From Euglena gracilis (Eukaryota), in contig CP154954.1 of NCBI GenBank assembly GCA_039621445.1, positions 24,750,954-24,814,953 on the forward strand: a stretch of DNA of 64,000 bases, read 5' to 3'. Under the pieces are notes generated by a model. It was not told the origin of the DNA. It did not search any database and saw only the letters and a program-made list of their open reading frames with translations. Below, piece after piece: positions 1 to 64,000 of the stretch. The translations under genes and the position numbers were made by a program. How positions within the stretch are numbered: the first letter of the stretch is position 1; each line of letters begins with the position of its first letter.

Positions 1-151
1 CAGATTCATGGCCACCACGCAATTTTGCAAGTTTTTAGGGCCATAGATTCACTTGCTCAAGCATCGGACAGTGACAGTACTTCGTCGTTGGACAATTTGG
101 CCAGGGGGAGATGCAGGAGGGGGGCCCATCCAAAGAAGCCAGGACCCGCAC

Positions 152-2899
152 GTCAGACATTCGGGCCAACTCCCTGTGATACTCCACCTGTGGAAGGTAC
201 GAAAGACCACGACAATCATTACCTCCCAGAAACACTGTGCACTGCAAATGAATGGATCAACCTCCTCCTTCTGTTTGGAAATCTTTGCATGGAGGAATGC
301 CCCGTGGGAGATCAGCTGGACAGTCCAGTTATCCGCAAGGCGGGGGGCGTATGGACACCCATCTGCACACATGGTGCACTTTCCCATTCGCTGGCCCCCG
401 CCAGCGATGTGGGGCGCGTCCCACACCCGAGGGCTGCGGCGGAACAGCGACGCGAAAATGGTCTGGAAGTGGCCGTTGGTGCACCACGGCGGCGGCCGGT
501 AGCACTCGAAGAGGGCCCGGCAGGCCACGACCCAGCGGGCGACCTGCGACCCGGGCGGGGCCAGGGCTGCGCGGGAAGGCCCTGGCCCAGGGGGGGGGCA
601 GACTTTCATTTGGTGCGCCGCAGCCAAGTTTGCCGTGGCGCAATTTTTTTTTCCGCGGCGCACGCGGTCACAAAACTTCGGTGCCGCGGTGCACGCGGTG
701 CAGAAAAAATTTTCCGCGGTGCACTAAATGAAAGTCTGGGGGGGGGGGTCAGCCTCCCACACCAGCCATGGCGTTTCCGGGCTTCGGGGTCAGCCCTGCA
801 CGTGGCCTGCACCTGCGGCGGCTGCGCGAGGTGGCTGCTGTAGTGCGCCGCCCGGAGGGCTGGCGTGGGGCGAGCGCAGGCCCGCAGCGACCCCGGCCAA
901 CGGTCGCTCGACTGTCCTGGGGGCCCCGGGGGGGGGGGGTAGCAGTTGTCATGGAGGAGCAATGCCGGGTGGGCAAAGACCACGGCGGGCAAAAAAGCTT
1001 AACGGATGCCCAACTTGGACGAGTTTCGGTTTATGGCGGACACGGGATGTGTCCTCAACCGTGGCCGCCTCAGCCGGAGACAAAAAAAAAACATGACAAG
1101 ACAAAATGCTTTATTCATCTCGCTTTGCATGAAGCATGTGAGGCTTTGGATTGCACCTGAAACTCATAAAGAAGAACATGGGGCACATCATGAGAATCAT
1201 AAGTGCAGGGGGGGGGAAATGCAACTTGGCCCTTCAAATTATGCAAGTCAAAAAAATGCAAAAAAAATGCAAAAAAATGCAAAAAAAATGCAACTTGCAT
1301 GAAAACCTTGAGAAAAAGCTGGAATATGACAGAGCTTTGCTGCCTAAAATCAAAAAAAATTTCCAGGGCAAAATATTTTATGCAAAAAAACACAAAAAAA
1401 TGCAAAAAAATCCAAACATATGCCAACCAACTACAAAATTTTTTTCAAGGGCAAAAATATTTTATGTAAAAAATGCAAAAAAAATGCAAAAAAATCCAAA
1501 CATATGGCAACCAACTACAAAATTTTTTTCCAGGGCAAAATATTTTATGCAAAAAAATGCAAAAAAAATGCAAAAAAATGCAAATTTTGGGAAAACCTGA
1601 TTATGCAAAAAAAATGCAAATTATGCAAGTTGCATTCCCCCCCCCCCCCTGATAAGTGAGCCACAAAGGCTCCAGATCTGCTTTTGAGGACCAACATTGA
1701 CCAAAATGACCTTTTCAAAAAAAACCAAACGCTCTCTGAGGCGGACAGCGAAATAAGCATTTGCTCTTGACACCTGCAACATACCCCTCCTCATACAGTT
1801 GCTATGCAGAAATTCGGCAATGAAAGTGGAATAATAAATGCTCAAAGTTCTCCCAGGGTCCCTTCCTCCCCCCAACTTGTCCAAGGCACGCCAATGTCTG
1901 TTGACACAGGGGGCAGGGGATATTCAGGTCTTTATACTTGGGCGGAAAGAGGAAACCCCGAGACTGGATATGTATCCCATACATTTCTCATGGCTCAAAT
2001 TCACCAATTTTCAGCAAAATCGCAACTAGGCATCATTTTTTGACTTTTGACGACTACCGATCGCCAAAAACCAATTGATTGGAAAAAACCGCCGCAGGAA
2101 ATGAAAATGTTTTCCCATTCCGTGACCTGCGCGGCGCCTGTTGGCACACTGCGAGAGGAGGGTGTTATATTTTGGTCGCCAAACCAAATCCCCAGACAAA
2201 GCCAGAGGGTTTTTCATATTGTGGAGGGTACATATTGGAGAAACTAGGACTTGTGGGATTGTGAAGAGTTGCACAGATATTCACCCAATTAAGCATTTTG
2301 GCCCATTCATCTGGACCAGCAGGGCAACCGCCTGACAAATACAAAAACAACAACAAATATACCAGGGTTTGGTGCGAGGACAGGTAGGAGGTGGTATGGA
2401 CCACTCCTCCGGTCAAAGGCGGGATTCCCCTCCAATCCATCCATCCAAAAGCGGCACAGTCAAGGTGAACCACCAGGAAACTATCAGCCTTAAAATCGAC
2501 GCAAAATGCAACTTTGCACACTTTATGGGCAAAACTGTCCGAAATGCCAGAAGGGGAATATTGACCTTTTGGGGGGGGTCCAGAGTGCACTCCAGGGTCG
2601 GTGCCCCCTGGAAGGTAATGGGGGTTCAGGCTTCCCTGCGTTCAAGGAGGGGCAGGGACCATAGATCAGTGACCCCTGGGCTCTTACTGTCTTTACTATT
2701 CGGGGGAAACAAACAGCAACCAGTCTCCAGGTCGGAAGTTGTCAAAATGACCGCCATGACAAATTTCTCCGCCAAAATGCACCGAAAACCCCGACATCGC
2801 TGCCACCCCTGGAGAGGGCCACGCCCCGTTGCCCACGCCAGGGCAGCCGGTCGACGCCAGCCCCGCAGCGGCTGCGAGGCCCCAGAGGGGCACTGCCAT
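152..2899 (-). CDS. Alpha/beta hydrolase, ABHD1/2/3-YheT-like (5' part; continues past the left edge)
   Basis: Exons 2899-~2855 (MAVPLWGLAAAAGLA, tentative), ~847-802 (HYSSHLAQPPQVQAT), 556-427 (PGSQVARWVVACRALFECYRPPPWCTNGHFQTIFASLFRRSPR) and 187-152 (VEYHRELARMSD). The Y.P..W..NGH.QTI and V.Y.RE....SD motifs match the N-terminal motifs of this family. Intron 426-188 is GT-AG; intron 801-557 is stem-type. Confidence 0.75.
1207..1650. mobile_element. MITE-like element with an internal TGCAAAAAAA-rich repeat
   Basis: Ends GGGGGGGGGAAATGCAACTTG / CAAGTTGCATTCCCCCCCC are inverted repeats; no credible coding capacity; lies in the predicted first hydrolase intron. Confidence 0.55.
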
Positions 2900-4647
2900 A
2901 TGCTGTGGCCGGGGGGCGGAAGGGGCACCGGGGGAGGGGGGGGGGCGCTGGCTGGACTGCCCAGGGTCGGGGCAGCCACACGGGGAGGGGGCTCCCACGG
3001 CGCCCGGCCCACTTCAGTCCTTTGGTCGGACGGTCAGCCGAGGCAAACAAATAAAATGGCGGTCACCGTGGAGATGACCCGGGGTTCCGACCTCTGACTT
3101 AAAGTCGGAAACACTTTTGCCGGTGTTCCTTCAAATGCATTCCCCACTCATTTTGCCCATCGGATTCTCTTATGACTGGTCAATTCGTTGTGGCGGTCAA
3201 GGGCGGTTGAGGCCCACCCTTCTGCTTGCCCTCAAGGATATTGCCACCCTCCCAGGATTGACGACAAGGGGTGGTGGGGGTGGGGGGACACCCTCCCCCC
3301 CCAAACAGTGGTGCGGTCTGGGTGACCGATTTTTGGCCTGGCCTGAAGCGCCGGGCTGAAATTTTTGCGACAGGGCAACACTCAGGCTTCATCTTACCAG
3401 CCCCAGGGGTGCCTGGTGCTGTGGGGGGGTTATTTTGAGCTGGTTTTTGCCCACTCAGCCATTTTCACTTGAAAACAGCCATTTTCAGGCCCCGGAGCCT
3501 TGGCGCCGGGGTGGGGGGGGGCTCTACTGCACTACCCACCCAAAAGCCGAAAATGCCCGAGCCCCCGACCTGCCCATAGCACCCTTCCGGGGGGGGGGGG
3601 GCAGGAAGTTGGCGCCGACCATAAATAGACAAGAAGCCTTAGTGCAACTAAGGGGGGGGGGCAGGTGAGAACTTTCTCAAACCTGGCAACACTTCCTGGG
3701 CTGGCTGGTGGCCGCCACAAAATTGTGGTAGCTGGCCCCGGTAGTGTTACGGGGATAAGCTACATCATACCACTGCCTTTGGGTCTTTCATCGCTTTCTT
3801 CGAAAGCAACCAGAACAATGCGGGTGCAAAAGAAGGCCAAGACATCCACAGAGACTTGTACAGACCGCAGGCGCAGCGGCACAGGGCCAGGCAAAGGCAC
3901 AGAAAGGAAAGCAATAGAATAAGTGAACGGAGGCTGGCGATCAGACGTGGCAGCGGTCGCGCGCTGCTTCCCCTCGCACCCAGCACCTGTCACCCCCGTC
4001 CTCAGGCAATGAGGCCAGACTCCATGGACCACCGCTGGGTTGCTACGGAGAAATCCCCATCCACAAATTACAAATTATATCGCAGGAGGCCTGGGAGGGA
4101 CCAAAAAAAAGTCCGAGGCAGAGTTTCACTGACGACCAGCCGGGGCCCCAGCTACACATCTCTGTAAGGAGCCAGGGGGTTGCTGGGGTGGGGCTGGAAA
4201 TTTGGGCTGGCTAGCCCCCCCCCCCCTCCCCCGGCTAGGCCCGGCTGGACCTGAGCTGGGCCAGGTTGGGCCGCAATCACCTGGGAAACACAGTTTCGAA
4301 AAAAATGAGCACCTGACCCCCCCCACGCCCAAAACACCCCCAAAACACCATTTTGGCCATTTTTGAACACTTTTTTGCAAAAAAAATTGTGGGCTGGACC
4401 CGGCAAAAAAGGGCTGGCTAGCAGGGCCATGGCCGAGGCAGGGCTCCCCCCCCCCTGGAGGGGGTCGGTTTTGGTCCCTGGTGCCTGCCAACCCAGCCAA
4501 TCTTCCTTTAAAGAGGCACCCCGTTACCTTTGGCCCGGGGGGGGGGGGGAGTGCTATGGCATTTCCCACCCCAAAACCCGACCCCCTGCCTGCCAATAGC
4601 ACCCCCGGAGGGGGGGGGTGAACTTCCTTGAAAAGAAGCCTGGCCAC

Positions 4648-4648
<1 letters not shown>

Positions 4649-4681
<33 letters not shown>
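4649..4681. repeat. (CA)n microsatellite
   Basis: Direct reading. Confidence 0.95.
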
Positions 4682-4685
<4 letters not shown>

Positions 4686-6515
4686 AGCTTCTGGGAGCCC
4701 TGAGAATCAGGCTGCCAATCAGGGGGACAAGAGGCTGCTCCTGCTCCGGTCTGGTCTGTTTTGTGCCATCGCAGCGGAGGGGGAGCGGCCCACCAGGATG
4801 CGGGTCAGTGGCCAGGCACAGCATCGGGGGCAGTGGGGAGGCAAAGGCGACCACAGCGGTCCAGGAGGGCACAGCGGGGAAGGCATGGGAAGGGGCTTGC
4901 ACGAAGGTGCAGGCGGAGAAAGAACAAAAGGCAGCCAGCTCGGGCCATGCTGCGTCCTGTAGCCAACGGTGATGCTCCGTTGCAGACAGAGAACACAACA
5001 AACTCAGAAATTATGAAAAATGAAAAAAGCAAAAGATAGTCTGTGGTGTACACTCAGCTGCTCACAAATGCACTCATCCGCTCAATCGCATGATAATGAC
5101 TCAACTCATAATGACTCAACTCATGCTGGCATTGGTTCATAATGAACAGAAAGAGGAGAGCTATTGGCAGGAGTCCCACATTTGCCGATATGTATTTCAG
5201 TGTCAAAGACCCAGCACAGCAGTAGCACCTACAGGCGCACAGGCAATGCTGCGACCGATGTGGCAGCTTGAGAGGTGGTGCCACTCATTTCCTTTTGTCT
5301 GGAAGTGAGCCAAATGCACAAAGTGCACAAAGGATTGCGAGATTTCATTTCCGAGACGATACGTTGGATCCGGCTCACATGCCCGCCACAAAAAAAAATG
5401 CAGAAGAAAACTTTAATTTTCATTAGACATTAAAATTGATGGCACTCAATCCAATTTACCAGGTGGCAATGCACAACCATACTCGGGGATACAGTCAACA
5501 AGGGTCGACAAAGGGGGTCGACAAATCTCATCGAATACTCAAGACGCAGTGTCGCTTTTCAAACCCAGGGTGGAGGGACTTGAGCAGACTTACACAGATG
5601 CTCAGAGGAAATACCGAATAGAAGAAAGACAATGGAATACGAAAAAGGAAACCGAAGCAAACCGGAAAGCGAGCATTTCACGTGGTATACACCCGCGGCT
5701 GCGCGGCTCCCACCGCGGCAGTCGGGGGACAGCGGAGGGCAGGGCGGGGGCGGGCACCGGCGCTGCCAGCGAAGGCGCCCCGCGCCACTGCGGACCGACC
5801 CACCCCCTGCACCCCCACGGCTGGATGGCACAGGGGGGGGGGGACAGGGCTGCATGGGAACAGTGGCTGGACCGCCACCCACCACGACACCACACAAGCG
5901 AAATTTCCTTTGGTGCCTTCGGCGCCGAAGGGAATTTTGGCCTAAGAAGTGGCTCACCTGGAAAATATGGGAAGGCCTGGGGGTTTGACCCCCCCACCAG
6001 GATTGGGGTGGGAGGTCGACCCCCCCCCTGCCACCCATGGGGTTCGGGGGGGGGGGGCTTCTATGCTGCCAGCCCATGAGCCAGGGGACGGGAGCACGAC
6101 CCCTCTGCCGGGGTTGCAAATGGGGGCACATGGCTGGGCGCAAGCTGTCCACCCGCACAAAAGGAACTCAGCCATTGAGGCTGAGAACGACGGCCACGGC
6201 TGCCAGCACAACCCACCTTCCCTGAGCCGGCTTGGGGGGGGGGGGGTCGGCTCATCCAGCCTTGCCCCGGGGCACACAGCAGCAGCACCCGCGACAGCAG
6301 CCGCACGCTCACCCCCGGTGTCCGCCTGGGGTGCGGTGCTGGGCTGCCCACACTGTGTCACAGCCCGGTCAAGGCCGATGGACAACCACGCAGATACGCC
6401 GGCAGGGACCCATGCTTGCGACAGGCAGAGGACGACTCCGCTCGACCTGCAAAGCGTGGCTGTTGGTATGGTCACCTGGTTCAGGTTCTTCGTCAGGTGT
6501 CACCAGGACTGAGAC

Positions 6516-6690
6516 TATATATATATATATATATATATCTATATATATATCTATATATATATATCTATATATATATCTATATATATATATCTATATATAT
6601 ATATCTATATATATATCTATATATATATATTATTATATATATATGTACATATATAATTATATATAATTATATATAATACATATATGCTAT
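6516..6690. repeat. (TA)n/TATC compound microsatellite
   Basis: Direct reading. Confidence 0.95.
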
Positions 6691-8049
6691 ATGTAATCAA
6701 TGGACGGACTATGAGCTGGTGATTCTGCATTTCTGATTGAATTCTCAGGTTGCGGTTTCAGGAACTTGGTGAGCTTTTTGAGACCTGCACTGGTGGCTTT
6801 CAAAATCGAAATGCCAAAAAAAGGGAACATGATAATGGTAGGTTGGGTGATCTTCGGTTGGGCTGCTTTTTTTTTTAACCAAACCCGGGGGGAGGGGGGG
6901 TCCAGAGTGTCCTTGAGTGCCTGCCCATGCAGGCACTACCCCCCCCCCGGGGTCGGATTTCGGCCTGTGCCCAGGAACTTTCCTCAGAAAACAGGCCATT
7001 TTCCTTGAAAATAGGCCCTTTTTTAATCCTTCCGGCGCCTTCGGCACCTGCTGGGCATTTTTGGCCAAGTGCCCGACCCCCGGGGGGGGGGGTAAGATTT
7101 GGAGCGCCTTGGACTGCCTGCCCAGGCAGACACTCCCCCCCCGGGGTGGGGTCGGCACCCGACTAAAATACAGCCTGGTAGTTGTGTCTCACCACATCAG
7201 CTTCAGGAGTTTCTGGGCTATCGAAACTTCTGAGAGATAGACAGCAAAAATAGAAGTAAAATGGACAACAAAAGAGCTTCTTGGGTAGATGGCAAAGCCG
7301 GTGCGTCGAGAGGAGGGCAAAATAGAGATGAGTTAGTATTGCCCATGCTGCAGCATATAAACACCCCGGAATAGAAGCCCTCCCCCCGGGTTTTCACCAA
7401 CGTTCTAAATAGTGCCCCCCCCCCCCCCGAAGCCATTGGTTCAATGAGGGTTGGTTTAGTTTACGCTTAGGGGCGACAGAGGGTGCAGAGAAAACACTCT
7501 CCGCCACAACCGCGTCCTCATTGGACGCGTCAGAAGATGCATCGGAAGCATCCAATGCATCCACAAGAGTAACATTTTGCAGCACAATTGATATTGCTGG
7601 AAAAGGACATATGGACCCACGAAGAAATTTATTGGATAATGCTCAGACCCCTTGGATTTAGACCACTTTTCCGAATAGTTCCCCCCCCCCCCGAATAGAA
7701 GCCCCCCCCCGCAGTTTTCAACCAGTTTTCCGAATAGTAGCCCCCGGGGGCTTCTATTCGGCGGGGGGGGGGGGCCAAATGGACCAAAACTCTCCAAAGC
7801 CATTCATCACTAGCCATTTCAGGAGTTTGATTTTGAGCCAAATTCTCCATCATCCATATATCCCCCAAGTCGCTCATTTGTTGTTATTGGGACAACTTTT
7901 GGTAAACCATCCGTCATGGGGGAGGAGTCCAAACCTTGCCCGCGGTGGGTGATATGCGTCCCTTTCAAATAGAAAGCAGGGCAATCGCAGGGGTAAACGG
8001 TAACCACCCCGGATGCGCTTAAGGAAACGGTTTCCGTTGCCGCCGGCCT

Positions 8050-11000
8050 TCAGTTGGCCGGGGACGTAGTGTTCTCCGCGGCGGCGGCGTGGAAGGCGCG
8101 TGGCCTCACCGAGACTGTGGCAGGGGGCGGGCTCTGACTGGCGCGGGGAACGAATGGGGAAATGGTTCACGTCCTGTGGTTGAACAGCACCCCGCCCCAC
8201 CCACTTTGCCCAAGCAGTGGATTCCTGATAGAAAGGACCCACAACCGACAAATGCTCCGACTCCGAGTCGGAAGATTAATCTGGCAAGCCGGGGGCAACC
8301 TTGAAATTGGACATTGTGCAAAGTGGGAAACTCCGTGGGAAAAAGCATTTTCTGTCCATTGCAACTCATAGAGCACCCCCCCCCCTCCAACGGACCAACC
8401 GCCCATCAAAGGAACGCCCATTCTTTTTTTCAGGGGAAGGGGAGGTTACACCACTCTGAATACTAGATTTATGCAGCTGCTGCGCAAGGGCACAACTGGC
8501 CACATATTTTGAGTGTGCAAGCTGTCACACTGTTGTGAAATTGCACAATGTGGCCGTTGTGCATGGTGGGTTTCGAGAGCGGTGCTGGAACAGTGGAAAG
8601 GTCTCAACACCAGAGAGGCCAGCGGGACAAAACACAATACAGGACAGGTGGATGGCTGCCTTCTCGATCAGGTCGTATTGAACTCGGCAAGTATTGTACA
8701 ACCTTCTCCCCAACCCCCTGGCCAAACGAGAAGTTGAAGACAGCTGGTTGGCCGCGGTGGGGCACCGCCACCTCCGGCGCTACCGTCGGCCAGGCGAACA
8801 CCGGGTTGTGTTGCGCCGGGGGCAGGACCGGGTTGGGGGAGGCTGGGCGGGAGGCGACCCCACCACCACCACCCAACCATCAGGCTTCCGAGGGCCCTGA
8901 CCCGCCCTGGCTGTGGGTCCGTTGATCGCCCACGTCTCCAGCCGGGCGGCCATCATGGCGGACGTCACTTTGGTGTCAGGCGAGGCCTCTGGCGCACTCG
9001 TGCCGGGCCCTTGCCAAGCCGTGCTGTTTGCGGTCCCGGTCCTGCTCGGCCAAGGGCTGCGACCACAAACGATACAATTGGTCTGTGGGTGGCCCGGTGC
9101 GGGTCGCGGTCGCATGCGGCCGTGGCCACCGCACGGAACCCGGAAGCTGAGGGAACCCGTCAGGCAAGTAAGTTAGAAAGGTGGTATGGTGGTGCTGGAT
9201 GGCTGGAGGCATGGGGCTGCACTGCACAAAAGTGGGAAAATGGGGAAAAAACAGAGAAACCCAAAATACACGCGGGATGCAGGATCGATGAAAATTCTTT
9301 TTCCGTGAAAATGTCATATCAGTATCAAAAAATCCTTCACGACCGAATGCGACTCTCCAGCAAGGGCATTCAATACAGTGGGGGATGTTGCTCGGGGAAT
9401 TTCTTAAAGACACTGGGGGGGGGGTCAGCCAGCCAGCTGGAAAAAGATGCTGGCTGGAAAAAGGGTGCTGACTGGACTCCCACTCCCTTGGGGGGGCCAA
9501 GGGGGGGGGTACTACCAGCTGCCAGGCTGGACGCAACTACCACCCGAAAGCAGCCAAAAAAGCAAAATCCAGCTGGGTTGGACTTTTTTGGGGTGAAAAA
9601 AACAACCAAAATTGGCCATTTTTGACAACTTTTTTTTTCAAAAGATTCCAGTCCAGCCCAGCTTCGCCAGGCTAAAAAAAATTGTATTTCCGCTCGCCTT
9701 TGCGCGGGGGGGGGGGTCCGCAGCCCAGCTGGGAGCTGCTGGCTGGAAAAAAGGAGCTGGCTGGCTGGACCACCACCTAGGTACCCCTAGGTAGTGGCTG
9801 GCACCCTACCCCCTTGGGGTAGGGTGGGGTTCAGCTTAAGAATTGCCTGATGTTGCTGGCTGGCTCAATATGTGTCATGGCCAAGGTGGCACTGATGGGC
9901 CAAGGTGGCTCGAAATTAAGTTCCGGTTCATCCGTATGCCTTTCAGCCAGGCTGGCGGGCACAGAGGAGAAGACCACTCCCCCCCAGGTTGGTGAGGACG
10001 GGGGCGGAGGTCAACTTCCCGGGTGGGACAGGAGTTGGCCAGACCCCAGGGTTCAATATAAAAGCACTCACTGGGGTCCCACTCACCCAGGGGGGGGGGT
10101 CCGGGTGGGTCAGGCCCCCCAGTCCGGGAGGGCGGGTGGTGGGACACCCCCCACCTAAACCTCGTACACCTCCTTATGTGGAACCCTGCCTGACCCTCCC
10201 GAACAAACTGGTGCTTTTCAACCACGGACACCAAAACAATTCACATGCAGCAATTTTTGGTCCCATTTTTTTTGCCCAAAAAAGGCAAGAATTTGAGGGA
10301 GGCCAAAACAGAGGGAGGGTATGAAGCGAATAGCAATTGGGGGAGGTAGGTGGACCTACCCCCCCCCCCGGGAAACTGTCACCTGACAGGTTGGCCAGTA
10401 CCGGGGACCCTGACAACTTCCTATACTGACAGGTTGGCCGGTAACAGGGACCCTGACAGTTTCCCGGGCGGGACCCTGACAGTTTCCCGGGTAGGGCATT
10501 TCAAGGGAAAATCAATGAAAAATGACCCTGACAGGTTGGCCGGTACCGGGGACCCTGACAGTTTCCCGGGCGGGACCCTGACAGGTTCTCGGGCATGACA
10601 GTTTCCCGGGGGGGGGGTAGGTAATGTCTTCCTTACCAAAGCACTTCACATATGCAACCATGAAGCATTTGCTGTTTGCTATGTGTGGGGGGGGGGCGGT
10701 GAGGGGGGATGCCGGGGGCCTCTCGATGCCGCCCTCCAGCGCAAACAGGTGGCGGCTCTTCTCCAAGTCGTAGCGGGCAGCGATGCCGTTGGAGGGGTGG
10801 CCGCGGCACAGCGGGTCGACCCGCCAATCGTTGTACCGCAGCAGCTTTTTCCCGGCCAGGGATGAGAGAGAGGCTTCTGTGTCCAGCCCATATGGGGGGG
10901 AAGAGAATACCTCCCCGGGAAACTGTCATCTGACAGTTTGGCCGGTTTTCGGGACCCTGACAACTTCCTGTACTGACAAGGGCCAGTACCACACGGACCC

Positions 11001-14000
11001 TGCCAGGTTCTTGGGTTTAACAGTTTCGCGGGGGGGGGGGTAAGAGCTTCAAAAAAAGCAGGAAATGACCGGGGTTTGAAAAAATGGCAGGTGGGGGTGT
11101 CCTCCAACACAGAAACCTTAACTCCAGAAATCCACCTTGTGTTAAACCCTAATCATACCGCCTATGGTGTAGAGTCTGAGGTAGCAATGGGGTTGGGTTT
11201 CTCTTTCCTACCACTCATCTCTATTCAAGTCCGCCAAACTTTCGACTTGTGGGGCCCGCTCAGCAAAAATGCGTGCTCGTGCGCAGTGGTTGTGCCGCCT
11301 GGCACGTACAAACACATGAGCCGAGTTGAAGCTGACCTCAAAAGGCAACACAACTTAGAGCAATATGCGAACAAGTCTGAAATGTGTCCAAAGAAATGCA
11401 AATGATGTCTTCACAAACGGATATGAACCACTGTCATAAATGAAATATTGAAAGAATTGTTCATAATAACAAAGACGGGCCAACTCATTTCCCAAAGCAT
11501 GAGCATGTCTCAAACATGCAAAAAAAAATAGATAATATACATACAAAAAACATACAAAAATGGGTAAAGCCCAGATTCTTCAACAATAAAGACAGTCAGT
11601 GCCAGCTCGCGACCAGCTATCATCATGTTTCCGAGCGAGGTGCATTTCCTGGAATCCACTCCGCTTGTACACGCTGTCGAAATATGGGATGTTGTACGAC
11701 GCCCAGTACCCCCTCTGGTTCACGATGGACGTCATGTCTGCCACTTCCAGCAGACCTGGGGTCTGCTCCGGGGGCAGAGCACCGGAAACCAACACGAGGA
11801 ATGAAATTTCTGCACGATTTTTGTTTCCTGACAGAAAAGACAAATGCAACCAGTGAATGAATGGTGCTTTGAAGACAGCCACCATGGGCGTACTTGAACT
11901 TTCTGGAGTCCAGATTTGTCCCCAGTGTTCAGCATCTGCAGGAGCAGCCAAGCAAATTGCACGCCTCTGCTGTTGAGTGACCTTTACAGAAAAAAGTCCG
12001 GAGAGAAATCAAAGCTGGCTGCCGCGCCAGGGCCCTGGGCACCACGATGAGGCCCCCCTCCTGGAGGCCCACCCCCGGCGCGAACTGTGCCAGGTCCAGC
12101 ACCATCCACTGGTTGTTGTATGTGCCGCTGTTCAACATCGAGAACGGTGGCCGGGGGGGCCCGGGGACTTGGGAGGTTCCGACGGGGGCGTCGCCGTATT
12201 ACGGAGGAGGTCCAGCACAGAGGCTTGAAAATGGGGCTGGCAGAACGAAGCTGGCGGCTGGCTAACCGCCCCCCACCAGTATCCCTGAGACAGTGAGAGC
12301 TGGAATGGGTCAAACCTGACACACAAAATTGAGACTGCAAAAAAAAGCAGAGCAAAAAAGCAGCCAGGCTTTAATCTGTGAAGGCCATCCCATGTAATTT
12401 TAGCCCATTATGGCACCTTCAAAATCGAAAAAAAAGAATTCAGGGACAGAACCCAAACCCAGCGGGGAAAGGACATTCATGCTCCCTGGGTTCACTGCCG
12501 ACCTTATGTCGGGGCGCCGAATGGCTGAGAGCCTTGAAACACTGGCATCGGCGGACACTTTGGAGGACAGGTCCAAGAGGAGGTCACCAGCTGCACCAGA
12601 CAGGTTGAGGATCCGTGGGAGTGGGAGGTTTATACCCCCATCACCCCCCTGGGGAGAAACCCAAGTGTTTCCTAAATCCGGGGACATGTAGTGCATACGG
12701 TCAGAAACGATGGCAATGGGTGGTCAACAGCGCATAAAATGAAAAATAGGGGTCAACCCCCCCCTTTAAGGGGTACCGAATCAGCCCAATCCCGGCCCGT
12801 TAAAGATGGGGATGAGCCAGACCACCCTCAGCCCCCTCCCCACAGGGTCCAACCTGGAGCGGAGCCAGAGGAGGAAAACAATCATGTTATCAGACGTTGC
12901 CCGGACACTGAAAAAAATGGAAAAAAAACGGGGCGGACAAGACAAAAATAAAAGGGGGAACCTTGGAAACGAGGAGGAAAAGGGGGAACCTTGCATGAAG
13001 GTTCCCCGCACGTCCGAGGTGGAGGGAACGGAGTCGAATGGTGGCGCATTGGCGGCCCTTTGGGGACGGAGGGCCGCCCCGGGCAGTTGAGCCCACTGCG
13101 TCGCGGAGCTGGCGAGCACATTGGCGGCGTAGGCCGACAGCAGAGGGTTGCGGAGGCCCCAGAGGGGCAGAGGAGGGGGGGGGGGGGCACAGCTTGTGGC
13201 AGCTGGCGGGGGGGGGGGAGAGAATACGAGAGCCAGGTGTGGTGGCGGTCAAGGGCTGTTCGGGAGGCCCGCCCGGTGGGTGGCTGTCGGCAGCCCTGCC
13301 TGGAAGGGGTAGCCAAACCCCCCCACCGAGGTATTAAATGAGTGGGGGGAGGGGGTCTGGACCCCCCTCCCCCTGTGCAAGAAATCTTTGGGCCTTGAAA
13401 AAAGCCCCAAGACACATTTTTGCACAGTTTTTTTTATTAAAAAAAATCCCCAAAACAGACACCAAAAAATTCAGCTTCTTTGGTGCAAAGTGCATGGAGA
13501 ATTCTTTTAGAGTTCAAGAGGGTGTCCCAGACACCCCCTCGGTCTGAAGAGGGGGAGGGGTCTGCACCCCTCGCCCTCCCCCGCAAACCAACGCGCACTT
13601 AATACCCTGCTCCCCACCAACCACAGCAGTTTCCAGGATTCTCCTTCAGCCCCGGGGGCTGCGTCCTTCCATGCACCATCAAAGGCGGTCATCCTGCACC
13701 AACTCAGGTTCGATATCAGAGCAGGTGGAGGGGGTCAGACCCCCCCCCCACACCTAAACTGCGATGCAGTCAGGGAGACCGAAATGTTTTGCTTCCAAAA
13801 ATCAGCTGGAAATGCCATTTTGGTTTCTTTTTGGGTAAAAAAAAAATTGGCAAGAAAAGCAAAAAAATTCGGCGCAAAGCGGCAGAAGGAAAAACCTGAT
13901 CTTTGGGTAGGGGGTCCCGGGTTCGGTCTGGACCTTGTTGGGTGGGAGGGGGTGGTGCAGAACCCCCCTTGTAGTCCAGGGGAGGGGGGACCCGACCCCC

Positions 14001-17000
14001 TCTACCCTCACCCGGGCCCTCCCTCCTCCTCTCTGGATCATTGTGACAAACCACCCCACCTTCCCTCCTGAAGCCCGGCCTGGACGAAACACTCTGGGCC
14101 GCATCCAGGCGAGGATGGACTTCGGCGTGATGAGGGCGTAGAGGCCCGGGCGGTACATCCCGTTGGTGGTCTCCATCACCGCCAGCCGGCTGTCCAGCAG
14201 GTGTGGGGAGGGGCTGGCCAGGGGGGGGAGGTCCACGTACCAAAGTGCCTCACCCCCCCTCACCCTACACCCTGGGGGACTCGTCTGCAGGTGAGCGATC
14301 GGATGGCAGTGGGGAGGTCGGGCTGCTTTTGAAGACCTCGGGAGGGGGATCCTCCCATCCACCCAACCTCGTGCAGATCCCCCAACACTGGGCTATCTTG
14401 AGGCGTTTTCCAAAACAGTTAAAGTGATTCGTTTGGAGGTGTGGTAGTGGAAACGGCGGCAGCTTTACATGGATTGCGTGGCAGCTTTGCATTCGACTTC
14501 ATCAGCCAAAATGTCTTCACCAAGGCAGGAAGACTTACCAAGACTTACAACCTTACCAAGACAGCCGTCTTTCCTGCTGGAGGGAGGGACTGCTGCCATT
14601 TCCCTGCTGCCATGGCCCACCGCCCTCAGCCGGGCCCTCAGCACCAGTCGTCGGCGGAAGTCAGGTAGCCCGGGCTGGAGGAGAAGGACACCTGCCGCTG
14701 CGTCGCCCCCCGGGCCCAGCTGTCGGAGGGGACGGCGTCCAGGGGGATGGGGAGGTCGGCGGGCACGTTGGCGCCACTGTGGGGGGGGGGGGGGGCAGGG
14801 TTTGATTGAGGACAGGTGCCCCCCGTCCAGGAGGACCCCCCTCCTCTACCATATTAAACGCCGGTGGTAAACAAATATGTGGCGAGCTTCATATCTTTCC
14901 CTCAAAAAAAAAGGATGGAACGTTTGGTTTTGGCGCAACGCAAGGTGTGAAAACGTATCCCCCAAACCCAATGAACACATTTGACAATCTAGACGGTCCG
15001 GCTGTGGAACATTCTTTGGGAATAGGTTGTATGGGAATTTGCATTCAACTTGCGACTGGCAACGACTTGGACGGTCTGGACGCCCGCTGCTCATTGGGCA
15101 TGGGTGTTCACTGGGCTTAGGGGGAGGTACCACGTTTTTTTTGCAAACTCTCAACGGCAATATAATTGATCCAGCTTCCAATGACAGGAGGAGGCGCCGC
15201 CGGGGGCATAATGCTTGAAGATGCGGTTCATGGCGCTGTACTCGTCCCACGTGGTAGGGCCAGGACTCGGCACCCAGAACCATTGTCCACGCTACTGCAG
15301 GGGGGGAACGCAACAAAAAAACCCTCAAAAATGCGACTCAAAAAGAACACAAAAAAAAAACGAAAAAAAACACAAAAAAAGAAACATAAAAAAAAACACA
15401 AAAAAACACATTTTGCATTTTTTCTCCCCCCTGCTCTACTGCCACCAGCACAGACCCCGCCCTGCCCACAGCTCGTGGGGGTAGGGGTCAACCTCCCCTC
15501 TCCACCACAAGTGAATATCAAAAATCATTTGATGTGAAAGCAAAATTTGACACTCAGGGGTCTGACCTGTTGCACACACTGCCCCTGGCTCATTCCCCCC
15601 GCACCGCTCGTGGACCCCCAGGGTGTAGTCAACATGTAGTCAACCCTCAAAGTTGCATCCTCACCTGTTGGGTTCAACCTGCCCCCCCCCTTTCAAGCCA
15701 TTTAGCCAGGCGGCTCGTTCGTTCAGCAGGGGAAGGCGAACCAAGGGGTGGAGACTCCCGAGGGGGGGGTCATACTCCTTTCCCCTTGTGTGCCCAGTAC
15801 TTCCCTCCCAGAATGGCGCCGCCCTCTATCCATTCCTACCCCCTCTCTCCCCCACCTATTTTCCTCGCTCCCACCCCACTCCTCCCGCTCTAATCACGCT
15901 ACCTTTCACTTGCTCTGCGCTCCCTATTACCTTGCCTTCCCCCATCAACCTGTTCTGTGTTCCTCACCCCCATGCCACCTTCCTCCAAGCCACGCCCCCT
16001 CCAGTGCCACGTCCCCCTCCTCCCCTACCCCAATTGATTCACGGCGCCTGCTTCAAGGTTCCCCGTAGGAGGCAAGTCCTCCCTGGGTGGTCCCCCCAAC
16101 CCCTCTGTTGGCACTATTCCCCATTCCAACCAAGCCTTCTTCTGTACCAAACTTACTTGCCTATGGACCGTTTTGGCTTTCTACAGTCTTTGCTTTTATC
16201 TTATTTTTCCCCCTACCAAGACTCACCTCCCACCGGACCCGTCTTTCTCTTTGGCTATTTGCGTCTACCCTCCTGCCCAACCTTACGTCTACCGCCTCCC
16301 GTCCTTTTCCCCCATCGTCCTCACTCAATGTACATTCCTCTGTACCCTGGAGTTCAACCTGCCCTTCACTTTTTTCCCCGGGCCCCGGTCTCTCCCGTCC
16401 ATCGGACCCACTCCGCATCTGTGACCAGCCCCCTCCCCCTTCTCCTTTCGCTCAAATATGCCTTCTTCCTCCCCCATATCACCGCCTCCAAACCCTTCTT
16501 TGGTCTTGCCCAGTGGACTCCCTTCCCCCCCGGTGGATGAATTGACATCATCCCCTTTGCACATTTTCACTTCTTGGACCCCCCTCCCTCTACTCCCCCG
16601 CTCGCTTACACCTCATTGGGCAATAGTCCCAGTTCCTTCTGGAGCGGGACAGACGTTTTTTTGCCCTCCCCACCCATTGCCATTCTCATCCCCGCCTTCT
16701 TTCTTCTGAAGTCAATCCTTTCCGTCTTTATCTCCACCCGCCAGCTCGGGCTCCTCACTCGCCCTATTCCCGCACTTTGTTGGCTGCCCAACGCCTCAAA
16801 AACTCTTGCTACCACGCGTAGATGTGATCTTGGGCCCTTTTTGTTTTCTCATCTTACCCACGCCCCCCTTCCCCTTCCTCTTCTCAGCCCCGCTTCCCCC
16901 CACACCGCCTCGGTCTATGCCCCCTGGTGATTTGTATCTCCTTTTCCCACTGGGTTGCACCTCTGCCCTGGCTCATTCCCCCGCACGCTCAGTGCCCCTC

Positions 17001-20000
17001 GTGTTTGTCCTTCATGTTCCTCTATCTTTACCAGCTCAACTGTTTGGGTTTCCACCTGCCCCCCCCTTTCAGCCATTTCCCCCGATTCCCTTCGTCAGGT
17101 GCCTGGCAGCCATGGGGTGGCGGTGCCTGGGGGTGGCCCCAGAGCAGGTCTTGGCGGTCGGAGGTCAGCCGGATGAGGGCGGAGCAGCGCAGGCTCTTCA
17201 CCGCCTCCCCGCCAAAACCCTGCCCTCCAACCCGCAAAATGGCGTTGGTCGTCGCCCAAAGCACACACCCACCGAGAGAGTCAGCCGGAGAGGGGAAGGG
17301 GCACTTCTTTCGACGCCAAACCCCACCCCACCCCACCACGTTTTTCCAGGGGAAAGCCTTCCCTCGGGGCAGGGGCTTGTTCTTGGTATGGCATATGCGA
17401 CCGCTGGGTCGCTTGGGTTGCGTGTCGCTTGTGCCGGACGGTGCCGTTCACGGCGGGGACCGGTGTCACGGTGATCTCTGGGACCCTGACGCCCATCCGA
17501 CGTCAAAAGTGTGAGGCAACGTATATATACATATATATACATATATATACACACATATGTATGTATGCACACATACAATCATATATATGTATACACACAT
17601 AAACCCCCCCACTTACAAACCCCCGGGGTTTATAGGATCCGGTTTGGTTGGTCGGCCGAAGGGGGGGGGTTTATAGGTGGGGGGGGGGGTTATAAGGTCT
17701 GGAATTGTTGGTGAAATTCCGACCCCCCAAAATGACCATGAAACCCCCCCAAATTGGCAATTATCGGCAAATTTGGTCAAAAATGGCATTTTTGATGATG
17801 GTCGGTCTCAAAAAATTGCCAAAAAAATCAGTTTTTGGGTGGTTTGGTGGCCGGAAAAATCGTCCCCGGCGGCTTTCATTTTTCTTCCCCAGGGGGGGGG
17901 TTATAGGATCCGGTTTGGTTTGGTTGGTCGGCCCGAGGGGGGGTTTATAAGTGCAGGGGGTTTATAAATGGGGGGGGGTTATAAGTGGGGGGTGGTGTTT
18001 ATATACATATATGTGCACACAATAATTAACATATAATATGCAGATGAATGAAAAAAATGAATTTGCAGAATAGACAACTGCGGGAACCTTTTCCGATTAA
18101 ATACTTGATTCTGACAAAAAGAAGTTCGGCTTGTGACTCATTGTTTTGGACTCTCAGCCCCCCCCCCCATCTGGGAACCAGCATCAAATGCCACAAAATG
18201 GGAAAAATTTGCAACAACGGAAAAACAGAGCCCATCAGACGGTCACCGTGGACAGGTCAATTAAGTCACCGTCTGCATTGAGTAGAAAAAGCTCTGCCTC
18301 GGAAAGCCACTCTTGTGGGCTGGCGAAGTCCTGGTAGCCGGCCACCAGCCCGTCGAACTGGGCTGCGGCCAGGCACCCCTCTGCTCCGTCACTCAGCTTC
18401 ATCATCCAATCTGTATGTGTCAGCCGTTCCGTTATGGAAAATGTTGATTTCAACAATACATTTTTAATGTATTATTTATCTTCAGTAATCATTTCAGTAT
18501 TTTGAGTAAAATATAATAATATAATAATTTCAAAATATTTCAACACTGCGCATTATCTCCAACTTCTGCTGCTCGATCTCACACCGGAGGTGGACACCGC
18601 GTGGCTCAGACACCCGCACACAGGAACAGCGGCCAGCCTAGGAGAGCCGGGGGCAGGATGCCGCCGACCACCTGCCAGTACTGCGGCGGTGGGCCGCTCT
18701 GCGACGTTTTGGGCGTCGTCCGGTGGGCGACCTCCTGGCGGATCCACGCCAGGTTTCGGCCACGGAGGGGTGGGGCCCCCGGCCAGCAGGGCGCTCCCTG
18801 AGGGGTGGTCCTTGACGGAAAACAAAAAGAATCCCGGCCTGTATGGACCACCCTGCCAGCCAGGGGATCTCGGTGGACCTTGGGAGGAGGGGGATTTGTG
18901 CCTCTTCTTCCGCCCAATTTTTCCGAAACAGGTCCCAAGCATCATCATCAGCATCATCATCAGCATCTTTTGGGCCGGTTTGGGTTTGTGGTTGTTGTTC
19001 AAAAAACATTCCCTTGGGGTTGTGGAGAATATTTCCTTCAATGAACCCCATTTTGGTCACCAACGCCCTCCAGGCGGCTCACACCCTGGGAGGGAGGGGC
19101 CAATACTTGACGGAAAGCCCCCCCCCCCCCCGCCCCCCCCGGAGGTGGGGTCTGGGGGGTTTCCCGCCAGTTGCTGGGCTGGTTCTGGTTGGCACTCAAC
19201 AACGGAGAAAGAAATGAAATCCAGCGGGGTTGGAATTCTTCGGGAAAAAATATTCAGGGGAAAGGGCTACAACTCCTCCCCTGGTCCCCGGCTGACTCCT
19301 GGAGCAGCTCGAGTTTCGCGTTGCGCGATCAACTCGCTGTGCTGGACTGGGGAGGCATTCACGTTCGGAATCACTGCAACCCGTGCCTCGGGGGCCCGGC
19401 CACCCCTCCCTGGGCGTCGGCAAAAAAGCGGGCCAGCTTGGGGGGGACGACGCGGTTGGGGAAGAACGTCTCCAGCGTGTTCCAGTAGTGCTCGTAGATG
19501 CGCCGGTGTGTCACCGCCCCTTCGGGGACCGGGGGGCCTGGGGTTGTGTGCGCTGCGCGATGGACCAACCACCCAGCTGGTTAATGACAATTTGTGTGTT
19601 TGTACGTATGTGTGTGCCATACGTGTCAGATGTGCGTTGTTACGGGGAGAGTCTGGGCCCAATAAATAAATATTCAACTGCCATTCTTGAACCATGGAAA
19701 CTGAAATGCCACCGTTCAAACCATGGCATTTCTCAAAAACTTCACGTTACCAAATCTGCCACCATTCAGGGGGAGTGGGTTGCTGTTTACCAGCGATTCT
19801 CTTCCTGAGCCTCCCGGGGTGGCGCACCCAGCTGCGAACATGCTCCGGCGGTAGCTTGCGTAGGACGGTTCATGGGGCACCGCTCGGACCCACAGCTCCC
19901 ATCAGAGGTTTTTGTCGACTTCGCTGAGAAATAATCTGGGATTACCCTGGCCCCCTAAATTATCTTCACACAGAACTCTGGTGTGGGATCTGGTGTGGGG

Positions 20001-23000
20001 GATGCCCCATGATGTTCCGCAAGCAAAACTAAACCCAGAAGTGGTCTCCCACACCTGACATTTCGCACTGGAGGCGGCCGACCCCCCCCCCCACTGGTAT
20101 CAGCACCCTGGTGGGAGGTTGCCGCACAGGGCCGTGCCAAACAACTCAGTTTACAAGGCGGAGGCACAACGAAAGAGAGACACACACCCTGCTCCGGCGG
20201 CATCCACTTGTGCAACGCGATGCCCCTGAAATTGCCAACGAAAAGGCCGCCAGTGCACTGTGGGGATTGCCCTGCCCCGATGCTGGGTGGCCCTGGGTTC
20301 TGGAGTGCGAGACACAACTGCCCACCTCGGAGAATGCACACCTGCGCACCCACACCCCCACGGAATGCGCAGGTGCGCACTCTCGTGGATACCCAGCGCT
20401 CCTCCCCCCTCCCCACTACTCTCTGAAAGATTACTCCAAGCACACTAACCACTTGCCAGCGCCCCCTTGTGTGCCCCCCCCCCCCCCCCCGCTTCCAGCA
20501 CAGGACCTCCCCTCCACTCTAACCGTATGGACCACCGTGCCCGCTTCCCACAGCCACCCCCGGGAGCTGCACTTACCGTATAAAACTTCAAGAAAAAGCC
20601 GGGACGGGGAGGAGGTTGAATGCGCACCTGCGCATTCACTGGGCACCACAGAACAGGGGGACAACGGGGCGGCAGGTACAAAGGTTCCACTTGATGTTCG
20701 TCCCCATAAGACAGCGTTACAGTGTTACAGACAGTGTTGCACTCTTTCCATCATCATTATCAGAGTCATTATCCCTTCTCCTCATCTATTTTATTCATGA
20801 TGAAAAAGTCTGTGGAATTGGAGAACAGGTTGCTGGCGTTGGACAAGCTTGCATGCTGCACAACCTTAGATGACTGGGAATGCACTATTCATTTTTGGTG
20901 CTTTTTTGCGCACCTTCACATTCTTTTTCGTCGCCATCACTTTGCAGAGCGGAACACCCGACAGGTGAAACCCGTGGTACCAAATGGGTGTCACTATTTT
21001 TTCAACCCCCATGCTTTCTTTCTGCGTAAACCAACTTTTTCGTTTTGAAAATGGTGGTTTACCACCTCTGCGAACCAGGGAAAGAACCCCATCTTCCGAA
21101 TTCGGTGAGGGTAGAGAGGAGAGAAAAAGACAGAGTGTAGTAGAGAGCAAGCGCAAGGAGGAGAGTGCTCATCAACTGTTGTCCATGCTTGTTTTCCCCT
21201 TTCAGGGAGAACTTGATCCTTGATGGAAAAGCCATTTTCAGAGGGACACATTCATAAACGGGAGAAAGTGAAATTCACAATCATTCCTGGTGGTTTGTGG
21301 TGATTCGTGATTACTCGTGATTATTTTTGAATTTGGGAAATCCCCAAATTTGTGATGGTTCGTGAGTATTTGTGAAAGGGGCAAAAATGCGAAAATATGG
21401 GAAACACATTTCCCCTTGTTGAGGCATGGTTTGGGGCAAAAAACTGGAAAGAAAATATGAAATTCTTGGGGGGTCCCTTGGTCTGTCGGACCCCTTGGCA
21501 TGAGGGGAGAGTGCAGACCCAGCACCTCCAATCGTTCAAAAACGAGCTCCAATTCCATAAACTTGGGGCTGGGGCGTTCTTTTTGTGCTCTTGTGCTTTT
21601 GGGAATCCCCTCGTTCCCAAACTGGGAAATTTGAAAAAGGAAGATTGGCAAAAACTTTGAACAAAGCAAATTTTTCTGACTTTTCGTCAGTGAAATCTGA
21701 TCCGTGGGGCAACAGAAAACCAGCAGGACAATCCTCACTTGTGTTGCCTAATTGTTCCCTTTTCGATACCCCGCCAGGAGGTACTGAGAACTCTTAAACA
21801 GAAGCCTGCCCCAGTGAGCAGGCCAATCCAATTCCATTGGTGTGGCTGGTGACAATTCAAAAAATCCTAAGGAAGAAACTTGTCCAAGATTTTTTTATAA
21901 TTTCTATTATTTTTTTCTCCAAAAAATATGTCTGTGTGTGTCTGGGTGGTAATGCCCCATTTTTCTCCCGATGCCGAGGTGAGAACCACTCACGTGGGTC
22001 AACATTTGCAATGATGACTGTATGGTAGATATTGTAACTCATATTTAACAATGAATGTGATACTTTTTGAACAAAGGTCCGTATATATTCCTTGAGCATT
22101 GGAAATAATCTGCAAATGCCTGGGTTACAGTCGTCCACCCAGATCAACAGAATATGTATGACGACTTTCTGGCCCCTTTTTGACCATTTGCCATTGTCCA
22201 AAGGGAAATAAAATGTGCCACGTTGAAAAAAACTGTTCTCCTCTGGACCCCTGATGAAAAACAGAACCCGCCAGCTGAGTACAAACTGGATGAGCTGGAA
22301 AAAAAAATCTTTTTGATTGTTTCGATCAAAAAATCTCTGGCTCCGACCAGCCAGAGACCTGCAGGCTGTCGTTGAACATGACGCAGGCGGTTGCCTTGGC
22401 CTCGTCGCAGCCACCATAACAGGCAGGCCCACCATTCAAAGGGATGGGGGACTCCGAGACAAGGACAGGGATGGGACTCCCCCCTCCTGTACGGCGCAGT
22501 CCGAGTGAATGAGATTCAGCCCGACATGAAATGCTGGGCCGAAAAAATTTACCCCCCCCCAAATCAATTTCGGGCGCTTTTCGGGCAAAAAAAAAATGCC
22601 AAAAAATGCTCAAGGTTCTGGAAGGGAAATTCGACCTTTTTTAAGGGGGGTTCCCAGGCAGCCCTCCCCCCCCCCCCCGGAGCCCCTGAACCCCCCTTGT
22701 CAGGTGGGTTCAGGGGGGTAGGAGGGGAGTGCTAGCTAGGAGGGGAGTGGGGCACCCCTCCCACCCGGACACCCTCTTTGTATCGAACCCTGAAACTCTC
22801 ACCTCAGCCAAAATACCATTACCCCCCCCCCTAAATGACCCCCCCCCCTAAGTGGCCCTTTGGGGTCCCGGCCGAACTCCCCACTTACCTGTTTAGCAAC
22901 CGGGCCCTTCAACCCTAAGTGACTGTAATGGGGAAAAGAGGTGACGGGTGAATTGGGCGTTCTGTTAAAGATGATCGCTCATTTGCATCGCATGTGAATA

Positions 23001-26000
23001 TGTTGCAAATAACTCTAACTGCTTCGAGGGAACAAAAAGAAGTGGTTTCAGATCAATTGTGTGAAACGAAGGCATCATCTGGTGTCTTTGTTTTTGACTT
23101 CCAGCGTTGCAACTGCCATTTGTGCAAAGAATGGAGGATTATTTTCACGTTGTGTTCGCCCTTGTTGTTCTTTTTAACTCGAATAAATTTGTCGCAACTT
23201 GTACAAATGCGGTCTTCTTTTACTCAGCATCCACGCTCACGGGGATGCTGGAAGTAAGAGGTAACAATAATGGCTTCCAGTGGAGTGCTAGAAATGGCCG
23301 TAGAACAAAGCCGGCAGCGACCTTCCCCTGCAGTGGCAAACGGTGACCTATCCAGAGACCTCCTGCCAGCGGAGGCTGCGCGAGACGAACACCGCCGCCT
23401 CTGTGAACTGCGCCGGCTCTTCCTTCCTTTGAGGCGCCCGGGCCTGATGACGAAAGAAAGAAGTGAGTGCAAATACACTCAGTGTGGTGTTGCCCATTCG
23501 GAGGGGGGGGGGGCTGCTCGATTTCTGCTTCGTGCACAAAGAGGACACAATTTCCCCCATTCTTCCCCCAAATACGCCCAAGACATAACTCAGCGAAACG
23601 AATTTAAATCAGCACTTCCGCAACCATATGATTCGACTGCAAAAAGATAAAGGGACCGAAATCATTACAAAAACCAGTGACTCACTTTCTTCAGAAAACC
23701 AGAGCCTGAAAAAACCAGTCACCCCTCCAGGGGGGACAAAATGATCGCATGACCAATGGCGATGTCAGTCAATGTAAACCCTCCCCCCCCCACTTATAAA
23801 CCCCCCGGGGTTTGTAGGATCCGGTTTGGTTGGTCGGCCGAAGAGGGGGGGGGATTTATAGGTGGGGGGGTCGCTGAGCTTATCCCTTTATGGGTAAGAG
23901 CGAAGCTTACACCCGGCGAAATCCCCCCCCCTCGACCCCCTCCTCCCCCCCCCGGGTCGGGGCCACCAGGAGAACCGACGGATTATCACCATGATCCCGG
24001 CCCCGTTCCCGGAATTTTTTTTTCAGTCGTGAGCGACTGGATTTCTAGTTTCCGAATCACCTGGGTTTGACCCCCAACTCCCCGCCAGGCCCGAGTTATT
24101 CACGCGCGAAGGGGTCCAAACTGGGTAGGATTTACCCGCCCCCCCCTGGATAAGCCCCCCCCCCTTTGGACTCTGCCATTTCGGCCAAAAAATGTCAAAT
24201 TTCAAAAAATCTCCAAAATGAAGCCAAATCAAAGGAAATGTCCGGAGACCTAATTTGAAGCCCTTGGAACGCCCCATCTACTGGTATTTTGATTTCCCCG
24301 CAACTCCCCGGCCCAGCCCGAGATACGGCGTTTTCGGCGCAGATGGCCGTTTTGTGCACTTTTCCCTCTGTTCGACTAAGCCGTTTTCGGGGGGTGGGGG
24401 GTCAAAAAATCGATGTTTTCAAAATTTCTCGAAAATGATGCAAAATCAAAGGAAATGTACAGAGACCTAAATTGAAGCCCTTGGAACGCTCTATCTACTG
24501 GGATTTTGGTTTCCCCGCAACTCCCCGCCCAGCCCGAGATACGGGCGTTTTTTGGCCAATTTAGGCCATCTTAGGCCATTTTGTACACTTTTTCCACTGT
24601 TCGACTTAGCCATTTTCGGCCAAAAAAGTCGAAAAAAATCGAAAAATTTTTTTTTGCCTGAAACGATGTTTTTTTGCCTCCCGGACCCAGAAAAACTGTT
24701 GTTGAGCCGAAAACGAGCGTTTTTCGACCCGCCGGCGCCCCGTTTTGGGCCGCCGACCCATTGACTTTGGGTCAAACCCAATTCAAAAAAGTCGAAAAAA
24801 ATCGAAAAATTTTTTTTTGCCCGAAACGATGTTTTTTGGCCTCCCGGACCCAGAACAACTGTTTTTGAGCCGAAAACGAGCGTTTTTCGACCCGCCGGCG
24901 CCCTGTTTCTGGCACAAAACCGATGGATTTCAGTCAAAAGAGCTCCAAGGAGTGGGCCAGTATGTATGGAGGGGTCAATGAAGGGGTGGGTGTGTGCTTA
25001 TTAAGAGCTCAGCATTATTCAAAACCTGGTTTATAGGATCCGGAATTGTTGGTGAAAATCTGACCCCCCAAAATGACCCCGAAACCCCCCAAATTGGCAG
25101 TTTTTGGCAAATTTGGTCAAAAATGGCATTTTTGATGATGGTCGGTCTCAAAAAATTGCCAAAAAATCAGTTTTTGGGTGGTTTGCAGCCGAAAAAACTG
25201 TCCCTGACGGTTTCCATTTTTCTTCAGCAGGGGGGGTTTATAAGTGGGGGGTGGGGTTTACTTGTTGGAGTCAAGCACACTGAATGGCATCCGGAAAAAA
25301 AAATCTGCTCAGGCCAAGGCCGAACACTGCGTGGAAGGGAGGCGGGGCATCACACCGGTGCGGCGGGCCGCTGCCACCAGCCTTCCGTCAGGATGGCCAC
25401 CACCACCAACGGCCTCAGACCCAACCATCCCCTGTCCCTTTGCCGGTGGGGCATAGAGTGGCCGTGGACCCAGACAGCTGCCGGCGCGACACGGAAAAGA
25501 GCGCAACACAAAAGAGAGGAATAGCCTGCCCACCCCCCAGGCTAACTTTGGACATCTTAGGACGGAACAAGGCTGCGGTGTGCCGGGTGGCGGGACAGCG
25601 GGGGGGGGGGGGGGCCGGGGGGGGCGGGGGCCTGGGTGCGACCACCGCGAGGAGGGGCCACAGTCGGCCGAGGTCCGCGAGGGGCGTGGCGTCGAGGCAC
25701 GCGAGGCGGGGTCGGCCTGGCCCCAGAGTTCGATGCAAGGGTGGGGGGGTTGGGAATCTGTCAAAAATCTGTCAAAAAAATCACGTGCACAGTGCCGGGA
25801 GGAACGTTTCGAGAGGAATGCCGGGTGTCCCCGCGGGCAGGTGTGGTGGTGGTCTGGTGTGATGGTCCGAACCCCAGGGGAGTCCAGGGCTTCCAATTTT
25901 TTACCGACCCCCTCGGGGGGGGGGGAGGGGGTCCGGGCCAAAAACTAGTCAGTCACTCTGAAAAAACCAGTCACCCCCTGGGGGGGGGGGTCGGCCAGTG

Positions 26001-26227
26001 ACTAAGTGATTGTATGGTCCAGGGGGGGGGGGGTCCGGAGGGGCCTCCTCAACCCTGTCACACCCCTTGTCATATCGAACGCTGGCCGGCCCCCACCGGG
26101 CCGCCCGCGGCGGGGGGGCCGGCGACGACGTAGACGGGGTGGCGGGGGCGCTGACGTCCGCGGCGGGGAAGGTGCCGTAGCGGGGGTCGGGCTGCCCCGG
26201 CAGTGGCAGCGCGGCGGCCGGCGCCAT
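8050..26227 (-). CDS. Phospholipase B-like protein (PLBD/LAMA family, Ntn hydrolase), 22 exons, 659 aa, with N-terminal membrane anchor
   Basis: Exons (high to low): 26227-26075, 25729-25638, 25410-25356, 23443-23354, 22415-22343, 19897-19821, 19523-19416, 18755-18655, 18364-18254, 17461-17389, 17207-17133, 15255-15208, 14724-14643, 14202-14100, 13135-13085, 12145-12041, 11769-11611, 11298-11227, 10851-10725, 8977-8913, 8817-8724, 8115-8050. They total 1980 nt with compatible phases. Family motifs appear in order: [37 protein letters not shown], catalytic [106 protein letters not shown]. Confidence 0.92.
10354..10622. mobile_element. MITE-like element (ACCCTGACAG subrepeats); related copy at ~10908-11042
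   Basis: TIR ACCTACCCCCCCCCCCGGGAAACTGTCA / TGACAGTTTCCCGGGGGGGGGGTAGGT. Confidence 0.6.
17601..18000. mobile_element. MITE-like element inserted in TA-rich sequence
   Basis: Ends AAACCCCCCCACTTA.. / ..TAAGTGGGGGG..TTT are inverted. The interior is closely similar to 23777-23870 and 25030-25260. Confidence 0.65.
23777..25260. mobile_element. Second copy of the 17601 MITE family, split by a ~1.15 kb nested insertion
   Basis: Left arm 23777-~23870 and right arm ~25030-25260 match the 17601-18000 element. The insert has internal duplications (24150-24330 vs 24400-24560; 24625-24745 vs 24787-24905). Confidence 0.55.
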
Positions 26228-26782
26228 GCGGGGGCGGCGAGGGGGGCCCCGGTCCTGCAGGGGAGAGGGGTGGGGGCTGGGCCCCACACCCGCGGCAGTG
26301 CCTGCACCCCTGGGCCGGGGCGGGAAGGAGCCGGCCACAAACGGTGCGAGGCGTCGCCAGAACACAGCGTTTCGCGACGACGGGGGAGTGCGGCGGACCA
26401 AAACGCTCGTACGCGTCACCTTCCTGAGGGGGTGCAAATGCGGGAGGAGAGGAGTCAGTCTTCCCGGAGCGCATCCTCACACTGTGGCTCAGGTCACAAT
26501 GTCTGACTGGACGGCCGATTTGGGTTTCGGCAAAATCCGTGAGCCACTCAAGAGAACAAATCAAATTGCCGGGAGGGCTAATGGCTTTTTGGCTTCAATT
26601 TTTTTTGGCTTCAATTCTTCACCTGCATGCAGGTCTGCCTGATGTCAGGGTTTGCACTTGTATAATTGTGGCGACGCTGCATAGAGGTGACGAGCAGCAT
26701 GTGAGGTGCATTGGAGTGTCTCCCGTCACCGGTATGGCTCGGATCCGACGCACAGCCACGGGGAGGGGTCGGCCGGGCGGGG

Positions 26783-29700
26783 TCAATTGATCGGCGGTCT
26801 GCGCAGGCGGGCCTTCACAGTGTCGGTCAATGGCCGCTGGCCGGTCAGCGCCCCGCAGAGCTCGTTGGTGCGGGTCTGGCCGGGGGCAGGCGTTGGCACT
26901 TGCGCGGCGCCTGCAGGGGTAGGAATCTGTGGAGAAAACCTCAGGGGGTCCGACCCCCCCCCACCTGGGAGGTGGGGGAAGGGGTGGTCGGACCCTCCCC
27001 AGCATGGGCTTACCCCGATTTTACCTGGATTTACGATTTACCGGGATTTACGATTTACCCGGATTTTTCGGGATTCCAGGACCAATGTTTACCCTCCAAA
27101 GCAATATGCCGTCCCCCCCCCCCCGGCCCCGAGAGTCACGAGCCTGCATCCGAGTCTGCAAAGTCAACGACTGGCCATGCTCCCACTGCCAGAACTGCTT
27201 CCGCTCAAGGCCCTTCATGTGGATGCGTAGGTTGTACTCCCGGCACCTGAGAGGGGGTCGGGGAAGGAAGGGGCTGAATGATGAGGAAGAAAACAACCAA
27301 CGCATTTGAATTGGGGAGATGGAATGGGCTGAAAAGCACCCCCACCCCCGCCCGAAAAAAAAATGAAAATTCAAAAATCCGACAGGAGCAGTAGAGGAAT
27401 GATTCTGATAGGATGAGTGTGACAGCACATTAAAAACAGAGAGGTGGCCCATACCCTGTGCGGTCCTTCGGCTTGGAGCAGTCTGGGAAGTGCGTGGCGT
27501 TGAGGTTGATGAGCTCCGCAATGTCGGGGGGCCACCGGTAGCCCAAGGCTGCCACGTGGCCGTAGTGCACCTGCTGCAGGTGGACCGGGTGGCCCGCGTC
27601 GCCCAGCTTGCGCTCCACCCACTCGTGGCCTGTGTGGGACGCGCTGGCGAAGGGAGGGTATCTGTTGCACATCCTCAGGCCAACATTTCGTTCCTGCGGA
27701 GCTCGCATCCCCGCACAAGGGAGAACAAGAGAAAATAACACATCTACGGACCACATGGCAATGCATCTGGTGGAGAGCACCCCCCGACCAATTGCGACGT
27801 CACACACCGCAGGCCACCAACGTCACAAAAACGCGGCACTTTGTTTCTGTCGCGCCGCCACACCGGTGTGCTCCCAGTTGAAGAGGACGTAGTGCTTCAG
27901 CTTGCCCGGGCTGGTGATGTACGAGGCCGCCTCCGCCACCAGGCAGTTGCCCAGGGCCAGGCAGCTGAGGCCACGCCAGGGCCGGGCAGATCTGCTGACC
28001 CCCCCCCCCCGGCTCATCGGTCTGGGGGGACAAGCCGGATTTCCAGTGAGTCCAATCGCCACACGGCAAACATGGACAGAAGCGAAGTTAGCACCGGCCA
28101 TAAACAGACAAGAAGCCTTAGCTACTGAGGGAGGTCCAATGAGTCGGGGGGGGGGGGGCTACCGCCCCGCACCTCTTGTTCATTTGGGCCCGCTGGTCAT
28201 TCTTAACATCCCGTTTGTGAGCAGAGGCACCGATTTTGGGTCGAGATTCTCCTTTGGCACTGAAGGCGCCGAAGGAATTTCAGTTGGTCAATGCCATAAT
28301 GGGTGGAGCCGACCCCCCCTCCCCACCTCCCGGGAAGTCGACCACCCCCACCCGGCCTTTCCTTGCAGCCCTGCCCTGGGGTCCTGCCAACCCCTGGGAG
28401 CGGGCACCACCGGTCACTGGAAAAACGGGGGGAAGGGGTTCGGACTCACGTCTTACCCACCACCCGTTGTTGGGTTCCCAGAGTCCCGTCCAGCGCTGCG
28501 CCAGAGAGGGGTTTGGGGTTGAGTGGCGGTGGTCACCAAGCTCCGCTCATGGGACACCCACCCATGATTGCAGCACGGTGCCAAGGGGGGCGAAAGGGGG
28601 CCGAGTGGGGTCGATGGTCGGTCCTGGGCAGTAGCCCTGGCGGAGGTAGTACGAGATGTTGCGGGGGTTGAGGCCCCGGGCGTGGGTCGACGTGCGGTGG
28701 ACGGGGCGGTTCCATGTGCCGTCCGCGAACGCGCCGGAGGAGATCTGCACCGCCTGGATGTGCCAGTCGTACTGCGGACGGTGGGGGGAAGGCAGATCTG
28801 CGGTGGGCCCTCCTTCCGTTGACAGCAGAATGCGTGTGAGAGATGTAAACGGCTCAAAACGTCTGGTTTGGCTCATTTGTTTACCCATGGTGTTCGCACG
28901 CCATTGGTGTACTTTGGTGATTTTCGAAGTTAGTTACAAATTGATGGAGCCCAAGATGCACGAAATTATCTGAAGTTATCTGAAGTTTCCGCTCCGCTGG
29001 CACCGTACAGCACAGAACTCGCACTCAAGCATGCACGCATGCATGCATGCACGCTGAGTCGCCACCTCATCGCGCTCGTGATACCACGCGTAATTCAGGA
29101 TGATATTGAACTCCCCGTACGATCCCGTCTGCGGGTCATTGGTCGCCGCAAACACGCGGAAGGCCAAATCGAAACGGCTGACGTTGAGGCATCCCATGAT
29201 GTGCTTCCGCACGTTGGCAAATGTGGTTCGCTGGGAAACAACGTGTGGTGGCCAATGGAACTCCAATCGGGATACATTCGGCAGCATCATCGGATGCAAA
29301 AAAATCTCTTTGGGAATTTTTTTTTCGGCGGGTCTCCAAACAGTTTTTGTTTTGGAAATTATTATCCCCAGAGAAAATTGAAAAACTCTCCTTCTGAGGC
29401 CCATAGCCTTTTAGCAACATTTTACCCTCCGCGGGGGGGTCAAGTAGAAGCTTGGTAGCATCCCCAGCATTGTCAATCCCCAGCAAAGTCGGGGTTATTG
29501 ATTGGGATAGGGTTAGGGTTCCAACCGGACTCCCGTCGGGTCTCCCTTTTTGGAAATTTAGGGAGAGGTTAGGCCACATGGCAGACGAATTTTGGGGGAA
29601 TTTGGGTCGAATTCGGGCATTTTGGGGGGGGGGGTAAACGGGCGATTCCAAAATCTTCCCAAAACGGAACCCGACTTCCGGCCCAACTTTTGTCCTAAAA

Positions 29701-30819
29701 AGGGCCAATTTTCGGCCCGCCAATCCTAACCCTAACCCTATCCCTCAAATTAAGTGGGAAATCTCCCCGGATCCGACCGATTTGGGCCGGATCCGGCGCC
29801 GTTCCGGGGCCCCGCGGGGCCGAACCGGGGGGAACGTCGGACGCGGGGGATGCCACCCGGACCCCCCCCCTCTGGAGCTTCTCCTTGCCCCCCCCGGGGG
29901 GGGGGCAAATAAAATGTTGCTGCCAGCCAAACAATGCCCACGCACCCGGTCTTCCCAAAGATTTGAGAATTTCCTCTGGGTTTTGGTTTGCTGGTACTTT
30001 GGCTTAGAGCTCCAATAATTTTGCCATCCTTTGAAATTTAAAAAAAACCTCAACGATCGCATGGTGATCACCGGAACACCTTGCTTCCGGCGGCCACAGC
30101 CTCCCATTTTGTGCAAAACACAAGCTTTTTGTCTGTTTTGCATAGTTGATACATATTCTGTGAGCTCAAGTTGGAGATCAACATCAAACAATTGCACACA
30201 ACGTTAGAAACAAGGTGCAAATGATTGTTGACCATTGTGTGAATGATTGCTGAAATGAAGAGCGCTCGGATACGAAGCCTCTTCGATCCAGGTCAAAAAA
30301 CGGTTGATATCCCATCAGCAGAGGAGAAAAAAGAAAATAATAATGGCCTAAGGTAAGACACACGAACATTCAGGTTGGGAGGTTCACCTTGACATGGATG
30401 GGGAAAGTGAACATGAAATCTGCAACTTGTGGCTTGCACAATGCAGTACGTGTGGCCAATGCCCAGCGCTCTCTGAGGCAGACAAATGTGTAAACCCCCC
30501 CAACAGCAAAACCATCGCTATTTAGGAATTTGAAAAATGGAGGCTGGGGAAGGTGCAATTATTCGGAAATTACCTATTCATCTCTTTTGGGTTCGAAATT
30601 CAAGCAAACCTCTTTGTGAAAGTCACAGCTTGAGCCCAGGGACGACGTGTCTGAAATAGCTACTGCTTCAATTTCATTGGTCAATGGCGTAGCTTTCCGA
30701 TACAGATAAAAAAATGCTGTCGTTCTGCAGCTTCCAGAGGCAAAAACCTCAATTGCTTGCACTGACACGTTCCAAAGGAATTATTTGGAAGATAGATGTT
30801 TGTTTGCGTGTTGGTGTGG

Positions 30820-30864
<45 letters not shown>

Positions 30865-33822
30865 TTAAAAAAACAGACAGTTTGGTGGTGTCCTTCAGAT
30901 AATCCCTGACAACCACAAAACAAACATTGACGCCTCAGGCAGATAAAGTCGCATGCAGGCTTTTAACGGTGAAAGCAGATTCTAGCCTTCAGATATTGCA
31001 AAATCCAACGACCTCATTCATTTTAATCATCCCCCAGGTTGTTGCTTTCTTTTGTTTCTTTTGCCAAATGCTCAGAACTAATCAACACCCGATCTTGCGG
31101 GGGTTAATGGCCAAGCAATTTCAGCCACCACAGTGCGCGCCTGCAACCAGCGTCCACACACAACAAGCTCATTTATATTATAAAAACCTCAGGGTGTTTA
31201 GAAACTGAGATCTAGCCTCAGAAAAGGCCTCAGAAAACAGTCAGCCAGCAACAAAAAAACATATGTCAAATGAGAGACACCAAAAAATTGGGCTGGAATG
31301 GGTAAAGACCCACATCTTTGAGGAAAATGTTGATCCCTGTAATATCAACCTGTCCATAACACAGCAAAAGAAATGAGAGAAGCTGGGAAATACTTCTGGT
31401 ATGGAGTATGCTTGCCAATGATGATGGGTCGCTTTTGAGCGTCGAACAGAGACTGCGGGGTCACCACCATAGATTCACTTGGAAACACCACCTGGGGGGG
31501 GACAGTTTTCCACGCCCAGCCCACCCCCACCCCCACCCCCACCGTTCTTTTTTTTATATGAAAACTCAGCCACACACGACCCACCCAAAACCCACCTATG
31601 CGGCCCGGCTGGACTGACCCATGGCACGGAGGGGGGGGGGGTCCAATGGCCCCCCCCCCACTCTCAACCCCCCACGACACACAATCCAGTGTTAAATGAA
31701 TCTATGGTCACCACCGAAACAAACAAACTATCGTTATCCAGGAATCCAATCACCTGCAGACCGGCAAGGAATATTAGCGTTGAACTCCAAAATGCATCTG
31801 TTGAATGAGTCTCTGCCTTTCTTGAAAGGTGATATGCAAAAAAAAGCTGTGTGTATGCATATTTATGCACGTATGAATGCTGTGTGTACTATATAATACA
31901 TGCACACACATTCTCATGATACACTGATAAATGTGTTTTGTCATACCTGCCCCCCAAGCCCAATGAACACCAAATGAGAATCCAGATGCGCTCTGGACGG
32001 GGGACGTTCATTGGTCATAAATTGCTAGGGCATGTGTATTGCTGTAAAAAAAAAATGACAAACTAGACGGTTCGGACCCCCTGTTCATTGGGCCAGGGGG
32101 TTCATTGGACATTAGGGGGGGAGGTTACCCCTTGAGTGTTGTTAGAAAGTCGCCCGGGGGTTCAACATGAAGGGTCAGCCTCAAGCAAGGAAAACCCAGC
32201 ATCAACAGTATGGCAAAATGGTTGAGGGTTTTTCAGAGCCAAAAAAAATTCCTAACCTTTGAGAAATTCCAGCGAAATAATGGAGAGAAGAAGGGAGATA
32301 ATGAAGAGCAATATGACGCAAATCAAACCTCAGCGTCGGTGTGGGTGTCGGCAAAGAACCGGTTGCAGGCTCTTTAGAGCTGGGATCTGCTCCTCCTCAG
32401 GGTTCAACCAAAAAGAGATTGGTGGGGGGTCGGAGTCCCCTCCGGTGAATAAGGGGGGGGGGGTTCCTCAACGAGAACAGTGGCGCGTCTAGCAAGAAGC
32501 ACAAGACCAAAAAAAGTTACCCCCCAAAATCGACCCATGGTGCCATTTCAGACACTTTCACTTTGCCAAAATCAAAAAAATTCGCCGTAAAGCACCAGGA
32601 AAAAAATTGACCTGTTTGTAGGGTTCAGATACCCCTTGGGGGTGCGACCGAGGCCCCCTTGGCAGGGGAGGGGGTGGTAACCCCCCCCCCTGCAGTCAAG
32701 GAGATACTTCCCGCCTAAAGCCACAACACTCTCATTATATCGAACCCTGCTCCTCCCATTCTCATATCCTTCCAATCGTCTTCGTTTGTCAATCGTTCTG
32801 GAGTGGTCTTCCACAATACAATTACTAATTTCCAGCGTCCTTTTTTAAAAAAGGTGCCTGATCGAGACCACTGTTGTCGGTCGTAGCCTTTTCCGCGACC
32901 ACAGATCCCTCCTGTTGGGCAACATGATACCTGAGTTGTTCTCACCCTCACCGTCAAACTCCAAATCCCCCCTCACTCTGAACCATCCATCCTTAAAAGA
33001 CGAAATCACGATGCAGAAGCGCTCACCAAGACACCGGTGTATGTCTTTCTCTGAAAAGGGTGTCACTGCAGGGTAGTTGGGCTCCATGCCTGGAAAGGTC
33101 GCAGGGTCCTCCGGTAACTGCTCGTAGATCACCTTGGGGAAGGGGTAGAGGGGGGCAGGCTTCAGCCCCAAGGCTGGGCGGGGGGATCTGCAAAGCATGA
33201 CGAGGGATATCCGAAATGAATGTGATTCTTTCATTTCATACACACAGACACACAGACACACACAACACAACAACACACAGACACACACAACACACACATA
33301 CAAACGAATACACACACACACAAATTCACACACACAAATTCACAGACAAATAGACACACAATCAAATACACACACAAACACCCACACAAAAAACTCAGAG
33401 GGGAGTTCCCGAGGCCTGGGCGGCAGCCATGGCATTCCCGAAGCGGTGCTCCTCCTGGCGCTCGTCATCCAGCACCAGGATGAAGTCGCCGTACTCCTTC
33501 GGCCAAAAGATGCGCATGCTGAGGCAAAAGGACGGGCAAAGCACCGGGTCAATGCTACAGAACATGGGATGCATTGGGGCACTGGTGTATGCAGGCTTCT
33601 TTTTAAGACCCCCGGGGGGGGGGGAGGGGGGGGGTCCCCCCCCACCCACCAAGGGTGGCGCGGGACCCCCCCCCCCGGGGTTTGGGTTTGGGTTTGCTTT
33701 GCCCTGCTGACGCGCAGTGCCCACGGTCAGCAGACCCAGCGTGAGTGCCAGGCCAGCTTCCGTGGGGCACACCCAGGGCCCGGGCACACTTGAACACCAG
33801 AGCAGGAAACTGTGACATCCAG
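26783..33822 (-). CDS. Uncharacterised GT-A-fold glycosyltransferase-like protein (DxD-type motif); 5' exons lie beyond the satellite
   Basis: Spliced reading: LDVTVSCSGVQV (33822-33786); SWALRV (33725-33708); ICLSMRIFWPKEYGDFILVLDDERQEEHRFGNAMAA (33528-33422); LYPFPKVIYEQ (~33150-33090); RGKGYDRQQWS (~32912-32864); QLFFAYHLSRK (~31848-31811); VIGFLDNDSLFVSVV (~31754-31710); TPQSLFDAQKRPIIIG (~31462-31416); ERWALATRTALCKPQVADFMFTFPIHVK (~30475-30388); RTTF...YGEFNIILNYAWYHERDE (29230-29066); YDWHIQ...GY (28771-28630); then exons ~27944-27864, ~27629-27455, ~27246-27140 and ~26910-26783 (stop). The fold assignment is inferred from GYDRQQ plus hydrophobic strand-D-x-D. Confidence 0.7.
29504..29744. 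mobile_element. Short element with telomere-repeat-like TIRs
   Basis: Perfect 17-bp inverted ends GGGATAGGGTTAGGGTT / AACCCTAACCCTATCCC, inside the GT-AG intron 30387-29231. Confidence 0.55.
30825..30862. repeat. (TG)n microsatellite
   Basis: Direct reading. Confidence 0.95.
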
Positions 33823-33891
33823 CAGCCCAGCAGCCCAGCAGCCCAGCAGCCCAGAAGGCTTCAGGAGAGGAGTGCAAGCATGCCCATGAAG

Positions 33892-36800
33892 GACTTGTTG
33901 GACAGCCCCAGAAGAAAATCGGTCGGATGAACACCACAGACTTGATGGACAGCGCCAGAAGAAGTTCGGTCGGATGAACACCACAGACTTGTTGAACAGC
34001 CCCAGAAGAGGTTCGGTCGGATGAACACCACAGACTTGTTGAACAGCCCCAGAAGAAGTTCGGTCGGATGAACACCACAGACTTGTTGGACAGCCCCAGA
34101 AGAAGATCGGTCGGATGAACACCACAGACTTGTTGAACAGCGCCAGAAGAAGTTCGGTCGGATGAACACCACAGACTTGTTGGACAGCGCCAGAAGAAAT
34201 TCGGTCGGATGAACACCACAGACTTGTTGAACAGCCCCAGAAGAAGTTCGGTCGGATGAACACCACAGACTTGTTGAACAGCCCCAGAAGAAGTTCGGTC
34301 GGATGAACACCACAGACTTGTTGGACAGCCCCAGAAGAAGTTCGGTCGGATGAACACCACAGACTTGTTGAACAGCCCCAGAAGAAGTTCGGTCGGATGA
34401 ACACCACAGACTTGTTGGACAGCCCCAGAAGAAGTTCGGTCGGATGAACACCACAGACTTGTTGGACAGCCCCAGAAGAAGTTCGGTCGGATGAACACCA
34501 CAGACTTGTTGGACAGCCCCAGAAGAAGTTCGGTCGGATGAACACCACAGACTTGTTGGACAGCCCCAGAAGAAGTTCGGTTCGGATGAACACCACAGAC
34601 TTGTTGGACAGCCCCAGAAGAAGTTCGGTCGGATGAACACCACAGACTTGTTGAACAGCCCCAGAAGAAGTTCGGTCGGATGAACACCACAGACTTGTTG
34701 AACAGCCCCAGAAGAAGTTCGGTCGGATGAACACCACAGACTTGTTGGACAGCCCCAGAAGAAGTTCGGTCGGATGAACACCACAGACTTGTTGGACAGC
34801 CCCAGAAGAAGTTCGGTCGGATGAACACCACAGACTTGTTGGACAGCCCCAGAAGAAGTTCGGTCGGATGAACACCACAGACTTGTTGGCCCCAGAAGAA
34901 GTTCGTTCGGATGAATCCCCCCCCCCCTCACCCCCCACCCCCCCCCCCCCCCCCCCCTCCCCCCCCTCCCCCCCCTCCCCCCCCCTCCTCCCCCCCACCC
35001 CCCCCACCCCCTCGCCCCCCCCAGAAGAAGTTCGGTCGGATGAACACCACAGACTTGTTGGACAGCCCCAGAAGAAGTTCGGTCGGATGAACACCACAGA
35101 CTTGTTGAACAGCCCAGAAGAAGTTCGGTCGGATGAACACCACAGACTTGTTGGACAGCCCCAGAAGAAGTTCGGTCGGATGAACACCACAGACTTGTTG
35201 ACAGCCCCAGAAGAAGTTCGATCGGATAAACACCACATACTTGTTGGACTGCCCCAGAAGAAGTTCGGTCGGATGAACACCACAGACTTGTTGGACAGCC
35301 CCAGAAGAAGTTCGGTCGGATGAACACCACAGACTTGTTGGACAGCCCCAGAAGAAGTTCGGTCGGATGAACACCACAGACTTGTTGGACAGCCCCAGAA
35401 GAAGTTCGGTCGGATGAACACCACAGACTTGTTGGACAGCCCCAGAAGAAGTTCGGTCGGATGAACACCACAGACTTGTTGGACAGCCCCAGAAGAAGTT
35501 CGGTCGGATGAACACCACAGACTTGTTGGACAGCCCCAGAAGAAGTTCGGTCGGATGAACACCACAGACTTGTTGGACAGCCCCAGAAGAAGTGCGGTCG
35601 GATGAACACCGCCCCCAGAAGGACCACAGACTTGTTGGACCGCGCCAGAACAGACTTGTTGGAACAGCCTTGAGATAAAACGGGCCAGAAGAAGTTCGGT
35701 CGGATGAACACCACAGACTTGTTGAACAGCCCCAGAAGAAGTTCGGTCGGATGAACACCACAGACTTGTTGGACAGCCCCAGAAGAAGTTCGGTCGGATG
35801 AACACCACAGACTTGTTGAACAGCCCCAGAAGAAGTTCGGTCGGATGAACACCACAGACTTGTTGGACAGCGCCAGAAGAAGTTCGGTCGGATGAACACC
35901 ACAGACTTGTTGGACAGCCCCAGAAGAAGTTCGGTCGGATGAACACCACAGACTTGTTGGACAGACCCAGAAGTTCGGTCCGATGAACACCACATACTCG
36001 TTGCACAGCCCCAGTAGAAGTTCGGTCGGATGAACACCACAGACTTGTTGGGAAGAAGTTCGGTCGGATGAACACCACAGACTTGTTGGACAGCCCCAGA
36101 AGAAGTTCGGTCGGATGAACACCACAGACTTGTTGAACAGCCCCAGAAGAAGTTCGGTCGGATGAACACCACAGACTTGTTGGACAGCCCCAGAAGAAGT
36201 TCGGTCGGATGAACACCACAGACTTGTTGGACAGCCCCCTTACAAGTTCGGTCGGATGAACACCACAGACTTGTTGAACAGCCCCAGAAGAAGTTCGGTC
36301 GGATGAACACCACAGACTTGTTGAACAGCCCCAGAAGAAGTTCGGTCGGATGAACACCACAGACTTGTTGAACAGCCCCAGAAGAAGTTCGGTCGCATGA
36401 AAACCACAGACCTGTTGGACAGCCCCAGAAGAAGTTCGGTCGGATGAACACCACAGACTTGTTGAACAGCCCCAGAAGAAGTTCGGTCGGAGGAACACCA
36501 CAGACTTGTTGGACAGCCCCAGAAGAAGTTCGGTCGGATGAACACCACAGACTTGTTGGACAGCCCCAGAAGAAGTTCGGTCGGATGAACACCACAGACT
36601 TGTTGGACAGCCCCAGAAGAAGTTCGGTCGGATGAACACCACAGACTTGTTGGACAGCCCCAGAAGAAGTTCGGTCGGATGAACACCACAGACTTGTTGG
36701 ACAGCCCCAGAAGAAGTTCGGTCGGATGAACACCACAGACTTGTTGGACAGCCCCAGAAGAAGTTCGGTCGGATGAACACCACAGACTTGTTGGACAGCT

Positions 36801-39800
36801 CCAGAAGAAGTTCGGTCGGATGAACACCACAGACTTGTTGAACAGCCCCAGAAGAAGTTCGGTCGGATGAACACCACAGACTTGTTGGACAGCCCCAGAA
36901 TGAGTTCGGTCGGATGAACACCACAGACTTGTTGGACAGCCCCAGAAGAAGTTCGGTCGGATGAACACCACAGACTTGTTGAACAGCCCCAGAAGAAGTT
37001 CGGTCGGATGAACACCACAGACTTGTTGGACAGCCCCAGAAGAAGTTCGGTCGGATGAACACCACAGACTTGTTGGACAGCCCCAGAAGAAGTTCGGTCG
37101 GATGAACACCACAGACTTGTTGGACAGCCCCAGAAGAAGTTCGGTCGGATGAACACCACAGACTTGTTGGACAGCCCCAGAAGAAGTTCGGTCGGATGAA
37201 CACCACAGACTTGTTGGACAGCCCCAGAAGAAGTTCGGTCGGATGAACACCACAGACTTGTTGCACAGCCCCAGAAGAAGTTCGGTCGGATGAACACCAC
37301 AGACTTGTTGGACAGCCCCAGAAGAAGTTCGGTCGGATGAACACCACAGACTTGTTGGACAGCCCCAGAAGAAGTTCGGTCGGATGAACACCACAGACTT
37401 GTTGGACAGCCCCAGAAGAAGTTCGGTCGGATGAACACCACAGACTTGTTGGACAGCCCCAGAAGAAGTTCGGTCGGATGAACACCACAGACTTGTTGGA
37501 CCCAGAAGAAGTTCGGTCGGATGAACACCACAGACTGGTTGGACAGCCCCAGAAGGAGTTCGGTCGGATGAACACCACAGACTTGTTGGACAGCCCAGAA
37601 GAAGTTCGGTCGGATGAACACCACAGACTTGTTGGACAGCCCCAGAAGAAGTTCGGTCGGATGAACACCACAGACTTGTTGGACAGCCCCAGAAGAAGTT
37701 CGGTCGGATGAACACCACAGACTTGTTGGACAGCCCCAGAAGAAGTTCGGTCGGATGAACACCACAGACTTGTTGGACAGCCCCAGAAGAGGTTCAGTCG
37801 GATGAACACAACAGACTTGTTAAACAGCGCAAGAAGAAATTCGGTCGGATGAACACCACTGACTTGTTGGACAGCCCCAGAAGAAGTTCGGTCGGATGAA
37901 CACCACAGACTTGTTGGACAGCCCCAGAAGAAGTTCGGTCGGATGAACACCACAGACTTGTTGGACAGCGCCAGAAGAAGTTCGGTCGGATGAACACCAC
38001 AGACTTGTTGAACAGCGCCAGAAGAAGTTCGGTCGGATGAACACCACAGACTTGTTGGACAGCCCCAGAAGAAGTTCGGTCGGATGAACACCACAGACTT
38101 GTTGGACAGCGCCAGAAGAAGTTCGGTCGGATGAACACCACAGACTTGTTGGACAGCCCCAGAAGAAGTTCGGTCGGATGAACACCACAGACTTGTTGAA
38201 CAGCCCCAGAAGAAGTTCGGTCGGATGAACACCACAGACTTGTTGGACAGCCCCAGAAGAAGTTCGGTCGGATGAACACCACAGACTTGTTGGACAGCCC
38301 CAGAAGAAGTTCGGTCGGATGAACACCACAGACTTGTTGGACAGCCCCAGAAGAAGTTCGGTCGGATGAACACCACAGACTTGTTGGACAGCCCCAGAAG
38401 ACCACAGACTTCGGTCGGATGAACACCACAGACTTGTTGGACAGCGCCAGAAGAAGTTCGGTCGGATGAACACCACAGACTTGTTGAACAGCCCCAGAAG
38501 AAGTTCGGTCGGATGAACACCACAGACTTGTTGAACAGCCCCAGAAGAAGTTCGGTCGGATGAACACCACAGACTTGTTGGACAGCCCCAGAAGACCACA
38601 GACTTGTTGGAAAGCGCCAGAAGAAGTTCGGTCGGATGAACACCACAGACTTGTTGAACAGCCCCAGAAGAAGTTCGGTCGGATGAACACCACAAACTTT
38701 TTGAATGGCCCCAGAAAAAGTTCGGTCGGATGAACACCACAGACTTGTTCTTCAGACCCAGAAGAAGTTCGGTCGGATGAACACCACAGACTTGTTGGAC
38801 AGCCCCAGAAGGAGTTCGGTCGGATGAACACCACAGACTTGTTGGACAGCGCCAGAAGAAGTTCGGTCGGATGAACACCACAGACTTGTTGACAAGCCCA
38901 GAAGAGTTCGGTCGGATGAACACCACAGCCTTGTTGAACAGCGCCAGAAGAAGTTCGGTCGGATGAACACCACAGACTTGTTGGACAGCCCCAGAAGAAG
39001 TTCGGTCGGATGAACACCACAGACTTTCGGTCGGATGAACACCACAGACTTGTTGGACAGCCCCAGAAGAAGTTCGGTCGGATGAACACCACAGACTTGT
39101 TGGACAGCCCCAGAAGAAGTTCGGTCGGATGAACACCACAGACTTGTTGGACAGCGCCAGAAGAAGTTCGGTCGGATGAACACCACAGACTTGTTGAACA
39201 GCCCCAGAAGAAGTTCGGTCGGATGAACACCACAGACTTGTTGGACAGCCCCAGAAGAGGTTCGGTCGGATGAACACCACAGACTTGTTGGACAGCGCCA
39301 GAAGAAGTTCGGTCGGATGAACACCACAGCCTTGTTGAACAGCGCCAGAAGAAGTTCGGTCGGATGAACACCACAGACTTGTTGGACAGCCCCAGAAGAA
39401 GTTCGGTCGGATGAACACCACAGACTTGTTGGACAGCCCCAGAAGAAGTTCGGTCGGATGAACACCACAGACTTGTTGGACAGCCCCAGAAGAAGTTCGG
39501 TCGGATGAACACCACAGACTTGTGGAACAGCCCCAGAAGAAGTTCGGTCGGATGAACACCACAGACTTGTTGGACAGCCCCAGAAGAAGTTCGGTCGGAT
39601 GAACACCACAGACTTGTTGGACAGCCCCAGAAGAAGTTCGGTCGGATGAACACCACAGACTTGTTGGACAGCCCCAGAAGAGGTTCGGTCGGATGAACAC
39701 CACAGACTTGTTGGACAGCCCCAGAAGAAGTTCGGTCGGATGAACACCACAGACTTGTTGGACAGCACCAGAAGAAGTTCGTTCGGATGAACACCACAGA

Positions 39801-41425
39801 CTTGTTGAACAGCGCCAGAAGAGGTTCAGTCGGATGAACACCACAGACTTGTTGGACAGCGCCGGAAGAAGTTCGGTCGGAGGAACACCACAGACTTGTT
39901 GGACAGCCCCAGAAGAAGTTCGGTCGGATGAACACCACAGACTTGTTGGACAGCGCCAGAAGAAGTTCGGTCGGATGAACACCACAGACTTGTTGGACAG
40001 CGCCAGAAGAAGTTCGGTCGGATGAACACCACAGACTTGTTGGACAGCCCCAGAAGAAGTTCGGTCGGATGAACACCACAGACTTGTTGGACAGCCCCAG
40101 AAGAAGTTCGGTCGGATGAACACCACAGACTTGTTGAACAGCCCCAGAAGAGGTTCAGTCGGATGAACACAACAGACTTGTTAAACAGCGCAAGAAGAAA
40201 TTCGGTCGGATGAACACCACTGACTTGTTGGACAGCCCCAGAAGAAGTTCGGTCGGATGAACACCACAGACTTGTTGGACAGCGCCAGAAGAGGTTCGGT
40301 CGGATGAACACCACAGACTTGTTGGACAGCGCCAGAAGAAGTTCGGTCGGATGAACACCACAGACTTGTTGAACAGCGCCAGAAGAAGTTCGGTCGGATG
40401 AACACCACAGACTTGTTGGACAGCCCCAGAAGAAGTTCGGTCGGATGAACACCACAGACTTGTTGGACAGCGCCAGAAGAAGTTCGGTCGGATGAACACC
40501 ACAGACTTGTTGGACAGCCCCAGAAGAAGTTCGGTCGGATGAACACCACAGACTTGTTGGACAGCCCCAGAAGAAGTTCGGTCGGATGAACACCACAGAC
40601 TTGTTGGACAGCCCCAGAAGAAGTTCGGTCGGATGAACACCACAGACTTGTTGGACAGCCCCAGAAGAAGTTCGGTCGGATGAACACCACAGACTAGTTG
40701 AACAGCCCCAGAAGAGGTTCGGTCGGATGAACACCACAGACTTGTTGGACAGCCCCAGAAGAAGTTCGGTCGGATGAACACCACAGACTTGTTGGACAGC
40801 ACCAGAAGAAGTTCGTTCGGATGAACACCACAGACTTGTTGAACAGCGCCAGAAGAGGTTCAGTCGGATGAACACCACAGACTTGTTGGACAGCGCCGGA
40901 AGAAGTTCGGTCGGAGGAACACCACAGACTTGTTGGACAGCCCCAGAAGAAGTTCGGTCGGATGAACACCACAGACTTGTTGGACAGCGCCAGAAGAAGT
41001 TCGGTCGGATGAACACCACAGACTTGTTGGACAGCGCCGGAAGAAGTTCGGTCGGAGGAACACCACAGACTTGTTGGACAGCCCCAGAAGGAGTTCGGTC
41101 GGATGAACACCACAGACTTGTTAAACAGCGCCAAAAGAAGTTCGGTCGGATGAACACCACAGACTTGTTGAACAGCCCCAGAAGAGGTTCAGTCGGATGA
41201 ACACAACAGACTTGTTAAACAGCGCAAGAAGAAATTCGGTCGGATGAACACCACTGACTTGTTGGACAGCCCCAGAAGAAGTTCGGTCGGATAAACACCA
41301 CAGACTTGTTGAACAGCCCCAGAAGAAGTTCGGTCGGATGAACACCACAGACTTGTTGGACAGCGCCAGAAGAAGTTCGGTCGGATGAACACCACAGACT
41401 TGTTGAACAGCGCCAGAAGAAGTTC
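33892..41425. repeat. 47-bp tandem satellite, ~160 copies
   Basis: Unit CCCCAGAAGAAGTTCGGTCGGATGAACACCACAGACTTGTTGGACAG, head-to-tail with no spacers. Common variants are GGAC/GAAC and GCCCC/GCGCC. Poly-C interruption at ~34918-35022. Confidence 0.98.
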
Positions 41426-44384
41426 AAGCAAATACACAAGACCCTATCGGACCCCGACCTAATCGAGGAAGTTCGGGTGGCGGCCGCACCCACAACAGCG
41501 CTGCAGGGTGCACAGCGAGTCCATCTGGAGCTGTGACTGTGGCTCGAGGGTCAGGCGCACGGTGACCAGCCTGCATGCGCATGTTGCCGTGTGTGTCCAG
41601 GGTGTGCAGCAGCATAATCTGCTCCATTTCGAGTGCCGGACAGCTGCTCCGCCCCTGGGGACGGCGAGCGACCCATCCATCCATCCATGAACACACCCCA
41701 GGGGCAACAGGGGCTCTCACAGGGGCGGTGCCCACGGGAGCGAGCGTTACCTCAGTGCTGGGGCGGTAGTGGGGGGATTTCTGCGAGAGGAATGCATTTC
41801 CTCCTTGGTCTCTTTTGAGTCCAGGGGGTGGCTTCGCTGCAAGGCAGGCTGCGCTGCTGGGGCAGATGCTGATTCTGTGGGGTTCTAATTCAATGGTTGC
41901 ACCATTGATAAAAAATACAAAGAGGTTTGGGCGGTGGGACACTTGACAGTGGCTTGGAAGAGAGTTTGTGCAGTCTGTGAAGGGCGGACGCAGACAAAAA
42001 CCAACAGTGCTCTTCCTCCTCCAACAAATCCCATGCCAAAACAGATGTTATGATTTGCATTGTTTATCTGCTTTTCATAAGCACCTCTCCATGTCTGTGA
42101 CCCCTTTCTGTCCCCTGTCAATATTCCAGCAATTACCTGGGTGGATGCATTGCACCAGTTCACAATTAAAACTCCCAATTCTGGTATCTGGTTTCTGGTT
42201 TCAAGAATTTCTGATTGTCAATCCTGGGGTATTGGGTTGGAGCTGAACTGTCTAAGCATATTCTGAATCTGCTAAGCTTGTGGTGGTCATTTTCTTCAAC
42301 AGTGAAGCACAAGGAAGGGGTGCAGGGTAGCCCATCACAGAAAAAGAACTTGATGTGACTGGATCCACGCAATGAAGGCTCCACTGAAGCCCGTCAGTGA
42401 AGTTAGACTGTGTAGGCTGTGGGTGTGCCTGCACTGCAGCTGGCAGTGTTGAGGCGACTGCAGCACTGTGCTGGGGCTGAGTTGCAGGTTTGGGGGTGGC
42501 AGTTATGGAGGGGGGGCTGCGGGGGGTCTGTGTGGTAAAAAAGCGTCAGCAGTTGTGGCATCAAGGGTGGCCCCACAGATATGGTTGCGGCACAGAGGAT
42601 GTGGGTCGGCGCTGGGACGTGGGGAACACCTTGGCAGGGGTTGCTCCACAGAGACTGTGGCAGTATGGGCTGTGGTGGGTGCGTCGGTGGCGGCACTGCG
42701 ACCATGACTTGCTGTAGTGGTGGCGCTGCTCGGGGGGGGGGTCCACACAATCGACCAAAACAAACACAACAATTCCACAAAGGCTAAAAAAAAAAATAAT
42801 TAACCACACCACAAAAAAAAACATTCTAAGGTTCAAATGTGTTCAATGCAATCAATGCAAGGAGAATTTTGTCATTGAAATTTTGGAAAAGATAAATGCA
42901 CTCAAAAGTTGCAACAAAAAAAAGTTGGTATCAGGTGTTCCTGAGTGGGTATATGCATGTGAAAGGGGGGTCACAAACAAAGCTGGGATGATGTTCCACT
43001 GGCGTCTGTGGGGTGGGGGTGCAGACAGAGCCAGGGCAGAGTTCCTGAGAACCGGATGGATGGACGGCGGGGTGTGTGCAACTGGGGGCGATGGGTTGGG
43101 GTTGAGTTAGGATGAGACAGGCAGAAACAATAAATGCTAGTGGGGGGGGATGGCCCCAGGTCTAGGAAGAGGGCGGTAAGCAGACACTCACACCTAGACG
43201 GTGGCGTGGGTCCGAAAAAATTTGACCCCAAAAAGGCCAAAAGTGCCATTGTGAATGCCTTTTGGGCAAAATTTGCCAAAAATGCAAAAATTTTGGCGCA
43301 AAGCGCCAGAGAGAAGATTTCGACCTTGCACTGACAGCCGCATTGGGACCTTGGCCGTGGCGGAGTACCTTGCCAGCCTGCCTACCACCCTGCTGGTGTG
43401 TGCTGACTGAAATGAGCAGCAAGAGGAAATTGGATGAAATACTCGTGGATTAAATTTGGGAGAGTGTTTAAAATAGTGGTCTCTTTTAAGATGATGCGAC
43501 ACATGGTTGCACTTAATGTCTAGAACAGCATTGGGTGGGGGAAGTTTTCCCGAGCACTGAAAAAATGATTTATTTATGGGTGTGCGGGCAGGGTAGAAGG
43601 TGGTGGCAGAGCCAGGGCAGGGTTCCTGGGTGCTGGATGAGGGGACACCAGGGGGGGTTGGCAGCCACCATGGCGGGGGGTGAGCTGGGAGTAGGAGTTG
43701 GCTGAAGCAGCAACAGACCCGAAGATTATCACTCGCCCATCGGGGATCAAAATTACGAGAAGCAGCATGGGAACCGTCATTAGGCTGGTGTGCACAAAAT
43801 ATGTTTGCATCCCCGAAAGGCTGTGAAGTGAAACAAACAACACATTACATAAGAACAGACCATGGAGAAAGCTGTGTCTCACCGCGGTCTGTGAGAGGGG
43901 TGGCTAGGGGGCGTGCACCGCTGACACATACAAGAAGAATGGGCGTGGTGTAGTTAATGTGGGGAGTGGGCTGGGAGTGCATGGGGGGGTATGATGAAAA
44001 TTAGTCTTCCTTGGGGTTTTCCCCAACCTTTTCGCCTCGGGGAAGTGGGAAAGGCTGGATTTTATGCATTATGTGGATTTATACCACAATGGGCTTGACT
44101 TTTGAAATTGGGGTATTTGCAAGGAAGAGGTCCCAAACTGCACCACTGCTATGTACTGACTGAAATGAGCAGCAAAATCAAGTTTGATGCAATCTGTGGA
44201 TATAACTTAGGATATTGTTTCAGGCAGTAGTTGAATTAAAAAAAAAAATGCTGCACATAAATGGTTGCACTTCAGCGGCTAGAACAAAATCGGGGAAGGT
44301 GGGGAAGGTGGAAGTTTTTGGACAGATAAATAAATAAACAATGTTAAAGTTTTCAAAAACTGACGCGGTGTCCAAGGCCATCGG

Positions 44385-47300
44385 TACTTTGCAGGCAGAA
44401 CACCACAAGGCTGGGGTTGATCCGGAGATTCGGTGGTAAGAGGCCCAAAGGTGCTTGGGGTGGTGGAGTTTGGTGAGTAGAACACCGCGCGGTGGGTGTG
44501 GTGGTCTGGAAGTTTGGCAGAAAGGACACCATGAGGTGATTGGGTTAACAAAAAAAAATTTGGTGTGACACCTGGGGTGGTTGGGTTGTGGTCCAGAAGT
44601 TAGAAACATAGAACAACAAAAGATGTTGGGGGCTTCTCCGGAAGGACGGTGGGTAGGACTTTGCGGAGGGGAGGGTATATGCAGTTTCGGAGGGTGGGAC
44701 ATCTTGGGGTGGTTGGGGGATCCTGAAGTATGGTAAGTTTGGTTATTTGGTAGGATACCGCGGGGTGGTGAGATTGTGGTACGGAAGACTGAGGGTAGAA
44801 TTTCAAAAGTGGTTGGGCCTTCTAACGCCACGGGGCACTTGGGGTGGGCCAGAAGTTCAAAGGGTAGGACACCAAAAGGTGGTTGGAGTTGTCCCGAAGT
44901 CTGGTGGGTAGAACACCACGGGGGGAGGGGAGGGGTTATCCGCAACGTCGGTGGGTGGAAAAAGTGGGTTGTTGGAGTGAGCCAGAAATTTGGGAGCACC
45001 ACGGAGGGGTTGGTGTGGTCCGGAAGTTCGGTGGGCAGGGCACCACAGGGTGGTTGGGTTGCGGTACGGAAATGTGAGGGGTAGAACATTATGGGGTGCT
45101 TGGGGTGGCCCAGGAATTCGGAAGGGAGGACACCACTGGTTTGTTGGGGTGGTCTGGAAGTTCTGTGGTGGACCAAATTGGGGCCATCTGTACAGGGGTT
45201 TTTTGTTTTAAGTCGTGTGAGTTCGGCTGAGCCCCCCCCCCCCTGGTTCCCCCCAGGGGGGAGTGGGGTATTCTTTCGGTGCCAAAGGCGCCAAAAATCT
45301 TTGAAAAGGTGCTATTTGAAGTATTCTCTGCGATTTTTGCCATTTTCGGGGGTAATTGAGTGAGTCCCCGGGACCCCCTGGGGTCCCCCAGGCCCTTCGG
45401 TCTTTTTTTTTTTAAAAAAAAAAAAGAAACCTGCATCCGGAAGTTCAGTGAATAGGACACCACCAGGTACTTGAGGGAGTCCAGAAATTTAAAGTGTAAG
45501 AGTCGGTTGGAGTTGTCCCGAAACCCGGTGGGAGGGACACCACGGGTGGTTGGGGAAGAACAAAAATCACCGGTGGTTTCGGGTCTGGAAGTTTGACAGA
45601 AGAACAGGCACCCCAGGGTGGTGCGGAAATTTGGCAGTTAATACACCACAGGTTGGTTGGGGTGGTCCTGGAAATTGGTGGTTAGAAACACCGTGGGGCA
45701 CTTGGGGCTACCCAGAAGTTCAAAGGGTAGGACATCAAGGGCAGGTAGGAGTTCTCCCGAAATCTGTTGGTTGGACACCGGGAGGGGGGTATCTGTGGGA
45801 GGTATCAACTTTGGTACGTGAGGGTGCTATGACAATTTGGTCGATAGACATCATGGGATGCCCATCCGGAAATTCAAGGATTGGAGGGTACTTGCGATGG
45901 TCCAGAAATTCAAAGGGTAGGTCACCAAGAGGTGGTTGAAATGGTCCCGAAGTCTGGTGGGTAGAACACCACGGGGGTGGGGGGGTCTGCAACTTCGGTG
46001 GGTGGGAAACCAGTGGGTTGTTGGAGTGAGCCAGAAATTTGGAGGGTAAAAAACCACGGAGTGGTTGGTGTGGTCCGGAAGTTTGAGAGGTAGAACACCA
46101 AAAGCGTGGTTCGGGTCCGGAAATTCCATGAGTGCAAACATCACGGGGTGTTCAGGGTGGTCCAGGAATTCGGATGGTAGGACACCATTGGTTAGTTGGG
46201 CTGGGGTGGAAGTTCCGTGGGTGGAACAAATGGGATGATTGGGGCCATCCGGAAGTTCGGCGGATAGGACACCACAGGGTACTGGGGTTGTCCAGAAGTT
46301 CAAAGGGTAAGCGTTGCTTGGAATTGGGGGGGGCTGTCCCGAAATCCGGTGGGAGGGACAAAAATAAAAAACCACGGGTGGTTTCGGGTCTGGAAGTTCG
46401 ACAAGAAGAACATTATGGGGTGCCTGGGGTGATGCAGAAATTCGGCAGATAATACACCACAGGTTGGTTGGGGTGGTCCTGGAAATTAGTGGTTAGAAAC
46501 ACCGTGGGGTACTTGGGACTACCCAGAAGTTCAAAGGGTAGGACACCAGGTTGGATTTTTCCCGAAACCTGTTGGTTGGACACCAGGTCAAAGGGTAGGA
46601 CACCAGGTTGGATTTTTCCCGAAACCTGTTGGTTGGACACCAGGAGGGGGGGTATCCGCAACTTTGGTGTGTGAGGGTGCTCTGACAATTCGGTAGGTAG
46701 ACATCATGGGATGCCCATCCGGAAGTTCAAAGATTGGACACCACGGGGGTACTTGCGATGGTCCAGAAGTTCAAAGGGTAGGACACCAAAAGGTGGTTGG
46801 AGTTGTCCCGAAGTCTGGTGGGTAGAACACCACGGGGGGAGGGGGGTCCGCAACTTCGGTGGGTGGAAAGCCAGTGGGTCGTTGGAGTAAGCCAGAAATT
46901 TGGGAGCACCACGGAGGGGTTGGTGTGGTCTGGAAATTCGGTGGGCAGGGCACCACGGGGCGGTTGGGTTGCGGTACGGAAATGTGAGGGGTAGAACACC
47001 AAAGGGTGGTTTTGGGTCCGGAAATTCCACGAGTAGAACATTACGGGGTGCTTGGGGTGGCTCAGGAATTCGGAAGGGAGGACGCCATTGGATGGTCGGA
47101 GCTATCCCGAAGTTCGGTTGATGGGACACCACAGGGTACTTGGGGTAGTCCAGAAGTTCAGAGGGTAGGACACCAAATGGTGGTTGGAGCTGTCCCAAAG
47201 TCTGGTGGGGAGGACACCCCTATTTACTTGGGGTTATGTGGAACTTTGGGGGGTTGAACACCACGGGGTGGTTGGGTTATCCGTAGTGCAGTCAGTAAGA

Positions 47301-48490
47301 CACATTGGCGTGGTTGGGTTGTGGTCCGGAAGAGCGAAGGGTCAAACATTAAAAGGTGGTTGGGCCTATCCGGAATTCGGGTGAGGAGGGGACACACCAT
47401 TGCTTAGCGACCCCCAGGGGGGAGGGGGGGTCACTTTCCACTCCGAAAAAACCAGTCAGTCACTTTTTTTCGGCCAAGCCAGTCAGTCACTTTACCTCCA
47501 GGGGGGGGTCGGCCACTCAGGAAAACCAGTCACTTTTTGGCCTTTCAAGGCCATTTTGGCCAAAATTTTCTCCGGCATCTTCGGCGCCGGTTGGCCACTC
47601 AGCCACTTTTGGGTGATTTCTGGCCTACCCCACCCCCGGGGGGAGGGGGGTCACGGCCAAAAAACCAGTCGGTCGCTCTGAAAAAACCAGTCAGTCACCC
47701 CCCCCCCGGGGGTGGGTGGGACAGGTGTTAAGCAATGGTCTGGGAGGGGACCACAGGATACTTGGGGTGGCCGGGAAAATCAGAGGGTCGGTTACCAGGG
47801 ATGACTGGCTAACTCAGAGTGGAACACCATGGGGCGGCTTTAGCCTTTCCAGCAGTCCGGTGGTTGGAAACACCATGGGGTACTGGGGATGGTTGGAGTT
47901 GTCCCGAGATCCAGTTGGTAGAACATCAGCAGGGGATAGAATGGTCGAACACCATGGAGTGGTTGGGGTGTTCCAGAAATTCGGTGGATCGGAAACAGTG
48001 GGGTGGTTGGGTTTCTGGAAATTCGATGTGTTGAACACGATGGGCTGATTGGGTTATTCGGAAGTTCGGCGGGTAGGGCACCATGGGGTGGTTGGGGAAA
48101 ATCCGACGTCTGCTCCGCAAGTTTGGGGGGTGAATTAGCCACGGCGTGGTTGGCGCGGTCTGAAATCGGAGGGTTACAACACCACGAGGTAATTGGGGTC
48201 GTCCGGAATTTCAGTGGGTAGAAACACCACAAGCTGTCAATTCCAAACACTCCACCCCTTCGAGTTTGGAAATAATTCAAATTTGAGGGGGGGTAGACAA
48301 CTAACCATGGGGGGGGGGGGCTTTCCGAAAATTAGCAGGGTAGTCAGGGTGCTATGGTGATCCGAAATTTTAGGAGCATCACACACCACGGGGTGGTGGG
48401 GTGGTCCTGAAGGTCCACGAGTCCAGGGGTAGAACACCGGACGATTGGGGACGCCCAGAAGTTTGAGAAGAAAACATCACGGGGTGGCTG
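44385..48490. repeat. Degenerate ~44-45-bp tandem array with larger block duplications
   Basis: Recurring approximate unit CCRGAARTTCGGTGGGTAGRACACCACRGGGTGGTTGGGGTGGT. Blocks ~44820-45160, ~45890-46200 and ~46740-47180 resemble each other. Interrupted by unrelated inserts at ~45190-45430 and ~47405-47730. Confidence 0.8.
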
Positions 48491-48648
48491 GTTTATACGG
48501 ACGTTCGTTAAGTGAGATGCCAATGGGTGACACAGAATATAACTGGGGGGAAACTAAAATTGCAAGAGGTAGAAAGGGACCGGACCCCCCACAACGATTC
48601 AGGATAGGGGGCTAGGGGAGAAAATAGGTATAAGGTGAGAGAGTTGGA

Positions 48649-51010
48649 GGTTCACATAGAAACGAAGGTGTCCCACTGGTGTATACAGGTTGAACTGTGC
48701 AGTGGAAGAAAACGGGATTTAATTCACGGGTAAAATTCGAGACAGTCATTAAACCGTGGGCTGCGAATAAATAGTTGTGTGTGTGAATGGTCACACAGAA
48801 ACAACAAGCACCCAACCAATGTTGTGGATGAATGGAATTTACCGCTTGACTGGAAGGTAGGGCTTTGCGGATGGGTGGGTGGCTGGGTGGGTGGGTGGGT
48901 GGAGGCAGGTTTCCTGGATGCCGGACGACGGTGGCGGCGGGGGTGCTGTCGGCGGCCAATCACTGGTGGGGGCTGGGGCGTGGGCTGGCTGAAAAATGGT
49001 GTCAGGCTCACTGGAAAATTATCGCTCGACCCTGAGTGGGACGTGATTCAAATTCCGAAACACAGCCGAGGAAACTCCATTTGGTTCGTGCACGTAACAT
49101 GCGTTTGCACATGTCTTTGCCAGGCTGTGGAATCAATTAGCAAAATTGAACAGACCGCGGAGAGATCGGTGTCTCACCACGGTCTGAGAGGAAGCAGCTG
49201 GAACACGTGTGCAGATGGGAAAAGAATAATGGGCCTGGTGTAGTAAATGTGGGGCGTGGCCTGTGGGTGGGGTGCAGGATGTGGAGTAGCGCTGGCAAAA
49301 CTTCTTTTCCTAGAATTTCCCCCACCCTTTTTTCCCCCCCTGGGGTTCAGGTGCTGTTTGTAGGCTTTGTGGGTGTGCACCCCATAATGGTTTCACTTAA
49401 GAGATGTGGAGGTTTACATAGAACCGAAGGTGTCCCACTGGTGTAAACAGGCTGAACTGTGCAGTGGAAGAAAACGGGATTTAATTCACGGGTAAAATTC
49501 GAGACAGTCATTAAACCGTCGGCTGCGAATAAAATAGTTATGTGTGTGAATGGTCACACAGAAACAACAAGCACCCAACCAATGTTGTGGATGAATGGAA
49601 TTTACCGCTTGACTGGAAGGTAGGGCTTTGCGGGTGGGTGGGTGGCTGGCTGGGTGGAGGCAGGTTTCCTGGGTGCAGGACGACGGTGGCGGCGGGGGTG
49701 CTGTCGGCGGCCAATCACTGGCTACTGGTGGGGGCTGGGGCGTGGGCTGGCTGAAAAATGGTGTCAGGCTCACTGGAAAATTATCGCTCGACCATGAGTG
49801 GGACGTGATTCAAATTCCGAAACACAGCCGAGGAAACCCCATTTGGTTCGTGCACGTAACATACGTTTGCATGTCTTTGCCAGGCTGTGGAATCAATTAG
49901 CAAAATTGAACAGACCACGGAGAGATCGGTGTCTCACCACGGTCTGAGAGGAAGCAGCTGGAACACGTGTGCAGATGGGAAAAGAATAATGGGCCTGGTG
50001 TAGTAAATGTGGGGGGTGGCCTGTGGGTGGGGTGCAGGATGTGGAGCAGCGCTGGCAAAACTTCTTTTGCCAGAATTTACCCCACCCTTTTTTTTTCCTG
50101 GGGTTCAGGTGCTGTTTTTAGCCTTTGTGGGTGTGCACCCCATAATGGTTTCACTTAAGAGATGTGGAGGTTCACATAGAACCGAAGGTGTCCCACTGGT
50201 GTAAACAGGCTGAACTGTGCAGTGGAAGAAAACGGGATTTAATTCACGGGTAAAATTCGAGACAGTCATTAAACCGTGGGCTGCGAATAAATAGTTGTGT
50301 GTGTGAATGGTCACACAGAAACAACAAGCACCCAACCAATGTTGTGGATGAATGGAATTTACCGCTTGACTGGAAGGTAGGGCTTTGCGGGTGGGTGGGT
50401 GGGTGGCTGGGTGGGTGGGTGGGTGGGTGGAGGCAGGTTTCCTGGGTGCCGGACGACGGTGGCGGCGGGGGTGCTGTCGGCGGCCAATCACTGGTGGGGG
50501 CTGGGGCGTGGGCTGGCTGAAAAATGGTGTCAGGCTCACTGGAAAATTATCGCTCGACCCTGAGTGGGACGTGATTCAAATTCCGAAACACAGCCGAGGA
50601 AACTCCATTTGGTTCGTGCACGTAACATGCGTTTGCACATGTCTTTGCCAGGCTGTGGAATCAATTAGCAAAATTGAACAGACCACGGAGAGATCGGTGT
50701 CTCACCACCGTCTGAGAGGAAGCAGCTGGAACGCGTGTGCAGATGGGAAAAGAATAAAGGGCCTGGTGTAGTAAATGTGGGGGGTGGACTGTGGGTGGGG
50801 TGCAGGATGTGGGGCAGCGCTGGCAAAACTTCTTTTCCCAGAATTTTCCCCCACCCTTTCCTTTTTTCAGTTTCTCACTTTTTTTTTTACTGGGACTTGG
50901 GTGCTGTTTGTAGGCTTTGTGGGTGTGCACCCCATAATTCTTTCACTTGAGAGATTTGGAGGTTCAAATGGAACTGAAGGTGCCCCACTGGTGTGTGCAG
51001 GCGGAACTGT
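48649..51010. repeat. ~760-bp tandem repeat, 3 copies plus the start of a fourth
   Basis: The motif GGTTYACATAGAAMCGAAGGTGTCCCACTGGTGTA recurs at 48649, 49411, 50169 and (diverged) 50961. Interiors are near-identical. Confidence 0.95.
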
Positions 51011-51303
51011 TGATTTGAGGCAATTGAATACAATACGAAGATAAAGTGTGGATGAAATCGTGGCTTTGTATGTCGGATGTAAATAATTAATGATATGCAT
51101 GAATGGTTCCACATAAAGCGCTGACAGATTAATTGTGTTTGGAGGGATTATTTTTCCGTAATTTATGGCATTGGGGTGACAATAGAACCAGGGTGGGGTG
51201 AGCCCTGGCCGAATGTCGTTGCACAAGAATTTGATCTGAGGGGAGCCCATGGAGCTCGTTAGCAGGGGATGAGGTTTGCCCAAGGAAGTAGGCCTAGATA
51301 TTA

Positions 51304-51882
51304 GCCCATGGGAGCAGGCCATGAGATGAGGCCGTGCCCATGGGAGCAGGTCATGAGATGAGGACGTGCCCATGGGAGCAGGTCATGAGATGAGGACGTG
51401 CCCATGGGAGCAGGTCATGCATGAGATGAGACTGTGCCCATGGGAGCAGGCCATGAGATGAGGACGTGCCCATGGGAGCAGGTCATGAGATGAGACCATG
51501 CCCATGGGAGCAGGTCATGAGATGAGACCGTGCCCATGGGAGCAGGTCATGAGATGAGACCGTGCCCATGGGAGTAGGTCATGAGATGAGACCGTGCCCA
51601 TGGGAGCAGGTCATGAGATGAGGACGTGCCCATGGGAGCAGGTCATGAGATGAGGACGTGCCCATGGGAGCAGGTCATGAGATGAGACCGTGCCCATGGG
51701 AGCAGGTCATGAGATGAGGACGTGCCCATGGGAGCAGGTCATGAGATGAGACCGTGCCCATGGGAGCAGGCCATGAGATGAGACCGTGCCCTTGGGAGCA
51801 GGTCATGAAATGAGGACGTGCCCATGGGAGCAGGTCATGCATGAGATGAGACCGTGCCCATGGGAGCAGGCCATGAGATGAA
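51304..51882. repeat. 32-bp minisatellite, ~18 copies
   Basis: Unit GCCCATGGGAGCAGGTCATGAGATGAG(AC/GA)CGT; two units carry a 4-bp insertion. Confidence 0.97.
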
Positions 51883-53511
51883 ACCCTGAATACCATGAAT
51901 ACATACCAGTGGGGACCGGAGCTCCACTTATTAGGTACTGGGCCTAAAAGCGGAACTCATCTCAGAATGAGGTGTGGAAAAAGCACTCACACGACGCTTG
52001 TTTTCAGGAGTGACATTTGGCAGATGTGCGCATCCATCGTGGAAAGGGCCAAAAAGTGCCTGCTGCATGCCATTGACACACATGTCAGTGTTGGTTGAAG
52101 GGAGAGATGCATGTGTGCAAGGGAGTTCAGGAGGGGATAGAAATAGAAAAAAAATGATCCAGACCATTCCCTAGTTATACAGGGCTGGTCTGGGACTGGC
52201 CGGGGGGCCGTTTTCTGGGTCGTGGGTTGCTCCTGTGGGCAGAAGGTCTGGCAAAGGGATTGGGGGCATTCCTTCTGAGGGGATTGTGACATAGCTCAGG
52301 TGGGGGGTCCACCTCTTCCCAGAAAGTTTGGCCCGGTTCGCCGTGCCATCGGCACGTTGACCCCCTCCCGCCACGGGGAGGCTGGGCACCGCTGGGGTCC
52401 CGGTGGGAGGGTCCCCCCCGGGGGGGGGGGGGGGGGTCCGGGGACCCCCCCAAAATCGGGCCCGTTAAAGGCAATTTTCAAAAATTTTCGGCGCTTCGCG
52501 CCGAAAAGGTATACCCAGCGCCTCCGGCGCGGGACCCCCCCCCCGGGGGGGGGGTCCGGCCCGGACCCACCCACCCACCCCCCCTCCCCCCGGGGGGGGG
52601 GGTCAGGTGACTTAAAAAGAAGCCTGGGTGTATGAGAAGGACAGAGAGCTGTGGCTTGAGGGGGAGGGGATGGCACAGCAATGCTGAACGTTTGGGAGAA
52701 ACAGTTATGCCAGCCGCCCCTCCAGGGGAGGTTTACTTGAAAATTCACACCAAGAAAACCCCCCAAAAGTGGCCATGACCCACAAGCCTTTGGACTCCCC
52801 AGAGGGGGATGGGAGGAGGTCTGGCGGACCCCCCCCAGGTTTCCAATCTTTAATAAATAATTGATTAATATTATTATTGATCAATATTAATTAGTATTAG
52901 TGAAATAATAATAAATAAATGACCCTGGCCCAAACCAAGTTGAATGGTTGTGCAACACAACACGAGGGAAAAACACAACCAAAGGGGTGCCTGCAGCGCA
53001 CTGCTAGGGGGACTGGAGGCGAACTGAGCCGCTCCCGTGTTCCCAAACCACACTGCGGCTTTTGAGATACACTAGTTCCGTGGTTGTGCAGTTGAGCATC
53101 ACCATGCCGGAAAAAGGAAAAGAAGCAGTTTCCTTTCTGTCACTTTGAGGGACAAAAATCTGCCTTGAGCAACGGTGAGGGGATGCACCTGTGAAACAAG
53201 AGCCGCTGCAGACGGTTCTGCTCCCCAGCAAACGTCCGGACCCAGAGGGAGTAAGACGGATACGCCCGCCACACCGAGTCCTGGAAATCACAAGACTACC
53301 TGCCTTGTGACACCGCCACTGTCCTTGCAAACACACCCATCCACATGGGATTGCTGAATCGAATTTGAACCGCCCCAGCTGAACATGCAAGCAAGCAAGC
53401 AAGCAAGCAAGCAAAAACGAATGGGGCATTTCTTTTCTTCATTTCTCAGCAGCACCAGCAGAGTGGGGGAAATGCACATCTGAGCAGTTTTGACCGCTTT
53501 GGAAATGGTTG

Positions 53512-53745
53512 AACCCGCCCCCCCTAATAGAAGCACGGGGCCGCTACAAGCGCAGGGAATAAATAAAAGCGCACCCCCCGCCGCCGAAGGCGGCGGTCCA
53601 CTACAAGCGCACCCCCATTTTGATGGGATTTCGAAAGGAAATCAACAAAAGTCGCACAGGTAGGGTCCAAATAGAAGCGCACCCCCGCCGCCGGAGGCGG
53701 CAGTCCGCTATAAGCGCACCCGTGCTTCTATTAGGGAGCAGGGTT
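53512..53745. mobile_element. MITE-like element
   Basis: TIR AACCC..CCCTAATAGAAGCACGGG / CCCGTGCTTCTATTAGGG..GGGTT with internal AAGCGCACCC subrepeats. A similar AATAGAAGC/GCTTCTATT pair occurs at ~7369-7760. Confidence 0.65.
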
Positions 53746-55807
53746 TGCTGACCATTCTCACCCTGCATGAAATAACGTCCTGTTTACCACGGGGAGGGGG
53801 CAATTCTTTTTAAGGGCAGAGCACACCGTTAGCAGATGTTTGCGAGGCCCTGCTGATGACGCAAAGAGGGGGACCACGCTGGCGCTGCTAGCAGTCAGGG
53901 CCCCAAATAGTGACTCAGCACACAGGCAGTCTGTTGGTGACGGTTTGATGGAAAACATGGGACCACAAGGACGGTAACCACACCTGCGTCCAGTGAGGAA
54001 ACAACCTCCCGATGTCATTGAATGGTAGACTCCCCCCCGTCGATGCTCTCCAGCCAGAATAAAAACAAAGACGAAAAGTTTCAACACAGGGGGGGGGATG
54101 ATTGCAGCGGAATGAAGCAGCACATACAGATCCTGATATTTGGTCCACTTGGCCCTGCCTGTGGCTAACTTGTCGCATTTTACGTTCTTCAGGCATTATC
54201 AGCAGAGGAATGCAAAACTGAAAAAGAAAATTTTATCAGTCGACTTAAGCTTCTGGGTCACTGAGGTCCCACCGGCGGGATGCCCAAATCATTGCTCAAG
54301 CAAAAAAATTGGCAAAATTAGTTTCGGGGAAACATTGTCAGATATTTTTTGTTGGTGCACGTTCAAAGTCCTTTGCAGGCAATTCGCACATCTCGAAGAC
54401 GATTTGATACAGAGAAACCATGGGAAGCCCTGAACATCTTGCACGGGGGTGTCGCCCACAAATGCCCGGTAAACAACCGTCTCGGGATGATTTGTTATCG
54501 CCACCATCTGCTGCCTCTGTGGTGGCAGTGTTCATGCAGGCACGGTGGTTTCGCTCAATTGGTGGGAACAGCACCTCTGTTTCTAGCGGAAAAAAAATGC
54601 TTCACATGATTAGGAAATAGAAAGCCTCTAAGCAGACACCAACAGAGACGGATTGGGCATCGGAACAGAGCAGTGTGCCCACTGTAATCTGCAACCAAGC
54701 ATTTTTGTTTCAAGGCGCCTTTAAAAAAACAATTCAAAAGAATGCCTTAAAAATACCTTAAACACTTTTTTAAAAAAGAATTTTAAAACCCATTCTGGCA
54801 TTTTTTTGCTCTCCAATTGTGCAAAATCAAAACCGCAACATCTGGACAAAAGAAAAACACGCCACTTGCAGGGGAAAAAATATTTCTGGCATCTCACATT
54901 TTAGATTTTGGACCCCTTTCGATGCCGGGATAGCCCTTGGACTGCCCTTTGAAAATATCACCTGAAAAACCTTAAGACGCCTTAAAACTATGCAAATTTC
55001 GCCTCAAAAAAAATGATGTTATCCATCACACCAGTGCAGGCGCCTCCGGGTCGACGCGTCTGACCTGGTCCGTCATCACCGCTGGCCCAGTGTCATTCCC
55101 CAGCTTTCGGTCAGCAATCCGGACGTGAGGCAGCCACAGCCTCCTCTCCCCGTCCCCTGGCCTCGGGGTCAGAGGCGCTCCTTTTCAAGGCCCAGGAGAC
55201 CTTCAGTGGGTCTGCTGACCTCCGGGAACGGGTGCCGATGTTTTCCCACACCCCCGTGCCCCCGTCGCGGCGGTCGCGGAAATCCAGTGTGTGTTCCAGC
55301 CCCACGGAATGATGCGGAATTCCCCGGCAGACCACGCTTGCACAGCACAGGCTGGAGATGGAGGTCCCCAGCTTCCGAGGGTGGGGTCCGGCAGTGACCA
55401 CCGGGGAGGGCGGGGAGGGGGGGGGAGGGAGAGAGGGGCCTGGCTGGGGCGGGGGCCCGCGGTCGCCCGAGCCGGCGGGGCATGGGTGTGGGCCCGGCGG
55501 GGTCCGCCGCGAGGTCCCTGGCACACCGTTGCCGACAGAGCCCCCTCCCCGGGCCGTCACTTGTGGTCAGTCACGTTTTCCAAACCAGTAATTGACTTCC
55601 TGCCCCCCACCCTGGGGGGGGGGGGGGTTGGTTACTTTGGCTGGCAGAAATGGAGTTTGGCCAAAATCTCCTCAAAATTCCGGCCCCTTCGGCGCTTGGG
55701 TCAGCCGTTTCTGCCTTACCCCTGGGGGGAGGGGCTGGAGCCACAATCCAGTCACTGCGGAAAACCCAGTCAGTCACCCCCCCCCCCGGGGCGGTCGGAC
55801 ACACCTC

Positions 55808-55910
55808 AAGCAATGGCGTGGCCCCCGCCGAGCAGCAGCAGCGCCAGGTAGCTGGCCAGCGTGCAGCAGGCGAAGCCGAGGGCCAGCGCCAGCAGCCGTG
55901 GCAGCGCCAT
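55808..55910 (-). CDS. Probable first exon encoding a signal/anchor peptide (candidate start of the glycosyltransferase-like gene)
   Basis: ATG at 55910 gives MALPRLLALALGFACCTLASYLALLLLGGGHAI. GC-rich coding-like composition. Lies just downstream of the uS17 gene stop on the same strand. Confidence 0.5.
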
Positions 55911-57640
55911 CGGCCCGGCGGCAGGAGCGGGGTGGGCGGGCGGTGGCGGTGGGGGGCGGGGCTGGCCACAGGGCGGGCGGGGCGGCCTATGGGGCGGGGA
56001 CCCCGTGGCGGCGTAGAGCACAGCCCGACAGTACCCCACCCACCCCACACCCCCACAACCCTAATTTGGTGTGTTTTGAAAACCCATTGCTGTCGTATGA
56101 ATACCTCCTTGACACCCTGTTTTTAAAGTTTTTGAACTCGGCCTTCAGCTTTGTCCAGAGTGGGGGTTCCCCAGCCCCCCCCCCAACAAAAATGACGCCA
56201 CCCTTCTCTCTGCAACGGGCGGAAGAGTGTTATTTTGTGTGCCGGTTTATGTTGCCTATTTTGTATTCCTGACTTTGCTGGTGCAGCGTCCGACGGTGAT
56301 GGGTGACATTGGTTATGGCTGATACTCCTCAAGCCTGACTCCATCTCCATACATTCCCCCACAATTCCCACACTTCATTTTGGGAGCTCCACTTTATGCC
56401 ATATGTTCCACATGGTACACAGATAGGAAAAGGTGGGTGATAGGACAAAATTGACCGACTCCCCCATACAGGGCTTTCTCCTCGGCCACTCTGGAATCCC
56501 ATGAAGGGAAAATTGACTACAAACACAAAACAATTTTGCGCCTTCGGCACCAGGTCATTTCAGTATCCCGGTGCCAGTGGCTTTCTCAGTGTTGTTTCAG
56601 TGTTGTTGTTTTTTTGCTGACTGGGGGTCCGGTCAAAAAAAAAACAGACAGTCACTCCAGGGTGAGAGACAAGTCAGCGCCATTCTGGGGGGGGGGGGGC
56701 AGAGCCGACACAGGCCCACCCTGATCGGTCGACCCATCAACCCCAGCCGCGGGGGCGGCTGGGGAGGAACATGCCGATTGGGGTGCAGAGTGGCACTGGG
56801 GGATACAGCAGGTGCGGAGCGGCGTGCTGGTCAACGGTGTTCCAATGCGGCTCTGCCCCTGCACCCATTTTATACATTTTGCTGGAAAATACGACGCTTG
56901 GATACCTCTTGAATTATCTCGAAGTGTGGAACCTTTGTCCATTTTGTTCTCTTCTGGACCTTTTGGATTGTAAACACTTGTACTTACAATTACCTCTGTA
57001 GAATCTGTGGAATCTGTGGATACACGTGTACAGATTCCAAGCTGCACCTCTTGATCAGAGAACATTCAACTTTTGTAACAATGAATCTTGGTTACCAAAC
57101 CTGAATTCATGTGGTTGTTGAATGACACAGGTCTCTTGAGCGTTTGGGCTTATTTGGTGTTGTTTGTGCCCCTGCTTTTCGGGCTTTACGGGAAGACCTG
57201 GTGGAGGGGTCAACCACCAACCACCAACAGCACCACGCCTCCTTCGGCGCCAAATAAAAAAAGTAACCTAAAAAACGGCGCCCCTAGAAACACAGGAAAG
57301 CTTGCTGCCCCCCCCCCCCAGGATGGGGGTGGGGGTGGGGAAAGGGTGGGGGTCAACCTCCCAGCCATCGCACACAGGGTTTCGGTGATTCCCATACAGC
57401 CCTGTGCCCCTGTGTGATAAGCTGTTGTTGAGATCGGGCCGTCCCCCGGAACCACCGCATCGCCGACATCGAAGAGTCATCCGGATTGCACGTCGCCAAC
57501 GAAAAGAACAACACAAACAAGATGAGCCGCGGGGCGACTGTGAGCGTGGTTGCTGTTCGGTGTTATGGGCGGGGGAGGGGGGAGGCCAGCAGGGTCGGCG
57601 GGCAGCGCGGAAGGCGGTGGCCGGACGCCCGGCCGGCACC

Positions 57641-60167
57641 TCAGCCCAGGAGCGGGTACTGGCTCGGAGACCGGAACACGGGCCGCCGTGGCGCCGCCTC
57701 CTGGGCGTCGTGCTCCGCCGCCTCCGCCATGATCCGGGCCCGGATGGCGAGGCGCTCCATCTTGCGCAGCTCCTGCTGCTCCCGCCGGTCCTGGTCCCTC
57801 TGGAGCCCCCTGTGCCGCAATGACAGACGGCCGATGAGTGCAGTGACGAAATATGTCGACAGGGGTCCTGGAGGATGACAGCAAGACAATGGAAAACGAT
57901 GTTCAGTAAGCAGTGCAAAGCAGATAGATACAAAGCAATGCAATCAGGGGCTTTCTTATGGACCCCAGGGCGTGGGAGGGTCCCGCAGGCCAGCTGAAAA
58001 AAGTTGCTGGCTGGACCCCCCCCCCAGGGGGGTTGTGGGGTCCAGCCGGCTGGGAGCTGGACCTGGCGGGTACCCAAAGAAGGCCCCCAAAGCCCGAATT
58101 TTTCAAATTTTCAAAATCTGGAGGTGAAGGCCTCAAAACCACCAAAAATGCCATTTTTTTGGCCATTTTGACCTCTTTTCCCAAATTTTCAGCGCGAAGC
58201 CAATTTTTCCAATTTTTTTATCCAAACTTCGGACCCCCCCCCCCCCGGGGGGATCCGCAGCCCAGCTGGGAGGTGCAGGCAGGAAAAAAGGTGCTGGCTG
58301 GCTGGACCCTCCTGGGGGCAGGGTCCCCTTTGGCTTAAGAAAACCCCTGAATGCAGTATGTCACCATATAAGACAATGCACTGCGTTGTGGTGAAATACA
58401 ATGCAGTACATGCAGACCAATACAATGCAACACACGATGCGATGCGATGCCGTACAATGCAATACAATACAAAAATATTTTTAACGGTGCGTATGTACGC
58501 CACGCAAGCTCACTGTCCCCCCTTTGTCGTTGACACGCCAAAATACAGCAAAAGTGCGGTTGACACGGTGTGGTGTTGTGGACAAATTGTGTCAAGGAAA
58601 GGGGGGAGGTTCCCATAGGGGAGGGGATCGACAGGAAACAGCCCAAACAAAAAACTTCTTCTTAAAATTGTTCCCATGGTCCTTAAGGAAATAAAAAGAA
58701 AAAAACTCCGCTATCCCAGCACACTCAATGAAAAATATACAGGAAAATGGGCAAAGATATTTGTCATTTTTCAAGTTTTCGACGAGAACAGGTCGACATC
58801 AGGAAAAATATTGATTCCTGGCATCCTTGGACCATCACCCATGCACCCAAATAATCAAAAATGTGTTTTTCGACTCTTTAATTTTTGACCCCGTTCAAGT
58901 CCCAGTCCAGCCTTTGGTCGGCCCTTTGGTCGGAAGGGGGAGCGGTCCTTAAAGAAATAAAACAAAAACTGCCTGTCCCTTGAGGACCGCCCTGTTCCTC
59001 GTTCAAATCCCCAATTTTGGAGAGCTTGAAAACTTTGCAAACGAACCGAAACATTAACTCACTGGAACACAATTTGAAAGACCTGGCATTTTTGTCGGTC
59101 CGAAATTGTGCAAACCAATATGACCCATGCCCAACCTCCGCTCAACTTGGTATCATTTGCCCACGGATGGCACACCTGACGTTTGGCCCCACGTCCTTCC
59201 ACACGCCCAGCTGGAGCAGGTGGGGGCTCTCCTGCAAGTACTGGTCCTTGATGGGCTTCAGCACCCGGGAGCGGATGGTGGTGCCGGGGGGCTTCGGGCG
59301 CTTCTTGCTCTTCCTGTACCTGTAGACGCCTGCGGGGGCCGTGGCGGCGTCGTGTATGCGGAAGGGCTGCAACCATGCGAGGACCGCGAAAAGAGCCAGC
59401 TGACGACGCTACTCATCAGCTTCACAAAGAGAGTGACAATGCTTCGAACAACACGGTGGCGGAATATGTCTGCGCTTAAAAATTAGAACCCCAAGTCAAG
59501 ACACGCTGTTGTGGCATCCATGACAATCCAGTCAAGACGCTTTCCAACGTCATGGACCTCTCTGTGTCCTGTAGAAATTGCACTCCCAGCATTGAGGAAT
59601 CACAAGCCCACAGAAGCGTTGGGTGAGTGCGTACTCTCGGGGATGTCGGGTAGCCCCTGCAGGCGACGGAGGCGGGCTTCGAGGTTGGGCTTCACCACGT
59701 AGTCCACGTTGTGCGCCTTCTTGTCCTCCATCTTAGCCACCGCCGTCATGTGGACGATGTCCCCGATGGCCTGAGAGGTCGAGGCTGGTTCGTGGTCAGC
59801 AGATAACACAACGTCCCACGCCATCTGCACCAACTGGCCAAAATTCATTTCATTTCACGAAGAATTCAAAGACAGGGGTGCCTTGCACATTTCCTTTCGC
59901 CTGCAAAGAACAATAGTGGAGGGATCATTCACCTTGTCACCTGGTGCCGAGTCGGGACAAACAAGCTGGAGTATTGCCTCCAAAAAAGGGTGGAAGGTGC
60001 ACCAGCGACTCTGTTTCGTTGTGGGCGCGGATGCGGTTGCTCTTCAGGAACGTGCGGCCGTACTTGGGCCAGTACACAGGACTGTCGCAGGCCACCCAGA
60101 CTGTCTTTGGCGTGATGCGCGAGATCTTGCATACCGTCCCTGCGCACCGACAGAGAACGTCGTGGTA
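57641..60167 (-). CDS. Ribosomal protein uS17-domain protein, divergent, probably mitochondrial; further 5' exons likely up to or beyond the right edge
   Basis: Exons ~60167-60018 and 59791-~59620 join to give CAGTVCKISRITPKTVWVACDSPVYWPKYGRTFLKSNRIRAHN|EPASTSQAIGDIVHMTAVAKMEDKKAHNVDYVVKPN. This fits the S17 pattern G.V.....KTV.V......PKY......AHDE......GD.V. Exons ~59368-59182 and 57818-57641 (stop) give a basic, helical C-terminal extension. Confidence 0.72.
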
Positions 60168-63100
60168 TGGACCAGGATTCGACATAAAGACAGGTGGGGG
60201 TTGAACCCCCTTCACACCCCACCACCTCCAGCTAAATGCCGTACAACCTCCTTGCATCGAAACCTGGTGTGGACCGCCTGCCAAGGCCCAACATGTTCCC
60301 TCTCAGCCAGGTGGAATTCCACCAATCTGGGGGCAGTAGAGAGCCCTGGGATGTGGCAGGCACCCCCTCCCAGGGGGGTCTTGCCTGGTCGTGCAGAGAA
60401 ATCGCAAAAAAGAGCCCGTTTTTCGGCACCGGAGTGCTTGGTCTGAAGACAAGTTGGGCCATGTCCCTGGTAAAGATCTGCCCCCCCCACCCCCGGGTGG
60501 GTCGGGTGCCTTAAAATTCAGCCTGCTCTCGGTGGTTGTCGTCTGAAGGCCTGAAGGGGCGTGTCCCATAGAAGAAGAGGGGGTGAGGGGAGGACGGCAC
60601 CGATCTTCTCGAAGCCGCTGCTGCCCTTCGGCAGCACCAGGCTGAACTCCTTCTTCGCCTGAAACTCCTGGATGCCGCCCCTGAGCGGACGGGTGCCCCC
60701 TGCCCCAGGAAGCTGTGACCCGACAGGCCGCTCAATTCACTGGGTACCTGACATTTCCCAGGTGTGGCATTTGAGGTGGGGATCAGGGGTATTTTGAGAC
60801 TGGGGGGCACCCCCGGGGGGGGGGGGGGCCCGGGGGACCCACTCACTCTCCCCAAAAATGGCCAAAAATCGCGAAAATGCCAAAAATGGCACCTTTTTCA
60901 AAAAAAAATTGGCGCCGAAAAGTATATCCCCCCTCTGGGGAACGGGGGGGGGGGTCGGCCGGACCCACCCGGTGGGGATGTAGACCCAGGTCGAACAGGA
61001 TGATGGGTTGGTGCGTCACGGTATGGGTGATTCTGACAGACCCAATCCATCAAAAAGGTAAATGTTGCTGATTTGGTCGGCAGTATTTCGAATGTCGGGT
61101 GAAACGTTCTGGAAATAAGGATGTGTACCTTCCTTTCTATTATGTAAATGTTGTGATCTTATCTTTTTACAGTCCCAAATGTGGCTCCCTTCCAGGCAAT
61201 TACCTTTGGTGTTACCAGGGGAAGGGGGGTCATTTTGCACTTTTAAAATCTAATCCATGAGAAGCCAGGTGGCCACTTCTATTTTTTTGTCCACGACGAC
61301 TTTGGGGAATGGAAAACCTTCACCCAGAAAAAATCAAAGTAAATTCCACCAGCGCTTTGCACCAGGGACACATGTGGAAAAATCCCACCTAAACTGAACC
61401 TCAAATTTCATTTCGATCCTCACAGACTGGTTTTTTACAACCCAGGGGGGGGGGCTTGCGTATGGGGTGCTGACAATAGCATACCCCCTGGGGGGGGGCC
61501 GGCCCCGGCCGATCCAGGCAACTTGAAAATGGCCCTATTCGAGTCCCAAGGCTCCGTGGGGGGGGGGGGTGCATTTTCACAACTCCTGCAAAATCTAAAC
61601 AACTGAAAAATCCTTTTTTGCTTTCACCTCTTCCACCAGGAGATGTGGACCAATGAAAAAATCCATGGTGCACCAGTTTGGGAGGTTGAGAGATGCAGAT
61701 TGATAGCAGGTGCTTTCAGAGTGTCAACGTGACCGAGTGGTGTGTGCACCGGTTCAGGGCTCACAACCAGACAGCTGGGAAGGGCTCTGAGAGCCAGGGT
61801 TAGAAGACATGCAGAGGGACCTTTTTCAGATAAAAATTAGGGGGTGCATCGACATTTCATGGATATTACAACAGTTGAAACATTTGTGCAGTTGCGCAAA
61901 GGAGTTGCCAAGTCCAGCACGCTGCTTCTGCTTAAGGGTTCACATTACCCCCGCCCCTCCCCCCGGAGGCTCTGCTACTGGCCGGCCGGGGGGGGGGTCA
62001 GCTCCCCATCTCTCAGCATGATTTTTTCCCAGTGGACCCGGTGGTTTTTCCAGTGCATGGACTTTTCCCCTTTTGTGCCCCCCAAAACTCAAAAACTCTT
62101 TTTTTTTTTGAAGCACTGGAATTTTTTTTTGACCTTAAATTTTTTTGCAAATCAAAAAAACATTTTTGGCCTTCAGAAATCAGCCTTCCCATCAAAAATC
62201 TCACTTCCGTTTTTTCCATGATTTTTTCCCAGTCAGCGGGACCCCGGACCCCCCCTCTCCGGGAAGATGGGGGGAGGGTCCAGGAATGGAGGGGGCTGGG
62301 CTGGGCTGGGTCGATGAAAAACAAATTTTATAAAACATTTTTGCCTTCTCGACATTTTGATGGAAGGAGATAGATCAAGGCTGGGGGGCTGTGATGTAGA
62401 AAGCTGTGATGAGAAAAAAATGCAGGGATAGGTGACCTGGGCAGCCCAGTTGGCTGGCCAGCCTGCAGCCGGCTGGCCTGGCCTCTGGCCGGGCTGCGGG
62501 CTGGACCCAACTTTATTTCACTCGACCCCGGGGGGGGCTCCCAGCCCAGATTTGGGCTGCTGGCTGGATTTGAACTGCTGACTGGCTGGACCCCCCCCCG
62601 GGGGATGAGGTCCCCTCTGGCTTAAGAAATCCCTTGTTCTGATATCAAATTTCCCCCCTGTTTTAAATCCTGTTGCGCATGCTCCATCCAGTTGTGAAAC
62701 TGGAGTGACATTTCGAAATCTCACAGCTGAACAAAAAATAGCCATCACATCCCTTTCGTCGGATTCCAGTTTGCGCCGTAAGGGAACACCGGGTGCAAAC
62801 ACAAGTGAATGAAGGGCAAACATCCGAAACACACTCTGAAAAGGGGCTGAACAGAGGCATTTTTAACCAATTCAAAAAGGCTTAGATCCTCAGCCATTGG
62901 AGTGAATCAGTTGGGTCTGTTGTAAAACACTAGAATACAATATACTCTGTTGCAAATTTCCCAATAGGCGACGAAAGGGTGGCAGAACTCCGAACACCCC
63001 CGAACCCGCCATTTCGGTCCTGAAAAGACTGGCCATTGTGGCAGCAGTTGTTACCAGGTGCATACTCTTCGGAGGTGTGAACTTGTCGATCAGCTCCCAG

Positions 63101-64000
63101 GTGGCAGATTGCGCAAGACCACACAGTTGACAGGGTGAACCTTTGGAACTATCCAATGATGTTTTTGTGATTTGAACTGGAACGTTTGAATTCGATAGTT
63201 ATGGGCTATTTTTGGGGGGAGTTTTGAGACGTTTTTTCATTCAAAAAACAAGGCTCAAAAACAGCTTCAAAAGGCCATAAAATCGGAATCGCCTTAGATT
63301 GCGCAATTGCGCAAGGCGAGTCCAGTTTTATGAGCTAAGTGCGAAGTAGCCCAGTTGGTGAGTTGGTGGCAGGCAGGATGGGAGAGTTACGGGGTTTTCG
63401 CCGGTTTGAAACGGTCCGAGTGCCCCTCAGAGTCGGTCCGTGCCACCCACCCACCCACCCACCACCAATTTTGAGATCCTGTTCAGAGTGAAAATGAAAG
63501 CACTTATATTTATTGTATTGCATATGCTTAATCATGATGTAACAAATCGAAATGCACAAACAATCGTGGCCATCACAGATCACGTCAGGCAACAATCCAG
63601 AATGACAGCATACACCAAGGTCTTGCTGATTGTGCCCTTCTTGCCTTTCAGTAGGCGGCTGAGGGGCATGTGCCGCGCCTGGCGCGACATTGCAAAACGG
63701 CCCTGCGGCGGACGGGCCACGGTGGGATTAGGATCAAGCTGAACGGTCCCCAACTCCTTTGTCATCGTTGTTGTGATTGGCTGTTTGGCCAAGGGTCCTG
63801 ACCTCCTTCCTCCTACGGGGCTGTTGATTACCCCCCCCCCAAAAGCGGAATACCCAGACTGTGCAAAAACGTGCCCTCTCAATGCAGCTCATTGCGAATA
63901 TTTGCATCAGTGCCTTTGCAAAAAAGAATTCAGGGTGCCTTCAAAAAAAACAGTGAAGAAAATTGTACAAAATGGTTTAGTCGCTCGGTCACTCAGTTTA

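Follow-up and report, generated by a model that had tools for sequence, protein, structure and literature searches.

A phospholipase B-like gene of Euglena gracilis in which 20 of 21 introns lack GT-AG ends

Introduction

What marks an intron for removal when its ends do not follow the GT-AG rule? A phospholipase B-like gene in a 64,000-nt stretch of Euglena gracilis DNA (the window) raises this question 20 times over. An earlier note on the window had proposed that the ends of these introns conserve structure and not sequence. In euglenid nonconventional introns, the most conserved elements are pairs between positions +4, +5, +6 and -8, -7, -6, according to passages in PMC4770533 and PMC11282704, and such introns make up 57% (PMC11170887) or 71.8% (PMC12501133) of all introns genome-wide. 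A genetically defined noncanonical splicing code, 5'-N3CDG-/-CH'GN5-6|R, has been published for them (PMC12501133). Here, we follow the exons and introns of this gene one by one, asking how their borders, terminal pairing and fit to that code compare with what is in print.

Results

An intact gene with 22 exons

The minus strand from 26227 to 8050 holds an intact phospholipase B-like gene with 22 exons and 21 introns, the number that the earlier note had given, running from an ATG at 26227 to a TGA at 8052-8050. Its coding sequence is 1995 nt long including the stop (664 aa), which corrects the 1980-nt model proposed before, and its introns total 16183 nt. The spliced model is identical at 658 of 664 residues to a transcriptome-derived Euglena gracilis protein, P0001 (EG_transcript_4564 in its source), which maps as 22 blocks on the minus strand and served as the reference for junctions. 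P0001 matches PF04916 over positions 1-486 of 487 (Pfam, E 3.8e-152) and thus contains the full-length domain.

All exons lie on the minus strand. Exon 1 (26088..26227, 140 nt) carries the start codon and is followed by exons 2 (25638..25718, 81 nt), 3 (25356..25410, 55 nt), 4 (23354..23443, 90 nt), 5 (22343..22418, 76 nt) and 6 (19821..19897, 77 nt), the last of which differs from the transcript by Y172C. Exon 7 (19416..19523, 108 nt) precedes exon 8 (18654..18755, 102 nt; V212A and L214I), exon 9 (18254..18363, 110 nt) and exon 10 (17383..17461, 79 nt). Exon 11 (17133..17207, 75 nt) contains a putative nucleophile motif with Cys314, presumably the nucleophile at the head of the processed chain of a phospholipase B-like Ntn hydrolase. 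The stretch starting at Cys314 aligns with PLBD1 chain 4bwc_B from its residue 1 onwards (E 4.1e-72). Further downstream are exons 12 (15208..15255, 48 nt), 13 (14643..14757, 115 nt), 14 (14100..14202, 103 nt), 15 (13085..13135, 51 nt), 16 (12041..12145, 105 nt), 17 (11609..11769, 161 nt), 18 (11227..11293, 67 nt) and 19 (10725..10851, 127 nt). The remaining genome-transcript differences fall in exon 20 (8913..8977, 65 nt; Q602R), exon 21 (8724..8817, 94 nt; A623T) and exon 22 (8050..8115, 66 nt including the TGA stop; G663A). Because six of 664 residues differ from the genome, P0001 may derive from another allele, strain or paralogue. Outside the gene, no Pfam family was found in ten long open reading frames, and a search of the 64,000 nt against Rfam at gathering thresholds returned zero matches.

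One conventional intron among 21

For each intron, we enumerated all junctions that reproduce the P0001 protein. Exact solutions were obtained for 19 introns, and the other two had solutions with one or two residue differences; resting on the protein of one assembled transcript, the positions are fixed within 1-9 slide positions. For example, intron 1 starts anywhere from 26093 to 26085 by sliding, with the stem fitting 26087, and the boundary of 26074 suggested earlier falls away. Across all protein-compatible junctions of the 21 introns, GT-AG occurred at intron 3 only, GC-AG at intron 21 only and AT-AC at none. Hence 20 of the 21 introns are not GT-AG (19 if GC-AG is counted as canonical), so the earlier estimate of about 18 was too low. 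Five introns that had been singled out as examples (introns 16, 14, 5, 2 and 20) have the proposed coordinates and protein-compatible ends.

Intron 3 (23444..25355, minus strand, 1912 nt) is the sole conventional one. Its 3' end is pyrimidine-rich, its end-to-end duplex is the weakest of the gene (-5.1 kcal/mol), and it alone shows the features of U2-type introns (GT/GC-AG borders with a pyrimidine tract, terminal pairing being dispensable).

Could the odd borders be a mapping artefact, with true GT-AG introns obscured by a paralogue protein or a mis-assembled transcript? The six residues that differ between genome and transcript protein would be in keeping with this, as would the frame-keeping, stop-free GT/GC-AG pairs that lie within 30 nt on either side of all 21 introns. 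The presence of these pairs also means that the earlier claim of in-frame joining only at non-canonical borders was too strong as far as frame goes, and it is by protein and homologues that the borders prove non-canonical. Frame alone is insufficient here; the nearby pairs are excluded because they would change the protein relative to both the transcript-derived protein and the homologue alignments. The exhaustive enumeration yielded no GT-AG solution reproducing the protein in any of the 20 introns. Moreover, in an alignment with seven PLBD homologues, conserved sequence without a gap at the join surrounds 18 of the 21 junctions (introns 4-21), in stretches shared with distant eukaryotes and with the solved PLBD1. 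An artefact would also not produce the fixed register, the intron-specific stems and the downstream purine described below, and we regard it as highly improbable.

The junctions themselves carry two further marks. Direct repeats of 1-6 nt flank 17 of the 21 introns at the nucleotide level, the exceptions being introns 7, 8, 11 and 13. Among the 20 introns without GT-AG ends, the downstream exon begins with a purine in 19, with intron 4 as the exception (P = 1.3e-5 at a purine fraction of 0.49 in the coding sequence), and a purine stands at intron position +1 in 18.

Direct repeats combined with terminal inverted repeats are also found at excised DNA elements, and might suggest removal at the DNA level, as with the internal eliminated sequences of ciliates, the mRNA being transcribed from a rearranged gene. 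However, pre-mRNA intermediates that retain nonconventional introns have been sequenced, according to a passage in PMC6221363, and genomic PCR detected knocked-in introns in strains whose cDNA lacked them (PMC12501133, Results and Fig. 2 legend). We therefore give DNA-level removal next to no credence. At the protein level, removal is precise, as P0001 spans all 21 joins.

Terminal stems in a fixed register

Positions +4..+6 pair with -8..-6 in 18 of the 20 introns without GT-AG ends, 15 by Watson-Crick pairs throughout and three with one G-U, in line with the pairing that had been noticed before. The triplet pair is CAG/CTG in nine of the 20. In-register pairing fails in two: intron 7 has one mismatch within a long stem, and intron 12 lacks a stem in this register.

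Because each intron's slide position was chosen to fit the stem, counts per column are inflated. The same does not apply to our register scan, in which every one of 130 cells was given equal slide freedom over the 21 introns. The scan peaked at the cell with a 3-nt 5' spacer and a 5-nt 3' spacer, where 14 of 21 introns paired by Watson-Crick rules and 18 of 21 when G-U was admitted, against a background mean of 2.9.

The terminal stems are specific to each intron. Summed over introns, the in-register helix length was 103, compared with 66.5 +- 6.3 when 3' ends were permuted among introns, and none of 20000 permutations reached the observed value. Folding the 25-nt ends together, a check that the earlier note had put forward, gave a mean duplex energy of -21.7 kcal/mol when both ends came from one intron and -15.1 kcal/mol when they came from two different introns, again with 0 of 20000 permutations as low. 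The 10+U7+10 test of PMC11170887 gave a non-zero terminal pairing energy for 20/20 introns, ranging from -0.8 to -12.7 kcal/mol.

Fit to the published splicing code

The full code is matched by ten of the 20 introns (all on the minus strand, like the others below), among them a CGG/CCG intron with N6 and a CTG/CAG intron. Seven of the ten are nonconventional introns with CAG/CTG: intron 1 (25719..26087, 369 nt; N5, with a junction direct repeat of 6 nt), intron 2 (25411..25637, 227 nt; in-register helix of 7 bp), intron 5 (19898..22342, 2445 nt; direct repeat of 5 nt), intron 11 (15256..17132, 1877 nt; not slidable), intron 14 (13136..14099, 964 nt), intron 16 (11770..12040, 271 nt) and intron 20 (8818..8912, 95 nt). 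Intron 15 (12146..13084, 939 nt) is nonconventional with CGG/CCG and a 3' spacer of 6 nt, and intron 17 (11294..11608, 315 nt) is nonconventional with CTG/CAG and a helix of 7 bp; this swapped form was spliceable in the published assay (PMC12501133). Intron 21 (8116..8723, 608 nt) likewise has CAG/CTG, with a helix of 8 bp. It is a hybrid of an already described kind, since a one-base slide (8722-8115) makes it read GC-AG.

Eight of the ten introns that fail the code nevertheless keep the 3/5 register. Two of them have TAG/CTG with a G-U first pair: intron 4 (22419..23353, 935 nt), which breaks the code twice, its downstream exon beginning with T, and intron 18 (10852..11226, 375 nt). The others are intron 6 (19524..19820, 297 nt; CCG/CGG, in-register helix of 5 bp), intron 8 (18364..18653, 290 nt; CCG/TGG, with one G-U), intron 9 (17462..18253, 792 nt; CAC/GTG, in-register helix of 8 bp), intron 10 (17208..17382, 175 nt; CAA/TTG), intron 13 (14203..14642, 440 nt; GAG/CTC, in-register helix of 5 bp, with a single possible junction and thus not slidable) and intron 19 (8978..10724, 1747 nt; AGG/CCT, in-register helix of 5 bp). 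All eight are nonconventional and absent from the transcript-derived protein. The covarying triplets named earlier are real, as introns 9, 13, 6 and 10 demonstrate. Intron 9 has GT at its 5' end only, which gives it an "intermediate/nonconventional" look. Eighteen, incidentally, is the number of introns with in-register +4..+6/-8..-6 pairing when G-U is included.

The remaining two introns outside the code are one mismatched and one stemless. Nonconventional intron 7 (18756..19415, 660 nt; not slidable) has CAG/GTG, with a G-G mismatch as its third pair, and no terminal stem in the gene is stronger than the one around that triplet (duplex energy -42.6 kcal/mol). Intron 12 (14758..15207, 450 nt) is the outlier, neither GT-AG nor provided with an in-register terminal stem; a stretch of about 14 C and then CAG is found 20 nt ahead of the acceptor in use. 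We rejected four ways of accommodating it: other slides; wider 3' spacers, to a maximum of 9 nt; recourse to a GC-AG pair lying 7 and 19 nt upstream, which would exchange the conserved KHY for other residues and lengthen the protein by 4 aa; and a nested GT-AG core, with which 41 nt would remain and the frame would be lost.

The introns that fail the code do not compensate with longer stems, their in-register helix averaging 4.3 bp compared with 5.6 bp in code introns. Genome-wide in E. agilis, the code covers 61.2% of nonconventional introns and leaves 38.8% outside (PMC12501133), compared with 10/20 outside in this gene. In the test intron of that study, single substitutions in CAG or CTG abolished splicing, as did TAG at +4..+6, the triplet that introns 4 and 18 carry, and among compensated variants of the middle position CTG-CAG alone was functional (PMC12501133, Results). 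For the intron tested in that study at any rate, sequence is thus important as well. The proposal of a conserved structure, not a conserved sequence, therefore agrees only in part with the published genetics. In the present gene, the register is kept with other complementary triplets.

The pattern in this gene leads us to a tentative suggestion, which could well turn out either way, that recognition depends mainly on where the helix lies (3 nt past the upstream junction and 5-6 nt short of the downstream one, with a purine next) and less on C..G/C..G identity. It draws on the eight of ten code-failing introns that pair in the exact 3/5-6 register with triplets compensated at the outer positions. 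A search of the main text of PMC12501133 found no account of compensatory changes at outer positions.

Discussion

What we see is very probably an ordinary nuclear gene of Euglena gracilis, or of a very close strain or allele, that is intact and encodes a phospholipase B-like Ntn hydrolase, with a conventional GT-AG intron 3 and 20 introns of a known euglenid class. The assignment of these 20 introns to the euglenid nonconventional class, already made in the earlier note, is close to certain in our judgement and is supported by their borders, the +4..+6/-8..-6 pairs, the direct repeats and the downstream purine. They resemble the nonconventional introns of tubA, tubB, gapC and hsp90, and those found genome-wide in E. 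agilis and E. gracilis, in their variable non-GT-AG borders; in the +4,+5,+6/-8,-7,-6 pairing, mostly CAG/CTG, with its extended terminal stem; in the junction direct repeats and in a purine both at intron +1 and as the opening base of the downstream exon; and in the coexistence with a conventional intron in the same gene. No categorical difference separates the two sets, although the gene is richer in nonconventional introns (20/21) than the published averages. Diplonemids, the sister lineage, are said to hold nonconventional introns too (PMC6221363; see also PMC12621601).

How might such introns leave the pre-mRNA? From sequence complementarity, we infer an RNA fold in which the intron ends would pair, +4 with -6 first, in a helix extending inward for 3-8 bp or more. 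The helix would act as a ruler, the upstream exon being released 3 nt before it and the downstream exon, with its purine start, 5 or 6 nt past it. The corresponding geometry is present in 18-19 of the 20 introns, and genetic evidence shows it to be required (PMC12501133). The exons would then be joined, and the intron would leave as a full-length circle after removal of the conventional intron; circular excision following that of conventional introns is described in parts of PMC6221363 and PMC11282704 and in the Discussion of PMC12501133. Cutting and joining are probably carried out by factors other than U1/U2AF-guided spliceosomal recognition, of which a structure-measuring endonuclease with an RNA ligase would be the simplest. 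The trans-acting factors were described as unknown in 2025 (PMC12501133, Discussion), in agreement with the earlier note, and our literature search found no paper identifying the excision machinery of nonconventional introns.

Alternatively, a dedicated or modified spliceosome might remove the same introns, the stem merely bringing their ends together, as in other mostly non-GT-AG lineages. The literature leaves space for this: PMC11170887 (section 10) leaves it to experiment whether removal depends on the spliceosome, and a passage in PMC11282704 allows for "a nonconventional, additional spliceosome". Within the gene, a GC-AG reading is available for intron 21 and GT opens intron 9, but none of the 20 introns bar intron 21 has both canonical borders. 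Excised introns are reported in PMC11282704 as full-length circles, with no lariat, and what is genetically required is the helix with fixed spacers and not motifs of the 5' splice site, branch or 3' splice site (PMC12501133, Results). We consider spliceosomal removal unlikely, though still a serious contender, and favour structure-guided excision by other factors.

RNA structure is known to set the cuts in the bulge-helix-bulge introns of archaeal and eukaryal tRNAs and in the splicing of HAC1/XBP1 by IRE1/RtcB, and there the intron can end circular. Structure-guided splicing by endonuclease and ligase may be likened to the present case in outline only, in that structure and not border sequence would place the cut sites. 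To our knowledge, there is no enzyme linking nonconventional introns with such systems. Unlike tRNA introns, those of this gene have no bulge-helix-bulge geometry, their spacers being 3 and 5-6 nt and their helices of variable length, and a passage in PMC6221363 describes the conformation of nonconventional introns as unlike that of tRNA or self-splicing introns.

Transposon-derived introns (introners, MITE-like elements), which have terminal inverted repeats and target-site duplications, offer another likeness to the inverted repeats and short junction direct repeats seen here. Introners elsewhere are removed by the spliceosome. We rejected the idea that whole introns here are copies of a mobile element, as blastn of the 21 introns against the window found no full-length copy; shared pieces are internal repeats only, such as 212 bp at 88% identity between introns 3 and 9. 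A MITE-like origin of nonconventional introns has been proposed (PMC12501133, Discussion; also in a passage of PMC11282704).

The observation is correct, yet nothing unusual in Euglena, the nonconventional class being well described in euglenids. The class, the +4-6/-8-6 pairing, its genome-wide dominance and its genetically defined code are already published, as the earlier note acknowledged for the class, and as a discovery the gene carries little weight. Its practical use lies in bringing together, compactly and with a check by homology, 20 natural nonconventional introns (95-2445 nt), ten of which violate the strict code yet largely keep the geometry. With code-breakers, the hybrid intron 21 and the stemless intron 12 beside one conventional intron, it makes a convenient natural test panel for knock-in assays, removal order and circle formation. 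Should the geometry reading hold, relaxing the rule would account for a large part of the nonconventional introns now outside the code, and the stemless intron 12 would mark a further, unexplained route.

Gene structure and spliced model

Inside the gene span (minus strand, 26227-8050), two minus-strand reading frames matched the Pfam family Phospholip_B, and a search with one exon retrieved P0001 (EG_transcript_4564), a transcriptome-derived E. gracilis protein of 664 aa with 100% identity across that exon. Exact-word mapping placed P0001 as 22 collinear blocks from 26227 to 8053. Assembled into a spliced model, the blocks give a coding sequence of 1995 nt including the stop, for 664 aa, of which 658 are identical to P0001; the six differences (Y172C, V212A, L214I, Q602R, A623T and G663A) suggest that the transcript may derive from another allele or strain, or from a close paralogue. 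Since P0001 covers positions 1-486 of the 487 in PF04916 (E = 3.8e-152), and the processed chain of solved PLBD1 (4bwc_B), from its residue 1, aligns with P0001 from Cys314 onwards, we consider the gene intact, as an earlier note on this DNA had proposed. Introns account for 16183 of the 18178 nt of the gene, with a G+C content of 53%, compared with 67% in the exons.

Upstream of the ATG, at 26228-26430, the frame is open for about 85 codons. The G+C-rich leader closes with a C-rich tract followed by AG, roughly 30 nt before the ATG, a candidate that could serve as a spliced-leader acceptor.

Intron borders

For each intron, we enumerated every donor/acceptor pair that restores P0001 across the join. 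Exact-protein solutions were obtained for 19 introns (1-9 each), and introns 6 and 7 were solved only after permitting residue differences. Across all protein-compatible junctions of the 21 introns, GT-AG borders were possible solely at intron 3 and GC-AG borders solely at intron 21, and no AT-AC borders were present. The earlier note was therefore right that most introns lack GT-AG ends, but the count is 20 of 21 rather than about 18. It had further held that the conserved motifs join in frame only at non-canonical borders. This requires rewording, because frame-keeping, stop-free GT/GC-AG pairs lie within 30 nt on either side of all 21 introns; what distinguishes such pairs is that their use would alter the protein.

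P0001 was aligned with seven homologues chosen from 122 proteins, among them a mammalian PLBD1 and a protein from a different transcriptome with 69% identity. The joins of introns 4-21 all sit in conserved stretches that are ungapped at the junction, and eleven of them are also spanned by the 4bwc_B alignment. Together with P0001, which spans all 21 joins, these comparisons show precise removal of the introns at the protein level. Direct repeats of 1-6 nt flank the junctions of 17 of the 21 introns, so that one spliced product may correspond to alternative border positions, hereafter slides.

The terminal stem and its controls

Excluding intron 3, twenty nonconventional introns were scored for a stem with a 3-nt 5' spacer and a 5- or 6-nt 3' spacer, comparing the triplet at +4 to +6 with its partner. 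Pairing was exclusively Watson-Crick in 15 of the 20, and three more (introns 4, 8 and 18) paired with one G-U. In intron 7 the third pair is a G-G mismatch, yet no other intron of the gene has so strong a terminal duplex (-42.6 kcal/mol). Intron 12 (15207-14758) shows no in-register pairing, and is the sole non-GT-AG intron of the gene without such a stem. In its acceptor region (14778-14800), about 14 consecutive C residues precede a CAG; this resembles a conventional acceptor and lies 20 nt upstream of the one required by P0001, but no combination using this CAG restores the conserved protein.

The claim that +4 to +6 usually pair with -6 to -8 was borne out by a scan of 130 registers (5' spacer 0-9, 3' spacer 0-12) with equal slide freedom in every cell. 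The maximum fell exactly at the (3,5) register, with 14 of 21 introns paired by Watson-Crick rules and 18 of 21 when G-U was allowed, against a background mean of 2.9 and a background maximum of 10. When 3' ends were permuted among introns, the summed helix length from +4 inward dropped from 103 to 66.5 +- 6.3, and none of 20000 permutations attained 103, although permuted pairs had more slide combinations. Folding the 25-nt intron ends together, a check proposed in the earlier note, gave a mean duplex energy of -21.7 kcal/mol when both ends came from one intron and -15.1 kcal/mol when they came from different introns (0 of 20000 permutations as low; 13 of 20000 with 10 nt per end). The conventional intron 3 had the weakest 25-nt duplex, at -5.1 kcal/mol. 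Covariation scoring, also proposed there, found the three triplet positions paired in 19, 20 and 18 of 20 introns, with four pair types each, and 91 of 100 cells paired over the first five pairs versus 33-54 when the partner was shifted by 1-4 columns; these column counts are inflated because each intron's slide was picked to fit the stem, and the fair comparison is the register scan. Downstream exons begin with a purine in 19 of 20 cases (P = 1.3e-5), a feature that played no part in slide choice, and 18 of 20 introns have a purine at position +1.

Repeats in the window

No intron in the window is a whole copy of another. Introns 3 and 9 have interspersed repeat pieces in common (25028-25236 and 17687-17898, 212 bp at 88%; 23785-23870 and 17604-17685, 86 bp at 92%), duplications also occur within intron 3 (125 bp, 96%), and a stretch of about 100 bp is common to introns 18 and 19 (83%). 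Beyond the gene, a 7.5-kb satellite with a 47-bp unit (33892-41425; about 22 + 136 copies, 90-96% matches), broken by a C-run of about 100 nt at 34917-35022, explains why AT skew is strong across 34-42 kb. A 10-kb stretch at 42000-52000 has a GC skew of +0.24 to +0.35 and contains a 32-bp array (51304-51885), a 57-bp repeat (46531-46644) and recurring ORF peptides near 48727, 49489 and 50108. Simple repeats at 6516-6692 and 33240-33388 are a TA-rich array and an AC dinucleotide run.

Relation to the published intron class

All the class features of this gene are already in print. Pairing of +4, +5, +6 with -8, -7, -6, mostly CAG/CTG, was given as the most conserved element in 2016 (PMC4770533), and 16,151 of 28,337 E. 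gracilis introns were classed as nonconventional, with terminal pairing energies (PMC11170887). In E. agilis the share is 71.8%, that of E. gracilis being comparable, and knock-in genetics set the code 5'-N3CDG-/-CH'GN5-6|R, which fits 61.2% of such introns (PMC12501133). An earlier count of 8.5% non-conventional among 271 introns (PMC6366073) is superseded by the later genome-wide work. The match in positions and motif agrees with the earlier note's assignment to the known euglenid class. Assuming independent introns, the probability of at least 20 nonconventional introns among 21 is 0.009 if the rate is taken as 0.718, or 0.00013 if it is taken as 0.57, which we read as mild enrichment and no anomaly, given tens of thousands of genes, among which intron types may cluster.

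Complementarity, a fixed distance to both junctions, the purine and precise removal at the protein level are observed here. Circular excision products and late removal were reported previously (PMC6221363 and PMC11282704). By extension from the literature, the helix and spacers would be needed for removal, nonconventional introns would leave after conventional splicing, and the excised introns would end as circles. As the mechanism we moderately favor a pathway that measures RNA structure, cuts and ligates, separate from recognition guided by U1/U2AF; excision of these introns by a special spliceosome seems unlikely. PMC12501133 states that the trans-acting factors are unknown, and our literature search found no paper identifying the excision machinery, in keeping with what the earlier note had said of it. 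Overall, the observation is confirmed and its interpretation supported.

Introns outside the published code

Ten of the 20 nonconventional introns fit the strict code. Among the ten that fail it, eight are still paired in the (3,5) register, which is again the scan maximum for this subset (background mean 2.1), and seven have a 4-bp helix there. The triplets of the eight paired introns depart from CAG/CTG at the outer positions, and these departures are compensated; introns 4 and 18 have TAG/CTG, and introns 9, 10, 13 and 19 are outer-position covariants.

Enrichment was also seen for a second register (5' spacer 5, 3' spacer 1), in which +6 to +8 pair with -4 to -2; it occurs in 10 of 21 introns in the full scan and in six of ten in the scan of the code-failing subset. 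It arises because a G-run after the triplet faces the C-rich 3' spacer (56 of 100 bases are C), and may be composition only, or a fold competing with the main helix.

Single substitutions at the outer triplet positions abolished splicing in the published experiments, and compensated variants at these positions are not described in the main text of PMC12501133. The compensated introns hint that geometry may substitute for triplet identity. The finding is already known, and the gene otherwise offers a tidy natural test panel; these code-failing but in-register introns are the single point at which it adds to published knowledge.
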